DNA of 64,000 bases from Nanobdellota archaeon (GCA_038046385.1 JBBSWH010000011.1:56731-120730); one strand, 5' to 3'; counted from the first letter of the stretch, positions 1 through 64,000 are shown. Notes: generated from the sequence alone by a model not told the origin. Numbers and translations are program-made.

Positions 1-119
1 AACGACTGCAGCGTACATCCCGTTGCAGTATCTGTGGTTGCAAGATTGTTTTTGTAGATGGAGCTAATCAACGCGCTTGCCATCTTTCTAGTTATGGTAG
101 GGGAATTGTTTTGGTTTCA

Positions 120-2228
120 TTATCCGTGGCCTCCTTTTTTAGACCCTCCTTTTTTAGCTATTTGGTATTTGGCATGCTCTAAAACTCCGCCCGGGCCAAG
201 AGGATCAGTAATAAATGGCCCCCCATAATGTCTTATTCCATAATCCCAACCAGGCTCTCTTTTAAGGGCATTTCTGGCTTTTTCAAAGCTGAAATTATTT
301 CTCATAGTAAAATCTATCAAAAATTTTGCAAGCCCTCTTGTAGATATATGTGGGAACGGATTTTCAGACCATTTATTTATTCCATCGGTAGTTTCATAGT
401 AAAGCATCCTCCCCCAGTGTATATAATCGTGATTTACCGCAGCCCTGTCAAAAGCTGGATTAAGGTGTGTTGGGGTCCTAATTTCGTCTCTTAAAGTTTT
501 CTCTTCTGTTTCCATGTCATATTTTCTAGAAATTTTTTGCTCGTCTTCCGGGGTTATTTTGGAAGGATTTCCACACCCAACTATTTTTCCATCATAAACT
601 GTTCCAATTTTCTTTTTTGCATTTTCATCTTCCCAATTATCGAAATCCGCTTCTGTGTAGTAAATTGGCCTGAACATTATTCTGGTTTTAAGGTCTTTTG
701 TATCAATTTTATCAAATGCATCCATAGATTGAGTTGAGTTTATTCTAAACAAGCCTGCAATGATATAATCCATGCTGGATTTTGAGTGCGGATGAAAGCG
801 CCCGTCCCTAAAATCATCCCTGTAAGCGTCTGTCTCGTTCGATATGAAACTTATCTTATCGAGAGGCTCGACATCCCCTATACCACCATCATGCACCCAT
901 TCATCAGGAACTTTTCTTATGTATTTTTTTAAGTATTTCTCCCCATATTTTCCTTTAACATTAATTCCTTTAGTGACCTTGTTATTCCAAACTTCTTCTC
1001 CCCCATCCTTTTCTTTTACTATTCTTATCATTCTTTCTTGCCATTTGTTCCTGCTTATCTCTGCCCACCACCTATCTGTCAATACATACCACCCGCCATT
1101 ATACTCAAAAACTTCCAGCGGCCAGTTGTTTTCATCTTTTCCGGCCTCAATTTCATCATCTCTTTTGAAGTCAGAATATTCATCCTTGAAATAAACTGCT
1201 TTCTGAATTTTTTTGCCATCTGGCCCATCAACTTTTTTTATTATATGGGGTTTTATTATTTTATAAGTATGCGCAAACCTGATAAACATTTCTTTTGGCT
1301 TAAACTCATCGGCTAATCCTTTGCCAGCTTCTCCCTTTAATATTTCTATAATCGTGGATATAGTATCCAATTTTTCTCCGTGGTTTAATTCTATTTCTTT
1401 AATTTCCTTAAAACTTTCCCTAAGAGTGGTCAATAATTGGGTTACAGGAGTTCTAATATTTGCCCCCATTCCAGAAGAAGAAGCGAAGTGGTCTGCTCTC
1501 GCCAATATAATTTCAAATTGAGTGGATACCTTCTCCATTTTAGAAGCACCAATTGCAACAATACTTTGCGGCCTGCCGTCTGTGAATGGAACAACTACGG
1601 GATTTGTATCAATATGCGGCAAAAATCCCAATGATCCTACTAGACTTTCCTTTTCTTCCAGAATTTTTTGGGCAATTTCTAAGTTAGCTATGTCCGGATC
1701 ATCTTTTTTCAAAGACCCTTCTCTTGCAATTTTTCCTTCTATTCTGTTCTTTGTTTGTTCTGCTTCTCTTATAATCTCTAAAATCTCCTCTTCAGTCATT
1801 GCAGATTTTTTGGTAATCTCAATAGTTCCGGTTTCTTTAAAAATGCTGGCCTCTAGTTTTGCAGCTTTACCCTCTTTGAAGTATTCTATTAACCTATATC
1901 TGTCAGTGAAAACATGATCGCCTGGTTTCTCTTTATATTCAAATCCTTCAGCTCCAAATAGCTTTTCTTCTATTTCAGTCCAATTGGCTTCAATTTCCTG
2001 CAAAACTTCTATTTTTTTGTCATTTTTTGTAAATAAATACTTATAGTTCTCCAAAAGGGGATTAATTTGATCTGTACTTTCTTTTGTGATATCTACCATT
2101 ACCCCTTCTCTTTTTCCAAATGTACTAGCCCAAATATCGTTAAGCCTGTTATGGAACCATTGATTTATTCTCTTGCCAATGGCTTGGGTTAATGTTCCTG
2201 CTTTGGTTTCTTTTGGTGGGTCTGTCAT
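120..2228 (-). CDS. hypothetical soluble protein (702 aa), distal gene of a 4-gene minus-strand operon; its C-terminal region shares an 'NPAFDR(R/A)A-VN' / 'HP..S.M.YIIAG' domain with the 873-aa membrane protein
   Basis: Long ORF with an 8-nt gap to the upstream gene; no recognisable catalytic motif; motif sharing seen by eye. Confidence 0.6.
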   Translation of the reverse strand: MTDPPKETKAGTLTQAIGKRINQWFHNRLNDIWASTFGKREGVMVDITKESTDQINPLLENYKYLFTKNDKKIEVLQEIEANWTEIEEKLFGAEGFEYKEKPGDHVFTDRYRLIEYFKEGKAAKLEASIFKETGTIEITKKSAMTEEEILEIIREAEQTKNRIEGKIAREGSLKKDDPDIANLEIAQKILEEKESLVGSLGFLPHIDTNPVVVPFTDGRPQSIVAIGASKMEKVSTQFEIILARADHFASSSGMGANIRTPVTQLLTTLRESFKEIKEIELNHGEKLDTISTIIEILKGEAGKGLADEFKPKEMFIRFAHTYKIIKPHIIKKVDGPDGKKIQKAVYFKDEYSDFKRDDEIEAGKDENNWPLEVFEYNGGWYVLTDRWWAEISRNKWQERMIRIVKEKDGGEEVWNNKVTKGINVKGKYGEKYLKKYIRKVPDEWVHDGGIGDVEPLDKISFISNETDAYRDDFRDGRFHPHSKSSMDYIIAGLFRINSTQSMDAFDKIDTKDLKTRIMFRPIYYTEADFDNWEDENAKKKIGTVYDGKIVGCGNPSKITPEDEQKISRKYDMETEEKTLRDEIRTPTHLNPAFDRAAVNHDYIHWGRMLYYETTDGINKWSENPFPHISTRGLAKFLIDFTMRNNFSFEKARNALKREPGWDYGIRHYGGPFITDPLGPGGVLEHAKYQIAKKGGSKKGGHG

Positions 2229-2236
2229 ATTCTTAC

Positions 2237-4111
2237 CTATGCTGCTCTGTCAATTAAATTATTATTCATCCCTAATCTTTTCGGCTGTAGACTTATAATC
2301 TGGGATGAAGTTTTCCCATCATCTTTGTTTGGTTGGCCATTGCCAAGAGAAGCAAATTGGTTGGGTTTCTGCGTTAAAAATACGCCAATTTGGTCAATAT
2401 AATCCTTTTTCTTTGATTCAATCTGTGCAAGACACCTTGTCGTTTCCGGCATAATAACCTCGCATATGTAGGAAAGCTCATGGAGTATTCTAAGCCCGGC
2501 AATATACTTTGCTTCTATTCTCTTTTTTACTTTTACTCCTCTCTCAGCCAGTTCGAGCGATACATAGCTTCCAAAACCGCTCCTTGTTATCGCCGCCGTG
2601 CTTGAATTATCCAGTATGCTGCCATCTGTTTTGGCAGCTCCAGAAGTTTTTGCTATGAACCCTTGCCAATCTCCCAGCCTTTTGGCAATTTCAGCCCCGG
2701 CTCTACGTTCCTTTAAGTCTTGCGTAACCTCGTCCAATAGATTTAATTTTGCCACAAGATCCGGGATTGTCAAAACCACATTTTCGGTTAAATTTTGAAA
2801 TTCCATTCTTTCATTTTCTAATTTTTTAATGAGCTGTTTTTTCTTTCTGTTCAATATTCTTAAAAATAATTCTTTGGCTTTTGTAGAAGAATCACCCTCT
2901 AGCATTAATTTTTTCAAATCAGCAAGTGCAGTAATCTTTTGCTGCTCAAGTTGCTTTATCCGCTGTTCAAAAATTTTTATAATAGTCTGCGCAGCAGGTT
3001 GCACTACTATTTCATAAGCGCGTCTTGTCAATTGCTGGTCAAGGTTCTCCAATTCATTTTCCCAGTCAACAGGAGCCTCGTGCTTTTTTTGTTCAAAGGC
3101 CTCCAAAACTCTTGCAAATTGCTCATTTCCAAACCTTTCCCTGACCATCCTTATGTAATTCTTGCCTTTCTTCAGGTTGTTGTAAAATTCATAGAATCCT
3201 TCCCAATTCCCTTGCGTTTCCACAGAGCGCTTGATGGCGTCTCTTGCCATTGTGAAAAATTGTATTTCTTGCATGTAAGTCAAGAGCCTTTTTATTTCCG
3301 GAGTTTTTTTCATTTCACTGACGAGATTTTCATCTTTAAAATACATGCTGAATCCTAAAAAAGAGTTTCTATCATACCTTGATCTGCCACCATTTATGAA
3401 CAAAAACCCCCTTTCTATGAAAAGTTGGATACCATAAGACATTATGTATGGCCAGCTTCTTATATCGTTGGTGCACCTGTTTAATTCTTCAACTTCTCTG
3501 TCGCTCAAGGAAACTATGGCCATTCTTAATATGTCTGCAGTTGCCTTATCGTGGATTCTGTCAACTTGCTTCATCAGTTCATCATAATGGGTTTTTACAT
3601 AAGCAATAACTAGTCGAGGATTTTCCAATAATTTTGCCATTGGCTGCAAAACAGTTCCTAAATCAGTTTTCCCTCTTTGTGAAAACCCTAACGACCTCAT
3701 CTCTTCTGCCAACTGACTGTCTAACTGGCTTATTTGATTTATTCTTGGATTTATTTCTGAAGCAAATTTATCATTGTCTTTCACCAAAAGATTATATGCG
3801 CTTAATCCAAGCCTTAATGCTATCCATTTTTTATTATATCTCTCTGTCAGTCCTATTCTTTTTCCGCTTGCCGCTATACTTAATGCGTTTTCTCCAGTTT
3901 CTTTATTGGCAAGAACCGATTCCCATCTTAATATTATGTCCCATCTATTGCTTATTTGCCAAAATTTGGCAAGAAACTGACTGTAACTTGCATCAAACTC
4001 TGCGAAAATGTCTCTTTCGACTTCACTCTTGGTACTTTTTCCTGCAAATATCATAGGAATCCATCCAAAAACCCTTCTTTTGTTTTCTGTCATTTTATTT
4101 GCTATGCTCAT
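2237..4111 (-). CDS. hypothetical protein (624 aa), predicted largely alpha-helical/coiled-coil
   Basis: Long ORF overlapping the upstream gene by 17 nt, suggesting translational coupling; heptad-like charged repeats (QLEQQKITALADLKKL...). Confidence 0.6.
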   Translation of the reverse strand: MSIANKMTENKRRVFGWIPMIFAGKSTKSEVERDIFAEFDASYSQFLAKFWQISNRWDIILRWESVLANKETGENALSIAASGKRIGLTERYNKKWIALRLGLSAYNLLVKDNDKFASEINPRINQISQLDSQLAEEMRSLGFSQRGKTDLGTVLQPMAKLLENPRLVIAYVKTHYDELMKQVDRIHDKATADILRMAIVSLSDREVEELNRCTNDIRSWPYIMSYGIQLFIERGFLFINGGRSRYDRNSFLGFSMYFKDENLVSEMKKTPEIKRLLTYMQEIQFFTMARDAIKRSVETQGNWEGFYEFYNNLKKGKNYIRMVRERFGNEQFARVLEAFEQKKHEAPVDWENELENLDQQLTRRAYEIVVQPAAQTIIKIFEQRIKQLEQQKITALADLKKLMLEGDSSTKAKELFLRILNRKKKQLIKKLENERMEFQNLTENVVLTIPDLVAKLNLLDEVTQDLKERRAGAEIAKRLGDWQGFIAKTSGAAKTDGSILDNSSTAAITRSGFGSYVSLELAERGVKVKKRIEAKYIAGLRILHELSYICEVIMPETTRCLAQIESKKKDYIDQIGVFLTQKPNQFASLGNGQPNKDDGKTSSQIISLQPKRLGMNNNLIDRAA

Positions 4112-6716
4112 CTTTTCCTTGCTGAAGTTTTATGCCTTCATTTAGTGTACCCATTATTTCAGCTGTATCTCCCTGGGTGCCCCTATCGTATAACCCTATT
4201 TCCAGATATTTTATTACATCCTGCATATCTTCAAAATTTCTGATGGACAGTGCTGGGATATACATGCTCATGCCTGCTGTAGAAACAGCTGGAAGCGTAT
4301 CCCATTTTTTCTTATTATTCCCTACAGCTTCCCACTTGTCGTCATAATTTTTTCTTCCGGCATATTTTAATATTCCAGTGTTAACCAATGCTCTCCTGTC
4401 AAATGCCGGGTTCTCTGTTGATTTTAAACCTGGAGTGAATTTTATTAATTTTTCATGTTCTTTATCAAGAACAAATTTGCCTTCATAGCTGAATTTTGGC
4501 ATAAATTCTTCCCTTCCCAAAAGGTTTGGATTGTCTTTTTTAGTTTCAAGCGCTTTTATATAATCACTTGCAAATTTACTGCTGTTCCTAAACCAGCCAA
4601 ACCTCATGTTTCTGATAAACCCTATCCAATCATGATTTATGTACTCCATCATGCTGTGAGGAGACTCCAGCAAATGCACTTTACCGGCAATAATCTCATC
4701 AGGATGCACTCTTCTTGGCCTTTTTCCTTCATATATATCCTCTAAAACCTCAAAATATTGATTAACTTCTAGCTTGTGCCCTTTCACTATACTTCCATCT
4801 GATAATCTGGTTCCAGGATCTACGAACTTATATTCATGCGCTGTAGCTCCATAAGGATTGCATTGATCTAATATTAGATATCTCCATGCCTTCAATACCA
4901 TATGGTTGCCATAGGCTTTAGCCCTATCGTTAAGAAGTGTATTGGAATTCTTAAGAATCTCTTTTGCCTTAGCTAATTTACTATTCTGGCGCTGTATCTC
5001 CTGTATAAAATTTTCATATTCTTTAGTTCCTGGCCTTATGGACCCTTTGATAATACCAACCATATATTTTTGAATTAATATTGCAGAGTTATTCAGCTCA
5101 TCACAAAATTTTTCAGTTGCCCTGAACAAACCAACCTCTTCATTTTTCCCACTTTCACTATTGTATATTATTCCGCCATTTCTGCAAGAATAAATCTCAT
5201 CTTCCAGTTTGTCAACATCCATATATATTGAACCAATCATTGGCTCCAAAGTTTCGCATACGTGCAAAGCCTGTTCGACTTGACCTTTCTTTACATTCCA
5301 GATGTAAAATCTTTTTAAGTAATTACTTAAGGAGAAAAAAATAATTAAATTTTCTCTAAATAAATCAGGCAGTCTATCTAAAGCTACTCTTTCTTTTGGC
5401 CATGCTTTTTTATTTATACCCGTTCTTGATTGTACCTCTCCTAATTTTTTTCTGAACATTTCCCATAAAAGTACTGAATATCTATCCTTTAGGTCCTTAA
5501 ATTTCCATTTCCTCTCAGCCCTGTTAACAGCCCAAACCCCTCCTCCCAGCAATAATAAAAGTATCATCAGGCTTAGTATCAGGAACCATTTCCATCCTAT
5601 GTCAAAGAATATTGATAGGATGATCCCTATCCCAAGAACAATAAGTCCCCAGTTGCCTATTTTATCTCCTGTTTCCCCGCCGAATTTTTTTGCAGCAAGC
5701 AGTCCTGCTATAGCGATAAGTATGAGCCACCAGTAGCTGAACATTGTTTTTGTAATTCCTTTGCTTTCCGGCCCGGTTATGCCTATTTTGCTGGCTCCTC
5801 CTCCTGCAGGGGCACAATCAATAGGGGTTATTGTGCAAAACACAGATCCAAGAGCTCCTCTGTATTCTGGAGCATCTGCCGTGACTGCTGCAGCGGCCCA
5901 TCCTACAAGTATTATTGCAATAATCCATGCAGTCCATTTGCTTGCATCACCCACTGTGCTTTTTAACGCATCTGCAAACAACATAACAAAGAAAACTTCA
6001 GCAACCTGAATAACTGCGCCAAGCGATGCACCTTCCCTTGCCATGCTTACAGCAAATACAAATGCCAAAGCATAGCTTACTTTGTCCATACCTCCGGTAG
6101 CACCTTTTAGGAGGTATCCTCTAAAGAAGAATGAGAATAAAACAAAGCTCGATATGAATACCCATATCCTGCCGTCTTTTGTGGTCAATATCCCATTCGA
6201 TCCAAACAAGAAAGCAATAAAATCCTGAACCATTCCTTGGCTCCACACCCATTGATTTCCTATTTTTACGGCAATTATCAGAGCGATTATAGCCAACAAT
6301 ATTCCATACCCGGTTTTTCCCTGAGGCGAGCCCAGTTTATCATTTACCTTCAGCAACCCCAATACAAAATACAGCACAACTCCAATCACAAACGCATTAA
6401 CTAAAACAACATACCAGACATAAGTTGCAAAGAACGTTCCAATTGCTCCAGTTTTCCAAATCAAGCCTTCTCTTCCGTTGAACCACGCAACCAGCAATGC
6501 AACTAAAACTATTATCATCCAGATTGATCCTTTTTCTTTGTCATTCTTGTCTGGAACAAGTATAGCCTGCAGGATAAACATTACAGCTCCGATAACTAAA
6601 GCGTTTATTATCAAATAGTACCAGGATGACATGCCAGTTGCAGCTGTCTGCGCAAATGCTAAAGGCACCATTAGCAAAGCCATTACAAGAATCCAAAATA
6701 GTTTATTCTTGCTCAT
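4095..6716 (-). CDS. large integral membrane protein (873 aa): N-terminal ~400 aa with >=10 hydrophobic helices plus a C-terminal ~450-aa soluble domain
   Basis: Hydrophobic N-terminus (MSKNKLFWILVMALLMVPLAFA...) and many TM-like segments; 4-nt ATGA overlap with the upstream ATPase gene; C-terminus shares an NPAFDRRALVN motif with the 702-aa protein. Confidence 0.65.
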   Translation of the reverse strand: MSKNKLFWILVMALLMVPLAFAQTAATGMSSWYYLIINALVIGAVMFILQAILVPDKNDKEKGSIWMIIVLVALLVAWFNGREGLIWKTGAIGTFFATYVWYVVLVNAFVIGVVLYFVLGLLKVNDKLGSPQGKTGYGILLAIIALIIAVKIGNQWVWSQGMVQDFIAFLFGSNGILTTKDGRIWVFISSFVLFSFFFRGYLLKGATGGMDKVSYALAFVFAVSMAREGASLGAVIQVAEVFFVMLFADALKSTVGDASKWTAWIIAIILVGWAAAAVTADAPEYRGALGSVFCTITPIDCAPAGGGASKIGITGPESKGITKTMFSYWWLILIAIAGLLAAKKFGGETGDKIGNWGLIVLGIGIILSIFFDIGWKWFLILSLMILLLLLGGGVWAVNRAERKWKFKDLKDRYSVLLWEMFRKKLGEVQSRTGINKKAWPKERVALDRLPDLFRENLIIFFSLSNYLKRFYIWNVKKGQVEQALHVCETLEPMIGSIYMDVDKLEDEIYSCRNGGIIYNSESGKNEEVGLFRATEKFCDELNNSAILIQKYMVGIIKGSIRPGTKEYENFIQEIQRQNSKLAKAKEILKNSNTLLNDRAKAYGNHMVLKAWRYLILDQCNPYGATAHEYKFVDPGTRLSDGSIVKGHKLEVNQYFEVLEDIYEGKRPRRVHPDEIIAGKVHLLESPHSMMEYINHDWIGFIRNMRFGWFRNSSKFASDYIKALETKKDNPNLLGREEFMPKFSYEGKFVLDKEHEKLIKFTPGLKSTENPAFDRRALVNTGILKYAGRKNYDDKWEAVGNNKKKWDTLPAVSTAGMSMYIPALSIRNFEDMQDVIKYLEIGLYDRGTQGDTAEIMGTLNEGIKLQQGKDEHSK

Positions 6717-7852
6717 AGTAATTTAGCGACCTCATCAAGCATTTTATCATCAATCTCATCAAACTCATATCCAAGAGAAGTCAGTTTAATCCACAAGCGA
6801 AGCACATTATCAGTAAAGCAGAATTTGTTTCCGTTCTTGTAAATAATATCAGTCTGTATCAGCCTTTCAATAACGCTTTTTGTAACAGGCGCGCTTCTGT
6901 AGATCTTCTTTGCAATGTCAGTTAATCTTAATTCATCGTTTGCAACAACCTTTAGGATTGTTTTAAGAAGCGTTTGACCACGAGCCCTGTTATAATAATA
7001 GTTAAGCGAGTCATTGCAGTAATTGTAAAGTGGATTGTTCTTCTGCAGAAGTTCTATCAAAAATGCCTTTCTAGAATTCTTTATTTCTCTAAACCTTTGA
7101 GAAACAGCAATCATCGCATAATAATTACCATTGCATAAATTGAATATTTCTTCGCTTGATCCGGCATCTATCTTGCCGGCATTCTCTTCGATAAGCAAAA
7201 TAGATTCCTCTTTTTCAAGATTTTTCATCTCGTAGCATTCGAACTGCTTAAGTGAATGAAGAGACTCTTTTACAGCAGAGCTTGCTGCAATATAAGAAAC
7301 ATTGTCTGAGCCAAAGTTAATCAAAGAAAATACATCTTTTATCTGCGAGAAATTATTCATATCAAGAAGATTCTCTATATTGTCCCAAACAATAAGAAAT
7401 TTTTTCTTTGAATCCCTTCCGAGTGCATCTGCAAACCCGAATGCATTTTCAACAATCAGTTTTTGATTTGGCTTTATCTTAAGAAGCTCGTTTTCAACTG
7501 ATTTTATCAAAGAAAAAGCAGAAGAACTATTTAACTCCCCTTCGAGTTTTACAAGATTGTCAAGAACAAGAAATTTTTTGTAATCTTTAGGTGATTTTTT
7601 TAAAAAACTAAAAGCAACATTTCCTATATACTCAACCGAAAAATTCTCTGGATTAAGACTTATCTTGGAAAAATCAACATAAACAGGAACAACGTCTTTT
7701 ACATTTTTGATATGGTTCTTGATAATAGACGTTTTTCCGCATTTCCTTGGACCGAGAAGAGCTATATGCTTTCCTTCATTTTTCTTAAAATTGTTTGTAT
7801 TGGTGTCTAGCAAATTCCTGTAGAAACTCCTCTTTACGTTGCTGTCGACCAA
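6713..7852 (-). CDS. archaeal AAA-type ATPase (Arch_ATPase family P-loop NTPase with C-terminal DUF234-like winged helix)
   Basis: Walker A 'LLGPRKCGKTS'; Walker B-like 'FLIVWDNIE'; C-terminal wHTH-like 'KSVIERLIQTDIIYKNGNKFCFTDNVLRLWI'. Confidence 0.75.
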   Translation of the reverse strand: MVDSNVKRSFYRNLLDTNTNNFKKNEGKHIALLGPRKCGKTSIIKNHIKNVKDVVPVYVDFSKISLNPENFSVEYIGNVAFSFLKKSPKDYKKFLVLDNLVKLEGELNSSSAFSLIKSVENELLKIKPNQKLIVENAFGFADALGRDSKKKFLIVWDNIENLLDMNNFSQIKDVFSLINFGSDNVSYIAASSAVKESLHSLKQFECYEMKNLEKEESILLIEENAGKIDAGSSEEIFNLCNGNYYAMIAVSQRFREIKNSRKAFLIELLQKNNPLYNYCNDSLNYYYNRARGQTLLKTILKVVANDELRLTDIAKKIYRSAPVTKSVIERLIQTDIIYKNGNKFCFTDNVLRLWIKLTSLGYEFDEIDDKMLDEVAKLL

Positions 7853-8166
7853 TACTTCTCCGTTATACCATTTGGGCTATATACTTAATGATATAAAAAC
7901 ATTTCGCTTATGATTTTATACATTTTGGTATATTATTCTTAAATTAATATACCTTTTTGTATAATTAGTATATAAATGTTACGGAAAAGAATGGGCTATA
8001 GATTTAATTCTACTAATTGGTATATATTCTTTTTGGTATACTATCTAATTTTACGAGTGATTTTTGTAACTACTTTAAAATGATTACAAAATCGAAAGGT
8101 TTATATACACAAATCCAAACTGGAGTAGTATATTACACTACTAAGTAGCATAAACGTTGGGGCGTT
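7853..8166. promoter_or_regulatory. divergent promoter region between the ATPase operon and the A1-RHH array
   Basis: three 'ttttggtata' direct repeats; TATA-like 'tttatatac' ~60 nt upstream of 8167. Confidence 0.35.
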
Positions 8167-9072
8167 ATGGCTGAAGAGCACAAAGAACCAAAACTAGAAG
8201 ATATTGTAAAAAATAATCATAAGCTAGATAGCCACGCGTCTGAACATAAAGAAGAAGATCATGATAATCACAAAGAAAAACCAAAAAGTTCTATTGACAA
8301 AGTAACTGATGAAGTTCTGGATGCTGGAAAATTTCTTGGGTCATTTGCAGCAGGAATGTCTTTTCCGTTCATGTTTTCTGGTCAGGCAAGAACAAATGCA
8401 ATGATTAACGCTTATCCTCTTGCAGCAGGATCAACTGTTGAGGACAAAATGAGGGGCAAGCCGATAAATCCTGTAAAATCAATGAAAGAATCACTTGTAG
8501 GAACTTTGATGGCAAACCCGCTTGCCAGTTTGCTGGGTTACATAAATGTAGTAAGGGATTCCGTTACTTCATATGCAGGAACACTGCCGGGCGCAGGAGC
8601 TGCTGTCGGAGCGCTTGCAGCAGGCCAGGGAATTTTTGTCGGCACTTACATGGCTATTAACCACGTTGTGCAGAACATGAGCTTCAAAGGGCTTTATGAC
8701 AAAATGAAGACCAGCTATTGGACTGCAATAAAAAACACATGGAAATATGTTCTTCCATTAAGCATGTGGAACGTTCTTTATGTTTACAAGTTCGGAATAG
8801 TTGCGCAGATGGCATACGGTTCTTTGATGTCATTCCTCTTCAGATTAGTAGGTCCAAAGGAAAAAGATGCAAACCTCAAAAATTTAGGAAAAGCCCTAAA
8901 CCCTGCACCCTACATCGGAGCGACTGCAAGCGTAACTGGAAAACTAGTAAAAAACACAGTCAAAGGATTTTACGATTCAATCTATGCAATAGGATCTTCT
9001 CTAGGTGATCTGTACAAATCAACGCCAAAAGCAGCAGCGCCAGCTCCGGCAGCAGCAGGAGCGCACCACTAA
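8167..9072 (+). CDS. Gly/Ala-rich amphipathic protein A1 (301 aa) with a charged His/Lys/Glu-rich N-terminus and a conserved C-terminal tail '...LGDLYKSTPKAAAPAPAAAGAHH'; paralog of 10062-10904
   Basis: ORF; ~100-aa C-terminal block almost identical to A2; hydrophobic G/A-rich segments. Confidence 0.65.
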   Translation: MAEEHKEPKLEDIVKNNHKLDSHASEHKEEDHDNHKEKPKSSIDKVTDEVLDAGKFLGSFAAGMSFPFMFSGQARTNAMINAYPLAAGSTVEDKMRGKPINPVKSMKESLVGTLMANPLASLLGYINVVRDSVTSYAGTLPGAGAAVGALAAGQGIFVGTYMAINHVVQNMSFKGLYDKMKTSYWTAIKNTWKYVLPLSMWNVLYVYKFGIVAQMAYGSLMSFLFRLVGPKEKDANLKNLGKALNPAPYIGATASVTGKLVKNTVKGFYDSIYAIGSSLGDLYKSTPKAAAPAPAAAGAHH

Positions 9073-9250
9073 AATGAAACAGAAACTGAGCATCACAATG
9101 GACAATGAAGCAGTTCGTGATATTGAGCAGTCTATCAAGTCTGGAAAATTCAGAAACAAAAGTCATTTTGTTGAATATGCTGTAAAAAAACTTTTGGAAG
9201 AAGAAAAAAAATCAGAAGAAAAAATAATAATGGAATACCAATGAGCCTAG
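9060..9250 (+). repeat. direct repeat unit 1 (A-tail + RHH gene), ~80% identical to 9895-10075 and partly to 10855-10905
   Basis: 'gcagcagcgccagctccggcagc' occurs three times; the RHH ORF is duplicated. Confidence 0.7.
9074..9244 (+). CDS. ribbon-helix-helix (CopG/Arc/MetJ-like) small DNA-binding protein, copy 1
   Basis: MKQKLSITMDNEAVRDIEQSIKSGKFRNKSHFVEYAVKKLLEEE: beta-strand then two helices, typical RHH; starts 1 nt after the A1 stop. Confidence 0.7.
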   Translation: MKQKLSITMDNEAVRDIEQSIKSGKFRNKSHFVEYAVKKLLEEEKKSEEKIIMEYQ

Positions 9251-9906
9251 AAAACAAAGTTGAGGACAAGGAAAGCAAAAGCTTTGCGAAAAAGGCATTT
9301 AGGCTTGGATTCAATGTAGCTGCCGCTGCAGCAACGACTGCATTGAGCATGGCAACAGTCGGAACCGTAGGTCCAATTGTAGGCGCAGCTTTTGCAGGCG
9401 GAAGCATGATTGGGCATTTGATAAAAGGAAAGCCATTGTACGAATCAACAGTTGATGCTTTGAGAACTTATACTGGAGTAAACGCAGTAATCTGGCCAAT
9501 AGTTGCACTGGGCAACGCAACATTTCCGTTAATTTCAAACGAAACAATAATTGGAAAAGCTGCAAGAACATTGTATGCATCAACCTTATACAACGCTGCA
9601 TTTGTAGGCGCTTTCAGGGGAGCAACACATCTTGTCGATAATTACCTAAATCCAGTTGGAATTGTTAAATCAATCAAAGATAATTTCTATAATGAATGGA
9701 AAAGAATAGGGCTTGGATTCCTGCCAGGATATGCTCTTGATGCAAACGGAATCACAAATATAATGGGCTTGCCGACATTTGCTCTAAACGCGTTCCCTCT
9801 AGGATTGTACAATGCAATAAAACCAACTCCAATTGCAAAGAAATCATCTCATTCAAACTACTCTCCGGGCTATTCAACGCCATCGATGTCGCCGCATCCA
9901 GCCTAA
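9241..9906 (+). CDS. Gly/Ala-rich amphipathic protein B (221 aa), compositionally related to A1/A2
   Basis: ORF overlapping the RHH1 stop (ATGA); charged N-terminus then an A/G-rich hydrophobic core (AAAAATTALSMATVGTVGPIVGAAFAGG). Confidence 0.6.
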   Translation: MSLENKVEDKESKSFAKKAFRLGFNVAAAAATTALSMATVGTVGPIVGAAFAGGSMIGHLIKGKPLYESTVDALRTYTGVNAVIWPIVALGNATFPLISNETIIGKAARTLYASTLYNAAFVGAFRGATHLVDNYLNPVGIVKSIKDNFYNEWKRIGLGFLPGYALDANGITNIMGLPTFALNAFPLGLYNAIKPTPIAKKSSHSNYSPGYSTPSMSPHPA

Positions 9907-9907
9907 A

Positions 9908-10069
9908 ATGAAACAAAAGCTAAGCATCACAATGGACGAAGAAACAGTTCACGATATTGATAATTCTATTAGATCTGGGAAATTCAGGAACAAAAGCCAT
10001 TTTGTTGAATATGCTGTAAAAAAATTATTGGAAGAAGAAAAGATAATTCTCAAGGTGGAAAATGGCTGA
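9908..10069 (+). CDS. ribbon-helix-helix small DNA-binding protein, copy 2 (paralog of 9074-9244)
   Basis: MKQKLSITMDEETVHDIDNSIRSGKFRNKSHFVEYAVKKLLEEEK; ~80% nucleotide identity to copy 1. Confidence 0.7.
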   Translation: MKQKLSITMDEETVHDIDNSIRSGKFRNKSHFVEYAVKKLLEEEKIILKVENG

Positions 10070-10904
10070 AACTGAAAAAATTCCACTAGAAGAACATGGG
10101 AAAGAGAAGAAGGAAGAAAAAAAGAAAAAAGGCACGCTTGAAAATGTAATTGATGAGCTTTCAGGCTTCGGAAGAAAAGCTGTTGCAATAGGCGCAATAG
10201 CAGCAATGCCTCTTTCATTCCTTCCTTTCGCGCCTTCACATGTCCCAAGGGCAGCAGTTACAGCATATGGATACGCTGCCGGCCGCGCAACAGCAAACGT
10301 GATGCAGGAAAAGCCTGCACTGGAGAAGCTTGTCAAGGTCGGAACAATAGGGGCAATAAATTCAGTGCCGCTTGCAGCAGGTTTCACAGCCCTTAACATG
10401 CTTGAAAAAGCCATGGAGCCGGTTTATGGCGGATTAGCGGCAAAAGCCGCAAAAGTTGCAGCATACGGGCTTATACAGATACCTACAGTCACAACTTTGC
10501 GTAATGCAATGGACTACGGATTAGGAAAAAAATTCAGAGAGAATTTATTGCCAAGCATAAAAAACACTTTCAAAACTTTGATAATACCTGGAATTTTCAA
10601 TGTTCTTTACATATCAAAATTTGGGCTGTTTCCTCAGATGGCTGCTGCTGCTGTTTTTAGTTACCTTGTCCAGCTTACAGAATCAGTAAGGGTAGGGAAA
10701 GGAAGTTTCAAGAATCTTTACAAATCAATTAACCCAGCCCAATATATCAGGGCAACTTCCAGCGTAACAGGAAAACTTGTCAGGAATTCTACCAAAGGAA
10801 TATCTGACGCAGTCTCTGCCATAGGCAGTTCTCTCAATGATTTGTACAAATCAGCTCCAAAAGCAGCAGCGCCAGCTCCGGCAGCTGCAGGAGCGCATCC
10901 TTAA
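10062..10904 (+). CDS. Gly/Ala-rich amphipathic protein A2 (280 aa), paralog of A1 with the same C-terminal tail 'KSAPKAAAPAPAAAGAHP'
   Basis: ORF overlapping the RHH2 stop; C-terminal 100 aa alignable to A1. Confidence 0.65.
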   Translation: MAETEKIPLEEHGKEKKEEKKKKGTLENVIDELSGFGRKAVAIGAIAAMPLSFLPFAPSHVPRAAVTAYGYAAGRATANVMQEKPALEKLVKVGTIGAINSVPLAAGFTALNMLEKAMEPVYGGLAAKAAKVAAYGLIQIPTVTTLRNAMDYGLGKKFRENLLPSIKNTFKTLIIPGIFNVLYISKFGLFPQMAAAAVFSYLVQLTESVRVGKGSFKNLYKSINPAQYIRATSSVTGKLVRNSTKGISDAVSAIGSSLNDLYKSAPKAAAPAPAAAGAHP

Positions 10905-10951
10905 CCAAAAAAAAGATCAACTTATTTTAACAACAAGAAAAACTATAATCT

Positions 10952-11893
10952 TTAGTGCGTCCAGTCCAGCACAGCACCCTTTCCGCCGGTTATCCATTTG
11001 TAGCATTCAAGCGCCGTCTTTGCTCCGTCGCCTGCTGCAATCACAGTCTGTTTGTAAGGAACCGGTGTTATGTCTCCTGCAGAAAAAATGCCAGGGCACG
11101 TTGTATTGCCTCTTTCATCAACAATAATCTCTTTCTTCTCGTTGACTTTTACAAGATGAGAAACGAATGAAGTGTCAACAACATACCCTATCTCTATAAA
11201 AATCCCTTCAACTTTAAACTGCCTTCTTTCTTTTGTATTCAGATTTTCAACTTCCAATCCATCAACGTTTTTCTCTCCGATAACTTTTGTTGATGCACTA
11301 TTAAGAACCAGTTCAATTTTTGGATTATTTTTTAGCTTTTCAACAGTTATTTCGTCTGCCCTGAAAGAATCCCTTCTGTGAACAAGATAAACTTTTTTTG
11401 CAATTCCGGCTAATTCAAGAGCGCCTTCAACAGCAGAATTTCCTCCGCCTATGACTACAACTTCCCTGTTTTTGTACAGTGGAGCGTCGCATGTTACGCA
11501 CGTTGAAACGCCTCTTCCGAAGAATTTTTCCTCGCCTTCTATTCCAAGGCTTTTCGGGACTTTTCCATATGCAAGAATAAGTGCTTTGCATTCATATTCC
11601 TCTCCATTTGCAAGGCCAATTTTGAATCCGCCATCTATTTTGTCAACTTTATTCACTTTGCCCATGATGGTTTCTGCGCCAAACCCAACTGCTTCATTGT
11701 AGAATCGCTGCATCAATTCAATGCCGTTCATCGGGCCTGTGCCGGGATAGTTTTCAATGTGGCTCGTTAAATTAGTCTGGCCGCCGATGTCCATGCTTAC
11801 AATAACAGTTTTCAGTTTTTTCCTGCAGCAGTATGTCGCAGCAGTCATTCCTGCAGCGCCTCCGCCAACAATTATAACATCATACATACTCAT
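10952..11893 (-). CDS. trxB: thioredoxin-disulfide reductase (NADPH)
   Basis: FAD motif 'VIIVGGGAAGMTAA'; redox-active 'CVTCD'; NADPH motif 'VVVIGGGNSAVEGA'. Confidence 0.9.
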   Translation of the reverse strand: MSMYDVIIVGGGAAGMTAATYCCRKKLKTVIVSMDIGGQTNLTSHIENYPGTGPMNGIELMQRFYNEAVGFGAETIMGKVNKVDKIDGGFKIGLANGEEYECKALILAYGKVPKSLGIEGEEKFFGRGVSTCVTCDAPLYKNREVVVIGGGNSAVEGALELAGIAKKVYLVHRRDSFRADEITVEKLKNNPKIELVLNSASTKVIGEKNVDGLEVENLNTKERRQFKVEGIFIEIGYVVDTSFVSHLVKVNEKKEIIVDERGNTTCPGIFSAGDITPVPYKQTVIAAGDGAKTALECYKWITGGKGAVLDWTH

Positions 11894-11939
11894 TTTAGAA
11901 AAGTATCAGTTTTATAAATGTTATTGTCAAATTAAATAG

Positions 11940-12329
11940 CTATGGTCCAATGTAAACAACGTTTTTTAACCCTTTAAAATGCCGGTCTCCGCTTATTATA
12001 TAACTTTGTAATTCATTTTGTTTGGATATAAGGATAGAGTCAATTAAACCAAAATCTTTGATATTTTCTCTCATTTTATGTTTTATATCTGAGGCATCCA
12101 ACCAGTTGGTAATCAACACAGGCAAAATAACAGAATTTTTTTTTACAGATTTGTAAATTCTGCTAAAATCTATTCCTTTTCTTAAACAATAACTTTTTAA
12201 CTCAGAAAGGCAGCACTCCATTGTTATGAATTTATTGTTTTTTTGAAACAATTTTCTTAATACTTGCCCCTGTTCTGTTCCAATAAGATACTCTATCCAC
12301 CCATACGTATCAATTATATAAATCACCAT
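11940..12329 (-). CDS. vapC: PIN-domain ribonuclease (VapC-like toxin)
   Basis: 'IYIIDTYGWIEYL' acidic PIN start; 129 aa; overlaps the upstream AbrB gene. Confidence 0.7.
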   Translation of the reverse strand: MVIYIIDTYGWIEYLIGTEQGQVLRKLFQKNNKFITMECCLSELKSYCLRKGIDFSRIYKSVKKNSVILPVLITNWLDASDIKHKMRENIKDFGLIDSILISKQNELQSYIISGDRHFKGLKNVVYIGP

Positions 12330-12538
12330 AGGTCTTCATGTTCATCTTTATCTCTTTCAAATCTCGGCATTCCTTTGAGAATACCAAAAGCATCTACTCT
12401 TTTTTCTTTCTCTATTTCTACTTTTACAATATCGCCTTCATCTATATCTTCCTGCCTTACTATGTCTTTTGGAACAATCAATGCTAATGAATTCCCCCAC
12501 CTTTTTATCTTTGCTTCAGCCATGACCATTTGTATCAC
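12323..12538 (-). CDS. vapB: AbrB/SpoVT (MazE-like) antitoxin (VapB)
   Basis: 'AKIKRWGNSLALIVPKDIVRQEDIDEGDIVKVEI' swapped-hairpin motif. Confidence 0.75.
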   Translation of the reverse strand: MIQMVMAEAKIKRWGNSLALIVPKDIVRQEDIDEGDIVKVEIEKEKRVDAFGILKGMPRFERDKDEHEDLW

Positions 12539-12601
12539 CTTTTAGTATAACTAATGATACATAAAAGTATAACTAATATATAAATTTATCTTATAAGAAG
12601 T

Positions 12602-14107
12602 CTATTTCCAGTCCCTTAGCAATTCTACCATCAGCCTTACTGTTGCGCCGGTTGCGCCTTTCACAATAACACCTTTGTCTGCTTTTGCAAAAACAGTTTC
12701 TCCGATGTCAATATGTGCCCATGGAATGTCATTAACAAAATTTTGAAGGAAAATCCCGCCTATTATTGTCCCAGCGTCGCCTTCATTGCCCAGGTTTTTT
12801 AAATCAGCAATGTCACTTTTAACATCTTCATTATATTCTTCCCACAACGGCAATTCCCAGAGTTTTTCAAGGCTTTTTTCAGATGCAATCTTAAGTTTTT
12901 CAGTAATCTTTGGATTATTGCTCATGAATGGAGATCCAACGCTGCCAAGAACAATTCTTGCAGCACCTGTAAGCGATGCAATGTCAAAAATAGCTTCAGG
13001 TTTCTTTTCTGCGGCATAGGCAAGCCCGTCAGCAAGCACAAGCCTTCCTTCAGCATCTGTATTTTTGATTTCAATTGTTATTTTGTTGTACGCTGTTAAA
13101 ACATCATCCGGCCTGTACGCTTCAGAGTCTATCATGTTCTCTGCAAGCGGAGTCACTGCAACAACATTCAAAGGCAATTTCAGTTTGGAGCATGCTTCGA
13201 CAATGTTTATTGCTGCCAATGCGCCGCCCTTGTCGTCTTTCATGTTGATTATGAATGGATGCTGCTTAACATTTATCCCGCCTGTATCAAATGTTATTCC
13301 TTTTCCGACAATTGCTATCTGCTTTTTGCCGGGCGCTCCGTTATATTCCAAAATAACAAGTCTTGGTTTATTGACACTCCCTTTTCCGACTGCAAGCAAA
13401 CAATCTAGTTTCATTTTTTCTATCTGTTTTTCGTCAAATACTGTAAACTTAAGGCCATTCTTCTTTGCAATATCTTTTGTGTAATTGGCAACATATTCCG
13501 GAGTTGCAACATTTGGCGGAGTATTAACAACATCTCTTGTGCTGTTAACCGCTTCCGAAACAATAATTCCGTATTTTACCTGCCTGTCAAAATTCTTATT
13601 TGAATTTGTTATTATCCTGACGTTTTCAAAAGAGCCGTTTTTGCCGTTGTCTTTTGTCCTGTATCCTGTAAATTTGTAAAGCCCAAGCAAAGAGCTTACT
13701 GTTATTTTTTCAACTGCATCCTCTTCATTTAACTTTCCGACAAAAGAATCAAGCACTATGCTGCAGTTTTTTATCCCGCTCGCCTTAAGCTTTTTTAATG
13801 TGTCTGCAACAACTGCAGTCATAACATTCGCGTTATATCTTTCTTCTTCTCCAAGACCGACAAGGATTATATTTTTTACATTGCCTCTTGCATAAACGCT
13901 TTTTGCCTCGTTTTTATCTCCCTTGAAAGTGTTTTCTTTGATAAATTCCGATATAATTCCGCTGCACTTTCCATCAAGCTCTTTAACAGGGCCTTCAAGT
14001 TTCAGCTTTCCCTTAAAAAATCCTATAATCAATGCTTCATCCTTTATCTTAGAAACATCTTCCTTGGACACAGAAATATTTATTTTTTCCATGAAAAATA
14101 TAATCAT
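12602..14107 (-). CDS. pepA: leucyl aminopeptidase (M17 family); the true start may be Met at 14092
   Basis: M17 signature 'NTDAEGRLVLADGLAYA'; ~500 aa. Confidence 0.88.
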   Translation of the reverse strand: MIIFFMEKINISVSKEDVSKIKDEALIIGFFKGKLKLEGPVKELDGKCSGIISEFIKENTFKGDKNEAKSVYARGNVKNIILVGLGEEERYNANVMTAVVADTLKKLKASGIKNCSIVLDSFVGKLNEEDAVEKITVSSLLGLYKFTGYRTKDNGKNGSFENVRIITNSNKNFDRQVKYGIIVSEAVNSTRDVVNTPPNVATPEYVANYTKDIAKKNGLKFTVFDEKQIEKMKLDCLLAVGKGSVNKPRLVILEYNGAPGKKQIAIVGKGITFDTGGINVKQHPFIINMKDDKGGALAAINIVEACSKLKLPLNVVAVTPLAENMIDSEAYRPDDVLTAYNKITIEIKNTDAEGRLVLADGLAYAAEKKPEAIFDIASLTGAARIVLGSVGSPFMSNNPKITEKLKIASEKSLEKLWELPLWEEYNEDVKSDIADLKNLGNEGDAGTIIGGIFLQNFVNDIPWAHIDIGETVFAKADKGVIVKGATGATVRLMVELLRDWK

Positions 14108-14179
14108 GAAGTGGTTTATTAATCTTTTGATTAAAAGTATTGCATAACCTTTATATATAAGTTAGGATAACCTAACTTT

Positions 14180-14578
14180 ATGTCCACTACAAACAGGGAA
14201 GATTACCTGCGCGCAATTTACATCCTTGAAGAGGAGAAGCACGAGATAAAGTCAACAGATTTGGCAAGATACCTTAATATCTCAAAACCAAGCGTCACTG
14301 AGATGGTGCAGGAGCTGGATAAAGAAGGCCTCGTATCCTACAAAAAATATTCTCCTCTAAAATTCACTCCAAAAGGAAGAAAGGCCGCGGCAAACCTTAC
14401 AGTAAAGCACCGCGTGATAGAGCTTTTCCTGAAAAAAATACTTAAAATAAACAAAAAAAAAATACATAACGAAGCGCACAGGCTGGAGCACGCATTCAGT
14501 GACGAGTCAATATCGAGATTAAAGAAGATTCTTGGAAATCCAAAAACAGACCCGCACGGAAAGCCGATACCGGGATAG
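14180..14578 (+). CDS. DtxR/MntR-family metal-dependent transcriptional repressor
   Basis: N-terminal 'REDYLRAIYILEEE...STDLARYLNISKPSVTEMVQELDKEGLV' HTH typical of DtxR/MntR. Confidence 0.85.
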   Translation: MSTTNREDYLRAIYILEEEKHEIKSTDLARYLNISKPSVTEMVQELDKEGLVSYKKYSPLKFTPKGRKAAANLTVKHRVIELFLKKILKINKKKIHNEAHRLEHAFSDESISRLKKILGNPKTDPHGKPIPG

Positions 14579-14594
14579 TTCTTTTTGAATAAAA

Positions 14595-15890
14595 ATGGAA
14601 GAAAAACAAACTCAGGTCAGGGAAACTCTTACGCAAAAACCTAAAAGAAAATTTAGGTTTTGCCCTGACAGGAATATGTTTGCATTTATGGGCTCTGGAC
14701 TGATAGTCAGTGTGGCTTATATGGATCCTGGCAACTGGGGCACTGCTATAAGCGGCGGCGCAGAGTTCGCTTATGACCTTTTGTGGGTTGTGTGGATGGC
14801 GTCAGGAATGGCAATGCTGTTCCAATACCTCTCTGGCAAGCTCGGCATTGCAGGATACTCATTGCCGGAGCTTGTAAAGGAAAAGCTTGGAAAAAAATGG
14901 CTTGTTATGTTTTACTGGATCCTGGCAGAAATCGTAATAATTGCAACAGACCTTGCAGAATTTCTCGGAATTGTCGTAGCTCTTAACATGCTTTTTGGAA
15001 TTCCGCTGCTATGGGGCGCATACATTGCAATTGCAGATGTCTTATTAATACTTCTTTTGACAACCAAGAGGTTTAGAATTTTAGAATATTCATTTATCAT
15101 CTTTGTAGGGGTTATAGGGTTGGCATATGTATACGAAATTTTTGTCACAAACCCTGATTACAGCCTCATACTGCTTCATTCTGTTAAGCCTATCTTGACA
15201 AAAGAAAGCGCCCTCATTGCAGTGGGAATAATCGGAGCGACAGTCATGCCGCACGCTTTGTTCGTGCATTCATGGCTTGTAAAGAACAAGATGAAAAACC
15301 CGGCTTTCAAGAACAAGAAAAAAACCCTCAAGTATCATGTTTGGGACAATGTTCTGTCATTAATCATAGCCGGATTTATCAATGCTGCAATAATAATAAT
15401 GGCAGCAGCGGCATTCCACTCTTCAGGAATAGCTGTTACAACGCTTAATCAGGCATACACAACACTAATCCCGCTGTTTGGAAAATTCGCTGCATTGGCA
15501 TTTGCGCTCGCGCTTTTGTCTGCAGGAATCTCTTCTTCAGTTACGGGCACCCTTGCAGGCCAGTCTGTCATGGACGGATTGACTGGATTTAAAATTCCAT
15601 TATGGGTCAGGAGAGTTATAACAAGAGTTATTAACGTGATTCCGGTTACAATAGCTATCCTCATGGGGATTGAGCCGCTAAAAATATTAATTCTTAGCCA
15701 GGTCGCATTAAGCCTGCTCATACCTCTTCCTTTGATACCTCTTATAATGTACACAGCCGATAAGAAGATTATGAAAGAGCTTGTTAACAGAAAAATAACC
15801 ACAATATTTGCAGTGATATTTGCTTTTGTTATACTCTGCTTTAATGTATACCTTCTTTATCAGGTGATATTCGGCGGGGCAGGATTTTAA
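14595..15890 (+). CDS. mntH: NRAMP-family divalent metal (Mn2+/Fe2+) transporter
   Basis: 'MDPGNWGTAISGGAEFAY' NRAMP motif; ~11 TM helices; adjacent to DtxR. Confidence 0.88.
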   Translation: MEEKQTQVRETLTQKPKRKFRFCPDRNMFAFMGSGLIVSVAYMDPGNWGTAISGGAEFAYDLLWVVWMASGMAMLFQYLSGKLGIAGYSLPELVKEKLGKKWLVMFYWILAEIVIIATDLAEFLGIVVALNMLFGIPLLWGAYIAIADVLLILLLTTKRFRILEYSFIIFVGVIGLAYVYEIFVTNPDYSLILLHSVKPILTKESALIAVGIIGATVMPHALFVHSWLVKNKMKNPAFKNKKKTLKYHVWDNVLSLIIAGFINAAIIIMAAAAFHSSGIAVTTLNQAYTTLIPLFGKFAALAFALALLSAGISSSVTGTLAGQSVMDGLTGFKIPLWVRRVITRVINVIPVTIAILMGIEPLKILILSQVALSLLIPLPLIPLIMYTADKKIMKELVNRKITTIFAVIFAFVILCFNVYLLYQVIFGGAGF

Positions 15891-15892
15891 AT

Positions 15893-16558
15893 TTACCTGC
15901 TTTTTGCAACTCCTATTTTCGGGCAATATTGCTTTATTGCGCATTTTGAACAGATTGGTGAATTTGTAAAGCAGACATTCTGCCCGTGAAGAACAAACAA
16001 GTCATTTAAGTCTCCCCAGTATTTTTTTGGGATTGTTTTCATCAAATCATCCATTGACTGCTCTGCGTTCTTTGTTTTAATCCATCCCAATCTGTTGCTT
16101 ATGACATGGACGTGCACGTCAACTGGGATATAATCAGTTTTTTTATGCCCGTAAACCATTGTTATGGCGGCTGTTTTCTTTCCAACACCTTTTAGCGTCA
16201 TCAGTTCTTCAAATGTATCCGGCACTTTTCCGTTGTGTTTTTCAAGAATGTCCCTGCAGATCCCTTTGATTGTCTTTGATTTTGTTATGTAATAATTGCA
16301 CGACCTGATTATTTTTTGAAATTTGTTCATCGGCATTTTTAGAATTTTTTTAGGAGTGTCCGCAGCTTCAAATAATTTTAAAGAAACCGGTCCTGTTGTC
16401 CTGTCCTGCGTCCTTAAGCTTAAAATGCATGAGATTAAAACCTTGAATGGGTCTTTTTGTATTTCCCCTATTTTTGAAACAACCGGATTCTCAAAATTCT
16501 TGACTTCTTTTTTCAGAAGCGATATGATTTTGGAAATGTTTTTTAGATGGTGTTTCAT
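15893..16558 (-). CDS. nth: endonuclease III (HhH-GPD DNA glycosylase/AP lyase with [4Fe-4S] cluster)
   Basis: 'LRTQDRTT', HhH 'LKGVGKKTAAITM', catalytic D and Cys cluster 'CFTNSPICSKCAIKQYC'. Confidence 0.88.
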   Translation of the reverse strand: MKHHLKNISKIISLLKKEVKNFENPVVSKIGEIQKDPFKVLISCILSLRTQDRTTGPVSLKLFEAADTPKKILKMPMNKFQKIIRSCNYYITKSKTIKGICRDILEKHNGKVPDTFEELMTLKGVGKKTAAITMVYGHKKTDYIPVDVHVHVISNRLGWIKTKNAEQSMDDLMKTIPKKYWGDLNDLFVLHGQNVCFTNSPICSKCAIKQYCPKIGVAKSR

Positions 16559-17241
16559 TTCAAAATCCTCCCGTTCTTTCTGCTCCAGAGCAATAAATCC
16601 AGCTCGTCCATGTCAATCCCGATTTTCTTCGAGAAATCCTTATATTTTTGTTCAATTTCTAAATAGTTTTTAGAGGTTAATTTTATGTTTTCATTCAAAA
16701 CACCAAATTCACGCATAGAATTCATAATATGTTTATCTAAGATGGCATATCCTCTAAATCCTATATTTCTTAAGAAATGCGATGCTTCCTTCATCCCAAG
16801 GCCTTTTACATTAATAACAAAAAAGTTGCGCAGATCATTCTTGCTGTCTTTTAAGGAATCTATTTTTTTCCTCAATTCAAAGTTAATGAACTTTTTTAGA
16901 TGTTCTCTAGTATAAACAATGTATTTTGGCCTTATTCTATTAAACCTATTCCCATCTAACTTCCGTGTCATATCGTATGTGCTTCCCTTCATCAGTACAT
17001 TTCGCACTTTATCCACAGATTTTAACCCTTCTTCTGCGCTGTTGTTTGCTGTGAATATGCAAAATGCAAGTTCCTCGAAAATCCTTTCATTATCATTTTT
17101 GTCAGAAGGAAGAAGCTTCAGATTATTGTCAATGTAGTGCCACGAATAAGGCTCATTGAAGAATTTTTCAAACTGAGAAAGTCTTTCCCTTATCTCATTT
17201 TTTTTGCTATTATATTCTACCTTTAGTTGTGCTGTCCCCAT
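16555..17241 (-). CDS. ogg: N-glycosylase/DNA lyase (archaeal Ogg2-type 8-oxoguanine glycosylase)
   Basis: 'ASHFLRNIGFRGYAILDKHI' HhH-GPD motif of Ogg2; 4-nt overlap with nth. Confidence 0.72.
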   Translation of the reverse strand: MGTAQLKVEYNSKKNEIRERLSQFEKFFNEPYSWHYIDNNLKLLPSDKNDNERIFEELAFCIFTANNSAEEGLKSVDKVRNVLMKGSTYDMTRKLDGNRFNRIRPKYIVYTREHLKKFINFELRKKIDSLKDSKNDLRNFFVINVKGLGMKEASHFLRNIGFRGYAILDKHIMNSMREFGVLNENIKLTSKNYLEIEQKYKDFSKKIGIDMDELDLLLWSRKNGRILK

Positions 17242-17425
17242 AACCTTGGTATTACTTAATGTTTTTTAAAGCTTGCCTTGGGTTTTAGAGGATGTATCTT
17301 GGCAAGCTTTAAACAACACTCGGAGATTATGCAGTTGATTTGATTTTTTTATCACCTCTTAATAAATTCTGGTGATTCCTATATAAATATTTAATTGAAG
17401 AAATTATTCCTAAAAGAATAAATAT

Positions 17426-17926
17426 CTATTTCTTTTTCTTTCCTTTGCTCTTTTTTTCTTTTGTCCTTGAATGTGCAATCCAAAAATATACTGCGATGAG
17501 GCCGGAGTAATTAAGCAGCATGAACCACCAAGTCCCCCAGCTTATTCCGTCAAATCTATAATTTGCCAAAGGCCATAAGAAAGGCGTGGGAAAAAACTTA
17601 GTTGAATGTGTCGGAATGTCAATCAGTATGTGTATCGGCCATCCAAGCATTGGCCAGAACCATTTTTTTGTTATTAAAAATACAATTAAGAAAACAACGG
17701 CAAAAACAATCAGGCTGTGCGTCATATTGTATGCAGAAAAAATCCAGCTTGGCAGCGATTCAAGCGCCGGTTTTCCCCTGTGAAGCGTTCCTGTTGCGAT
17801 GCCAATCACAAAAAGAATGCCAAAAGACAGCAAATCCGGCAAAACCCCGAAAAATGCCCCAAGCCATGCGTATTTCTTTTTATTGAATACTGCATAAGCC
17901 CATAATCCGTGCGCTAAAGTGTCCAT
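17426..17926 (-). CDS. membrane-bound metal-dependent hydrolase-like protein (YdjM/DUF457 family)
   Basis: N-terminal 'MDTLAHGLWAY' followed by 4 hydrophobic helices with conserved His residues. Confidence 0.55.
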   Translation of the reverse strand: MDTLAHGLWAYAVFNKKKYAWLGAFFGVLPDLLSFGILFVIGIATGTLHRGKPALESLPSWIFSAYNMTHSLIVFAVVFLIVFLITKKWFWPMLGWPIHILIDIPTHSTKFFPTPFLWPLANYRFDGISWGTWWFMLLNYSGLIAVYFWIAHSRTKEKKSKGKKKK

Positions 17927-17930
17927 TTTA

Positions 17931-18036
17931 TTGTAAATTTAGTGTATTTAAATCTCACACTTCAGTGAGAAATTTACAATCTAGCAGACTCACTTATTAA
18001 TTAATCGGTAGTGCGGTGAGTCTGCGTTATTTTTTT
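17931..18036 (+). repeat. structured repeat element, copy 1 (TTGTAAATTT-inner hairpin-AAATTTACAATC-long hairpin-TTATTT)
   Basis: stem 'gcagactcac'/'gtgagtctgc'; conserved flanks. Confidence 0.65.
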
Positions 18037-18587
18037 AATGTTGATTTTGATATTAAATCAAGAAGTAATGGGAACTTTGTAAATCCTGCTTCTTTGTTTA
18101 GGTGGCCCCCTTGAGGTATTATTCTTAATTCTGCTCCAACATATTTCGCAAGCTCTTTGCTTACATCGACTGTGATGTACTCATCATTGTCAGAAGCAAT
18201 AACAAAGAATTTTTTGCAGCCATTCTTTATTTTTTTCCAGTCGAATTTTTTGTCTGTAAAAGTTTCCAGTATTTTGTCATAAGGGCTTCCAAGCTGCTTG
18301 TGGAACCCTGCAACAAGAAATACGGAATTTACTTTTTTATCGGACTGTTCAAGATAATTAAGAATAAATGCGGCCCCGAGGCTGTGTCCAATCAAAACAG
18401 TTTCTTCATTAATTTTGTCTTCATGTTTTTTGATTATTCTTAGCCAGCTTTCAAGTGTCTGGTTTAGGGGAGTAGGAAACTTAGGGACAATAGTGTCATA
18501 TCCCTTTGTTTCCATCTTTTTCTTAAGCCATGGAAACCAGTTTCCATCAGGACTGCTGTAGACTCCGTGTATTATTATGAAATTCAT
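18027..18587 (-). CDS. alpha/beta serine hydrolase (YdeN/RBBP9-like)
   Basis: 'IIIHGVYSSPDGNWFPWL' and nucleophile elbow 'GHSLGA'. Confidence 0.7.
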   Translation of the reverse strand: MNFIIIHGVYSSPDGNWFPWLKKKMETKGYDTIVPKFPTPLNQTLESWLRIIKKHEDKINEETVLIGHSLGAAFILNYLEQSDKKVNSVFLVAGFHKQLGSPYDKILETFTDKKFDWKKIKNGCKKFFVIASDNDEYITVDVSKELAKYVGAELRIIPQGGHLNKEAGFTKFPLLLDLISKSTLKK

Positions 18588-19099
18588 TTTATTTTTGCGT
18601 ATAAGTAAGCATCAATATATTTGCCGTCTTTGCTGCAATGTTTTCTCAACAGCCCTTCTTTTTTGTATCCGTTTTTTACCAGCACCCTGGAAGATTTTTT
18701 GTTGAATGAAAACACAGTTGCATAAATTCTGATTAATTTTAAATTATTTAAGCCATAATCTGTCACAAGATTTACCGCTTTTGTTATTATCCCTTTATTC
18801 CAATATTTTTTCCCCAGCCAGTATCCCATTTCTGCTTTATGGCATTCAATATGGTTGAATCCTATTCCCCCAACTACTTTTCCATTTATGTCGATTGCGA
18901 AATTAATCTCTTTTTTATTTTTTAATTTTGCTAATTTTAAATTATAATTTATCCACCATTTAGCGTCTTTTTTGGTAAATGGATGTGGAATCCTGCACGT
19001 ATGCCTGTAAATATCAAAATCATTGACATTTTCTTTTAAAGATTCTTCATCGCCTTTTTTATAAAGCCTGATTACAAACCCTTTTCCTTTCAGTTTCAT
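18584..19099 (-). CDS. GNAT-family N-acetyltransferase (RimJ/RimL-like)
   Basis: ~170 aa; GNAT-like core 'WLGKKYWNKGIITKAV'; overlaps neighbours by 4 nt. Confidence 0.6.
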   Translation of the reverse strand: MKLKGKGFVIRLYKKGDEESLKENVNDFDIYRHTCRIPHPFTKKDAKWWINYNLKLAKLKNKKEINFAIDINGKVVGGIGFNHIECHKAEMGYWLGKKYWNKGIITKAVNLVTDYGLNNLKLIRIYATVFSFNKKSSRVLVKNGYKKEGLLRKHCSKDGKYIDAYLYAKIK

Positions 19100-20868
19100 T
19101 TTCTTCTGATAAAATTGCTTAATGTAATCTGCTCATCTTTGTTTGCGCTTAAGTAAATGACCTGGCCTTCCTTGCTGCCCGACCTGTAAATAGAGATGCC
19201 TTTGCATCCAAGCTCATGCGCCATCATGAATATTTTTTCAATATCTTCAACTTTGGCATCTTTTGGCAGCGTAACTGTTTTTGAAATTCCATTGTCTACA
19301 TACGTTTGGAATGCAGCCTGCATTTTTACGTGCCATTCAGCTTCAATGTCGCTTCCAATAACAAAAATGTTTCTTATTTCTTCCGGAATCTCCTTTATAT
19401 TTTTTATAGACCCTTCCCTGTTTATTTTTTCAATTATTTCTTCTGTATAAATGCCGGAATCAGCAAGCTTTTCCTTCAGCTGCCTGTTGAAATAAATCAG
19501 GGTCTTTCCTTCTGCCGTGCTCCTGTTATAGCTTAATGCAAACAGCGGCTCGATTCCGCTTGACACATCTGCAATAATGCTTATAGTGCCGGTTGGCGCG
19601 ATTGTTGTTCTTGTTGCATTCCTTAATACAGCGTGATTTCCCTTAAAATGCCTGCTTTTTTTATTGTAAACGCTTTGATTCCATGCAGGAAAAGCGCCCC
19701 TTTGCCCAGCAATAGCTACAGAAGAATTATCTGCTTCATTTGAAATGAATTTCATAACCTTTTCAGCAGTTTTTAATGCTTCATCTGAATCATAAGCGAT
19801 GTTCATCTTGATAAGCATGTCTGCAAACCCCATCACTCCGAGGCCAATTTTTCTGTTTTGCTCTACGAATTTTCTGTTTGCCTCAAGAGGATAATTGCAC
19901 ATGTCAATAACATTATCAAGGAAATGCACAGCAGAACGGACAACTCCCTTTAGCCTTTCAAAGTCTACAGTCCCATCTTTGACAAAGTTGCTTAAATTAA
20001 TGCTTCCCAGGTTGCAGGATTCATAAGGCAATAATGGCTGTTCTCCGCATGAGTCTGTTGATTCAATTGTTCCAAGTGCTGGCGTTGGATTGCTTTTGTT
20101 GATTGTATCAATAAAAATAACTCCGGGGTCTCCGTTAAGCCATGCATGTTCGCATAATATCCTGAAAATCCTGCTAGCGCTTTCTTTTTTTACAAACTTT
20201 TTGGTTCTGTAATTTATTAGATTGTAATCTTTGTCTTTGGCGACTGCATTAAGGAATTTGTCAGTGACTGCCAATGAAATGTTGAAATTTGTAAGTGTGT
20301 TCTCGCGGCTTTTTATTGTTATGAATTCCTCAACATCAGGATGATCCACATTCAGGATGCCCATGTTTGCTCCCCTTAAAGTGCCTCCCAATTTAATCTG
20401 GCCGGTTGCTGCGTCAAATACTTTCATGAATGATACTGGACCGGATGTGAATCCTGCGCTTTCAATTATGTCGCCTTTTGGCCTTAAGTTAGAGAAGTTA
20501 AATCCGGTTCCTGCGCCTGTTTTGTGGATTAAAGCAGAATCATGCAGCGTCATGAATATAGAGCTTATGTCATCTTCTATCGGAAGCACAAAGCACCCGG
20601 CCAGCTGCTGCAGTTTTCTGCCTGCATTTATCAGGGTCGGGGAATTAGGAAGAAAATCAAGCGAAGCCATGAGGTTGTAGAACTCTTCTTCAGCCCTCTT
20701 TATGTTTTTTTTCTGGGATTTGTATTTTGCATCAGCCGATGCTACGTTTTTTGCAACCCTCCTGAACAGTTTTTCAGGCGTTTCAATTATCCTTCCCTTA
20801 TCATCGCGCTTCAGGTATCTCTGCTCAAGAATCATCAATGCATTCTTCGATAAATGTGAGTGCTTCAT
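19096..20868 (-). CDS. nrdJ: class II (adenosylcobalamin-dependent) ribonucleotide reductase, short form without ATP-cone or C-terminal Zn ribbon
   Basis: '[14 protein letters not shown]', 'NSPTLINAG', '[23 protein letters not shown]' and '[10 protein letters not shown]' (catalytic Cys/Asn) align with the long NrdJ at 23378-25966. Confidence 0.85.
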
Positions 20869-20869
20869 T

Positions 20870-21256
20870 TTATTTTACAAATTCTACCCCTTCTTTAGTT
20901 TTAAATTTTGAATCTCCGGTTAGAAAATGCATTTCCCTCTCCAAAGAAAATGCATATCCGACACAATCAATGTAGCTTAGCTTTTCTTTTTTATTTGCGA
21001 GTTTTATTTCCATGCCTATTTTTATTGCAGTATGAGTTAAATCCACACAAAAACCCAGCCAATAGTCAAAATAACGGTTTGCCTTTTCTTTTCCATAAAC
21101 CCTGAGAAGGTGGTAGTACAATTCCATCAAATTAAATTCAGAAGTTACCAATGCAGAATTTTCATATTTTTTGTAATTTTCATTGCCGCCAATTATCTCT
21201 ATCAAGGCGTATGTATCACAAAAAAAGATTTCAGTGCTCATCATATCCCTTATCAA
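20870..21256 (-). CDS. vapC: PIN-domain protein (VapC-like toxin), second copy
   Basis: 'IFFCDTYALIEI' PIN N-terminal Asp; 128 aa; overlaps the AbrB gene. Confidence 0.6.
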   Translation of the reverse strand: MIRDMMSTEIFFCDTYALIEIIGGNENYKKYENSALVTSEFNLMELYYHLLRVYGKEKANRYFDYWLGFCVDLTHTAIKIGMEIKLANKKEKLSYIDCVGYAFSLEREMHFLTGDSKFKTKEGVEFVK

Positions 21257-21467
21257 TGTCTTCCATCGCCTTTTGGGTAGACATTTTAAGCTTCAATGTT
21301 CCAAAGATGCTGTCAAAACTTTTTTTTGAGTCTTTAAAAACCAAAACCTTTATTTTTTCATTTGGTTTTATTTTTTCATCCTTAATTATATCTGCCGGTA
21401 TGGTTATACCTAATGAATTTCCCCATCTTTTTGGTATTGCTTCAAATTGCTCCATTTTAATCACCAC
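21231..21467 (-). CDS. vapB: AbrB/SpoVT antitoxin (VapB), second copy
   Basis: 'AIPKRWGNSLGITIPADIIKDEKIKPNEKIKVLV'. Confidence 0.7.
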   Translation of the reverse strand: MVIKMEQFEAIPKRWGNSLGITIPADIIKDEKIKPNEKIKVLVFKDSKKSFDSIFGTLKLKMSTQKAMEDIDKGYDEH

Positions 21468-21499
21468 TTTTATGTATAATTTAATTATATATAAACTTA

Positions 21500-21614
21500 T
21501 TGTAAATTCGTGGGTTTAATGCCTATACTTCAGCACGAATTTACAATCCCGCAGACTCGCCTATTAATTACGATGCGCAATAATGCGCCGAGTGGCGAGT
21601 CTGCGTTATTTATT
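21500..21614 (+). repeat. structured repeat element, copy 2
   Basis: 'ttgtaaattcgtg...cacgaatttacaatc' + stem 'cgcagactcgcc'/'ggcgagtctgcg' + 'ttattt'. Confidence 0.65.
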
Positions 21615-21655
21615 TTTGCAATAAATTTATATAATTTAGAATAAGAGACAATATT

Positions 21656-21934
21656 ATGGAGCATCTATCCATTAAAGACATTCATGACAGGCTGGAGCAG
21701 CTTAATGAATGGGAACTTACAGGAGATGAGCTTGTAAAGGAATTTTCGTTTGACAGCTTCAAGGAAGCAATGAATTTTGCGCATCAGGTCGGAGAAGAAG
21801 CTGAAAGGCAGAAGCATTATCCTGTAATCATCATAAGGGGAACCCTTGTTACAATAACATTGTCAACTCCCGCAGCAAACGGAGTCACGCACGATGATTT
21901 TAAGCTCGCAAGGGCAATAGAGCAGATGGTTTAA
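21656..21934 (+). CDS. pterin-4a-carbinolamine dehydratase (PCD/DCoH family)
   Basis: 'EAERQKHYPVIII...THDD' matches the PCD [E]x3-H-[HY]-P...H-D signature; 92 aa. Confidence 0.75.
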   Translation: MEHLSIKDIHDRLEQLNEWELTGDELVKEFSFDSFKEAMNFAHQVGEEAERQKHYPVIIIRGTLVTITLSTPAANGVTHDDFKLARAIEQMV

Positions 21935-21998
21935 TTATTTTCAAGTTCCTTATTTCATTGAAGCAGATTAAGGGCGAGTTTGTGAACTTGTAGTCAAA

Positions 21999-22199
21999 TT
22001 ATTTTCTTTTTTTGTATTTTTTTCTATAATATTCTGTTTTTAGTATGTGTAAATACTCCATAATCCATCTTACTGGCCAATATTCTTTATGACCTGGTTT
22101 TGGCCAATTACCCATTCCATCAAAAGCAGGATGAGAATCTAAATAATTTTCAATTTTGTCCGTTTTCTTTTTCAGTTCTTTAATGGATAGTTTACTCAT
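21999..22199 (-). CDS. small hypothetical protein (66 aa, Lys/Tyr/Trp-rich)
   Basis: ORF only. Confidence 0.35.
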   Translation of the reverse strand: MSKLSIKELKKKTDKIENYLDSHPAFDGMGNWPKPGHKEYWPVRWIMEYLHILKTEYYRKKYKKRK

Positions 22200-22210
22200 A
22201 GAACAAAAAA

Positions 22211-22516
22211 TTAATTTAATGCGTCTTCAATTTCTTTTTGCCTAGTAGGGAACTTTTCGATTAAAAAACGAACTAATTCTTCTGGATATCCCACCAAACG
22301 TTTAAATTCAATAGTATTTATTTTTAATTCCCTAGTGCAAGCGGCTCGTATAGTACTCTCCTTCCTACCATTTTCTTGAGCAATTTTGTATAACGCTACA
22401 TCGAAAGAATTATTATCCTTAATCATTAGTTTTGATACACCTATAACATGCTTAAATTGTTCATTTGGATTATTTCTCTCTTCAATTTTTTTGAGCAATT
22501 TATCCCAATCTTTCAT
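22211..22516 (-). CDS. hypothetical protein (101 aa)
   Basis: ORF only; host-like composition. Confidence 0.45.
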   Translation of the reverse strand: MKDWDKLLKKIEERNNPNEQFKHVIGVSKLMIKDNNSFDVALYKIAQENGRKESTIRAACTRELKINTIEFKRLVGYPEELVRFLIEKFPTRQKEIEDALN

Positions 22517-22525
22517 AGTCTTAAT

Positions 22526-23134
22526 CTAGTATTCAATTCCTTTTCTCGCGATAATCCCCTTCTGCCAGGGGTGCTTTACGCTTTGGACAACATTGACATA
22601 ATCTGCCAATTCTATTATCTCCTGCGGAGCGTCTCTTCCTGTAAGCACAAGTTCAACTTTGCCGTGGTTTTTCAGAATATCAAGAACCTCATTTATCGGA
22701 ATAAGGTTTTTTTCCAGAACGCAGTTTATCTCATCCATTATGACCATGTCATATTCTCCGCTTTTAATTGTTTTTTTCACATGCTCCCAGCCCTGCATCG
22801 CTGCATCTTTTTCCTTTATGTCCGGCTGAAATGTAAAAGTTCCTGTTTTGTCGGAGAATTCCTTAAAGTGTTTTTGCTTGTCTTTCAAGGCATCAACGCC
22901 AAACTGCTCTATTTCAAATCCCAATTTCTTTGCGCTGTAAATTTCTCCGGTAAATCCGCTCTTAAGAAATTGTATCATGCAAACCTGAAGATTATTTCCA
23001 ACAGCCCTTAATGCCAGTCCCAATGAAGAAGTTGTCTTTCCCTTTCCGTCTCCTGTTATGACATGAACAAGGCCAAGGTGATCCTTGCTGTTGTCCCCCT
23101 TTACTTTGATTGGATTCTTTATTTTCGTGAGCAT
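22526..23134 (-). CDS. cobA: ATP:cob(I)alamin adenosyltransferase (CobA/CobO/BtuR family)
   Basis: 'LVHVITGDGKGKTTSSLGLALRAVG' P-loop typical of CobA/BtuR. Confidence 0.88.
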   Translation of the reverse strand: MLTKIKNPIKVKGDNSKDHLGLVHVITGDGKGKTTSSLGLALRAVGNNLQVCMIQFLKSGFTGEIYSAKKLGFEIEQFGVDALKDKQKHFKEFSDKTGTFTFQPDIKEKDAAMQGWEHVKKTIKSGEYDMVIMDEINCVLEKNLIPINEVLDILKNHGKVELVLTGRDAPQEIIELADYVNVVQSVKHPWQKGIIARKGIEY

Positions 23135-23377
23135 TTTAGTATAGGTAACATTTTTGGCTTTAAATATTTATCATTAGTGGATTACTTATCAGTATTGATT
23201 AAAATTATATGTAAATTTTTTAATGTTATTAGTTAATGAGTTTTATTATTGAAATTTAATCCCGTTCGGCTTCGCCTCACAAAATATAGTGCTCGGGTTT
23301 CGCTCGGTTGCCAGTCGCTCAACCCTCGCCAATCTATTGTTATAAAATAAAAATTAATTAAAAAGAAAAAAACAAAA

Positions 23378-25966
23378 CTACATGCAAAGGCCCCATCCGC
23401 ATCCGGGACAGTGCAGGCATCCTTCTTTTATCTCAACTTTTGCGCCGCATTCAGGGCAGTTTTTGATTGTAGTCTTTGTCATTGGAGCAGATACTTTGTC
23501 TGCAAACACAAGGTTTCCGGATTCCTTAACAGCAGCCTGCTGTACTGGAATTGCTTGTGGAGCTGGCTTTGCTTCTTTCTCCTCCCTTGCTTTTGGCGCA
23601 ACCAATACCTGATCCTTGATGCTGGAATCCCTGAACACTGTGACATCTTTGCATCCAATCTTGTAAGCCAGTATGAAACTTTGCCTCATATCTTCAAGAG
23701 TTGCATCTGCAGGGAAATTATTTGTCTTTGAGATGCTTGAGTCTACCCATCTTTGGAAAGATGCCAATGCCATTATATGCTCTTCAGGAGTTATGTCCAT
23801 TGCAGTCACAAGCGCTTTTTTTATGTGCTCTGGCACATAATCGAGGCTTTGTATGCTTCCCTTGTTTTGGTTAATATCTTCCATTACTTTATCGTTCAGC
23901 AAGCCTTCTTCTCTTAAGACCTTTTCTCCTGCAGGGTCAATGTAGAAGAATTTTCCAACAGCAACGTTTTTTTCATAAACAAGGCTGTAGACCGGTTCCA
24001 TTCCAGATGAACAGCCAGCTATCATTGAGATGCTTCCGGTTGGCGCAATTATTGTAGTGTATCCATTTCTTATGCCATACTTCTTCATGTCGTTGCTTAT
24101 CTTTTCCCAGTTTAATTTTGCATTCCCTCTGTATGGGCCGCTTATTGGATGCCTGCCCTGCTTGTAGAAGCTCTTGTCATAGTAAGGCAAGTTCCCTCTT
24201 GCTTTCGCAAGCTCTATGCTTTCAACCTTGCTCCAGTAAGCAACAAACTCCATAAGCTGTTCCATAAAATTCCTTCCTTCCTCTGAATTGAACGGAAGCT
24301 TTAGTTCATAAAGCAGATTTGCAACTCCCATAACTCCAAGGCCAACTTTCCTTGTCGAAAGGCTCATCTCTTCTATAGCTTTCAATGGGAAATTGTTAAC
24401 ATCAATCACATTATCAAGGAACCTTGTTGAGCTCATTACAACTTCTTTCAATGCATCCCAGTCAACTGTCGTTTGGCCATGCTCATCCATTCTTGCAAAT
24501 GCCCATACATTGATTGATCCAAGGTTGCATGGCTCATTCGGATACAAAAGAACTTCTCCGCAAGGGTTTGTTGTTACGATTGGCCCAAGATGCTCAAAGA
24601 ACGGGTTGTATTCGTTTACTTTATCGTAGAAAATAACTCCCGGTTCAGCAGATTCCCATGCCTGATAAACAATTTTGTCAAACAATACTCTTGGGTTAAC
24701 TGTCTTTACAATCTTGCCGTCTTTCGGATTAACCAATGGGTACGGCTCGTTCTTTTCATAGTGTTCCCAGAAATCTGGCATTATCAAGACGCTTATGTTA
24801 AAGTTCCTCAATGCTTTGTTTCCGTCTTTTGCTGTTATGAACTTCTCAATGTCAGGATGATTTGAGTTAAGGATGCCCATATTGGCGCCTCTTCTTATAC
24901 CCCCTTGTTTGATGACTTCTGTCATTGTATCAAACAGCCTCATGAAGCTTAATGGGCCTGATGCTGTTCCGCCTGTTGAAGAAACAAAATCTCCCTCTGG
25001 CCTTAATTTTGAAAAATTGTAGCCCATTCCTCCGCCAGCTTTGAATACTATTGCTGTATTCTTTAGAGTCTCCATTATGCCATCTATACTATCTGGCACA
25101 TCAAGAACAAAGCATGCGCTTCCCATTCCCAATGGATTTCCAAAATTTGCAATTGCAGGAGTATTCGGCATGAATAGCTTCTGTGTCATAAGATTGTACA
25201 GTTCATCCAGATTTTTTTCATAATTGTCAAAGTCGCCTTTCTTAATCATGTCAAAAAATTTGCTCCACGTTACTTTCATCTGCTTGTTTCTGTTAAAGCG
25301 GTCATACATCCTCTTCACAGCTTCAAGATGGTATCTGTTCAGCTTGTACTTTCCAACACCATACTGGTTTTCATGCACAGCTGGCCTAAACTCTTCAACA
25401 ATGTTGGTCTGCTGCTGGCCGCTTATGTCAAAAACTTTTGAATCATAGAATAAATCAGGAAGTGCAGCATGCACAGCTACCCTTGTGAAAAGCTGTTTTG
25501 GAGTTTCAATCAGCTTGCCTGTTGCATCCCTTCTCAAGTATCTTGCTTTTAGGACTCTTAGAGCATTAACATCAAACTTCTTGTCAACTTCATCCACTTC
25601 TTCCTTTTCAAGCACAATCTGCTTTTCTTTCCTAACAGCAGCTCTCTGTTCCCTATAAAGTATGAATGCTTTTGCTGTTGTTGCATGCCCTTCTTCCATA
25701 AGCACTTTTTCAACAGTGTCCTGGATTTCTTCAACAGAAGGGGTTGTTTTTAATGCTTCCAGCCTTTGCATGACTATATTACTAAGCTGCTGCGCTAATT
25801 TTCGGTCTTTTCCGCCAACTGACTGGGCCGCTTTCCATATTACATTTGTAATTTTTGACTGATTGAATGAAACTACGCTACCGTCCCTTTTCTTTATCCT
25901 AGAAATTTTTGATTCCATATTTATCTGACCCTCCTTCGGCAAAATCTTATTTTCGCTTATTTTCAC
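23378..25966 (-). CDS. nrdJ: class II (adenosylcobalamin-dependent) ribonucleotide reductase, long form with N-terminal ATP-cone and C-terminal Cys4 Zn ribbon
   Basis: ATP-cone 'ISRIKKRDGSVVSFNQSKI'; 'NPCGEV', 'EPCNLGSINV'; C-terminal 'CPECGAKVEIKEGCLHCPGCG'. Confidence 0.9.
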   Translation of the reverse strand: MKISENKILPKEGQINMESKISRIKKRDGSVVSFNQSKITNVIWKAAQSVGGKDRKLAQQLSNIVMQRLEALKTTPSVEEIQDTVEKVLMEEGHATTAKAFILYREQRAAVRKEKQIVLEKEEVDEVDKKFDVNALRVLKARYLRRDATGKLIETPKQLFTRVAVHAALPDLFYDSKVFDISGQQQTNIVEEFRPAVHENQYGVGKYKLNRYHLEAVKRMYDRFNRNKQMKVTWSKFFDMIKKGDFDNYEKNLDELYNLMTQKLFMPNTPAIANFGNPLGMGSACFVLDVPDSIDGIMETLKNTAIVFKAGGGMGYNFSKLRPEGDFVSSTGGTASGPLSFMRLFDTMTEVIKQGGIRRGANMGILNSNHPDIEKFITAKDGNKALRNFNISVLIMPDFWEHYEKNEPYPLVNPKDGKIVKTVNPRVLFDKIVYQAWESAEPGVIFYDKVNEYNPFFEHLGPIVTTNPCGEVLLYPNEPCNLGSINVWAFARMDEHGQTTVDWDALKEVVMSSTRFLDNVIDVNNFPLKAIEEMSLSTRKVGLGVMGVANLLYELKLPFNSEEGRNFMEQLMEFVAYWSKVESIELAKARGNLPYYDKSFYKQGRHPISGPYRGNAKLNWEKISNDMKKYGIRNGYTTIIAPTGSISMIAGCSSGMEPVYSLVYEKNVAVGKFFYIDPAGEKVLREEGLLNDKVMEDINQNKGSIQSLDYVPEHIKKALVTAMDITPEEHIMALASFQRWVDSSISKTNNFPADATLEDMRQSFILAYKIGCKDVTVFRDSSIKDQVLVAPKAREEKEAKPAPQAIPVQQAAVKESGNLVFADKVSAPMTKTTIKNCPECGAKVEIKEGCLHCPGCGWGLCM

Positions 25967-25984
25967 TACTTTATCGAAACCACA

Positions 25985-26025
25985 ATAGGTAGTATGTATG
26001 ATGACGTCTGCATACTACAGGTAGT
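25985..26025. promoter_or_regulatory. palindromic operator-like site upstream of the long nrdJ
   Basis: 'gtagtatg-tatgatgacgtctg-catactac' with flanking 'aggtagt' repeats. Confidence 0.35.
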
Positions 26026-26101
26026 GGTTTTTTAACGCTGACCTAATATTTAAAGATTGTGTTTTTATTGTAACAATTGACTTAAAAATTTTATATAAAT
26101 T

Positions 26102-26253
26102 ATAAATAACGCAGACTTGTTACTCTATATACATTTACAACAAGTCTGCGGGATTGTAAATTTATCGTGGAACAAAGTTCCGCGGATATCCGCTGAGCTT
26201 TGCTCAGCGAATACATGCAAAATCATTGGGTTTTTATACCCATGAATTTACAA
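26102..26253 (-). repeat. structured repeat element, copy 3 (inverted orientation, with a ~50-nt three-hairpin insertion)
   Basis: stem 'cgcagacttgt'/'acaagtctgcg'; 'gggattgtaaattt' and 'gaatttacaa' termini. Confidence 0.6.
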
Positions 26254-26350
26254 TAAACTTCATAATACTTTTAAATCAAGAATTTGTAGTTGCTTTCCCT
26301 TTAAAAATCTTAGGCAAGCATGTCCAGTGGTTTTTATATGTAGCCTCAAA

Positions 26351-26484
26351 GTTAGCATCAATATGCGAAGGCATTTTATTTATCCAGCTAATATGGCAGG
26401 GGGAAGCCCCTTACGGGGATGCCATATAATCTAAACCCTGTAGACAGCCTGAGCCGATGCTAACTTTGGCAAATCCATGCCAAA
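26351..26484. ncRNA. candidate structured RNA: nested long-range stems enclosing GC-rich apical hairpins
   Basis: outer stem 'gttagcatc' (26352-26360) / 'gatgctaac' (26455-26463); inner 'atatggca'/'tgccatat'; apical 'gggggaagcccc' and 'ccccttacgggg'; then the hairpin 'ttggcaAATCCAtgccaa'. Confidence 0.35.
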
Positions 26485-26532
26485 CGTTTATAAACCGATA
26501 AAAATACCAAAATACGTTACAAAATTCTTATT

Positions 26533-27084
26533 TTGTGCTTGACAATGAGAACAATAAACGCAAAAGGACATGAATTTATATCGCATCCGGTTAGGGACTC
26601 CTATGACAGAAGAGCGCAGCAGTTCAAAAACAAGATAATTTTGGCATTGGGAAAAATTGGATTGACAGAAGATGATGTTGAAATAGATCTTGAGCCTTCG
26701 GCTGTTAAATCAGCGCCTGCATCTGCAGCGTGGTACATGGAAGGGCATTATATGCATTACAGCCACAATTCACCAAGAAAATACGTTGAAAACCTTTCTG
26801 TTGTGCTAAAAGTGATTGAGCTTGAAGTTGATGCACTTATTCATGGGCGCAAGACAATACGGGATTTCATCACAGAATTCTCTGAAGACAAAGAAGTCGA
26901 AAAGCTAAGGAAAGAAGCGCGCGAGGTGCTTGGGATTGGCGAAGATGTGCATGACCTTAACTTAATTGATGCAAACTACAAAGCGCTTGCCAAGAAACAC
27001 CATCCTGACATGCCTGATGGAGATATTGTAAAGTTCAAAGAAATCAACCACGCGCATAAGATACTAAAGAGAGAGTTGCAGTAA
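26533..27084 (+). CDS. J-domain (DnaJ-like) protein, 183 aa; alternative start at 26545
   Basis: C-terminal J-domain 'YKALAKKHHPDMPDGDIVKFKEINHAHKIL' with an HPD motif. Confidence 0.7.
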   Translation: MCLTMRTINAKGHEFISHPVRDSYDRRAQQFKNKIILALGKIGLTEDDVEIDLEPSAVKSAPASAAWYMEGHYMHYSHNSPRKYVENLSVVLKVIELEVDALIHGRKTIRDFITEFSEDKEVEKLRKEAREVLGIGEDVHDLNLIDANYKALAKKHHPDMPDGDIVKFKEINHAHKILKRELQ

Positions 27085-27229
27085 CTGTATTTTTCTGGAT
27101 TGAGTTTAACATAGTGGGTGATTGTTCGTTTTTGTAAAGGCTGGCTTTTGTATTGTAGTATCTTTAGAGTAGTAAACAACCAAAACGTTTAAATACTTGC
27201 CATTTACTCTATATTTTAGGTGAATTGAT

Positions 27230-27586
27230 ATGGACGAAAATTTATCTGTTGAACAAAGGATAGCAAGATTCTTAGAAGCAAACGATATTACTATTATTCC
27301 CGTAAATGGGGGCGATGGAATAGAAATATTAGAGTTTGTACAACATATGACTGGCGGGACGACAAGAGAATTAGGTGGAATATTCTATAATCGTGACGTA
27401 GGAATGACACAAGCAGCCGATGTTCCTCGTCTAGGGCAGTGCCTTCAACTCCCAGAATTTGTTGCTGAAGTTAGAAGGCCAATGTCACAACTTTTAGCAC
27501 AAGTCAAGGGTGACTTTTATGCTGATCAATTAGGACCAATACATGATGCTTGTGACAAAGTAGAAGCAAAGTATGCAGGAAGATAA
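27230..27586 (+). CDS. hypothetical protein (118 aa), atypical codon usage and SD motif
   Basis: 'aggtga' 7 nt upstream of the ATG; CGT/CGA Arg codons, whereas backbone genes use AGA and lack SD. Confidence 0.5.
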   Translation: MDENLSVEQRIARFLEANDITIIPVNGGDGIEILEFVQHMTGGTTRELGGIFYNRDVGMTQAADVPRLGQCLQLPEFVAEVRRPMSQLLAQVKGDFYADQLGPIHDACDKVEAKYAGR

Positions 27587-27703
27587 GGCACCTGTTTTTT
27601 CTTATTATTTTCAAATTTATATGAAATTCTGCTTTATTTTAATTCAGCTGCCAATTACAATTAACATTTTTTTGATGCAGTTAAATCAGCCTAACTATTA
27701 GAA

Positions 27704-29239
27704 TCACTCAACAATCTTCCCTAACTTGCTTAACTCCTCCCCCTCAAACATCCTTATAATCACGTCTTTCAGTTCAGTAATCTTAACGCGAGCTTGTTCT
27801 GTTGTATCTCTAGACCTTATCGTAACAGTCTCATCTTCCAAACCTTCAAAATCTATCGTAATACAGGCATAAGCTCCAATCTCATCCATTCTTGCGTACC
27901 TTCTTCCGATTGAGCCGGAAACGTCAAAAGAGCAAGTCCATTCTTTCTTGAGCATGTTATAGACTTCTCTTGCCTTGTCAACAACTTCTTTCTTGTTAGA
28001 CACAAGTGGAAACACTCCTAATTTGACAGGCGCTAATTTAGGATGAAGTTTTAAAACAACATTCTCCCTTGACTTGTCAAAATGATAAGCGTCAAACAAG
28101 AACACAAGGAAAGCCCTTTCAACACCCATCGAAGGCTCGCAGATTACATGCGGAATTATCTTTTTCTTTGTTTCCTCATCAAATATTGAAAGATCAGTTT
28201 TTGAATGCTCAATATGCTGCTTCAAATCAAAATCCGTTCTATTACTTAACCCTTGTAATTCTTTCCACCCAAAAGGAAATTCGTATTCCAAATCCCAAGT
28301 ATCAAGAGCATAATGCGATAATTCATCATGAACATGCTGCCTTATCCTGAAATGATCCGGTTTGACTCCAAGATTTACAAACCACTGGTGCATTGATGCC
28401 AGCCAGTAAGCGTGCCACTTTGTTTTTATTATCTTCTTAGACAAGCATTCTTTGATTGACATTTTTTCATGTTTCTTGCCATGACCCTGCATCTCTGCAG
28501 AATAAACATTCATTTCATGGTCAATTACATCATCAATGAAAGCGCATTCGTTTTGCTTTTCCGGATGAACAAAATATTCTATCTCCATCTGCTCAAATTC
28601 TCTCATTCTAAAGAGAAAATCTCTAGGAGAAATTTCATTTCTGAAGGATTTTCCGATTTGCGCAATTCCAAACGGAAGCTTCATCCGTGCATTTTCCTGC
28701 ACCAGTTTGAAATTTGCAAAAATAACCTGTGCAGTTTCAGGACGAAGATAAGCAACAGAACCGGAAACAGGACCGACATTCGTGGAGAACATCAAATTGA
28801 ACATCTTTGGCTCTCCAAGTTCTGCATTGCCGCACTTTGTACACCTTAATTTGTGCTCTTTTATTTTTGAATCCATATCTGAAATAGACATTCCTGCTGT
28901 CTCTATCTTCAGCTTGTCCTCTATCAAAGTGTCTGCCCTAAAACGTGCATTGCACTTCTTGCAGTCAACCAGCACATCTGTGAATCCATCAACGTGACCG
29001 GAAGCTTTCCACACAGTCGGATGGTTTACAATACTTCCGTCAATTCCGGCAATATCTTCCCTTTCCTGAACAAAAATCTTCCACCACTGCTGCTTGATGT
29101 TGTTTTTTAATTCAACGCCCAGATGACCAAAATCATAGAATCCCGATATGCCGCCGTAAATCTCAGAGTTTGGATACACAAATCCCTTTCTCTTGCAAAA
29201 AACAGCCATATCATCAATTGTAAGCTTTTGCTTTTCCAT
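27704..29239 (-). CDS. glyS: glycyl-tRNA synthetase (archaeal/eukaryotic alpha2 type)
   Basis: 'FVYPNSEIYGGISGFYDFGHLG' class II motif 1/2; insertion Zn-like 'CKKCN...CTKCG'. Confidence 0.9.
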   Translation of the reverse strand: MEKQKLTIDDMAVFCKRKGFVYPNSEIYGGISGFYDFGHLGVELKNNIKQQWWKIFVQEREDIAGIDGSIVNHPTVWKASGHVDGFTDVLVDCKKCNARFRADTLIEDKLKIETAGMSISDMDSKIKEHKLRCTKCGNAELGEPKMFNLMFSTNVGPVSGSVAYLRPETAQVIFANFKLVQENARMKLPFGIAQIGKSFRNEISPRDFLFRMREFEQMEIEYFVHPEKQNECAFIDDVIDHEMNVYSAEMQGHGKKHEKMSIKECLSKKIIKTKWHAYWLASMHQWFVNLGVKPDHFRIRQHVHDELSHYALDTWDLEYEFPFGWKELQGLSNRTDFDLKQHIEHSKTDLSIFDEETKKKIIPHVICEPSMGVERAFLVFLFDAYHFDKSRENVVLKLHPKLAPVKLGVFPLVSNKKEVVDKAREVYNMLKKEWTCSFDVSGSIGRRYARMDEIGAYACITIDFEGLEDETVTIRSRDTTEQARVKITELKDVIIRMFEGEELSKLGKIVE

Positions 29240-29278
29240 AATATAGAAAAATAATTAATTGGCTTATAAAATTTTGCT

Positions 29279-30208
29279 TTAAACAGCGCTTTTCTCATGA
29301 TTCAATTCTCTGTAAGACATCCAGAAGAAATAACCCACTATTGTAAAAGTAACGACTGGCGAAAACCATGAAGGAATGTGCTTCCCGAAGCTGTCAAGAA
29401 GCATTATCATTCCCAAGGCGAATATCGAGTACATCGCCCCGTTCTTCAGGTATTTGTATTTTTTGACATTTTCTATGTTGCTTACTGTTAATTGTCTTAC
29501 AACCAAAGCGCCTATCCCATTTCCTATTAATATCAGCGGTATTGACAAAGTAAATGCAAAAGCGCCAAGTATCCCGTCTATTGAAAATGTTGCGTCTATA
29601 ACTTCAAGATAAAGTATCTTGCTTAAATCACTCATCTTGTTGCCTTCAATCATCCTTTTCTCAGCCTGCTCTGCATTCTCCTTGAAGCCGTGCGTTATGA
29701 AAAAAGCAGTCGAGCCGACAACAGCGCCAAATGCCATGAAAGGATTTTTTTCCATTGAAAACCACACAATTGCTGTCAAGATTACAGAAACAACTGCAAA
29801 AAACCACACTCCCTGTTTGTGAATAAATCTTTCTCCCTGCAGCCCATAATGCTTTTCCTCAAGGAAAATCCAGTGGAAAAACAAGAATACCAGGAATGTG
29901 CCTCCTCCTGTCAGTAATATGGGAGACGACGCTTCTATGACCTCGGCTATATGAGGATCTCCGGAAAATGAGGCTGTAAACGCTTCTATCGGGCCTATCC
30001 CTGGCGTGCTTAGCCATACAATAAGCCAAGGCAACACCCCTCTGACAAGAAAAACTGCAATCAGTATTCCCCAGAGAAGAAACCATTTTCTTCCTTTTTT
30101 GGACATTGTGCCGAGAACTTCAGCGTTTATTATTGCGTTGTCCACGCTGATTATTACTTCAAAGAGGATTAATCCTCCAACTATAAATAATGCCGAAAAA
30201 AGGTCCAT
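29279..30208 (-). CDS. TerC/DUF475-family integral membrane protein
   Basis: 'ISVDNAIINAEVLG' motif; multiple TM helices. Confidence 0.65.
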   Translation of the reverse strand: MDLFSALFIVGGLILFEVIISVDNAIINAEVLGTMSKKGRKWFLLWGILIAVFLVRGVLPWLIVWLSTPGIGPIEAFTASFSGDPHIAEVIEASSPILLTGGGTFLVFLFFHWIFLEEKHYGLQGERFIHKQGVWFFAVVSVILTAIVWFSMEKNPFMAFGAVVGSTAFFITHGFKENAEQAEKRMIEGNKMSDLSKILYLEVIDATFSIDGILGAFAFTLSIPLILIGNGIGALVVRQLTVSNIENVKKYKYLKNGAMYSIFALGMIMLLDSFGKHIPSWFSPVVTFTIVGYFFWMSYRELNHEKSAV

Positions 30209-30286
30209 TTTTACATAATAATTATTTTAATTTAAAAGTGTTTTGTTTTCAATAACTTAATAAAACCGTAAATCTTCCTTTCTAAT

Positions 30287-31501
30287 ATGCATCCTTTTAC
30301 TCATAAATACAGGCCAAAGAATACAAAAGATATAATTGGCCAGGAAGAGAATTTAACCCAGTTAAGGGATTTTATTTTAAATTTCACAAAACACAAAAAG
30401 AATTCTGCATTTGTTTACGGTCCAAGCGGAACAGGAAAAACCTCATCGGTTTATGCGATTGCATCTGACCTGGGCCTGGAAATAATTGAAGTCAACGCAT
30501 CTGATTTCAGAAATGCAGATCAGGTAAACCAGAAAGTTGGCAACGCAATAAAGCAGCAAAGCCTTTTTGCAAAAAGCAAATTAATTCTTGTTGACGAAGT
30601 TGACGGGCTATCAGGCCATCAGGACAGGGGAGGAATTCAGGCAATCATAAAACTGATAGAAGAATCAAAATATCCTATAATTCTCACTGCAACAAACCCT
30701 TTTGACAACAAATTTTCATCATTAAGATCAAAATCCCTGATGGTTGAATTCAAAGGCCATGATTACATGTCAATCTTTGCAATTCTAAAAAACATTTGCG
30801 AAAAGGAAAAAATAAAGCATGATGATGAAACTTTAAAATCACTTTCAAGAAGATCAGGCGGAGACGCACGCGCTGCAATCAACGATTTGCAGAACATTGC
30901 AAATGAAAAAAAAGAGCTGGTTAAGGAAAGCATTTTGGAATTAGAGGACAGGCAGAAGACCGAAAACATAATGACTGCACTGAATAAAATTTTTAAGACA
31001 ACAGATCTGAAAATTGCAATTTCTGCGTTTGACAATGTTGACGAAGATTTAGACGAGCAATTATTGTGGATAGACGAGAATCTGCCGAAAGAATACACAA
31101 AAGCAAAAGACCTTGCAGAAGCATACGATAAATTAAGCAAAGCCGATGTCTTCAGCAGAAGGATCAGGAGATGGCAGCACTGGAGATTTCTTGTTTACAT
31201 CAATGCTTTGATAACCGCTGGAATCGCTTCTTCAAAAGATGAGCGCTACAAGGAGCTTGTTTCATATAAACCAACAGGAAGAATCTTGAAATTGTGGTGG
31301 GCAAAGCAGAAGGCCGCAAAGAAAAAAAGCATTGCAGAGAAGATTGGGACAAAGACGCACGCGTCAACAAAAGACACTTTGAAAAGCACAATGCCTTACC
31401 TTCCAGTAATGTTCAGAAACAAGGAAATGAAATCTCAGCTGATACATGAGCTTGAGCTTGACGACGAAGAAGTTGAATGGCTTGAGAAGCAGATAAAATG
31501 A
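30287..31501 (+). CDS. rfcL: replication factor C large subunit
   Basis: 'KYRPKNTKDIIGQEE' RFC box II; Walker A 'GPSGTGKTS'; 'LILVDEVD'; SRC-like arginine region. Confidence 0.82.
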   Translation: MHPFTHKYRPKNTKDIIGQEENLTQLRDFILNFTKHKKNSAFVYGPSGTGKTSSVYAIASDLGLEIIEVNASDFRNADQVNQKVGNAIKQQSLFAKSKLILVDEVDGLSGHQDRGGIQAIIKLIEESKYPIILTATNPFDNKFSSLRSKSLMVEFKGHDYMSIFAILKNICEKEKIKHDDETLKSLSRRSGGDARAAINDLQNIANEKKELVKESILELEDRQKTENIMTALNKIFKTTDLKIAISAFDNVDEDLDEQLLWIDENLPKEYTKAKDLAEAYDKLSKADVFSRRIRRWQHWRFLVYINALITAGIASSKDERYKELVSYKPTGRILKLWWAKQKAAKKKSIAEKIGTKTHASTKDTLKSTMPYLPVMFRNKEMKSQLIHELELDDEEVEWLEKQIK

Positions 31502-31833
31502 AATTCATAACATCGGAAGAGCTTGCAAATTCAAAAGATAAAAATTTATTTCTTTTGGACATAAGGGACGATGACACATATTCTGATGGCCACATTGAAA
31601 ACTCTTTGCAGATTGACGTCTACATTGAGTTAAAGTTAGGAAACATAAAAAAAGTAAAAGAAAAGTTTTCACACCTTCCAAAAAACAAGACAATAATCAC
31701 AATTTGCAACGCAGGAATCACAGCGCAAAAAGCTTCTGCAGTTCTTGAAGAAATGGGATACAAAACAAAAGTCCTTGAAGGCGGGATGATGGCATGGGGC
31801 GGGAATAATCCTGTAAAGACCGGGTTTAAGTGA
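31498..31833 (+). CDS. rhodanese-domain sulfurtransferase
   Basis: active-site loop 'ICNAGITAQKA' with Cys; 111 aa; ATGA overlap with rfcL. Confidence 0.75.
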   Translation: MKFITSEELANSKDKNLFLLDIRDDDTYSDGHIENSLQIDVYIELKLGNIKKVKEKFSHLPKNKTIITICNAGITAQKASAVLEEMGYKTKVLEGGMMAWGGNNPVKTGFK

Positions 31834-31884
31834 AGTTTTGGATAAGCTAATTAAAGAAATAATCAAATCTGGATTGTTGATACA

Positions 31885-32199
31885 TCAAGCAATAATGCTT
31901 TTAGATAATGCCCAATTTATAGTTTTTAAAAGTGATAATCTCTGTGCTTCAGCGGCGCTAAGGGCTGTTGGATTAGACTCGCTCTCATTAACAGCGCGCT
32001 CAAGTTCTCCAAAATCAACTTCAGTGCCGGGCTTTATATCAAAAACAAACATTAAGGTTCTTTGTTCAGGAGTATACTTTCTCAATAAATGCCCAAATTT
32101 TATAACATAATCCATATCCTGGGACCTCCCGTATGGTGATGGTGCATCTGATGTTGTTACATTTGGCGTTGTCATACCTTCAGGGTAATCATATTTCAT
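31885..32199 (-). CDS. hypothetical protein (104 aa) with atypical composition, in the intergenic gap upstream of valS
   Basis: ORF; GC-richer than flanks; no family motif. Confidence 0.35.
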   Translation of the reverse strand: MKYDYPEGMTTPNVTTSDAPSPYGRSQDMDYVIKFGHLLRKYTPEQRTLMFVFDIKPGTEVDFGELERAVNESESNPTALSAAEAQRLSLLKTINWALSKSIIA

Positions 32200-32258
32200 T
32201 TATAAATCTAACTTTTAGAAACAATAAAATTAAAAACCGCCAATGTAAACTTCTGTTT

Positions 32259-34679
32259 ATGGAACTTTCAAAAAACTATAATCCGAAGGAATCAGAATTA
32301 AAATGGCTGGAGTTCTGGGAAAGGGAGAAAATATATTCTTTTAACCCGGACAGTGATGCAGAAATATTCTCAATAGACACTCCGCCGCCAACAGTTTCCG
32401 GCAAGATGCACATAGGACATTCGTTCTCATACTCTCAGCAGGATTTCATCGCAAGATTCCACAGAATGCGCGGAAAGAACATTTTCTATCCCTTTGGAAC
32501 AGATGACAACGGATTGGCTACAGAAAGAATGATAGAGAAAATGAAAAATGTAAAAGGCCAGTTCATGAAAAGAAAGGAATTTGTTGACTTATGCCTTAAA
32601 ACACTCGAAGAGATAAGGCCAGATTTTGTTATTGACTGGAAAAGAATCGGAATAAGCGCAGACTTCAACATCTTTTATACAACAATCAATGAGCATTCCC
32701 AAAAAACATCCCAGAATTCTTTTATTGACCTGTACAAAAAAAATAGAATTTACAGAAAAAAAGCCCCTATAATGTTTTGCCCAAACTGCATGACTGCAAT
32801 CGCCCAGGTCGAGATGAAAGATTCAGAAAGAGAATCAAATCTTGTTTACATAAAAGCAGATGTTGAAGGCACAAATGAGCATTTGGTTTTTGCAACAACA
32901 AGGCCGGAATTGATTTACGGCTGCGTCGGTGTTTCAGTTCATCCGGAAGACAAAAGATATTCTCATCTTATCGGAAAAAAAGTAAAAATTCCTTTAATCA
33001 GCAGAAGCGTTGAGTTGATTCCGGATGAAATGACAGATATGGAATACGGAAGCGGTGTTGTTTATTACTGCACTTATGGAGGTGTTGACTGCATAGACTG
33101 GATGATGCGCCATCCGAAAATAAGCCCTATTGATATAATGGGAACAGACGGAAGGTACAACGAGCATTCTGGAACAATAAAGGGGATGAAGAGCGGAGAA
33201 GCAAGAAAAAAAATAATTGAAGAGCTGGAAAAAGATGGCTCATTGGTCAAGCTGGAAAAAATAAAGCACACTGTTAATGTTCACGAAAGATGCGATACAG
33301 ACATAGAGTATGTATCGACGTGGCAATGGTACATAAGATACCTCGATCTTAAAGGGGATTTTATAAAAAAAGGCCGCGAGATAAAATGGTATCCCGACCA
33401 TATGCGTTCAAGATATGAGAACTGGATTAGCGGCTTAAAGTGGGACTGGAACATCTCAAGGCAGAGGCATTTTGGAGTACCGATACCGGTGTGGTTCTGT
33501 TCAAAGTGCAGCGAGATAAATGTTGCTGACGAAAAACAATTGCCAGTTGATCCGCTAGTTGACAAACCGATTCATAAGTGCAAGTGCGGCTCAGATGAAT
33601 TTATTCCTGAAAAGGATGTTCTCGACACATGGGCAACTTCATCTTTGACTCCGGACATTGCGATAGGCCTGTTTGACAAGAAAACACATTCAAAACTGTC
33701 TCCAATGAGCTTAAGGCCGCAGGCGCATGATATAATAACATTCTGGCTGTTCAATACTGTTGTTAAGAGTTATTTCCACCATAATGATGTTCCATGGAAA
33801 AACATAATGATCTCAGGCTGGGCTCTTGATCCGCACGGAAAGAAAATGAGCAAGAGCAAGGGAAATACTGTCGATCCAAGAGATGTTATTGGCAAGTATT
33901 CGGCAGATGCATTAAGGTTCTGGGCAGCTGGCTCAAGATTAGGCGACGATATGCCGTTCCAGGAAAAAGACCTTGTGACAGGCTCAAAGTTTACAACAAA
34001 AATATGGAATGCTTCAAAGTTTGCATTCATGCACCTTGTAGACTATAATCTTGAGAAGCCTGCAAAGCTTGAAGTAATGGACAGATGGATATTATCAAAA
34101 TTAAGCAAGATTGTAAAAGATGTTACAGAAAATTTTGAAAACTATGAATATTCGCATACAAAACTGGCGACAGAAACATTCTTCTGGCATACCTTCTGCG
34201 ACAACTATCTTGAACTTGTAAAAGACCGTTTTTATAACACCGAAACAAGGAGCAAAGACGAGAAAATATCTGCCCAGTACGGATTATATAATTCTCTTCT
34301 TACAGTAATAAAAATTATGGCGCCAATAATGCCGTTCATAACAGAAGAGCTTTATCAGACTTACTTCAGAAAGCACGATGGATCAAAAAGCGTTCATATC
34401 TCAAAATGGCCTGTGCTTGACATGGTTGACGAGCACGCAGAGCACATTGGTGATTTTGTGGTTGAAGTTGTAGAGTTCGCAAGAAAGAAAAAAACAGAAA
34501 AGCAGGTTTCATTAAAAACACCGATAAAGAAACTGACAATCAAAGCAAGCATAGAGGAAACAGATTTTGAAACGGTTGAAGCAGACATAAAAGCTGCAAC
34601 ATCCTCTGAAAACATCGTGTTTGAGCCGATGCGCGGCCACAATCCTGAGCACAAGACCGAGATAGAAATTGAGTTTTGA
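32259..34679 (+). CDS. valS: valyl-tRNA synthetase (class I; LeuRS not fully excluded)
   Basis: 'TPPPTVSGKMHIGH' (ValRS-type PPP-x-V-x-G HIGH), 'FGTDDNGLATE', CP1 'ATTRPELIYG', 'KMSKSKGN'; the ORF start at 32133 is probably upstream read-through and Met 32259 is the likely start. Confidence 0.7.
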   Translation: MELSKNYNPKESELKWLEFWEREKIYSFNPDSDAEIFSIDTPPPTVSGKMHIGHSFSYSQQDFIARFHRMRGKNIFYPFGTDDNGLATERMIEKMKNVKGQFMKRKEFVDLCLKTLEEIRPDFVIDWKRIGISADFNIFYTTINEHSQKTSQNSFIDLYKKNRIYRKKAPIMFCPNCMTAIAQVEMKDSERESNLVYIKADVEGTNEHLVFATTRPELIYGCVGVSVHPEDKRYSHLIGKKVKIPLISRSVELIPDEMTDMEYGSGVVYYCTYGGVDCIDWMMRHPKISPIDIMGTDGRYNEHSGTIKGMKSGEARKKIIEELEKDGSLVKLEKIKHTVNVHERCDTDIEYVSTWQWYIRYLDLKGDFIKKGREIKWYPDHMRSRYENWISGLKWDWNISRQRHFGVPIPVWFCSKCSEINVADEKQLPVDPLVDKPIHKCKCGSDEFIPEKDVLDTWATSSLTPDIAIGLFDKKTHSKLSPMSLRPQAHDIITFWLFNTVVKSYFHHNDVPWKNIMISGWALDPHGKKMSKSKGNTVDPRDVIGKYSADALRFWAAGSRLGDDMPFQEKDLVTGSKFTTKIWNASKFAFMHLVDYNLEKPAKLEVMDRWILSKLSKIVKDVTENFENYEYSHTKLATETFFWHTFCDNYLELVKDRFYNTETRSKDEKISAQYGLYNSLLTVIKIMAPIMPFITEELYQTYFRKHDGSKSVHISKWPVLDMVDEHAEHIGDFVVEVVEFARKKKTEKQVSLKTPIKKLTIKASIEETDFETVEADIKAATSSENIVFEPMRGHNPEHKTEIEIEF

Positions 34680-34728
34680 AATATTTCGACAGGTTTAAAA
34701 ATAAGATTCTATTCCTACTATTGGGTGG

Positions 34729-35247
34729 TTGATAATGAGTTTAGACAGTTTAACAGGAAGAGAATTTGAAAAACAGGAAAGAAGAAGGACAAAACGTGCA
34801 AGTGATAAAGCTACACGTCCTAGCCAAATACTTTTTGGCGACCAAACTACAGAAGTTATATACGGTAAAAGATTCTCGAGTGCTAACGGCACATTTAATC
34901 CAAATAAACGTCAAATTCATAAGGTGGACGGGTTAGTTGAAGCTGTAAAAAGCCCAAACCCGAAATGGATATACGCAGCGGAAATCTTACAGGATTTAGG
35001 TAAGTACAAAACATCAACATTTCCAAGCACTTCTTTTTATGAAGGGTTTTTGGTGCAAATGGGTGCTATTGTTTCTCAAAGGTTGCCGGTTGTCGTTTAC
35101 ATAGAAAGGAATGAAAGCAAATTACCAATTGGATATTCAATAAGACCATACCAACCGCATCAAAAAGCTGTAGCTCCAGTTATTGTTGAGGCTAGTGAAG
35201 GTGAACATCAGAAACCACCTTATGTACGCGAATCACGTCGTCGTTAA
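34729..35247 (+). CDS. hypothetical protein (172 aa), atypical codon usage (CGT-rich), SD 'ggtgg'
   Basis: ORF; ends '...cgtcgtcgttaa'; SD-like motif upstream. Confidence 0.5.
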   Translation: MIMSLDSLTGREFEKQERRRTKRASDKATRPSQILFGDQTTEVIYGKRFSSANGTFNPNKRQIHKVDGLVEAVKSPNPKWIYAAEILQDLGKYKTSTFPSTSFYEGFLVQMGAIVSQRLPVVVYIERNESKLPIGYSIRPYQPHQKAVAPVIVEASEGEHQKPPYVRESRRR

Positions 35248-35379
35248 ACAACATCATTGAGGACTTCAGTTGGAGTATGGTTAAGACAAAATTAGATTGT
35301 ATGATTCAGACTTTAAAAAAGTTTAAATATACTTAACCTAAATTATATTTTTTATATAACTTTTAGTGGAGGGTTTAAA

Positions 35380-35904
35380 ATGAGTTTAAAATTAATTTTG
35401 ACAAGAAATGAGAATATGAAGCCAAAGCCTGCAAGAACAAATTCCGGAATTCATGGGAATACTGTGTTGCAGTTAGAAGAAATAGGCGGTGTGGCTTCTT
35501 CTGGAGTTCCAACTAGTTTTAATGAAGATAGAATATTAGCAGAACACAGGGAATTAAACAGGATGGCTCCTAGTTTGTTTAAGAGACATCAATTGTCAGA
35601 TGTTGTTTACCTATTGGATGAGTACGGAATTGATGCAGTTATAGAAGGCTACCATGCATCACAAATAACTGGCTTTCCATTGGAATATGAAGTAATGATG
35701 TGCTCAACCCAGCCAGCAGACGATGGAAAAGATTTAATGGACCCGGACATTTTAGAAATAATGGTTCAAGACCAAAGCAGAGGACCACTAAGCCCAACAC
35801 CATGGGAGATATTTAGTCAAGGTGCTCATCGAATAGTCAAAAGAAAATCTTTGGTAGGACTCGGATTCGAGTATGGCTCAAAGCATCCTTTGGATTTGAC
35901 ATAA
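35380..35904 (+). CDS. hypothetical protein (174 aa), atypical codon usage, strong SD 'ggaggg'
   Basis: 'tagtggagggtttaaaATG'; no family motif. Confidence 0.5.
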   Translation: MSLKLILTRNENMKPKPARTNSGIHGNTVLQLEEIGGVASSGVPTSFNEDRILAEHRELNRMAPSLFKRHQLSDVVYLLDEYGIDAVIEGYHASQITGFPLEYEVMMCSTQPADDGKDLMDPDILEIMVQDQSRGPLSPTPWEIFSQGAHRIVKRKSLVGLGFEYGSKHPLDLT

Positions 35905-35940
35905 TTTTTTAATTTAAAAAAATCCAAATCAAACACTTCT

Positions 35941-36267
35941 CTAAGCAGCAATATCTTCAAGGCCAAGAGTGTATTTTACTATTACTCGTTCTGCTATGTA
36001 TTCTCCATTCCAGCGGAAAAAATCCGTATCACTTCTTAATCTAAGCTCACCTACTCTTGCAAATTCCTTGTTCAAATAATAATCAAAAGCCCTCATTTCA
36101 GTTTCAGATCTCTCTGGCCCGTCATTTCTTGCAATATTATTTGACCAAGTTCTGAAAGAGGCAAGGTACTTAGGAATATAATGCCTCAATCCGTTTTCAT
36201 CAAGACTCTGTGGTCTTGTAAAATCCCCAAAAAGAGTACTGGGACTTGTTAATACTGGTTCTGCCAT
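35941..36267 (-). CDS. hypothetical protein (108 aa), SD 'gaaggtggg' upstream
   Basis: ORF abutting the cysS start by 1 nt; SD motif. Confidence 0.45.
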   Translation of the reverse strand: MAEPVLTSPSTLFGDFTRPQSLDENGLRHYIPKYLASFRTWSNNIARNDGPERSETEMRAFDYYLNKEFARVGELRLRSDTDFFRWNGEYIAERVIVKYTLGLEDIAA

Positions 36268-36268
36268 T

Positions 36269-37663
36269 CTAACCCACCTTCCATCTTACACCCTCTTTTG
36301 TATCCTCAAGGATAACCCCTTTGCTTTTTAAAGTTTCCCTTATCTCATCCGCCTTTTTGAAGTTTTTCTCTTTTCGCGCTTTCTCTCTTTCATCAATCAT
36401 CTTTTGGACTTCAGAGTCGACTTCTTTTTGCTCTTCAAGAATCCCAAGGACTTTGTCAAAATCCTGCATTAATCCCATAATCTTATCAGCATCGTTCTTG
36501 CCAATCTTTCCTTCCATCATCAGCGTATTTATTTCTTTTACAAAATCAAAAACATGCGACAATGCTCCGCTTATGTTGATGTCATCATCCATTTCTTTCT
36601 CAAACAGCTTCTTTGTTTTGTCAATTAATTTTACAATATCTTTATTTTCATCATTATTTTTTATCTCATTCAATTTCAGCATAAAATCATTTAATCTTTG
36701 CACAGCGCTTTCAGACGCTTTTACAGCATCTTCTGTAAAATTCAATTGCATCCTGTAGTTTGCAGACAAAAGAAGGTACCTTATCGAGCTTGCCTTGTAC
36801 CCTTTTGCTAGCAAATCCCTTAAAGTGTAAAAATTGCCAAGAGACTTTGACATTTTCTTCCCTTCAACAAGAAGGTGCTCGTTATGTACCCAGTAGTTTG
36901 CAAAATGCTCGTGAGTATAAGCCTCGCTTTGCGCAATCTCATTCTCGTGATGCGGAAACACAAGATCTATTCCTCCGGCGTGTATGTCAAAATGGTTTCC
37001 AAGATGTTTTATTGACATTGCACTGCATTCTATATGCCATCCCGGCCTTCCTTTGCCTATTTCAGTGTCCCAGAAAACATTTCCATCATCTTTATCGTAC
37101 GATTTCCATAATGCAAAATCTTTTGCCTCTTCTTTTTCGTAAGAATCATGTTTTACCCTTGCGCCTTCCATCAAATCTGCAACTTTTGTTTTGGACAATT
37201 TTCCATAACCCTTGAATTTAGAAATATTGTAATAAACGCTTCCGTCATCGCTTTTGTAAGCAATTCCGTCTTCAAGCATTTTTTTTATCATGGAAACAAT
37301 TTCTTCGATATAATCAGTTGCTCTCGGAAAAACATCTGCTTTTGCTATGTTCAGCGCTTCCAAATCCTCGAAGAATGCCTTTTCATACCTTGAAGTATAC
37401 TCTTTCAATGAAATTTTTTCTTTGTTCGCGCCCTTTATTGTCTTGTCATCAACATCGGTTATGTTCATCACATGCTTGATATGGTATCCGGAGTACTTCA
37501 AATATCGCTTAAGAATATCACTGCATATGTAAGCCCTAAAGTTGCCGATGTGGGCATAATCATAAACAGTCGGGCCACAAGTATACATACCAACCATCTT
37601 GTCCTTTATCGGCTTGAAGGTTTCTTTCTTCCTTGTGAGGGTATTGTAAATTTTCAATGCCAT
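36269..37663 (-). CDS. cysS: cysteinyl-tRNA synthetase
   Basis: 'MYTCGPTVYDYAHIGNFRAY' (HIGH), Zn-binding Cys/His, 'KMSKSLGN'. Confidence 0.92.
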   Translation of the reverse strand: MALKIYNTLTRKKETFKPIKDKMVGMYTCGPTVYDYAHIGNFRAYICSDILKRYLKYSGYHIKHVMNITDVDDKTIKGANKEKISLKEYTSRYEKAFFEDLEALNIAKADVFPRATDYIEEIVSMIKKMLEDGIAYKSDDGSVYYNISKFKGYGKLSKTKVADLMEGARVKHDSYEKEEAKDFALWKSYDKDDGNVFWDTEIGKGRPGWHIECSAMSIKHLGNHFDIHAGGIDLVFPHHENEIAQSEAYTHEHFANYWVHNEHLLVEGKKMSKSLGNFYTLRDLLAKGYKASSIRYLLLSANYRMQLNFTEDAVKASESAVQRLNDFMLKLNEIKNNDENKDIVKLIDKTKKLFEKEMDDDINISGALSHVFDFVKEINTLMMEGKIGKNDADKIMGLMQDFDKVLGILEEQKEVDSEVQKMIDEREKARKEKNFKKADEIRETLKSKGVILEDTKEGVRWKVG

Positions 37664-37695
37664 TTTGGATTCATTGTCAAAATTCTTTAATAAGT

Positions 37696-37989
37696 TTATG
37701 ATACTTGGTGCACTTCTGCAAGATAATGCGGCTTTGAACCCCTAAATAGCTGCTCAGCCAATACAACTACATTATAATCCCTGCCGCCAGAAACTACTCT
37801 GTGTATTCCTGGCATTGGATTGGCAGATTCTATTGCTCCTAAAATATCTGACAAAGAAATGCCGGTATTTCTTGACATCTCATTATTTGAGTTGAATGCA
37901 ATTCCAGATGAATGAAAAACATTCCCTCCTGCATCCATGTAGCCTAATATTTGGTCATGGCATCCTATCATCATGTAACTTTCGCACAT
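37696..37989 (-). CDS. hypothetical protein (97 aa); possibly a gene fragment
   Basis: ORF only; slightly GC-richer. Confidence 0.3.
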   Translation of the reverse strand: MCESYMMIGCHDQILGYMDAGGNVFHSSGIAFNSNNEMSRNTGISLSDILGAIESANPMPGIHRVVSGGRDYNVVVLAEQLFRGSKPHYLAEVHQVS

Positions 37990-38041
37990 AGTATATCATC
38001 TCCGTTGATTTTTAGTTTTATCAAGTCAAAAATAAAAAAAG

Positions 38042-38157
38042 AGCGAGGGATGGGACTCGAACCCATGATAAAGCGGGAATTGCGCACGTCATCGCCGATT
38101 TCTCGGCTCATATGGCTGCTTTGCAGCCGCTCCCCTTAGCCGCTTGGGCACCCTCGC
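38042..38157 (-). tRNA. tRNA-Cys(GCA) containing a ~40-nt intron in the anticodon loop
   Basis: Minus-strand read: acceptor GCGAGGG/CCCTCGC; D-arm CCC..GGG with a GG loop; anticodon stem AGCGG/CCGCT with loop C-U-GCA-A; intron pairing with the anticodon region (GGCTG/CAGCC, BHB-like); T-arm ATGGG-TTCGAGT-CCCAT; discriminator U73, the tRNA-Cys identity element; lies next to cysS. Confidence 0.7.
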
Positions 38158-38600
38158 AAATGTGAGAACTATCTAAAAGCAACAACAACCAAGGTAATAA
38201 TTTATGTTCATAAATCTACTGTGATTGTGCAGGATATTTAAAACTTTAGTTTCATTCATAATTTTACTTGAATTTTGATTCTTCTGTTCTGTTATTAAAA
38301 TCCACGGACATAAGGCTGCTTAAAAAATCACGTTCGCGTTCCGCAGCCTTGTCTAGGTTTATTTTTTGTTCCAATTTTAACACCTCTGGTTTTTTAGAAA
38401 AAAATTAAAATTGGCAATCAGCACATATACCAATTGTGTTTAGGACTAATAATAAGAATTCTCATCCCAAACTTTGTGCATTTTGCCATTTCGATTATAA
38501 TCATTTTTTCGTTCTTTTATTTAAATCTTTTGTTTCTGCTATAACTATTCTTGTATATTCTTATATAAATACTCTATTGTTAATTTTATTCCTATAAGAA

Positions 38601-39773
38601 TTAACGTTGTTTGTTTATCTCACTCAGCTGCTTAAGCAGGTTGCACGAGTCTTTCTGCTGCTGCTGCACTATATTTTCGCATACAGAATAATCTTTCAAG
38701 TCAATTGCAAAATACATATAGCAGGAATCTTTTTTGGCGTCTGCTCCAATCAGGCTGCAGATTTCTTTGTCTTTGCCTGCTTTGGCGACGTTGTAATAGC
38801 AAAGGTCTTTTATCTTCGGATTCAATATCTGGGTGCAGTAGCTTTTGTCTGACTGTGATTCTGCAACATTGCCTATGCATGTGTCTTTATTATCCGGAAC
38901 TTGCATTTTACTGCACTCCTGCATTGCCTTGTTAGGGTCAGTTTTTGCAACTGATGATGTATCTTCAGGAACTTCTTCTGTAACCGAAGGCTTGCTTGGA
39001 ACATCTGCTTCTTTCTTGCAGTCAGCAGCGCAGTTTTCATTTTCCTCGCATATGCTGTTGCCGCAGCACGGCACAATTTTTTTGTAGGAGCACTTTCCAT
39101 TATCTTTAATGTCTTCCGTGCATGCATTATTATCGTTGCAGTCTATTTTTTTAACTTCTTCCTGCGGAGGCTGTTCTGAAGGCGTTTCTTTTGCATCTGC
39201 ATTTTCAGTAACTTTAATCGGAAGCGTTGCAATTGCCTTTTTGCCGTCGTAAGTTGCTGTCGCCCTTAAAATATAGTTTCCCGGGCCTGCGTCATCAGGA
39301 ATCCTGATTGTTGTTTCTTTCTCTGCTGATGTTTCTATTGCAATTGTCTCTTCTGTTTCTGTCAAAACCTTGAATGTTTTTGAATCCAAAATTTCGTTTT
39401 TCACAAAAACATCAAATCTTCCTGCAGATCCCATATTGGAGAATTTTTTGATGAAAACAATGTCATTTCCTGCAGCTGCTGTTGTAGTAACTGGCTTTAG
39501 GGTTAAATCTAGCAGCCTTGCCGGGCCTTTTCCATTCAGATAAAGAAACGCCACCGTTCCGATAAAAGAAGCAACTATTATTATAATAAGGATAACTGCA
39601 GTTTTTGAGAAATGGATTTCATGCCTTATAGTCGGATGGTAAACTTCATTTAATGCTTCATTAATGTCATTGCTGCTGTAGCCGTACTTAAGCATTATAT
39701 CTTTTATTGCAGAAGCAGAATATCCTTTTTGAATCTGGACTCTAACGTAATCCACCACACTCTTTTTTACCAT
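38601..39773 (-). CDS. membrane-anchored Cys-rich repeat protein (390 aa): N-terminal cytoplasmic domain, one TM, then an extracellular region with tandem Cys-x(n)-Cys motifs
   Basis: TM 'AVILIIIIVASFIGTVAFLYL'; repeated 'D..C...K.SC' Cys spacing in the C-terminal 150 aa. Confidence 0.6.
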   Translation of the reverse strand: MVKKSVVDYVRVQIQKGYSASAIKDIMLKYGYSSNDINEALNEVYHPTIRHEIHFSKTAVILIIIIVASFIGTVAFLYLNGKGPARLLDLTLKPVTTTAAAGNDIVFIKKFSNMGSAGRFDVFVKNEILDSKTFKVLTETEETIAIETSAEKETTIRIPDDAGPGNYILRATATYDGKKAIATLPIKVTENADAKETPSEQPPQEEVKKIDCNDNNACTEDIKDNGKCSYKKIVPCCGNSICEENENCAADCKKEADVPSKPSVTEEVPEDTSSVAKTDPNKAMQECSKMQVPDNKDTCIGNVAESQSDKSYCTQILNPKIKDLCYYNVAKAGKDKEICSLIGADAKKDSCYMYFAIDLKDYSVCENIVQQQQKDSCNLLKQLSEINKQR

Positions 39774-39895
39774 TATCCATTGCCTAATATATAGTATATT
39801 TAAAATTGTTGAATTTGAGCGTTTGTTAACTGCATCAATTTTGCCATCAAAATGTGAGCATCATCCATTTAATAAGTTAACAAAAAGGAGGTTCC

Positions 39896-40009
39896 ATGAG
39901 GAATTTTTGTTATTTGATTAGAACATTTAATGCGAACGATGGCAAAATTGCCGTATTTTGGTTTGTTTTTATTTTTCTTTATGCTTTATCTATCCTTAAT
40001 AAATACTAA
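39896..40009 (+). CDS. possible 37-aa hydrophobic micropeptide preceded by a perfect SD 'aaggaggt'
   Basis: 'caaaaaggaggttccATGagg...'; weak, could be chance. Confidence 0.2.
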   Translation: MRNFCYLIRTFNANDGKIAVFWFVFIFLYALSILNKY

Positions 40010-40118
40010 AAATATACCTTATTTATACTTAATTCAGTATAGTATAAATAAAATTTGATAGTAATCTTTAAATACTAATACTCAAAGTATGCTAAATAAT
40101 GTACATTTTAAGCTTAAA

Positions 40119-40295
40119 ATGAGTATTCAAATAAGAATAACGGTATCGAAAGAGATCAACGAACTTCTAGAAAAAGTATCAAAAAAATTAGGCAAGAAAA
40201 AATCAATGCTTGCCCGTGAGTTAATGGAGCAGAAGCTTTACGATCTTCAGTTAATACAAAAAGAGCTCAACAGCATGGATAAAAATGACAAGTAA
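40119..40295 (+). CDS. ribbon-helix-helix (CopG/MetJ-like) regulator heading giant-protein module 1
   Basis: 'MSIQIRITVSKEINELLEKVSKKLGKKKSMLARELMEQ'; the ORF track starts earlier at 40089. Confidence 0.6.
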   Translation: MSIQIRITVSKEINELLEKVSKKLGKKKSMLARELMEQKLYDLQLIQKELNSMDKNDK

Positions 40296-42453
40296 AAATT
40301 TCAGAATTTTTTCAAAAAAAGCGCAGCTTGCAATATTTATGATAATTGCCGTTGTATTGATAATTGGCGGAGTTGTGTTTTTCACGCTGACAAGCGAAGA
40401 GGAAAAAACAGCTGAAGCAGAAATCATGATAACTGAAAGTGTTCCAATTGAATTTGAACCTGTGAAGAAGTTTGTTGAGGACTGTTTGTACGCAACAAGC
40501 GTGGAAGGGCTTGAGCTTATCGGGGAACATGGAGGATATGCGAGCCTTGATGAAAACAATCTGAACGCAGAAACTTTTGCAGTAAATATCAATAATCCAA
40601 CAGAAAGCGACGCTGTTCTGTTTGCAAGCGACTCTAATTTAAAAATTCCTTACTGGAATTATTTGAAATCGGCAAACAGCTGCAAAGGAAATTGCGTGTT
40701 TGCAAGCAAAAGGCCGAAATTGTCAGGATCTGGAAATTCAATACAAGAAAATTTGCAAAGATATGTCGATGCAAAACTAAGTTCATGCACTGATAATTTT
40801 AAAACATTCAAAGAGCAGGGATATGCAATAACTGAGAAATCAAAGCCAAAATCAAGTGTTGTGATAACACAAGACGATGTTGTTATAGGGCTGGATTATG
40901 AATTAAGCATAGAAAGGCAGGATTCTTCATCGTCTCCAAAGAAGTTTGCAACAAGAGTCCCTATCAATCTGCAAAGAGTATACGAGCTTGCGACGAATAT
41001 AACTAACTTAGAAATACGGCACAATTACATAGAAAAACATGTGCTTAATCTCATTGCAGCATTTTCTGGTGTTGATAACAATAAACTGCCGCCAATGTCT
41101 GAGATGCAGTTTAAGTTCGGGAGTAATGTAGGGTGGCAAAAAACGCAAGTTAAGAATAATGTTGAAAATGTTCTTCTGTCATATATTCCTTTATTCCAAT
41201 TAGACAGTACGGCAAACTATGAAAGAAATGTATTTGACACAGAATTGGCGCAAAGATTATACGATTCAACAATAATCCCGATTGCAGATGAAAAATTCAA
41301 AGATCTTGAAACCCATTTTTCATATCTTGACTTCTGGCCAATGTATTTTAATTTAAACTGCAATGGAGAAAATTGCAAGCCAAATTCCGCAAATTCATTG
41401 ATTTCGTTTTTGGGGGTGCAGGACTACAAATTCTTTTACGATTTATCTTTCCCTGTTCTTGTGCAGGTTCAGGATCCCCTTGCACTGAACGGAAAGGGAT
41501 ACACTTTCAATCTTTTCCTTGAAGGGAATATAAGGAACAATGAGCCGCTGAAAGCGGCTTATGATCCGCTTGAAATAAGCTATGAGTCTGAAAAATCGTT
41601 GCTTTGTGACTCGAGGAATAGTGGAGAGGTTAAGGTTAATGTTCTTGATTCTTCGCAGAAGCCAATACAAGACGCTCAAGTGGTATACACTGTAGGTGAT
41701 GAGACTTGTTTCATTGGCACAACAGATGAAACTGGAACTGTCAAAGAAAAATTCCCGATTGCGGCAGGCGGAGCAGTAAGCGTTTCAAAAGAAAACTTCA
41801 TTGGCAAGTATGTTGATTTTGATGCTCAGCTGGATGCTGATTCATCATTAAGTGTTAAACTAAAGCCGATAACAACAAAAAACATTATTGTTAGGAAAAA
41901 AAGCATTGTCAAGACGCAGGATGGCTGGGAATTTGTAAACACTCCAGCTGACTTGACAGCGAAAGAATCTGCAACTATCTCACTTACGAGGGTGAATGAC
42001 AACGGAGAGCTGGATTTCTCATCAGCCGCGCAATATACCGGACAGCAGACAGAAAAAAGCACAATTGAAATTGCCCCTGGCAATTATGAAGCAGACATAA
42101 CTCTTTTGCTGAATGAAAAAATTGTGATTCCGGCGCAGAGAAAATGCCCTTGCGTGCTGTGGACCGGGATTTGCGCGAAAAGAGAGTGTTATGACCTTCC
42201 TGAAATAGATTTCAGCAAAGGCGCTGCAGCAGGAAGCGAAAAATTCCCTTCAGGCGGCTTGAAGGCAAAAATTTCAATAAGCCCGGAGAATCTGAAAGAT
42301 TCTAACACAATTATCCTTTATGCTGTCAGTGTGGACCTTTTGAATGTTCCACTGGATAAAAGGGATGTTGAAGACGCAAATGAAATAGGAAAAGTCGAGG
42401 AATACTCAACAACATATCAAACGGCATTAACTCCGGAGTTCAAAAATGGATAA
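40285..42453 (+). CDS. membrane-anchored extracellular protein (722 aa), N-terminal signal-anchor; paralog of 49821-51728
   Basis: 'KKAQLAIFMIIAVVLIIGGVVFF' anchor; 'VKKFVEDCLYATSVEGLELIGEHGGYASLDEN' alignable to the paralog. Confidence 0.7.
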   Translation: MTSKNFRIFSKKAQLAIFMIIAVVLIIGGVVFFTLTSEEEKTAEAEIMITESVPIEFEPVKKFVEDCLYATSVEGLELIGEHGGYASLDENNLNAETFAVNINNPTESDAVLFASDSNLKIPYWNYLKSANSCKGNCVFASKRPKLSGSGNSIQENLQRYVDAKLSSCTDNFKTFKEQGYAITEKSKPKSSVVITQDDVVIGLDYELSIERQDSSSSPKKFATRVPINLQRVYELATNITNLEIRHNYIEKHVLNLIAAFSGVDNNKLPPMSEMQFKFGSNVGWQKTQVKNNVENVLLSYIPLFQLDSTANYERNVFDTELAQRLYDSTIIPIADEKFKDLETHFSYLDFWPMYFNLNCNGENCKPNSANSLISFLGVQDYKFFYDLSFPVLVQVQDPLALNGKGYTFNLFLEGNIRNNEPLKAAYDPLEISYESEKSLLCDSRNSGEVKVNVLDSSQKPIQDAQVVYTVGDETCFIGTTDETGTVKEKFPIAAGGAVSVSKENFIGKYVDFDAQLDADSSLSVKLKPITTKNIIVRKKSIVKTQDGWEFVNTPADLTAKESATISLTRVNDNGELDFSSAAQYTGQQTEKSTIEIAPGNYEADITLLLNEKIVIPAQRKCPCVLWTGICAKRECYDLPEIDFSKGAAAGSEKFPSGGLKAKISISPENLKDSNTIILYAVSVDLLNVPLDKRDVEDANEIGKVEEYSTTYQTALTPEFKNG

Positions 42454-45400
42454 GGAAAATTATTTGCGGTTTATTGCATCATTCATGATGGGGTTGATAC
42501 TTACACTTCCGTTCTACACAACAAGCGTTTACGCTTCGATTAACGGAGTTACCGTAAAAGGAAGCGACGGCATAGAAGGGTTTTTGCGTTCAACAGATTC
42601 TGTTGAATTCAAAGTCGATGCTTCGATATCCGGAGACACAATAGGGCCGGAGCAAGTTTACATAGGATTAAAAGACACAGTGACAAAGTTTACCAGCTGT
42701 GTTGCAGGAACAAACAGCAATTTTATCTGCACTCTTAAATCTCCTGCTTCAGGCAAGGAAGATATTGGCAGCGGCCAATTAAACTATGATATCAATCTTT
42801 ACAAAGATGATGAAACAATAGATGATTCTATGTCTGGAACAGTTCTTGTTGACAACAAAAAACCAATAGTAAAATTAACGTCATCACAACCCAAGTTTTC
42901 TTCTGCAACTGATGTAAAAATTGACTATGACGTAACTGATTACTCATGCAATGATCCTGACTGTGCAGATTTATGTGTTGGATTAAAAAGCATACAGCTG
43001 TACACGCTTGACAATTCATTCAGCCAGACTGTTGAAGTGGATTCTGAAACCTGCAACACAAAAGATACAGTAACAATTCCGTCTTCAAAATTCAAGAACG
43101 GAAACAATGCAGTCTTTGCAAAAGCAACAGACAACTTTAATCAGGTTTCAAGTGTTTCTTCTGTTTCATTTGCAGTCGATACAAAAGCTCCGGAAGTGAA
43201 GTCAAGCTCTTTTGGGATAGAAAGAAAGGGAGTGCCTCTTTCAACATATTCTCCAAATAGCATCGCAGCTGATGTTTTTGTCAACATATCCTCTGATGAT
43301 CTTGTTTTGAATTCTGTGTTTGCAGATTTGTCTCAGTTATCATCTGCAAATTCAAACAACGCACCGGGTGTTTGCGCTGTTATAAAACCGGAAGTGGTTG
43401 CATGCAAATGGGCAGCGCAGTTAGAATCCGGAGCAGCATCAAGAACAATAACTGTCAAGGCATCAGAAACTTCTGGAAACACGATGGAAAAGCCGTTAGT
43501 GAAATCTTTTTCATTGGATGATAAAGGGCCTGTTGTAGCATCTTTAGCCACTTCTAATGTTAAAAACAGCAAGTCTTATGCAAAAGAATCTGGAAATACT
43601 GTATTTGCGTCTTTTGACGAGACAACTGGAATGTTTGCTGATGAAGTGCTCTTGCATGTTGGAACTTCCACAATACCGGCGAAGAACTGCACAAAACAAT
43701 CCAGTTGGGTTTGCGCTTGGGAAAATGTTGGATTTGATGATGCTACGTCAATGTCAATAGACACTGATACAAAAGATATTCTTGGAAACTCTGTTGCTGC
43801 TGCAAAAGTAACAGATGTTGTTGTTGATACTACAAGCCCGGTGATTGTCGGCATAAGTGTTGTTGCTTTGAGCGGGCTTACAGAAGCAATTGAAGGAATG
43901 TTCAAGGTCGGAGATAAATTTTTTGTTGAAGCCAATTTAACAGATGATAATGACATATCTGCTTCAGGTGATTTTTCAAAGTTCATAACTTCTGCTTCGG
44001 CAGTTTCAGGAAGCTGCAAAAAAATACCAGGAGATATGCAGCAGTGCACATGGACAACTGAGAGAATTAATCTTGCTGCAAACAACGATATTGTCCTTGT
44101 TTTTACAGACGAATCAGGCAACCAGGTTTCTTCCAAAAAAACATTTACAATAGTTGGTCTTGACAGCACTGAAGTGCCTGATTTGTGGAAATCGACCATT
44201 GCTTGCTCTCCTGCGACGATTGACAGGCAAACCGGTTCGTTAGTTAACAATAATGTTTACTGTTCTGTCAAATTAACTTTAAATTCATCAAAAAAAGCAT
44301 CAACTATCTCAATAAGCCCTGCAGTATGCGATGATATTCTTGTTGACGGAAAAAACACAGTCGATGTGTCAGATTATGTTGAAAAGATTGAGACATTTAA
44401 TGCGCAGAACGGAAGCACTTCCCCTTTCATCAAGCTGGTTTTGAAGAAAAAGGATTTTAATATTGATAATCTTTCAGTAAGCTGCTCCATAAATATAATT
44501 TCTAAATTGCATGCAGCCAATACAATAACTCAGAATCCTGAAATCGAGAATGAAAAGATATTCTTGCAGTTTTACAATCTTCCCTTAGGAGAGCTTGGAG
44601 ATTCTGTAAAGCAGAAGATACATGACGCGAAGAAGGAAGCAAGAGACACGCTGAAGTTTGTAGATGGGGCGGCTAAATTTATGGCAACAGCCAAGAAAAT
44701 TTGCCAGATGATAGAGACAATGTACAAAATTGCCGCGGTTTTATATATGATAAGTACCGCGCTTCACGTAACAGAGACGGTATGCGAAGATACTGTTGTT
44801 GGAAATCTTTTTGGTGTTTGTGCAGCGGTAACTGGCATTAAAACAGGTGTTTGTCAAGGCCAAACGAAAACAAGCGATATGGCAGATGGTATGCAAAAAA
44901 CTGCAAGAAAATTCTGCGATTTTGTCACGTGCAAACAAACAATTTTGTGGGGGGCGGATATGAACACCTGGATAAACGAAAAAGCCCCTATCTGGCTTGC
45001 CCCTGGAAGGAATTATGGAAGCGACAATCCGCAGATAGATACGCTTAGGGGAGTACAAACTGGAAATTATTTGGATCCTCAAAACAATTTATTGGTCGCA
45101 ACTGCCTTTGCATGCGTTCCTGGAATAATAACTGGCTTGGATAAATACAGGCAGATAAAATGCCTCTATGCAGACTGCCTTGAGAATGCAGTTGGAAAAG
45201 ATGGATTGCCTTTGACAGCATGCGAGAACCAGAAAAATTATGCAACCTGTAAATATGTTACTGGAGAGATCTTTGCAATAGTCCCATGGACTGCATTCTT
45301 TGATCATTGGACAGGACTCCTCAAACAGGCATTTTCAAATCCATTTACAATAATTGGAGTAGCTGCGTCTATTTTCTGCCCATGTACGACTAAAGGAGAT

Positions 45401-45592
45401 GCAGGAGCAAGGTATGTGCTCTGCAGAGGGGTAAGGACATTCAATCTGCTTGCAGATGCAACTGAAAATGTAAACAGTTTCAAGGAGAATGTTAAGCCAG
45501 TACAAAATTACTGCGACAGATTAGATTTTAGTGATTTGGATGCAGAAGAAGCAGCACTGGCAGCAGAAGATAGTGAAGAAGCTACAATTTAA
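42446..45592 (+). CDS. large secreted Cys-rich surface protein (1048 aa) with signal peptide, Ig/FN3-like beta-rich repeats and a Cys-rich C-terminal domain; paralog of the 2094-aa protein
   Basis: signal 'FMMGLILTLPFYTTSVYA'; many Cys in the last 350 aa (CQGQT..CDFVTC..CPC..). Confidence 0.7.
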   Translation: MDKENYLRFIASFMMGLILTLPFYTTSVYASINGVTVKGSDGIEGFLRSTDSVEFKVDASISGDTIGPEQVYIGLKDTVTKFTSCVAGTNSNFICTLKSPASGKEDIGSGQLNYDINLYKDDETIDDSMSGTVLVDNKKPIVKLTSSQPKFSSATDVKIDYDVTDYSCNDPDCADLCVGLKSIQLYTLDNSFSQTVEVDSETCNTKDTVTIPSSKFKNGNNAVFAKATDNFNQVSSVSSVSFAVDTKAPEVKSSSFGIERKGVPLSTYSPNSIAADVFVNISSDDLVLNSVFADLSQLSSANSNNAPGVCAVIKPEVVACKWAAQLESGAASRTITVKASETSGNTMEKPLVKSFSLDDKGPVVASLATSNVKNSKSYAKESGNTVFASFDETTGMFADEVLLHVGTSTIPAKNCTKQSSWVCAWENVGFDDATSMSIDTDTKDILGNSVAAAKVTDVVVDTTSPVIVGISVVALSGLTEAIEGMFKVGDKFFVEANLTDDNDISASGDFSKFITSASAVSGSCKKIPGDMQQCTWTTERINLAANNDIVLVFTDESGNQVSSKKTFTIVGLDSTEVPDLWKSTIACSPATIDRQTGSLVNNNVYCSVKLTLNSSKKASTISISPAVCDDILVDGKNTVDVSDYVEKIETFNAQNGSTSPFIKLVLKKKDFNIDNLSVSCSINIISKLHAANTITQNPEIENEKIFLQFYNLPLGELGDSVKQKIHDAKKEARDTLKFVDGAAKFMATAKKICQMIETMYKIAAVLYMISTALHVTETVCEDTVVGNLFGVCAAVTGIKTGVCQGQTKTSDMADGMQKTARKFCDFVTCKQTILWGADMNTWINEKAPIWLAPGRNYGSDNPQIDTLRGVQTGNYLDPQNNLLVATAFACVPGIITGLDKYRQIKCLYADCLENAVGKDGLPLTACENQKNYATCKYVTGEIFAIVPWTAFFDHWTGLLKQAFSNPFTIIGVAASIFCPCTTKGDAGARYVLCRGVRTFNLLADATENVNSFKENVKPVQNYCDRLDFSDLDAEEAALAAEDSEEATI

Positions 45593-45593
45593 C

Positions 45594-48497
45594 ATGAAAA
45601 AAATACTCGATAACAAGACTGCAAAAGGAATAACCGGATTTGTAATGATAATGCTGATGATGATTTCAGTATTTATGTTTGCATTAAGCAACAACACGTC
45701 AATAACTGCAAATGTTGTGAAATTTGAAGATACTGATACGGCAAAAAATAATGCAGTTATTCAAACTAAAGAAATAAATTCACTTTCACAGTTAAACGAA
45801 GGATGGTACGAGATAAGAAACGGATTTGTGTTTTATCTTGAGGATTTCAATACTCCGGTTCCGCTTTATATTAGATTAAAAAATTCTAATCAAAACGGAA
45901 TGGCTGTTGTAGATTCCGATGGAACAGTTTCATTTGAAGAGAGTTCTGATAAATTAGTAGAGAAGATAATCACTGACAAGGACATTAGGAAATCAAGTTC
46001 TTCAAATCAGATAACTGGGAATGCTGTTGGAATGAGTGCAGTGACTGGGATGCAGACGGCAACGCCCCCAACATTTACAGGCACTGCGAGTTCTATAGGC
46101 AGAGGCTGGATCAGTCTTGTTCAATCTTCAACCACCGATGAGCAAGGAAATTACCGCGCTTTCCTTAATGATGGGACTGCTGTATTTATTCCAAAAGATG
46201 GAAGCTCATTTTATTTTGGGAATAGAAAAAGTGATGGAACATACAATTGGCAGCAGAACACAGGAAATGGCCCACTACAGACAATTGCGCAGCCGCCAGG
46301 ATATTCACCCGTCCCTGCAGCAGAACAAAGAAGTGGAGCGCAAGGTGGAGGAACTGCAGCACAAGGAGCCGAAGGAACGCAAAAAACACAAAACGGATTG
46401 CCAATCCCTCCCGAAGCAAGCAGATCAACAGGAAATCTTCCAACACCAACTGAAACACACACTTCTCAAGAGATAATCTCTGGGGCATTCAAACTCACTC
46501 CTAAAACTCCATTTAAGGCAAGCGACAATGCTGTTTACTATCAAGAATGCTCAACATGTCCAATACAAGTAACCAAAAATAATGGTGGAAATTGGAAAAA
46601 TGTAGAGCGCACTTTTTATTTCGATGCTGTTGATGTTAATAAAAGATCAGGGCACATATCCCAACCTGCGTTTACTCAGGATGAAGCAAAGAAATTATTG
46701 GAAGTCCAAGGATTCACAAATGTACACACTGGTAATCCATCAACTCCAACTCAACTTCCACCTTCTTCAAGGCCGACAGGAACATACGTATTAAGTCCAG
46801 ATAAAAAATATATCACTAATCCAAGTTTAGAACCAGTATTCGTTACGCCTGGAATGGATCCACAGCAGTACCTTGATGACTATAACAACAAAGCAAAAGT
46901 TTTAGACGCTTATCATAGCTGGCTTGCCAAGAGTGGCGTAAAGGATAGCCCAGCTAATCAGGCACTATTTAGTAAATATCCCTCCGAGGGAATAACAACT
47001 CCAGATGCCGATAAGGCATTTAATTTAGTTACTCCACCCAAGACTGGAACTCAAAACAGTGAGCCAAAAGAGACTAAACTTCCAAACGGAAATCCTGGAT
47101 GGATTCTCCCTAACGGAGATGTAACTGATGATAAATTCTTAGGAGAACACCCTAATGCAAAGAAAGAGCCGAAAATAACAACAGGAAATGATCAGCCAGT
47201 TTATTCTCTCAAAGGGCAGTACTATGGCAGCGATGGAAAACCAGTTGCAAGCATAAACCAAAAGATAACCATTACAGGAAACGAATACGATGCAGTTTAC
47301 ACGTTAACTGATGGAAAAAATCCAGCCATAAGTTCTGTAAACGGATATTCAATGACCCCTTCTACTTTAAAATATATAAATGATAACGCAAAAGGCAAAG
47401 GAGATTCCTTTACAATAAGTTCAGAAGGGTTTACAATAACCAAAGCAACCACAACTGTACATGGACAGGAAATTTCAACAGTTATAACTGGCAGTCAAAG
47501 TAGAATCTATGATTTAACTACCTTTACAAAAAAAAATAAAGATGGAGCTATAACTGGTCTTGTTATAACGGAGCAAGGACATGATAAGGATGGAAAGGGG
47601 ATAACCTACAATCAAAGAACAGAATATAGCAGGGGCAGTGATGGAACAATCAATAAGGACAGCTCGGATTATATAACAATATTAACTGATGCAACAGGAA
47701 AACCTACGCGTGTGGATGCCAAGGTGAATGGAGTTTCTAGTTCAGCCGCTACAGGTACTGGTGGGCAGAATGGAGGTGGAGGTAGAGCCCTAGAAATACT
47801 CAACAAAGAAATCAGCCAATACACTTGGAGACAGAGATTTGCAACAGCCGAGAGATGGCTGACAGAATTCAGAGGTCTTGGTTATTATGCGACTTTGTTC
47901 ATGAGCGATGATTCATTATTGCACTGGAGAGAAGAAACCGACAAGGTATTTTCAAACCTTTATCTTGGAACAGAATACTGGAGCAGCGGAATATGCGGCA
48001 AGTACATCAACACAGGCTCTTCCGAAGGCATTGCATTCGCAGACACCCCTCAGGGCGTTGCGCAGGTTGCAACCCACATTGAAGCGACAAGAACTCAGCC
48101 AATACAGTCAGATACAGGAACAGAATATGTTTACAAAATAACATTCAGCGTGAGAAACGGCGATTATGAAGAAGACTTAAGAGCGCCTGAAAAGATGAAC
48201 ATAAAAGTCATAATAAAAGGCCAGACAGAGTCAAAGCTTTTCAAGAATGATGTTGAAGTCAAGAGAGGAACAACATTCGGAAGAGCAGGAACAAAAGCGA
48301 TTGTAAAGCAGAGCAAAAAGCTTTATGACAAAGTCTGCATTGAATTTGACCAGATTCCTGAAAAGTGGCACATAGAAAACAAACAGCTGTGCAACAAAGT
48401 AATTGAAGAAAATGGAGAACCACTCTCTTTAGAAAGGCTAAGGCAGCAAGAAGAGCAGCAGGCAAGCGGAGAGCCTGTATTGAGTGATGACTGGTAA
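45594..48497 (+). CDS. Thr/Gly/Ser-rich low-complexity cell-surface protein (~968 aa) with an N-terminal TM anchor
   Basis: 'ITGFVMIMLMMISVFMFAL' anchor; TGT/GGG low-complexity (likely glycosylated); Met 45594 lies 1 nt after the upstream stop. Confidence 0.65.
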   Translation: MKKILDNKTAKGITGFVMIMLMMISVFMFALSNNTSITANVVKFEDTDTAKNNAVIQTKEINSLSQLNEGWYEIRNGFVFYLEDFNTPVPLYIRLKNSNQNGMAVVDSDGTVSFEESSDKLVEKIITDKDIRKSSSSNQITGNAVGMSAVTGMQTATPPTFTGTASSIGRGWISLVQSSTTDEQGNYRAFLNDGTAVFIPKDGSSFYFGNRKSDGTYNWQQNTGNGPLQTIAQPPGYSPVPAAEQRSGAQGGGTAAQGAEGTQKTQNGLPIPPEASRSTGNLPTPTETHTSQEIISGAFKLTPKTPFKASDNAVYYQECSTCPIQVTKNNGGNWKNVERTFYFDAVDVNKRSGHISQPAFTQDEAKKLLEVQGFTNVHTGNPSTPTQLPPSSRPTGTYVLSPDKKYITNPSLEPVFVTPGMDPQQYLDDYNNKAKVLDAYHSWLAKSGVKDSPANQALFSKYPSEGITTPDADKAFNLVTPPKTGTQNSEPKETKLPNGNPGWILPNGDVTDDKFLGEHPNAKKEPKITTGNDQPVYSLKGQYYGSDGKPVASINQKITITGNEYDAVYTLTDGKNPAISSVNGYSMTPSTLKYINDNAKGKGDSFTISSEGFTITKATTTVHGQEISTVITGSQSRIYDLTTFTKKNKDGAITGLVITEQGHDKDGKGITYNQRTEYSRGSDGTINKDSSDYITILTDATGKPTRVDAKVNGVSSSAATGTGGQNGGGGRALEILNKEISQYTWRQRFATAERWLTEFRGLGYYATLFMSDDSLLHWREETDKVFSNLYLGTEYWSSGICGKYINTGSSEGIAFADTPQGVAQVATHIEATRTQPIQSDTGTEYVYKITFSVRNGDYEEDLRAPEKMNIKVIIKGQTESKLFKNDVEVKRGTTFGRAGTKAIVKQSKKLYDKVCIEFDQIPEKWHIENKQLCNKVIEENGEPLSLERLRQQEEQQASGEPVLSDDW

Positions 48498-49284
48498 AAT
48501 GCCAAAAAAACAAAGCTATTGGGAAAAGAATATTGAACTGTTAAAATCCACAATAAAAAAGATAGACAAATGGATTTTGATTTCAATAGCCTTGGACATT
48601 GCTTTCTATATAATTGTCATTTATTCATTTATGTTCTGGAACAGCTCAGTCCAGGCAAAGCAATTTTCAATAATGTCAAAATACCCGCCTGACCCGATGA
48701 TGATGTCTGCATCTCAATTGCAAAGCATAAATACAGAAGCAAAATCTTTCCTTATATTGCTTTATTCATCAATCGTACTGCTTGCATTATTCATTATTTT
48801 CATTGCAAGCATTGTAAAGGGAATCATCTGGGCAAAAACAACATCCACAAAGATAAACCTCCACTTAATCTCAAGGTTTTTAGGATTAAACTTGATTTGG
48901 ATGGGATTGTGGGCTGCAATAATCATTTTAATCGTATTTGGGATAGATAACTCTTCTTTAGTTGCATTTGCATCATTATCAATTGTTATAGCGCTTTATT
49001 TTACCAATATAGTCTACTCACTGTTCATGAAAAGCAATAAACTATCTTCAATAGCTGAAGGATTAAAATTAGGTGTTTCAAAGATAAGTTACTTTGCAAT
49101 TCCAAACGCAGCATTATTCTTGGTTGTTTACCTGCTAATAAACTCAGGAAGCCTTTTTAATGCAATACAGAAAAATGCCGGCTACATAAACCTTGCAATA
49201 CTGGTGCTGCTTATAGCATTCATGGCCTTTGCAAGATACTACACTTCGACATTAGTTTATCAGGTTCAGAAAATAAAATCATAA
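48484..49284 (+). CDS. polytopic membrane protein (266 aa, ~6 TM); topological paralog of 58011-58823
   Basis: hydrophobicity pattern; last gene of module 1. Confidence 0.6.
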   Translation: MMTGKMPKKQSYWEKNIELLKSTIKKIDKWILISIALDIAFYIIVIYSFMFWNSSVQAKQFSIMSKYPPDPMMMSASQLQSINTEAKSFLILLYSSIVLLALFIIFIASIVKGIIWAKTTSTKINLHLISRFLGLNLIWMGLWAAIIILIVFGIDNSSLVAFASLSIVIALYFTNIVYSLFMKSNKLSSIAEGLKLGVSKISYFAIPNAALFLVVYLLINSGSLFNAIQKNAGYINLAILVLLIAFMAFARYYTSTLVYQVQKIKS

Positions 49285-49299
49285 ACTTTGTATTTAAGT

Positions 49300-49430
49300 G
49301 CCATCGAAGATGGTACATTTTTTGTTCAAACTTTTTCGCAAAAAGTTTGTCGGTGCAAATTGGACAAAGTCCAATTGCACACTTGAGCTCTGCTCAAGTT
49401 GTGTCAACGGACGAAACCGTTGAAACCGAA
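49300..49430. other. cluster of five consecutive GC-containing hairpins downstream of module 1 (terminator complex or small structured RNA); the last hairpins are homologous to 26166-26215
   Basis: 'ccatcGAAgatgg', 'aaactttttCGCaaaaagttt', 'ttggaCAAAGtccaa', 'cttgagcTCTGctcaag', 'caacggACGAAAccgttg'. Confidence 0.5.
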
Positions 49431-49439
49431 AACTTTATA

Positions 49440-49645
49440 AATTCTATATATAATTTATATATGAATATACACTTTTCCACTATGAAAGGCATATAAAATA
49501 GATATATAACATATATATTTCATATGTAAAAAATATGTAAAGTTTACATATTTTTTATCATGATCAAAAATCATGAATAACATTTGCGATAAGCAACAAA
49601 TCATCCCCATATGAAGGATGATTTTTGACATATAAAAAACCTTCA
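49440..49645. promoter_or_regulatory. AT-rich palindrome-laden control region upstream of module 2
   Basis: 'atatgtaaagtttacatat' perfect palindrome; repeated 'atcatga'; 'tatatataatttatatat'. Confidence 0.4.
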
Positions 49646-49649
49646 AAAA

Positions 49650-49808
49650 ATGAAGTACACCAAGAAGCTGATAAAGACAGGCGGAGGGATTGTTGTAAGA
49701 ATCCCCTCTGATATCGTCAAAGTTCTAAACCTTACAGAAAAAGATTATGTTGAAATTGATATCACAAAGATAGATTTGAAGGTGCTGAATAAAAAATCAG
49801 CAAAGTAG
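49650..49808 (+). CDS. small AbrB/SpoVT-like (swapped-hairpin) DNA-binding protein, 52 aa, heading giant-protein module 2
   Basis: 'MKYTKKLIKTGGGIVVRIPSDIVKVLNLTEKDYVEIDITK'; not in the ORF track (<60 aa). Confidence 0.55.
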   Translation: MKYTKKLIKTGGGIVVRIPSDIVKVLNLTEKDYVEIDITKIDLKVLNKKSAK

Positions 49809-49820
49809 CGTAGCATTAAA

Positions 49821-51728
49821 ATGAAAAAAAGAGGAGTAGGCTTTGGAAGAAGAGCGCAAGCTGCGATATTTATCATAATGTCATTAGTGATAATCATATC
49901 GGGGCTCGTGTATTTTATTTATCAGGATAAAATTTCAGGAAAAGAAATAGAAGTTGTTCAGCCTGAAGCGCAGCCGGTGAAATCATTTGTGGAGAATTGC
50001 ATGCAGAAAACAGCAGAAGAAGGATTAAGCACGATAGGATTAACAGGCGGCTATGCATATATTCCTGAAAACATAGCCAATGATCCGCGAGCTTATCTTG
50101 CAGCAGGCAATTTTTTCAAAACTCCGTATTGGTGGCACGACGGAATAAATGCAATGCCATCGGAAAGCTTCATCAATAATCAATTAAAGGCATACATTAA
50201 AACAGAGCTTAACAGCTGCATAGAAAATTTTACTGCATTCGGAAGCCAGTTTGAAATAACTCCATTAAAAGACCCTGTAGTGGATATTTCATTCAACGAA
50301 AATGATGTCTCTGTAAGCTTAAAATATCCTGTTGAAGTTGTAAGCAAAGGCGGAAATTTCAAAGCACTATTGGAAAAATTTTCCTACACGGCTCCGATAA
50401 GATTCAAAAAAATATACGAGCTTGCAAGAACAATAATGGAACGTGAAAACGCAGATAGTTTTTTTGAGCAAAGGGCAATAGACCTTTATTCGATGGACTC
50501 TGAGATACCGACAACAGACATGCAGGCTTCTTGCGGCGGAAAAACGTGGAAGATTAGCGACGTAAAATCAAAGATGTCGGCTCTTTTAACTGCCAATATG
50601 CCTTATGTAAGGGTAGAGGGAACAGATTACAATCCGAATATGTATGTTCCAACACCAAGCGGAAATGGAAAATATTCAGATACTTACTTTCAGAAGCATT
50701 ATGTGTGGAACATTGATAATGATGCAAATAAAAAATACAGCAACATGAAAGTCTCTTTTGCATACGACGGATGGCAGATGCAGATTTATGCAAGGCCATC
50801 TGAAAATGGGATTTTAAAATCAAATTCAGAAAAGGGAAGCAGGATGCTGTCGTTCTTCTGCCTTAACGTGTGGCATTTTACTTATGATATGTCTTATCCG
50901 ATGCTTGCAACAATAATAGACAAGGAAACATCAACTAACAAGCAATACCAATTTAATTTTGGGTTTAAGGTTGCGATTGACCATAATCAGCCAAACAGAT
51001 TGAACAAAGGAACTACTTTGTTTGACAGCATAGAAACAGTGTCAAATGAGGATTATTGCAATGATGTGCAGAACGAAATTACAATATTCACAATAAACAA
51101 TGGAACAAGCGAGGACATAAAGGATGTTGACATGAAATTTGTGTGCGGAAGGTACTCATGCGACATGGGAAAGAGCGACTGGCTAAGCTTGGGAGCAGCG
51201 GCAGGAATAACAAAAAAATTCCCATACTGCGTAAATGGAGTAATCAAGGGAACAGCATCTGGATTTATTGATGCGCAATCATTCATGCAGACAGACATTG
51301 ATGGAAGATCTTATGTATTGCCAATGAACCCTTTAAAAGAAGTGGATTACAGCATAGTAAAACACCCTTATGCCAATCCTGAATCAGAAGAAGCTCTTGG
51401 AGCAGATGAAAAAATTTCAATAATATTAACGGCAAAGGATACGGGCTATGAAACATTTGCAATCTATCCAAAAGAAGCAGACTCCCCTTTAAAGCTGCCG
51501 TCAAGCAAGGATATGTCATATGATGTTTCAATTTATGTTGCAGACGGCGAGAACATCAAAGGAGGATACATCGGGCAGTGGGACGTGAACAGAGATGAAT
51601 TAGAAAATGCAAATGAAGCGGTATTCCACATAATAGATTACGATACATCTTCAGAAGATGAAATGTTCCTTTTCGTGTCAGGCCTCGAATCTTATTCAAA
51701 AAATATACCTGCACCGGAATTAAGATGA
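49821..51728 (+). CDS. membrane-anchored extracellular protein (635 aa), paralog of 40285-42453
   Basis: 'RAQAAIFIIMSLVIIISGLVYF'; 'VKSFVENCMQKTAEEGLSTIGLTGGYAYIPEN'. Confidence 0.7.
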   Translation: MKKRGVGFGRRAQAAIFIIMSLVIIISGLVYFIYQDKISGKEIEVVQPEAQPVKSFVENCMQKTAEEGLSTIGLTGGYAYIPENIANDPRAYLAAGNFFKTPYWWHDGINAMPSESFINNQLKAYIKTELNSCIENFTAFGSQFEITPLKDPVVDISFNENDVSVSLKYPVEVVSKGGNFKALLEKFSYTAPIRFKKIYELARTIMERENADSFFEQRAIDLYSMDSEIPTTDMQASCGGKTWKISDVKSKMSALLTANMPYVRVEGTDYNPNMYVPTPSGNGKYSDTYFQKHYVWNIDNDANKKYSNMKVSFAYDGWQMQIYARPSENGILKSNSEKGSRMLSFFCLNVWHFTYDMSYPMLATIIDKETSTNKQYQFNFGFKVAIDHNQPNRLNKGTTLFDSIETVSNEDYCNDVQNEITIFTINNGTSEDIKDVDMKFVCGRYSCDMGKSDWLSLGAAAGITKKFPYCVNGVIKGTASGFIDAQSFMQTDIDGRSYVLPMNPLKEVDYSIVKHPYANPESEEALGADEKISIILTAKDTGYETFAIYPKEADSPLKLPSSKDMSYDVSIYVADGENIKGGYIGQWDVNRDELENANEAVFHIIDYDTSSEDEMFLFVSGLESYSKNIPAPELR

Positions 51729-54700
51729 AAAAACAGATTAAATCAAGATTGATGGACTTTTCATTAGTTTTAATGCTGCAAATCATACTGACTCTCCCAT
51801 TTTACAGTGCAACTGCTTATGGATTATCAATAACCGACATCAAAATAACGCAGGTTACTGCAAGCTCTGCAACAATAAAATGGAATACTGATGCTGCTTC
51901 AAGCGGCAAGGTGAAATATGGCAGCACATCTGCACTGGGATACACGCAAAGGCACGACAACTTTCTGCAGACACATACCCTTACTCTGACAAACGGATTA
52001 AACAGCGAGACAAAATATTATTTTATAGTTGAAGCAACTGATGCAAACAGCGTTACAATTGTAAGCAACAACTCAGACAATTTTTACACTTTTATTACGT
52101 TAGATATAACTCCGCCGCAGCAGGTTTCTCCGTTGACACTCATTTCAGCAGGAACAGATTATATTGCAGTTTCATGGTCTCCGGTTTCTGCTCCTGACTT
52201 CAACCATTATGCCGTTTATGTCAATAGAAAATGGGTTGCAAACACAACCTCGACAAAATTTAATGCAACCGGCCTTGCATCGGCAACATCATTTAACCTA
52301 AAAGTTGCCGCTGTTGACAACAGCAACAACGAAGGAGCGCAGTCCGATTCATTGATAGCATCTACAATTGTGCAGGATTCAGAAGTTCCAATTATAACTA
52401 ATGCCAACACAATACCTATAACAGACACTTCATCAAAAGTAGTGTGGGAAACAAGCGAAGACTCATCTTCAACAGTATTCTATGGAATAAACAAAACCAA
52501 TCTTGTAAAAACAGCAACCGGCTTGTCAAAAAACCATTCTGTAACGCTTGATGCTCTTGTTAAAAATACAAAATACTCTTTTGCTGCAAATTCATGCGAC
52601 TCGGCAAACAACTGTATAAACTCTTCAGGAGAATTCATTGCAGGCAAGGATGACACTCCTCCTTTTATCAATCTAACAATTCCAAGATATTACAACAGGG
52701 AAGTAATTGACCTTGCAGGTTCAACAGAGCCGTATTCAACTTTGAAAGTGTTTGTCAACAACATGAATGCCCCTTTCAAGTCATTCACCAGCGACGAGCT
52801 TGCTTCCGGAAGATTTTCAATAACCCAAATAAGATTAGAGAAAGACAACCAGATAAAAATAGAAGTTATTGATAAAGCAAACAATCCAAACGAAAAGACA
52901 TTCGAGATTACTGTAGATACAATCAAGCCAATAATAACCTTAAACAAGCTTCCGAACATAACGACAAACTCCACAATAAAAATAAGCGGCACAGTAAACG
53001 AGCCGGTTATAGTGAAGGTTTTCCTTGACGCGAATGTCAATTATTCAAAAGTTCCTGCAAAAATAACGGGATTGAACACAACTTACATAGGCAAAAATTC
53101 TGTTGAGATGGAATGGAAAGAATCTACTGACAAAGATTTCAGCCATTATGCTGTTTACCGCGATAATGTCCCGATAGCAATAATAAAACCAGCTAACTTT
53201 AATTTGTTTGTTGATGCTCTTGCCGATACAGGAAAAAAATACACTTACAGGGTTTCTGCTGTCAACACATTCGGAAAAGAAGGCGCAAAATCGGATGCGT
53301 TAACTGTAACGGCTTTAACTGGAGGAAGTGTTCTTGGATTAAACTATCCTGCAATAGATCCTCTTGAAGATTTCAGAAAGCCGTCCATGGAAGTGAATGC
53401 TACAAATTCATTTAGTTTCCAGTTAAAACTGACTAAAGGAGATGGAGATTACAAAATAAAGCTTATTTTTGAGGATATTGCAGGAAATGATGTTGTTTTT
53501 GAAAGAACAGCAGAGCTGGATACTAAAAACCCGACAGTGAAGATAGTTTCTCCGCAAAACGGCGCTTTTGTCTATGAGAATGTTGCCGGCGGAATTGATA
53601 TTGTTGGAAAAACCGAGCCAAATACAAAAGTTTACGTGTACATCAACAGGGCTCCTTTAAGCGCCTATGACTTTTCTACCCAGGTAAGCGGAATGCCAAA
53701 TGAGGCAATTTCTTCTTCAGAAACCCTGCTTGACGCAGACATAAAATTGGTTACAAACAACCTGCAAAATTTATCAGAAGCATCTCTCGATTCAAAATGC
53801 AAGACAGGAAGCTGCACAGGGGCAGATTATGCTGTTAATTCTGATTCTGCAGGAAACTTCAAAATAGAAAATGTTGATCTTGCTTCATTGTTTAGCATTG
53901 GCGGAAGAATAAGCCAAGTTTCTCCGTCGCAGATAAGAGATGTACAATTAAACCAAGAAGCTAAAGATTCAAGGACGACCAGCATAATTGCAATTGCAAC
54001 AGACAAAGCGGGAAAAAGGGGAATTGATGTCAGCAAGGTAAAGATAGGAAACTGCTGGTCAGGAAATCAAAGTTGGGATGTGATTCCTTTGACGCAATAC
54101 CAAAGCCCAACATTCCTAAGCACAGAAAGGATGAGAGAAGGAACAGAAACGCTATACTTTTTGTTTAATTATTCTTATATCGGAAGAGGAGAAAATGCTC
54201 ACATCAAAACAGTTTCAATGTCAAAAGCGTGCGGAACAGCAGATATAATCGATCCAAGGTTTAATTTAAGCTGCAAGGTAATGCCATCCGGAAATGTTCC
54301 TTTTCTCCTTAACAAACCAGAAAATGATGTTTCATATTCTGCAATGCTCTTAAGCAGGTTCAGCCAGACTGATAAATTTGTAGATAACGACTGGAAAAGT
54401 TTCTTGGGATTAAACGGGGAAATGACTTTCCCGTTCAAATTAAGAATAACTTATGAGCACGAGATACTAAAAGATGACGGAACAACTCAAAAAGTAACAG
54501 AAACGCAGACAACATGCGAACAAGTAGGATACATCTTGGACAAAAACCTAATAGACCCAAGAAAAGTTCTTCCGGATTTCCTGCTTAATGATTTTGCAGA
54601 CTTTTTGCAGGACTCGACAAAAACACTTACAGACGTCCAAAACCAGATTGACAAAGTTGTTGATTACGTTGCAATAGGGTGTATCTCCTCATTTTTTGGG

Positions 54701-57700
54701 AACTTTGTTGCAAAGGCTTACAGAATGTGGGCAGAATTTAAAGATGAAAAGATGCCAACTGTTTCTGATGGATGTCCTGAGGCTATTGCCAGCGCAATAA
54801 AAACTAAAGGATTTAAAATAAACTCTCTAAGAGACGCTGATTTGAAAACGTGCCTTCCAGGCACAGCAAGCGCGTGGGCAACAGAATCAAAAATGTACCA
54901 GCTTCAGAGATGGAGCTGCGACAGAATCTTCGGGCATTCAGCTCCTTCGAAATGGACAGTAGACAAGAGTGATGTGGAACTAACTTCTAAAATAGATACT
55001 AAACAAACATGTTCTTCTGACGGAGATACAAAGGGAAGGCAGATTTATGCAGAGGATTGCAGGAAACTCATTCAAACAGTTTTCAAAGGGTTAAATAACA
55101 ACATAGGCGCTTACCAGCCTGGAGACAAATGCTTTGATATTCACGAAGGCAACTCAAAGTCAATGTACAAGCTTGGAAATCAAATTGAAAACAATGTTTA
55201 TGAGCTCCAATATGTCCCGGGTTCAGGCTCTCAAATAGAGCTCAGTTATGCAATCAAGCAAAGCAACAGCAACTTTATGACAGCACAGTCAGGAACATGC
55301 GATGATGTTTGTGGCATAAATAAAGAAGATAAACAGGCTGGCAAGATGACTTTTGGAGATAATACATTTACGTTGCACAAAGGGGCTTTTAATTCAAAAG
55401 ATTCGGAAGAAATAGGCAGGAGTGGAAGCGGTTGCGTTACAGTAAATGAATGCAGACAACTAATAGCGACAGCGGCAAAAGATAAGTCATTGACAATTCC
55501 AGGTGTAGGTTTAATAGAAAATCCAAATGTGTATCGGGGAGGATATTCAAAAAATTGCTTCTATAATGATAAAGATTCTTCAACAGTTAATCCAACGAAT
55601 GCAAACACAAGACAGGAATGCTGCTGCGTAAAAGGAAAAGGCTCTGATTCAAAACCTAATCCATATTATGGGCCATCCGATGTCGAATCCAAATCAAGCC
55701 CGGGAAGCCAAGCAACAGCTATTGATGACATGAAATGGAGCTACAGGTATTCAAGAATAAACTATAATGATAAAAAGTATAATCCTAACAGGTATATTGA
55801 AGGGCGTGATTTGCCTGCGTGCTTCGGGCAAGATAGTTTCTTGCATACTGCATTGAATAGAAAAGAAGAAGTTCTTGTCCTAGATCCATTTAAGCAGCAC
55901 ACAGCAGCAATGCAGTGCTTGTTTTTAACCGGAATAAATCAAAGGCTGCAGATGTTTAAGAACGTGATGACTTCAATGTCAAACTGCCTTGTTGAAGTCA
56001 GGGAAAGCGGAAGAGCCGATACTGGAGTGTGCAAAGAGCTTTTCACGCAGCATGTCTGCGACGTAGTATGGCAAGGAGTTAATTTCTTTGTCAATCCTGG
56101 CTGCGGCACAGAAGAAACCGGAAATGGAATGAGTATAAGAGAAGATGAAGTTACTGATAATTTAAGATTAGGATTCAAGAGTATTGCAAGCGGAATATCA
56201 AAAACTCAGCAGGAAATAATGCAAGAGTATCCTACTACTCAGATTGGAACACTGCTCGGCACAGGCGGAGAAAGTGTCTCAAGAAAAATATGCCTTGGCG
56301 CATTTGGCTATGACTGGGCATTGAACACAAGAAATCTGATTGATATAGCATATTCTGCGCCGTTTGCAACATTAGTACAGCCAGTTACAAAATCAAGAGA
56401 GTTCTTAACAGTTGATCCCTTGACATTAAAGCCAAAATACGAATACAGCGCATCATGGTTCATTAACCCAGGATGCGATTTAGAAAACTACAATGTGCAA
56501 TTGGCATGCATTTCAAGAAAGGAACTGGACGAATATCCAAACTCGATAAAATGTTCTTCTGTTGGTGCTGGTTCAATTTTGGATGTTGTGCCTGCAGGAA
56601 CAAGCGAAGGTTACAGCAGCTGCGACTGTTTGGAATTGCCGCAGGAAGTTACGCAACAATTTATTTCAGAGCCAAAGCTCAAGCAGAATGCACCGATTGA
56701 CAGAAGCTACCGCAAAGTTGTTGACTCAAACTACAGATACGATCATTTGAAGTTCACATTAAAAACAGACAGGAAAATACCAGCAAACATCCAGTCAAGC
56801 TGCTTCCCAACAGGATATGAAAAAGGAGTTTTCTATTCGCCTATACTTGACAAGACAGCAAGGGATATTACAGATTGCACAATACAGCCAACAAGCGGCG
56901 TAATGTCATGCGGCGGCGGAAATGCATTCTTCAGCAGGAAAGGAACTGTGCAACTAATAGGAGTAACTTTAAATGATGTTGATGCTGAAAAAGCCCCTGG
57001 AAGAACTGTTGAAGCAAGAGTTGGAGAAACATTGACCGTTTCTGCAAAAGTAACAAAAACAGGATTGGGTAAATGCATGAAAGTTTCATTATCCCCTGAC
57101 CCAATAGAGCCGCAGTATGTTCCAATAGATGTAGACGGAACATCTGATGTGTCTGTTCACTTTGATGGATTGTCAATATATGGCACAGCAGGAAACACTG
57201 TTGCAAGGTTCATAAAAATAGGCTCATTGATACAAAGCAATGACCACATAGTATCAATTAAGATTAACATAACAGATAATAATGAAACAATCAACGGAAG
57301 GCCAAATCCGGGAATTGGAACATACACTTCTGATGATTATGTTACAATTGACGATGCAAAAGTCAGCCTGATAGACGGAAGCGTCCAGAACAATAACAAC
57401 GAGAATCTGAAAATAACAGTAAATGGAAATTCAATAAATGTAGAAAAAGACGGCGCTTCTTTTGCAATAACAGGAGTCAATTGGCAAAGAAATGTGGACA
57501 AAAGATTTGAAGCAGTTGAGACAATAATAATAAACCCGCAGCAGCAGGGAAGCACAACATCGCAGAAAAAAACAGTGAAGATTGAGATTTTCAACATGAA
57601 AGAAGGAGTTGAATCTTACAACGATGTTACTGACTGCAGTATAAATGATGTAGCTCTTCCTGCAAAGAGTTATTATGTGATGGTGGGCCAGAAAGGAGCG

Positions 57701-58009
57701 ACTGCAGATCAAATAACGCCAGTGCCTGCAAATCCTGTATGGAGTCCAACAAGCCCAACTGTTTGGCAAGACATGGTAATCAAAATACAGATAAGAAACT
57801 CGCAGAATGTTGAAAGAGTAGAAATAGAATTAGTCGGTGCAGACCAAGTTCCTTACAAAGAGGTTATGCAGCCGCTGGATAATGGTTGGTATGAATACAG
57901 ATTTGCTCCAACTGTTGCAGGAATATACAATAATAACATTAATGCCATAGACAAAGACGGAAAATCCCATAATAAGCAGTTCACTTTCACAGCAAGAGAG
58001 CAGAAATAA
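51725..58009 (+). CDS. giant secreted surface protein (2094 aa): signal peptide, >=4 fibronectin-III-like repeats, long Cys-rich C-terminal region; paralog of 42446-45592
   Basis: signal 'LVLMLQIILTLPFYSATAYG'; FN3-like units 'ITDIKITQVTASSATIKWNTDAASSGKVKYG', 'VSPLTLISAGTDYIAVSWSPVSAPDFNHYAVYVNRKW', 'ITGLNTTYIGKNSVEMEWKESTDKDFSHYAVYRDN'; dozens of Cys. Confidence 0.75.
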   Translation: MKKQIKSRLMDFSLVLMLQIILTLPFYSATAYGLSITDIKITQVTASSATIKWNTDAASSGKVKYGSTSALGYTQRHDNFLQTHTLTLTNGLNSETKYYFIVEATDANSVTIVSNNSDNFYTFITLDITPPQQVSPLTLISAGTDYIAVSWSPVSAPDFNHYAVYVNRKWVANTTSTKFNATGLASATSFNLKVAAVDNSNNEGAQSDSLIASTIVQDSEVPIITNANTIPITDTSSKVVWETSEDSSSTVFYGINKTNLVKTATGLSKNHSVTLDALVKNTKYSFAANSCDSANNCINSSGEFIAGKDDTPPFINLTIPRYYNREVIDLAGSTEPYSTLKVFVNNMNAPFKSFTSDELASGRFSITQIRLEKDNQIKIEVIDKANNPNEKTFEITVDTIKPIITLNKLPNITTNSTIKISGTVNEPVIVKVFLDANVNYSKVPAKITGLNTTYIGKNSVEMEWKESTDKDFSHYAVYRDNVPIAIIKPANFNLFVDALADTGKKYTYRVSAVNTFGKEGAKSDALTVTALTGGSVLGLNYPAIDPLEDFRKPSMEVNATNSFSFQLKLTKGDGDYKIKLIFEDIAGNDVVFERTAELDTKNPTVKIVSPQNGAFVYENVAGGIDIVGKTEPNTKVYVYINRAPLSAYDFSTQVSGMPNEAISSSETLLDADIKLVTNNLQNLSEASLDSKCKTGSCTGADYAVNSDSAGNFKIENVDLASLFSIGGRISQVSPSQIRDVQLNQEAKDSRTTSIIAIATDKAGKRGIDVSKVKIGNCWSGNQSWDVIPLTQYQSPTFLSTERMREGTETLYFLFNYSYIGRGENAHIKTVSMSKACGTADIIDPRFNLSCKVMPSGNVPFLLNKPENDVSYSAMLLSRFSQTDKFVDNDWKSFLGLNGEMTFPFKLRITYEHEILKDDGTTQKVTETQTTCEQVGYILDKNLIDPRKVLPDFLLNDFADFLQDSTKTLTDVQNQIDKVVDYVAIGCISSFFGNFVAKAYRMWAEFKDEKMPTVSDGCPEAIASAIKTKGFKINSLRDADLKTCLPGTASAWATESKMYQLQRWSCDRIFGHSAPSKWTVDKSDVELTSKIDTKQTCSSDGDTKGRQIYAEDCRKLIQTVFKGLNNNIGAYQPGDKCFDIHEGNSKSMYKLGNQIENNVYELQYVPGSGSQIELSYAIKQSNSNFMTAQSGTCDDVCGINKEDKQAGKMTFGDNTFTLHKGAFNSKDSEEIGRSGSGCVTVNECRQLIATAAKDKSLTIPGVGLIENPNVYRGGYSKNCFYNDKDSSTVNPTNANTRQECCCVKGKGSDSKPNPYYGPSDVESKSSPGSQATAIDDMKWSYRYSRINYNDKKYNPNRYIEGRDLPACFGQDSFLHTALNRKEEVLVLDPFKQHTAAMQCLFLTGINQRLQMFKNVMTSMSNCLVEVRESGRADTGVCKELFTQHVCDVVWQGVNFFVNPGCGTEETGNGMSIREDEVTDNLRLGFKSIASGISKTQQEIMQEYPTTQIGTLLGTGGESVSRKICLGAFGYDWALNTRNLIDIAYSAPFATLVQPVTKSREFLTVDPLTLKPKYEYSASWFINPGCDLENYNVQLACISRKELDEYPNSIKCSSVGAGSILDVVPAGTSEGYSSCDCLELPQEVTQQFISEPKLKQNAPIDRSYRKVVDSNYRYDHLKFTLKTDRKIPANIQSSCFPTGYEKGVFYSPILDKTARDITDCTIQPTSGVMSCGGGNAFFSRKGTVQLIGVTLNDVDAEKAPGRTVEARVGETLTVSAKVTKTGLGKCMKVSLSPDPIEPQYVPIDVDGTSDVSVHFDGLSIYGTAGNTVARFIKIGSLIQSNDHIVSIKINITDNNETINGRPNPGIGTYTSDDYVTIDDAKVSLIDGSVQNNNNENLKITVNGNSINVEKDGASFAITGVNWQRNVDKRFEAVETIIINPQQQGSTTSQKKTVKIEIFNMKEGVESYNDVTDCSINDVALPAKSYYVMVGQKGATADQITPVPANPVWSPTSPTVWQDMVIKIQIRNSQNVERVEIELVGADQVPYKEVMQPLDNGWYEYRFAPTVAGIYNNNINAIDKDGKSHNKQFTFTAREQK

Positions 58010-58010
58010 A

Positions 58011-58823
58011 ATGCCAAGCATTATTTTTTCTTCACTGAAAGAATCATTCTCTGCTTTTTTTAAATATAAAAAAATAGTTTTAATTTTGTTTGTCCTGCAG
58101 ATAATTTTGCTCGTTTCCCTTTCTTATGTGAACATGGCTTATGGAACAAAAATAATTGAAAATCAACAAGAAATATTTGACTACCTGAGCAAACTGGAAC
58201 TTGACGAGTCAAAGATTGCAGACAACATACTGCAGCAAAAAAATCTTCTTGGAGATGATCCTTTATCAATTTCGAGGAATTTCAACGATATGAAATATAA
58301 TCTTAGAATTTACATGGCCTGGTTTTTCTTTTTGCTTCTAATTTTTATGTCTTATTGCTGGACTCTGTCGCATAAGACAGCAAATCCAAAGCAAAAATCA
58401 TTTTCAAAAATATTTTTTATAACATTTTCATATCTGGCGATAATGCTCCTGCTGTTTTTGTGGATATTCAGCATTTCGCTTTCCGAAATAACGTCTGAAA
58501 GCACACAATTCTTTTCAAAGTATATCTTGTTGTTTGCATTCATTCTCGTGCTTGCATATTTTATGTTTATTTCACTGGCTTTGGCAGGCAAGACAGAATT
58601 AAAACATATTTTGGAGAAAACTCTTGTTGTCGGAATCAGAAAAGCGCATTACATCATTGCAGCTTATTCCATTAATATTCTATTTTTTGTTTTATTCGGA
58701 TTTTTATTGCTGTATTCGATTGAGAAAAGTTTTATTGTGGTGTTTTTTTCAATATTTTTAATAATAATAAATTTTATTTTCTCAAGAATTTTTATAATAA
58801 ATATGATTAGAAGACTGGATTAA
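58011..58823 (+). CDS. polytopic membrane protein (270 aa), last gene of module 2
   Basis: multiple hydrophobic helices; starts 1 nt after the giant gene's stop. Confidence 0.6.
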   Translation: MPSIIFSSLKESFSAFFKYKKIVLILFVLQIILLVSLSYVNMAYGTKIIENQQEIFDYLSKLELDESKIADNILQQKNLLGDDPLSISRNFNDMKYNLRIYMAWFFFLLLIFMSYCWTLSHKTANPKQKSFSKIFFITFSYLAIMLLLFLWIFSISLSEITSESTQFFSKYILLFAFILVLAYFMFISLALAGKTELKHILEKTLVVGIRKAHYIIAAYSINILFFVLFGFLLLYSIEKSFIVVFFSIFLIIINFIFSRIFIINMIRRLD

Positions 58824-60130
58824 GCTGCTTTTGCTTCACTTGATTCAGAAGATTCGCCTTTGGATTCTTTTGCATCGGATTTTGATTCCCTTGCATCCCC
58901 TTTTGCATCAGGTTTTTCATATTTTCCGCTTGGTTTTTCGTATTTTCCTTTTGAAGTTGCACTTTTTCTTGATATTGGAATTGCGCCGCCTTCTCTCTCG
59001 GCAATGGCTTCCAGCCCTTCTGATGTGGAGTAATGCGAACCACTTACAAGAGGCCCCATTGTTTCATTAACCCTGTCGTTTACATATTTATGCGCATCCT
59101 CAGGATCAATTCCCATAGCCTCTGCTTCTGCTGTGAATTTCCTGACCATTGCATCAAGCCTGCCGTCATGCTCAGTATGCAGAAGCCCTGAAAGTCTGTG
59201 TGATAATGAATGCGCATTTGCATAATCAGCACCTTCCTTTGCGAGTGCCTGGTAAATTCTGCTTTTTTTTGAGCCCTTATGCCTTTGAGCCATCATTGAA
59301 TAGAATTCTGCCTGCAACAAGCCCTGAAGCCTTTCTGATTTGACTCCGGCTACGTGAGCAAGCTCGTGAAATGTGATTGTGTTTTCAACTGCTTCAATCG
59401 CTTCGTCCCCTCTTAACCCATAGCGTGATGCAAGAACCCTTGCCTTGTCCCTAAAATCAACTTCAGTGACCAAATATCCAAGATCAGGATAATACGCTGC
59501 AGTAAACTTTGCCTTTTCAACTCCGAAACCAAGGATTCCGGCTTTTCCAGAGTTGTCAGCATTGAACCCTTTTTTGTTAAGGAACCCTATCCATTCAGAA
59601 GCTTCACTCCGGTACCTGCTCGCTTCACCAAAAAGAATTTTTCTGTACCTTGCTTCGTTGTTAGCGTCTTTTGAAACATAAAACCCGACTCTGTTTGGAT
59701 CAACAGCTTCCACGATTCTTGGTGTTGTTTTTAAATCTATTTTTGTATCGTTCGGATGCGGAAGCCAAATTCCGAGCTCTGTTGCTCCTCTTATGTATGA
59801 AGTGTCCGGCATCTTCATAATGTAATTATTTCTTGAAGGGGGATTTATTGTGCTGTTTGCAATCCACCTGTCCATTCCTCTGTCGTCAATCTGCGTTATC
59901 GGGCCGTGATACATCAAGCTGTTAAGCGACGTCTTGTACTGATTTCCTGAAGAAGTGATTGTAACAGCATCTCCGCCTTTATCTGCATAGGACCACTGTC
60001 CATGCCCATAAGAAGAAACAGTCGGAGGCATTGGGATGCCTGAGATTATCTTGTCAGGCTTTATCTTAGGGCTGTGTTTAGTAGAATCTCCTCTAAATAC
60101 ATGACTGCTTAATATCGGATAACTTGTCAT
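58820..60130 (-). CDS. putative zinc metallopeptidase (HExxH) with a Lys/Glu/Ser-rich repetitive C-terminal tail
   Basis: 'ITFHELAHVAG' HExxH; C-terminal 'KGKYEKPSGKYEKPDAKGDARESKSDAKESK'; GC-richer than the backbone. Confidence 0.55.
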   Translation of the reverse strand: MTSYPILSSHVFRGDSTKHSPKIKPDKIISGIPMPPTVSSYGHGQWSYADKGGDAVTITSSGNQYKTSLNSLMYHGPITQIDDRGMDRWIANSTINPPSRNNYIMKMPDTSYIRGATELGIWLPHPNDTKIDLKTTPRIVEAVDPNRVGFYVSKDANNEARYRKILFGEASRYRSEASEWIGFLNKKGFNADNSGKAGILGFGVEKAKFTAAYYPDLGYLVTEVDFRDKARVLASRYGLRGDEAIEAVENTITFHELAHVAGVKSERLQGLLQAEFYSMMAQRHKGSKKSRIYQALAKEGADYANAHSLSHRLSGLLHTEHDGRLDAMVRKFTAEAEAMGIDPEDAHKYVNDRVNETMGPLVSGSHYSTSEGLEAIAEREGGAIPISRKSATSKGKYEKPSGKYEKPDAKGDARESKSDAKESKGESSESSEAKAA

Positions 60131-60235
60131 TTTCTTAATAGCTCTAAAATATTGATTTCAAACACTCTGAAATTTTTTCAATAGTGTACCTAGTGGTATT
60201 AAAATAAAATTAAAAAGAAAAGAAAGAAAATAAGC

Positions 60236-61048
60236 TTAAGCAGCTTTATCCATTTTATAATGCTGGCCTGCGTGGTTCGAAGGACCTATATGTCCTGCTA
60301 CCTTACCCTCATGTGGGTGCTTCAGGTATGTTTTTCCTGTCTGAGCCGCATATGCCCTGCTTGCAATCTGAGCCATTTCGTTTATCTCTCTTAGAGCTTC
60401 TCCTGCTGTTGCAGTTCCTGCTAGAGGTATTCCGAAAGTTCTGCTTATGCCTTCTTGTAGTGCTATTCCTACTTCAGGCTGAGCCCATTTTTCCTGTATT
60501 AGGGCTTGTAAGTAGTTTATCCTCTTCGATTCAGTATCTCTTTGCGTTGCAGCATACTGCACCAACTGAGCCAATGGAGAATTTGCATCATAAAGCGGAT
60601 CTCCCGGCCTTGCAGCAGCAAGGTTCATGATTGCTTTGGTTAATTCTGTCACGTTTCCAATAGTAGGATTTCCAAGTGCGTTTGCCGCAGTAGTCAAATA
60701 ATTTCTAGCCTGTTCACTCGTAAAATCTTCAAGCTTTCCCTTGTAACCATCAGATTGTGCGACCTCAAAAGCAAGAGTTTTTATCATTTTGTCAGCATGC
60801 TCTTTTGATGCCTTTACATCAGTTCCTAAAATTGCTTTTACTTTATCCTCTAATTTGCTGGTATTTGCACTAATCCTTCTCTGTCTCACAATCAAAGGAT
60901 GCTCTGCAGCATGTCCATCATGTTCGCCATGCGGCACCTGATAAGCATGTGCCATTTCATTTATAGCAGCATCTAAAGAAACTCCATTAAGCATTAATCC
61001 GTTATCATGTCCACCATGTCCGTGTGCGTCTGTCATTTTGTTTTCCAC
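60236..61048 (-). CDS. hypothetical His-rich protein (270 aa), upstream partner of the HExxH gene
   Basis: 'MTDAHGHGGHDNG...HGEHDGHAAEH'; SD 'ggggtgg' 5 nt upstream; GC-richer. Confidence 0.5.
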   Translation of the reverse strand: MENKMTDAHGHGGHDNGLMLNGVSLDAAINEMAHAYQVPHGEHDGHAAEHPLIVRQRRISANTSKLEDKVKAILGTDVKASKEHADKMIKTLAFEVAQSDGYKGKLEDFTSEQARNYLTTAANALGNPTIGNVTELTKAIMNLAAARPGDPLYDANSPLAQLVQYAATQRDTESKRINYLQALIQEKWAQPEVGIALQEGISRTFGIPLAGTATAGEALREINEMAQIASRAYAAQTGKTYLKHPHEGKVAGHIGPSNHAGQHYKMDKAA

Positions 61049-61327
61049 CCCTTCTTTTTTGTTATTCTTTTTAGTTTAAATTTTTTATGAATGTTTGTTT
61101 TCTTTTGTTACTACCTATTAATAACAACACTTATATTTAAACCTTTCGGTTCTGAAACCCATAAGTTTCAGTTTCAAAACTATACTATTTGTTATTACCA
61201 TTAAGTAACAAACTTATATATAAATCTTATGGTATTGTATACTAATCCTATTTATTTTCAATATAGAAATAAATATCCAAGCAAAAGATTTATATGCTAT
61301 CTATATATACTCAATATTGAGTTTCTA

Positions 61328-63235
61328 ATGGCAAAAAAAGAAAAAAAAGGATATTCACCGCCAGTTTCAAACAATTCTAAAGAGCAGCCAAAGGAAAACG
61401 AAGCATTGGCAAAAATGCCCGCTGATATCCAGGAAAAGCTTAATGCAATAAAGTCAAAGCTCGAAAAATTCCAGAAAAGAATTATAGAGAAGTTTGACAA
61501 ATATATAATAGGCGTAGCATTAATGCCTCCGCCAAAGCCGGAAGAACTGCAGCAATTGCAGGCAATGCACAATCCGCAAGCTCCGTCACAACCCGCTCCT
61601 GAACCAAAGCCGGAAGATAAAGACAAAATCCATGTTCTTGTGCTTGTTGACGATTCTGACAGCAAGACAATGCCAAAGTTAGAACTAAAAGACAAGCTTA
61701 CTGCAATAATAAACACAATCGGCAAGGAGATAGATCCGAATTTTGTGCCTCAGGTTCTTATTTTATCAGAATTATGGCAGAATTGCTTTGATGCCAAATA
61801 TGAGCTTCTCCAGTTAATCGCATTATCAGCTCCAATCTATGACACTGGAATGCTGCAGGCGATTAAAATTTCAGAAGTCCACAAGACAATGGTTCTAAAG
61901 AAATTTGAAAAATATATTGTATCATACGTTCTTGCAGGCTCTTTAGTTCAGGGAAAAGCAACGAGTTCAAGCGATATTGATGTCTGGATTGTAATAGATG
62001 ACACAGACGTCAAGAAGATGACAAGGGCAGAATTAAAAGACAAATTGAGGGCAATAATAATCGGAATGGGCATTGAAGCCGGAGAATTGACCGGAATAAA
62101 AAACAAAATCAACATTCAGGTTTACATTTTGACAGATTTTTGGGATTCATTAAGAGAAGCAAATCCGGTAATATTCACATTATTAAGAGACGGCGTTCCG
62201 TTCTTCGACAGGGGAATATTCATGCCGTGGAAACAGCTCTTAAAAATGGGCAAGATAAAGCCATCTGCAGAAGCAATTGACATGTTCATGGGCTCCGGAG
62301 AACAAGTAATCAGAAGAGTTCAATTGAAATTAAACGAAATTGGAATGGAAGATATTTATTATGCTTTGCTGACTCCAAGCCAGGCCGCTTTGATGCTGTA
62401 TGGCGTTGCTCCCCCATCTCCAAAAGAAACAGGCGCCCTGATGAGGGAATTGTTTGTCAACAAGGAAAAACTACTGGAAGACAAATTTGTAAAAATTCTT
62501 GAGAAAAGCGTCGAGATAAGAAAGTCAATAGAGCACGGAGACAAGAAAGAGCTTTCAGGAAAAGAAATTGACGAGCTTATGTCAGACGGAGACAAGTACC
62601 TCAAGAGAATAAAAAGGCTTTTCACGCAGATTGAAAAAATAAAGGAACAGCACGAGATGGTAAACCTTTATGATACTATCACAACAGTCGCAAGAGATGT
62701 CTTAAAATTAGAAGGCGTTGAAAAAGTAAAAGACAGCGAGCTTCTTGAAGTTGTTGAGGACAAACTTGTTACAGAAGGAAAAATGCCGTCCAAGTTTTTA
62801 AGAACAATAGAAGAAGTGATTGATGCAAAAAAGGCTTATGATGCCAATAAAATTTCAAAAGTAGAGATAGAAAAGCTGCACAGGGAAGCAGGCCCATTGG
62901 TAAAGTTCCTTGTCGAGCACATGCAGAGAAAAAGAACAAGGGAATTAGACAGGGTAAAAATACGCGTTAAGTATGGGGGCAAATTCGGAGAGGTTCTTCT
63001 GCTTGTAAATGAGGCATTTGTCACAATCGATATAGATGCAGAGCAGAAAGAAATAAACAAAGCAGTTCTTGGAGAGAACGGAAGCATCGGCACTCTTGAA
63101 AAAAGCTCATTTGAAGACATGGAAAAATCGCTTTCAACTGCAAAAATCCCGCAGAAAGCATCAATCAAGGAAAGAACTTTTGAGGATCTGAAAAGAATTT
63201 TCGGGAAAGATGTAGAAATTCTGATGAACTGGTAA
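61328..63235 (+). CDS. tandem nucleotidyltransferase-fold protein: degenerate NTase repeat + intact minimal NTase + C-terminal helical (possibly HEPN-like) domain
   Basis: 'YVLAGSLVQGKATSSSDIDVWIVIDD' (GS...DxD MNT motif) preceded by a degenerate repeat 'HVLVLVDDSD'; C-terminal 'RKSIEH' (Rx4H); the ORF track starts at 61229 but Met 61328 is the likely start. Confidence 0.6.
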   Translation: MAKKEKKGYSPPVSNNSKEQPKENEALAKMPADIQEKLNAIKSKLEKFQKRIIEKFDKYIIGVALMPPPKPEELQQLQAMHNPQAPSQPAPEPKPEDKDKIHVLVLVDDSDSKTMPKLELKDKLTAIINTIGKEIDPNFVPQVLILSELWQNCFDAKYELLQLIALSAPIYDTGMLQAIKISEVHKTMVLKKFEKYIVSYVLAGSLVQGKATSSSDIDVWIVIDDTDVKKMTRAELKDKLRAIIIGMGIEAGELTGIKNKINIQVYILTDFWDSLREANPVIFTLLRDGVPFFDRGIFMPWKQLLKMGKIKPSAEAIDMFMGSGEQVIRRVQLKLNEIGMEDIYYALLTPSQAALMLYGVAPPSPKETGALMRELFVNKEKLLEDKFVKILEKSVEIRKSIEHGDKKELSGKEIDELMSDGDKYLKRIKRLFTQIEKIKEQHEMVNLYDTITTVARDVLKLEGVEKVKDSELLEVVEDKLVTEGKMPSKFLRTIEEVIDAKKAYDANKISKVEIEKLHREAGPLVKFLVEHMQRKRTRELDRVKIRVKYGGKFGEVLLLVNEAFVTIDIDAEQKEINKAVLGENGSIGTLEKSSFEDMEKSLSTAKIPQKASIKERTFEDLKRIFGKDVEILMNW

Positions 63236-63298
63236 TTTATTACTTAATACTAGTAACAAATAGAAAGATTTTTAAATTAACCTTGTTATTTCTGTTGT

Positions 63299-63955
63299 AT
63301 GATAATCATTCATGAAAATCTGCAAAGAGAAGCACAGGCAGCCTCTCAAGCGCTTCAAAGTGCATACGGATTGGAAAACCAATTAGTTGATGTATCTTTA
63401 GAAGGAGAATTTCCTCCGCTGCCGGAATTTGAAGGTTATTGGGTTTCACAATTAACTAACCTAAGGGGATTGTTTGGAGACAAACCATTATTAGTAATAA
63501 CTCCCCGTGATTTATACCAATTAGACGCCAGCAAAGATGATGATTGGATCTTAGGATACAATGCTGGCAACACCAGTGTTGTTTCGACAGCAAGAATAAA
63601 AAGAAAAGACAATCAACCCGGAGCGAAAATAGAAGTTCCTGACGAAGTTTATCTCAAAAGATTGAGTATACTGGCAGTTCATGAAATAGGGCACGATGTT
63701 GTTAAAGCTCCGTATTTCCAGCCTGCAGTTTGGGTTAATTCCCAAACAGGGCACCAACTTCCATTAGGCCCGCATTGTGATGATAATTCATGTTCTATGT
63801 ATGAAATTGTTGATATTAAAACCCCGCCAGCCAGTGAAGGCCACATGTTGCTGGGAACAGAAAAAAAATTTGATGCTGGTCTTGACGATTTATTGGCAAG
63901 GTTAAATCCTAGATGGTTTTGTGACAGATGCGTTTCATCAATAAAAATTTCTTAG
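63299..63955 (+). CDS. amzA: archaemetzincin (M54 zinc metallopeptidase)
   Basis: 'HEIGHDVV' HExxH, a second Zn Cys4 site 'C..C...C..C' (HCDDNSC ... CDRC); ~200 aa. Confidence 0.75.
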   Translation: MIIIHENLQREAQAASQALQSAYGLENQLVDVSLEGEFPPLPEFEGYWVSQLTNLRGLFGDKPLLVITPRDLYQLDASKDDDWILGYNAGNTSVVSTARIKRKDNQPGAKIEVPDEVYLKRLSILAVHEIGHDVVKAPYFQPAVWVNSQTGHQLPLGPHCDDNSCSMYEIVDIKTPPASEGHMLLGTEKKFDAGLDDLLARLNPRWFCDRCVSSIKIS

Positions 63956-64000
63956 GATTATCAATAATCAAATAAAAATTTCTAAACTATATTTTTAAAA

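Follow-up and report, generated by a model that had tools for sequence, protein, structure and literature searches.

Small genes with Shine-Dalgarno motifs in variable gaps between probably leaderless housekeeping genes of a groundwater woesearchaeote

In archaea, leaderless mRNAs coexist with leadered mRNAs that carry a Shine-Dalgarno (SD) sequence, with the SD found on distal cistrons and after long leaders (review PMC7531240). Such dual initiation, described for Sulfolobus/Saccharolobus and Haloferax (PMC7531240), has a close parallel in the DNA analyzed here, a stretch of 64,000 nt ("the window") from a groundwater member of the Woesearchaeota (DPANN); identical contigs come from Hainich groundwater. 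As in those archaea, housekeeping genes in the window start ~28-31 nt past a TATA-like box and have no SD, a likeness that, for leaderless status, is read from sequence. Downstream or leadered ORFs have GGAGG/GGTGG 5-7 nt before the start, and one of them, ORF-E, combines stop-start proximity with an SD, as is typical of coupled distal cistrons. The window differs from the described systems in that the SD occurs almost exclusively at small genes of low conservation, while many other distal cistrons lack one. A second parallel is with flexible genomic islets and ORFans, where a conserved backbone is interrupted by variable gaps and the genes are short, domainless and fast-evolving, with AT-richer third positions; the small genes of the window likewise show relaxed constraint. 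Unlike islets, the slots described here are very small and free of mobility genes, and in two of them the ORF body has been replaced but the promoter and the opening two to five codons are kept. In integrons, gene cassettes bring a ribosome-binding site of their own but no promoter, and depend on a resident one for expression. The window shares with them small unrelated ORFs at one position behind resident expression signals, and an apparently context-independent, SD-led mode of translation, but no integrase, attC-like site, cassette array or common flanking repeat was found here, and the likeness is one of resemblance, not membership. The small genes are best read as accessory genes, restricted to their lineage and carried on leadered or polycistronic mRNAs.

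An earlier note on this DNA listed five small ORFs, here ORF-A to ORF-E, and a sixth of the same class, ORF-F, lies nearby (Table 1). The positions hold and public gene callers call the same ORFs, but two start sites had to be revised. ORF-C starts at ATG 34735, in place of TTG 34729. For ORF-B the likely start is ATG 32175 (Met9), giving a protein of 96 aa, because its homologue P0009 and the alignment with the related loci L068 and L069 start at the same point. The start of valS is at 32259 rather than 32133, and the overlap between ORF-B and valS therefore disappears. All six small ORFs have a GC1>GC2>GC3 gradient.

Table 1. Small ORFs and conserved backbone genes of the locus, in window coordinates.
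Feature	Coordinates	Strand	Remarks
ORF-A	27230..27586	+	118 aa, acidic, soluble
ORF-B	31885..32199 (as listed)	-	104 aa; divergent from valS
ORF-C	34735..35247	+	170 aa, basic, pI 9.9
ORF-D	35380..35904	+	174 aa, orphan
ORF-E	35941..36267	-	108 aa; putative distal cistron of cysS
ORF-F	37696..37989	-	97 aa; same class, outside the region of the earlier note
Expression block 5' of ORF-D	35314..35385	+	two TATA-like boxes, SD GGAGGG, ATG AGT
glyS (class II GlyRS)	27704..29239	-	conserved backbone; TATA-like box at -31, no SD
rfcL (RFC large subunit) and rhodanese gene	30287..31833	+	conserved backbone; 4-nt overlap; rfcL with TATA-like box at -30, no SD
valS	32259..34679	+	conserved backbone; TATA-like box at -29, no SD
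cysS	36269..37663	-	conserved backbone; TATA-like box at -30, no SD

SD strength was scored as the energy of the duplex formed with GAUCACCUCCU in the region from -20 to -3, and sites reaching -8 were considered strong. A gene was classed as SD-led if it had a match to the 3' end of 16S rRNA (GGAGGUGA core) 4-9 nt upstream of the start, above chance. The assumed anti-SD sequence has support from a micro-ORF that is conserved across 16 aligned genomes and is preceded in them by an invariant GAGGTG. By these measures, ORF-A, ORF-C, ORF-D, ORF-E and ORF-F are SD-led, with duplex energies of -8.3, -10.0, -9.8, -10.3 and -10.1, respectively, and a spacing of 5-7 nt. The motifs are AGGTGA, GGGTGG and GGAGGG, each 6 nt ahead of the ATG, for ORF-A, ORF-C and ORF-D; AGGTGGG for ORF-E; and GGAGATGAT, 5 nt ahead of the ATG, for ORF-F. 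ORF-B has no such site (-1.8), as the earlier note had said, and the sites it reported before the other four ORFs are indeed strong and beyond chance: only 1.9% of random positions score -8 or better, and strong sites precede five of the six small ORFs versus 2 of 46 other ORFs in the window (Fisher p=5e-5; p=6e-4 for the five originally listed ORFs alone). The SD is also kept within the families of ORF-C (window, L029, L031 and L059), ORF-E and ORF-F.

The flanking genes lack an SD, again as claimed (energies of 0.2 to -1.0), and a TATA-like box lies 28-31 nt ahead of the ATG in each flanking housekeeping gene. The leaderless class was defined by a TATA box centered some 26 nt ahead of the start codon and no SD; glyS, TerC, rfcL, valS, cysS and ORF-B all have this arrangement (TATA-like box at -28 to -31; SD energies of 0.8 to -1.8), and their mRNAs are probably leaderless. 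For ORF-B, the TATA-like sequence TTTATAAA lies 31 nt ahead of ATG 32175. Of the two explanations proposed in the earlier note, the "distinct translation regime" thus fits the signals, the small ORFs appearing SD-led and the neighboring aaRS and RFC genes leaderless. This split is an ordinary archaeal pattern, known already, and is no proof of foreign origin.

Position alone does not account for the SDs. A co-oriented gene lies 1-145 nt upstream of ORF-A, ORF-C, ORF-D and ORF-E, but no strong SD precedes about 16 other genes of the window that lie downstream of a co-oriented gene without overlapping it, the nearest to one being 10062-10904 at -7.3; the SD is therefore specific to the small-gene class. 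The same bias is seen clade-wide, with strong SDs in 15-18% of variable ORFs versus 4% of widely conserved ones (513 ORFs, p=0.002). Conserved native genes nonetheless use the same signal, including an HhH-GPD glycosylase gene that is a distal cistron (15893-16558) and the micro-ORF, common to 17 loci, with its invariant GAGGTG-TTAAAA-TTG.

The other explanation proposed was foreign origin, that is, a recent viral, plasmid or inter-domain acquisition that retained the SD and codon usage of the donor. The composition of the small ORFs is indeed unlike that of their neighbors, which favors this reading. GC3 is 0.28 versus 0.36 (Mann-Whitney p=9e-4), and Lys is halved (4.3% vs 9.1%) and Arg doubled (6.8% vs 3.6%). 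The atypical composition noted earlier thus stands as low GC3 and a Lys-poor, Arg-rich makeup, but not as a general use of CGT/CGA arginine codons, which holds for ORF-C only. ORF-C is CGT-rich, a further point for import, and is the sole ORF with significant CGN use (7/15, p=3e-4). The counts for ORF-A (2/8), ORF-B (1/5), ORF-D (1/9) and ORF-E (2/11) pool to 6/33, against a background of 9.8% (p=0.10), and arginine in these four is mainly AGA/AGG, as in the neighboring genes. The codon argument for foreign origin, which set CGT against AGA, fails because four of the five ORFs favor AGA/AGG. Total GC of the small ORFs, moreover, equals that of the genome (0.38-0.40). Across the clade, GC3 is 0.36 in variable ORFs versus 0.42 in widely conserved ones (513 ORFs), and R/(R+K) is 0.43 in SD-bearing variable ORFs versus 0.29 in conserved genes (p=1e-6), so that low GC3 with a Lys-poor, Arg-rich makeup is a mark of the variable SD-led class throughout the clade. 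Our reading is that this composition reflects weak codon selection and fast evolution, rather than proving import. The shared odd composition would also be expected of a distinct gene pool, which counts against our main reading.

Domain searches agree with the earlier observation that none of the ORFs has a recognizable domain. PADLOC and Pfam searches for toxin, antitoxin and defense families gave no significant match (best LmuA, E=0.064). In searches for homologues, which covered viral sequence, there were 0 PHROGs matches, and a BFVD fold search with ORF-A was empty. Scans of viral contigs with ORF-A, ORF-B and ORF-D gave two matches, both spurious (19 residues; wrong strand inside a terminase gene). 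No integrase, attachment-site repeat or mobility gene was found near the ORFs, whose neighbors are housekeeping genes; tRNA-Cys adjoins ORF-F and is separated from the other ORFs by the conserved cysS and valS. All homologues found are woesearchaeal and, for the most part, occupy the same place in the chromosome. The orphan status of ORF-D and the variable presence of the ORFs among close relatives would suit an import. Set against the native SD, the matching GC, the AGA/AGG preference, the empty viral and defense searches and the syntenic woesearchaeal homologues, we consider foreign origin improbable.

Variable presence is supported by a comparison of related genomes. The 58 related loci, most of which carry a Woesearchaeota label, keep the gene order glyS-TerC-rfcL-rhodanese-valS-cysS-390aa-68aa-722aa, with valS 50-91% identical. 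The gaps between single housekeeping genes form slots of 0.3-1.6 kb whose content varies, and in some relatives valS and cysS are just 17-26 bp apart. In L068, a close relative (ValRS identity 91% in protein and 84.5% in nucleotides), ORF-C is missing, with 4 nt in place of 634 nt, and the slots of ORF-B, ORF-D and ORF-F are filled by unrelated ORFs with sharp boundaries. The ORF-B slot keeps the promoter and an MT[TA]PN start, the ORF-D slot keeps the promoter, SD and ATG AGT, and in the ORF-F slot the unrelated ORF has 133 aa and no SD. The block 5' of ORF-D is 80% identical in L068, where it precedes a different 55-aa ORF, and has no copy beyond this locus. Slot content is patchy with respect to the ValRS tree, and genomes with 85-91% identical ValRS hold unrelated ORFs or none, which argues for replacement or exchange beyond mere divergence; differential loss is likewise compatible with this pattern. 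Across many relatives, non-homologous ORFs between valS and cysS have a signature in common (an SD, R/(R+K) 0.42-0.88, GC3 0.17-0.36). The variable gaps of relatives also contain PIN, HEPN/NTP-transferase, BRO-N and LAGLIDADG genes.

One way to account for this turnover is that the ORFs are portable cassettes, with slots between core genes swapping ORF bodies by recombination among Woesearchaeota and the shared signature of SD and composition marking a circulating gene pool. A leaderless gene depends on exact placement of its promoter, whereas an SD allows initiation at any point of a host transcript, and for this reason cassettes would carry or keep one. The swapped bodies in L068, with promoters and starts kept for ORF-B and ORF-D, fit this reading, and the patchiness, the common SD, Arg-rich and low-GC3 signature of unrelated slot ORFs in many relatives, and the PIN-to-LAGLIDADG assortment in variable gaps also favor it. 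However, the slot edges showed no recombination sites, repeats or integrase, and the block at the ORF-D slot is unique. The slot ORFs of L068 are without relatives elsewhere among the loci, so no common pool is seen; an ancestor with several genes, followed by differential loss, fits the patchiness equally well; and the families of ORF-C, ORF-E and ORF-F hold one position across distant genomes. We regard exchange of this kind as unlikely, though the best placed of the alternatives.

Homology, constraint and structure indicate that the ORFs are real genes. ORF-A lies 145 nt downstream of a co-oriented DnaJ-domain gene (26533-27084). Its woesearchaeal homologues P0005-P0008 are 42-66% identical, in the same context as in the window in L067 and beside RtcB/archease in L065. 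In comparison with L065, pN is 0.38 and pS 0.65. An AF2 model from five sequences has a pLDDT of 81 and an alpha-beta4-alpha-alpha fold, with no match in PDB or BFVD. The ORF-B homologue P0009 is 60% identical and lies in L069, divergent from a ValRS of 85% identity (pN 0.28, pS 0.73). For ORF-E, dN/dS versus L068 is 0.30, compared with 0.05 for valS. ORF-C and ORF-F are too diverged for dS, so these constraint results cover ORF-A, ORF-B and ORF-E. The pN values well below pS, the GC1>GC2>GC3 gradient and the confident fold of ORF-A support the ORFs as real genes.

Three of the small genes keep fixed positions beside synthetase genes. ORF-C begins 55 nt past the stop codon of valS, and the intervening sequence has no oligo-T run. 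Its family, of which it is a short representative, is sited directly 3' of valS in six relatives (L005, L016, L018, L029, L031 and L059, plus P0003; 321-407 aa, 19-30% identical). ORF-E has its SD within the final codons of cysS, and the junction reads stop TAG, A, ATG. Homologues at the same position occur in L068 (71% identical) and L020 (40% identical), and the stop-A-ATG junction and SD are present in all three genomes. ORF-F, between tRNA-Cys and cysS, belongs to a family with members in L020, L054 and L060, which adjoin cysS on its 5' side and have a GGAGG SD; all members of the family start M-C-E. In L020, relatives of both ORF-E and ORF-F flank cysS. These positions raise the idea that ORF-E (for CysRS) and ORF-C (for ValRS) encode small partner proteins co-expressed with the synthetase from one mRNA. 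The ORF-E junction is kept even where CysRS is only 44% identical, family C is always immediately 3' of valS, and family F is always immediately 5' of cysS beside tRNA-Cys. On the other hand, ORF-E, ORF-C or ORF-F is missing from most relatives, their sequences diverge far quicker than the synthetases, no known domain was found, and the fixed positions may merely follow valS-cysS synteny. A partner role is thus doubtful, about as much so as foreign origin. The conserved, presumptive coupling of ORF-E to cysS and the positional link of ORF-C to valS are still the sole functional lead.

ORF-D is the least secure of the set. A word-seeded search of 5.8 billion proteins found only ORF-D itself, and neither phmmer and hhalign searches of the 58 related loci nor searches of viral contigs found a relative, making it an orphan (ORFan) by database and syntenic comparison. 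An AF2 model from the single sequence is uninformative (pLDDT 32). A TATA-like box at -30, the leaderless distance, means that GGAGGG may not be transcribed. That ORF-D, and perhaps others, is a chance ORF in intergenic DNA rather than a gene would be in keeping with the missing homologue and fold, with the different 55-aa ORF in its L068 slot, and with a low codon-usage score (0.16). Yet 174 open codons are very improbable by chance at 38% GC, the SD of ORF-D is strong and canonically spaced (1.9% chance per site), its codons have the GC1>GC2>GC3 gradient, T-rich terminator-like runs, including a T6 run, follow its stop, and homologues exist for the other five ORFs. Chance origin is very improbable.

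Our main reading, to which we give a probability of about 60%, is that ORF-A to ORF-F are genuine, Woesearchaeota-restricted, fast-evolving small protein genes in high-turnover slots, all but ORF-B being SD-led on leadered or polycistronic mRNAs. ORF-A, ORF-C, ORF-D, ORF-E and ORF-F would initiate in this way because they are sited behind co-oriented genes on such transcripts, with the 30S subunit brought to them through SD/anti-SD pairing: ORF-A behind the DnaJ-domain gene, ORF-C behind valS, ORF-D behind ORF-C, and ORF-F behind tRNA-Cys. ORF-B, with no SD and its TATA-like box at -31, is probably leaderless, like the housekeeping genes. Stop-start proximity with an SD in the end of the upstream coding sequence is the classic layout for termination-reinitiation. 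ORF-E, starting one base past the cysS stop, may be translated by such coupling. The recurrence of ORF-C at valS, ORF-E and ORF-F at cysS (L020), ORF-E in L068, ORF-B in L069 and ORF-A in L067 supports a probable vertical history. The orphan ORF-D, without homologue or confident fold, counts against the main reading, and so do the TATA-like box at leaderless distance before ORF-D, the many co-oriented downstream genes with no strong SD, and the patchy slot content relative to the ValRS tree.

A bolder proposal, which we hold only tentatively and rate slightly below cassette exchange, is that the gaps are expression slots, in which promoter, SD and first codons are fixed and unrelated ORF bodies are swapped between close relatives. 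If this is true, the slots would supply small proteins that are SD-led, Arg-rich and low in GC3 to a pool spanning the clade, and cassette exchange or gene birth would proceed without an integrase or recognizable recombination sites in a host-dependent archaeal lineage.

All five of the small ORFs that the earlier note placed in gaps between housekeeping genes (ORF-A to ORF-E) exist as described, and a sixth with the same properties, ORF-F, was added. In each of the six, GC content falls from the first to the third codon position (GC1>GC2>GC3), and the annotated frame is the best-scoring one on its own strand. The window is archaeal. ORF-D and its neighbourhood occur in identical form on Hainich groundwater contigs, and the NCBI copy is labelled Nanoarchaeota; a look at strain variation found no polymorphism among the four exact-match contigs, which are 99.98-100% identical.

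Coordinates of the ORFs and other features discussed, in window positions
Feature	Position	Strand	Remark
RNR large-subunit paralogue	19096-20868	-	
RNR large-subunit paralogue	23378-25966	-	
DnaJ-domain gene	26533-27084		
ORF-A	27230-27586	+	
glyS	27704-29239	-	
TerC-family gene	29279-30208	-	
TerC-rfcL gap	30208-30287		78 bp
RFC large subunit (rfcL)	30287-31501		
Rhodanese gene	31498-31833		
ORF-B	31885-32199	-	
valS	start 32259		public gene calls
ORF-C	34735-35247	+	ATG start 34735 in public gene calls
ORF-D	35380-35904	+	
ORF-E	35941-36267	-	
cysS	36269-37663	-	
ORF-F	37696-37989	-	added
tRNA-Cys(GCA) gene	38042-38157	-	45-nt intron
36-aa micro-ORF	38264-38374	-	conserved leader to ~38450
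37-aa micro-ORF	39896-40009	+	
Two-gene module, first copy	40285-45592	+	
Two-gene module, second copy	49821-58009	+	

Evidence that these ORFs form a distinct class came from their Shine-Dalgarno (SD) motifs, scored as the pairing of positions -20 to -3 with the archaeal 16S tail GAUCACCUCCU. ORFs A, C, D, E and F have SD dG values of -8.3 to -10.3 kcal/mol at a spacing of 5-7 nt, a strength (dG -8) reached by 2/46 other window ORFs and 1.9% of random positions (Fisher p=5e-5). The flanking glyS, TerC, rfcL, valS and cysS genes lack an SD and have a TATA-like box 28-31 nt before each ATG, the geometry expected for leaderless archaeal mRNAs. The contrast drawn in the earlier note between SD-led ORFs and SD-less flanking genes therefore holds, with ORF-B (score -1.8) as the exception, and its suggestion that the ORFs differ from their neighbours in initiation mode is borne out by SD-led starts on one side and leaderless-type geometry on the other. 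ORF-B has a divergent promoter, and alignment places its start at Met9 (32175), 31 nt after TTTATAAA; it is thus probably a leaderless-type gene, which would explain the missing SD.

Leaderless and SD-leadered mRNAs coexist in archaea, where SD motifs are found on distal cistrons and with longer leaders (PMC7531240). ORFs A, C, D and E lie 145, 55, 132 and 1 nt, respectively, behind a co-oriented gene, and ORF-F sits behind tRNA-Cys; the valS-C interval has no oligo-T run, and T6-T7 runs follow D and E. The presence of SD motifs after co-oriented genes and their absence from the flanking genes fit the known archaeal pattern (PMC7531240). The small ORFs would be expressed from leadered or polycistronic mRNAs, with the SD-led ones translated by SD-dependent initiation. 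Position alone does not fully explain the SD, since ~16 further window genes that lie downstream of a co-oriented gene without overlapping it lack a strong SD.

Composition also sets the ORFs apart, in part differently from what had been proposed. CGT/CGA arginine usage fails as a general trait: CGN codons are significantly enriched in ORF-C (7/15, p=3e-4), while the counts for A (2/8), B (1/5), D (1/9) and E (2/11), against a background of 9.8%, give a pooled p=0.10. The atypical composition reported earlier is nonetheless present as a lower GC3 (0.28 vs 0.36, p=9e-4) with unchanged total GC, and as fewer Lys (4.3% vs 9.1%) and more Arg (6.8% vs 3.6%) residues than in the neighbouring genes. 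In a clade survey of 513 ORFs from 37 loci, 15-18% of variable ORFs had a strong SD, whereas the share among widely conserved ORFs was 4% (p=0.002); GC3 was lower in the variable ORFs, and those bearing an SD were richer in Arg than conserved genes (p=1e-6). Together, the trends in the window and in the survey indicate that the class picked up in the earlier note is real: variable, SD-led, low in GC3 and Lys-poor.

A ValRS scan (one genome per species) yielded 58 related loci (ValRS 50-78% identical), almost all of them Woesearchaeota/Nanoarchaeota MAGs from groundwater. Clade-wide, the order of the backbone genes is kept and the content of the gaps is not. Between valS and cysS the distance varies from 17 bp to 3 kb, and the ORFs found there are singletons or belong to one of at least five unrelated families. 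Their distribution is patchy relative to the ValRS tree: genomes with ValRS 85-88% identical have different families or none. The TerC-rfcL gap is another variable slot of the same backbone, being 78 bp in the window and L059 and 1.6-3.3 kb in other relatives (L006, L010, L014, L018). Variable gaps in other relatives hold ordinary enzymes, PIN, HEPN/nucleotidyltransferase, BRO-N and LAGLIDADG genes, and many domain-less ORFs. Scanning the set of variable-gap ORFs against Pfam turned up two matches to LAGLIDADG endonucleases, with the members unnamed. ORFs of 253-257 aa adjoin cysS and tRNA-Cys in L006 (13969-14730, -), which was in the scanned set, and in L023 (14540-15313, -), which was outside it; both are unconfirmed LAGLIDADG candidates.

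Many of the related MAG records (L005, L008, L013, L016, L020 and others) are titled "uncultured Methanosarcinales archaeon", and these titles look like mislabels, as ValRS and gene order group the records with Woesearchaeota. The clade also has two cysS types, 70-76% and 42-46% identical to the window cysS (compared with L005, L020 and L023-L028), while ValRS stays 68-78% identical in genomes of both types; the sequences suggest in-place replacement by a distant homologue. In L020, the divergent-type cysS is flanked by homologues of ORF-E and ORF-F.

The closest relative found, L068 (ValRS 91% identical in amino acids, 84.5% in nucleotides), aligns with the window in its genes and not in its slots, supporting the variable presence raised in the earlier note. 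It has 4 nt in place of the 634-nt C region, an unrelated sequence with a 55-aa ORF as the D body, an unrelated 150-aa ORF in the B slot and an unrelated 133-aa ORF, without an SD and abutting cysS, in the F slot. No relative of these slot ORFs occurs in any of the other loci compared. Ahead of the D body, 72 nt (two TATA-like boxes, GGAGGG and ATG AGT) are 80% identical between the window and L068; the block is unique to this locus and was rejected as a repeated cassette promoter. In the B slot, the promoter and an MT[TA]PN start are conserved. Sharp replacement of bodies behind conserved 5' signals, together with a composition common to unrelated slot ORFs, could reflect cassette exchange or gene birth, although we regard that account as improbable. 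The best-supported reading is that the ORFs are lineage-restricted, fast-evolving accessory genes in high-turnover slots.

The individual families differ in how far they can be traced. ORF-A has four metagenome relatives (42-66% identical), one of them in the same DnaJ-A-glyS context, with pN 0.38 and pS 0.65. Its 42% homologue (L065 2876-3265; GCA_030679025.1, a Woesearchaeota MAG) lies between RtcB, accompanied by an unknown 286-aa gene, and archease, and so falls within a cluster of tRNA-ligase genes; this homologue lacks an SD, and its start comes 3 nt behind the stop codon of the preceding gene. AF2 with a five-sequence alignment predicted an alpha-beta4-alpha-alpha fold for ORF-A (pLDDT 81), with no match in a PDB or viral-structure search. 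A relative of ORF-B, 60% identical (pN 0.28, pS 0.73), is placed in divergent orientation to the gene of a ValRS that is 85% identical. P0010, a 2378-aa database match, was dropped as an ORF-B homologue because the match looks compositional (Pro/Asp/Thr-rich repeat).

C-family members lie immediately downstream of valS in L005, L016, L018, L029, L031 and L059 (321-407 aa, 19-30% identical); the window ORF lacks their N- and C-terminal parts. Among the matches listed for the C-family profile in a set of 5.8 billion proteins were the window protein and one relative. ORF-D appears to be an orphan, with no relative in the same 5.8 billion proteins (self only), the related loci or viral contigs; its single-sequence AF2 model was unusable (pLDDT 32). 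The idea that ORF-D is the N-terminal part of family C missing from ORF-C was dropped, as the comparison found no similarity. The six ORFs are unrelated to one another, and hhalign probabilities of <=6% led to rejection of a single diverged superfamily filling the valS-cysS gap. As had been stated for the original ORFs, none of the six has a recognisable domain: searches of Pfam, PHROGs, NCBIfam and PADLOC gave nothing significant for them or for relatives' family members, and a PDB sequence search with the A, C, E and F family profiles yielded chance-level matches only.

Homologues of ORF-E occupy the corresponding position in L020 (40% identical) and L068 (71% identical); dN/dS against L068 is 0.30, compared with 0.05 for valS and cysS. 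In 3/3 genomes (window, L020 and L068), the cysS stop is followed by one A and the E ATG, with the SD inside the last cysS codons, and ORF-E would be translationally coupled to cysS. F-family members (the window ORF, L020 8478-8771, L054 11607-11948 and L060 11724-12074) all start with Met-Cys-Glu, lie between tRNA-Cys and cysS directly upstream of the latter, and have GGAGG 5-8 nt before the start. The Cys codon at position 2, beside cysteine-charging genes, may be a coincidence or a regulatory hint. The conserved cysS-E coupling, itself predicted, and the valS-C and F-cysS linkages are the only apparent leads to function.

The tRNA-Cys(GCA) gene, directly upstream of ORF-F and cysS, was missed by ARAGORN and by a whole-window Rfam scan at gathering thresholds, and was found in E-value mode only (45.7 bits). 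ARAGORN placed tRNA-Cys beside cysS in 1/16 relatives scanned (L030, no intron), although many of the 16 have kept the sequence. Two micro-ORFs lie nearby. The unannotated 36-aa micro-ORF MEQKINLDKAAERERDFLSSLMSVDFNNRTEESKFK is kept in 17 related loci, with an invariant (G)GAGGTG SD, TTAAAA spacer and TTG start; its frame survives indels, its third codon positions are the most variable, and conservation in the 70 nt upstream exceeds that of the coding part. It has no Pfam or NCBIfam match. The hydrophobic 37-aa micro-ORF has a strong SD, AAGGAGGT (dG -10.9), and lies in the divergent region between 390-aa and 68-aa genes, with no conservation in loci covering the region.

The earlier note had raised a foreign origin (viral, plasmid or inter-domain) for the ORFs, in view of their SD motifs and composition. 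An SD also precedes the conserved distal cistron encoding an HhH-GPD glycosylase, and this cistron and the 36-aa micro-ORF establish that the motif is native to the organism; total GC is native as well. Every homologue is Woesearchaeal and most are syntenic, no viral or mobile-element relatives were found in PHROGs, viral contigs or viral structures, and there are no mobility genes. These data do not support a foreign origin. Two viral-contig matches were spurious, L063 being a 19-residue match and L064 falling within a terminase gene on the wrong strand.

Elsewhere in the window, a distance of 2.5 kb separates two RNR large-subunit paralogues that are 36% identical and of which only one has an ATP-cone domain. 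A two-gene module is duplicated. Its first proteins (722 and 635 aa) are 27% identical (E 1e-43); the second genes, whose starts overlap the stops of the first, encode very large proteins of 1048 and 2094 aa that have weak N-terminal similarity to each other. A Pfam scan of the 722-, 1048- and 635-aa proteins found no match.

Among the genes of the small DPANN genomes, a high proportion encode short "hypothetical" proteins. At the present locus, genes of this kind prove to be real, with conserved ribosome-binding sites and under constraint; they occupy tiny high-turnover slots in a rigid housekeeping backbone, with an initiation mode that probably differs from that of core genes. These members are new and uncharacterised, while the kinds they belong to are already known: SD-led cistrons of archaea, and genes of the orphan or accessory type located in flexible islets. 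So far, the finding exemplifies known phenomena and assigns no function. In DPANN genomes, a strong SD helps to separate real small genes from noise, and it exposed the 36-aa gene. If slot replacement is general, it would provide a tractable example of accessory-proteome renewal in symbiotic archaea.
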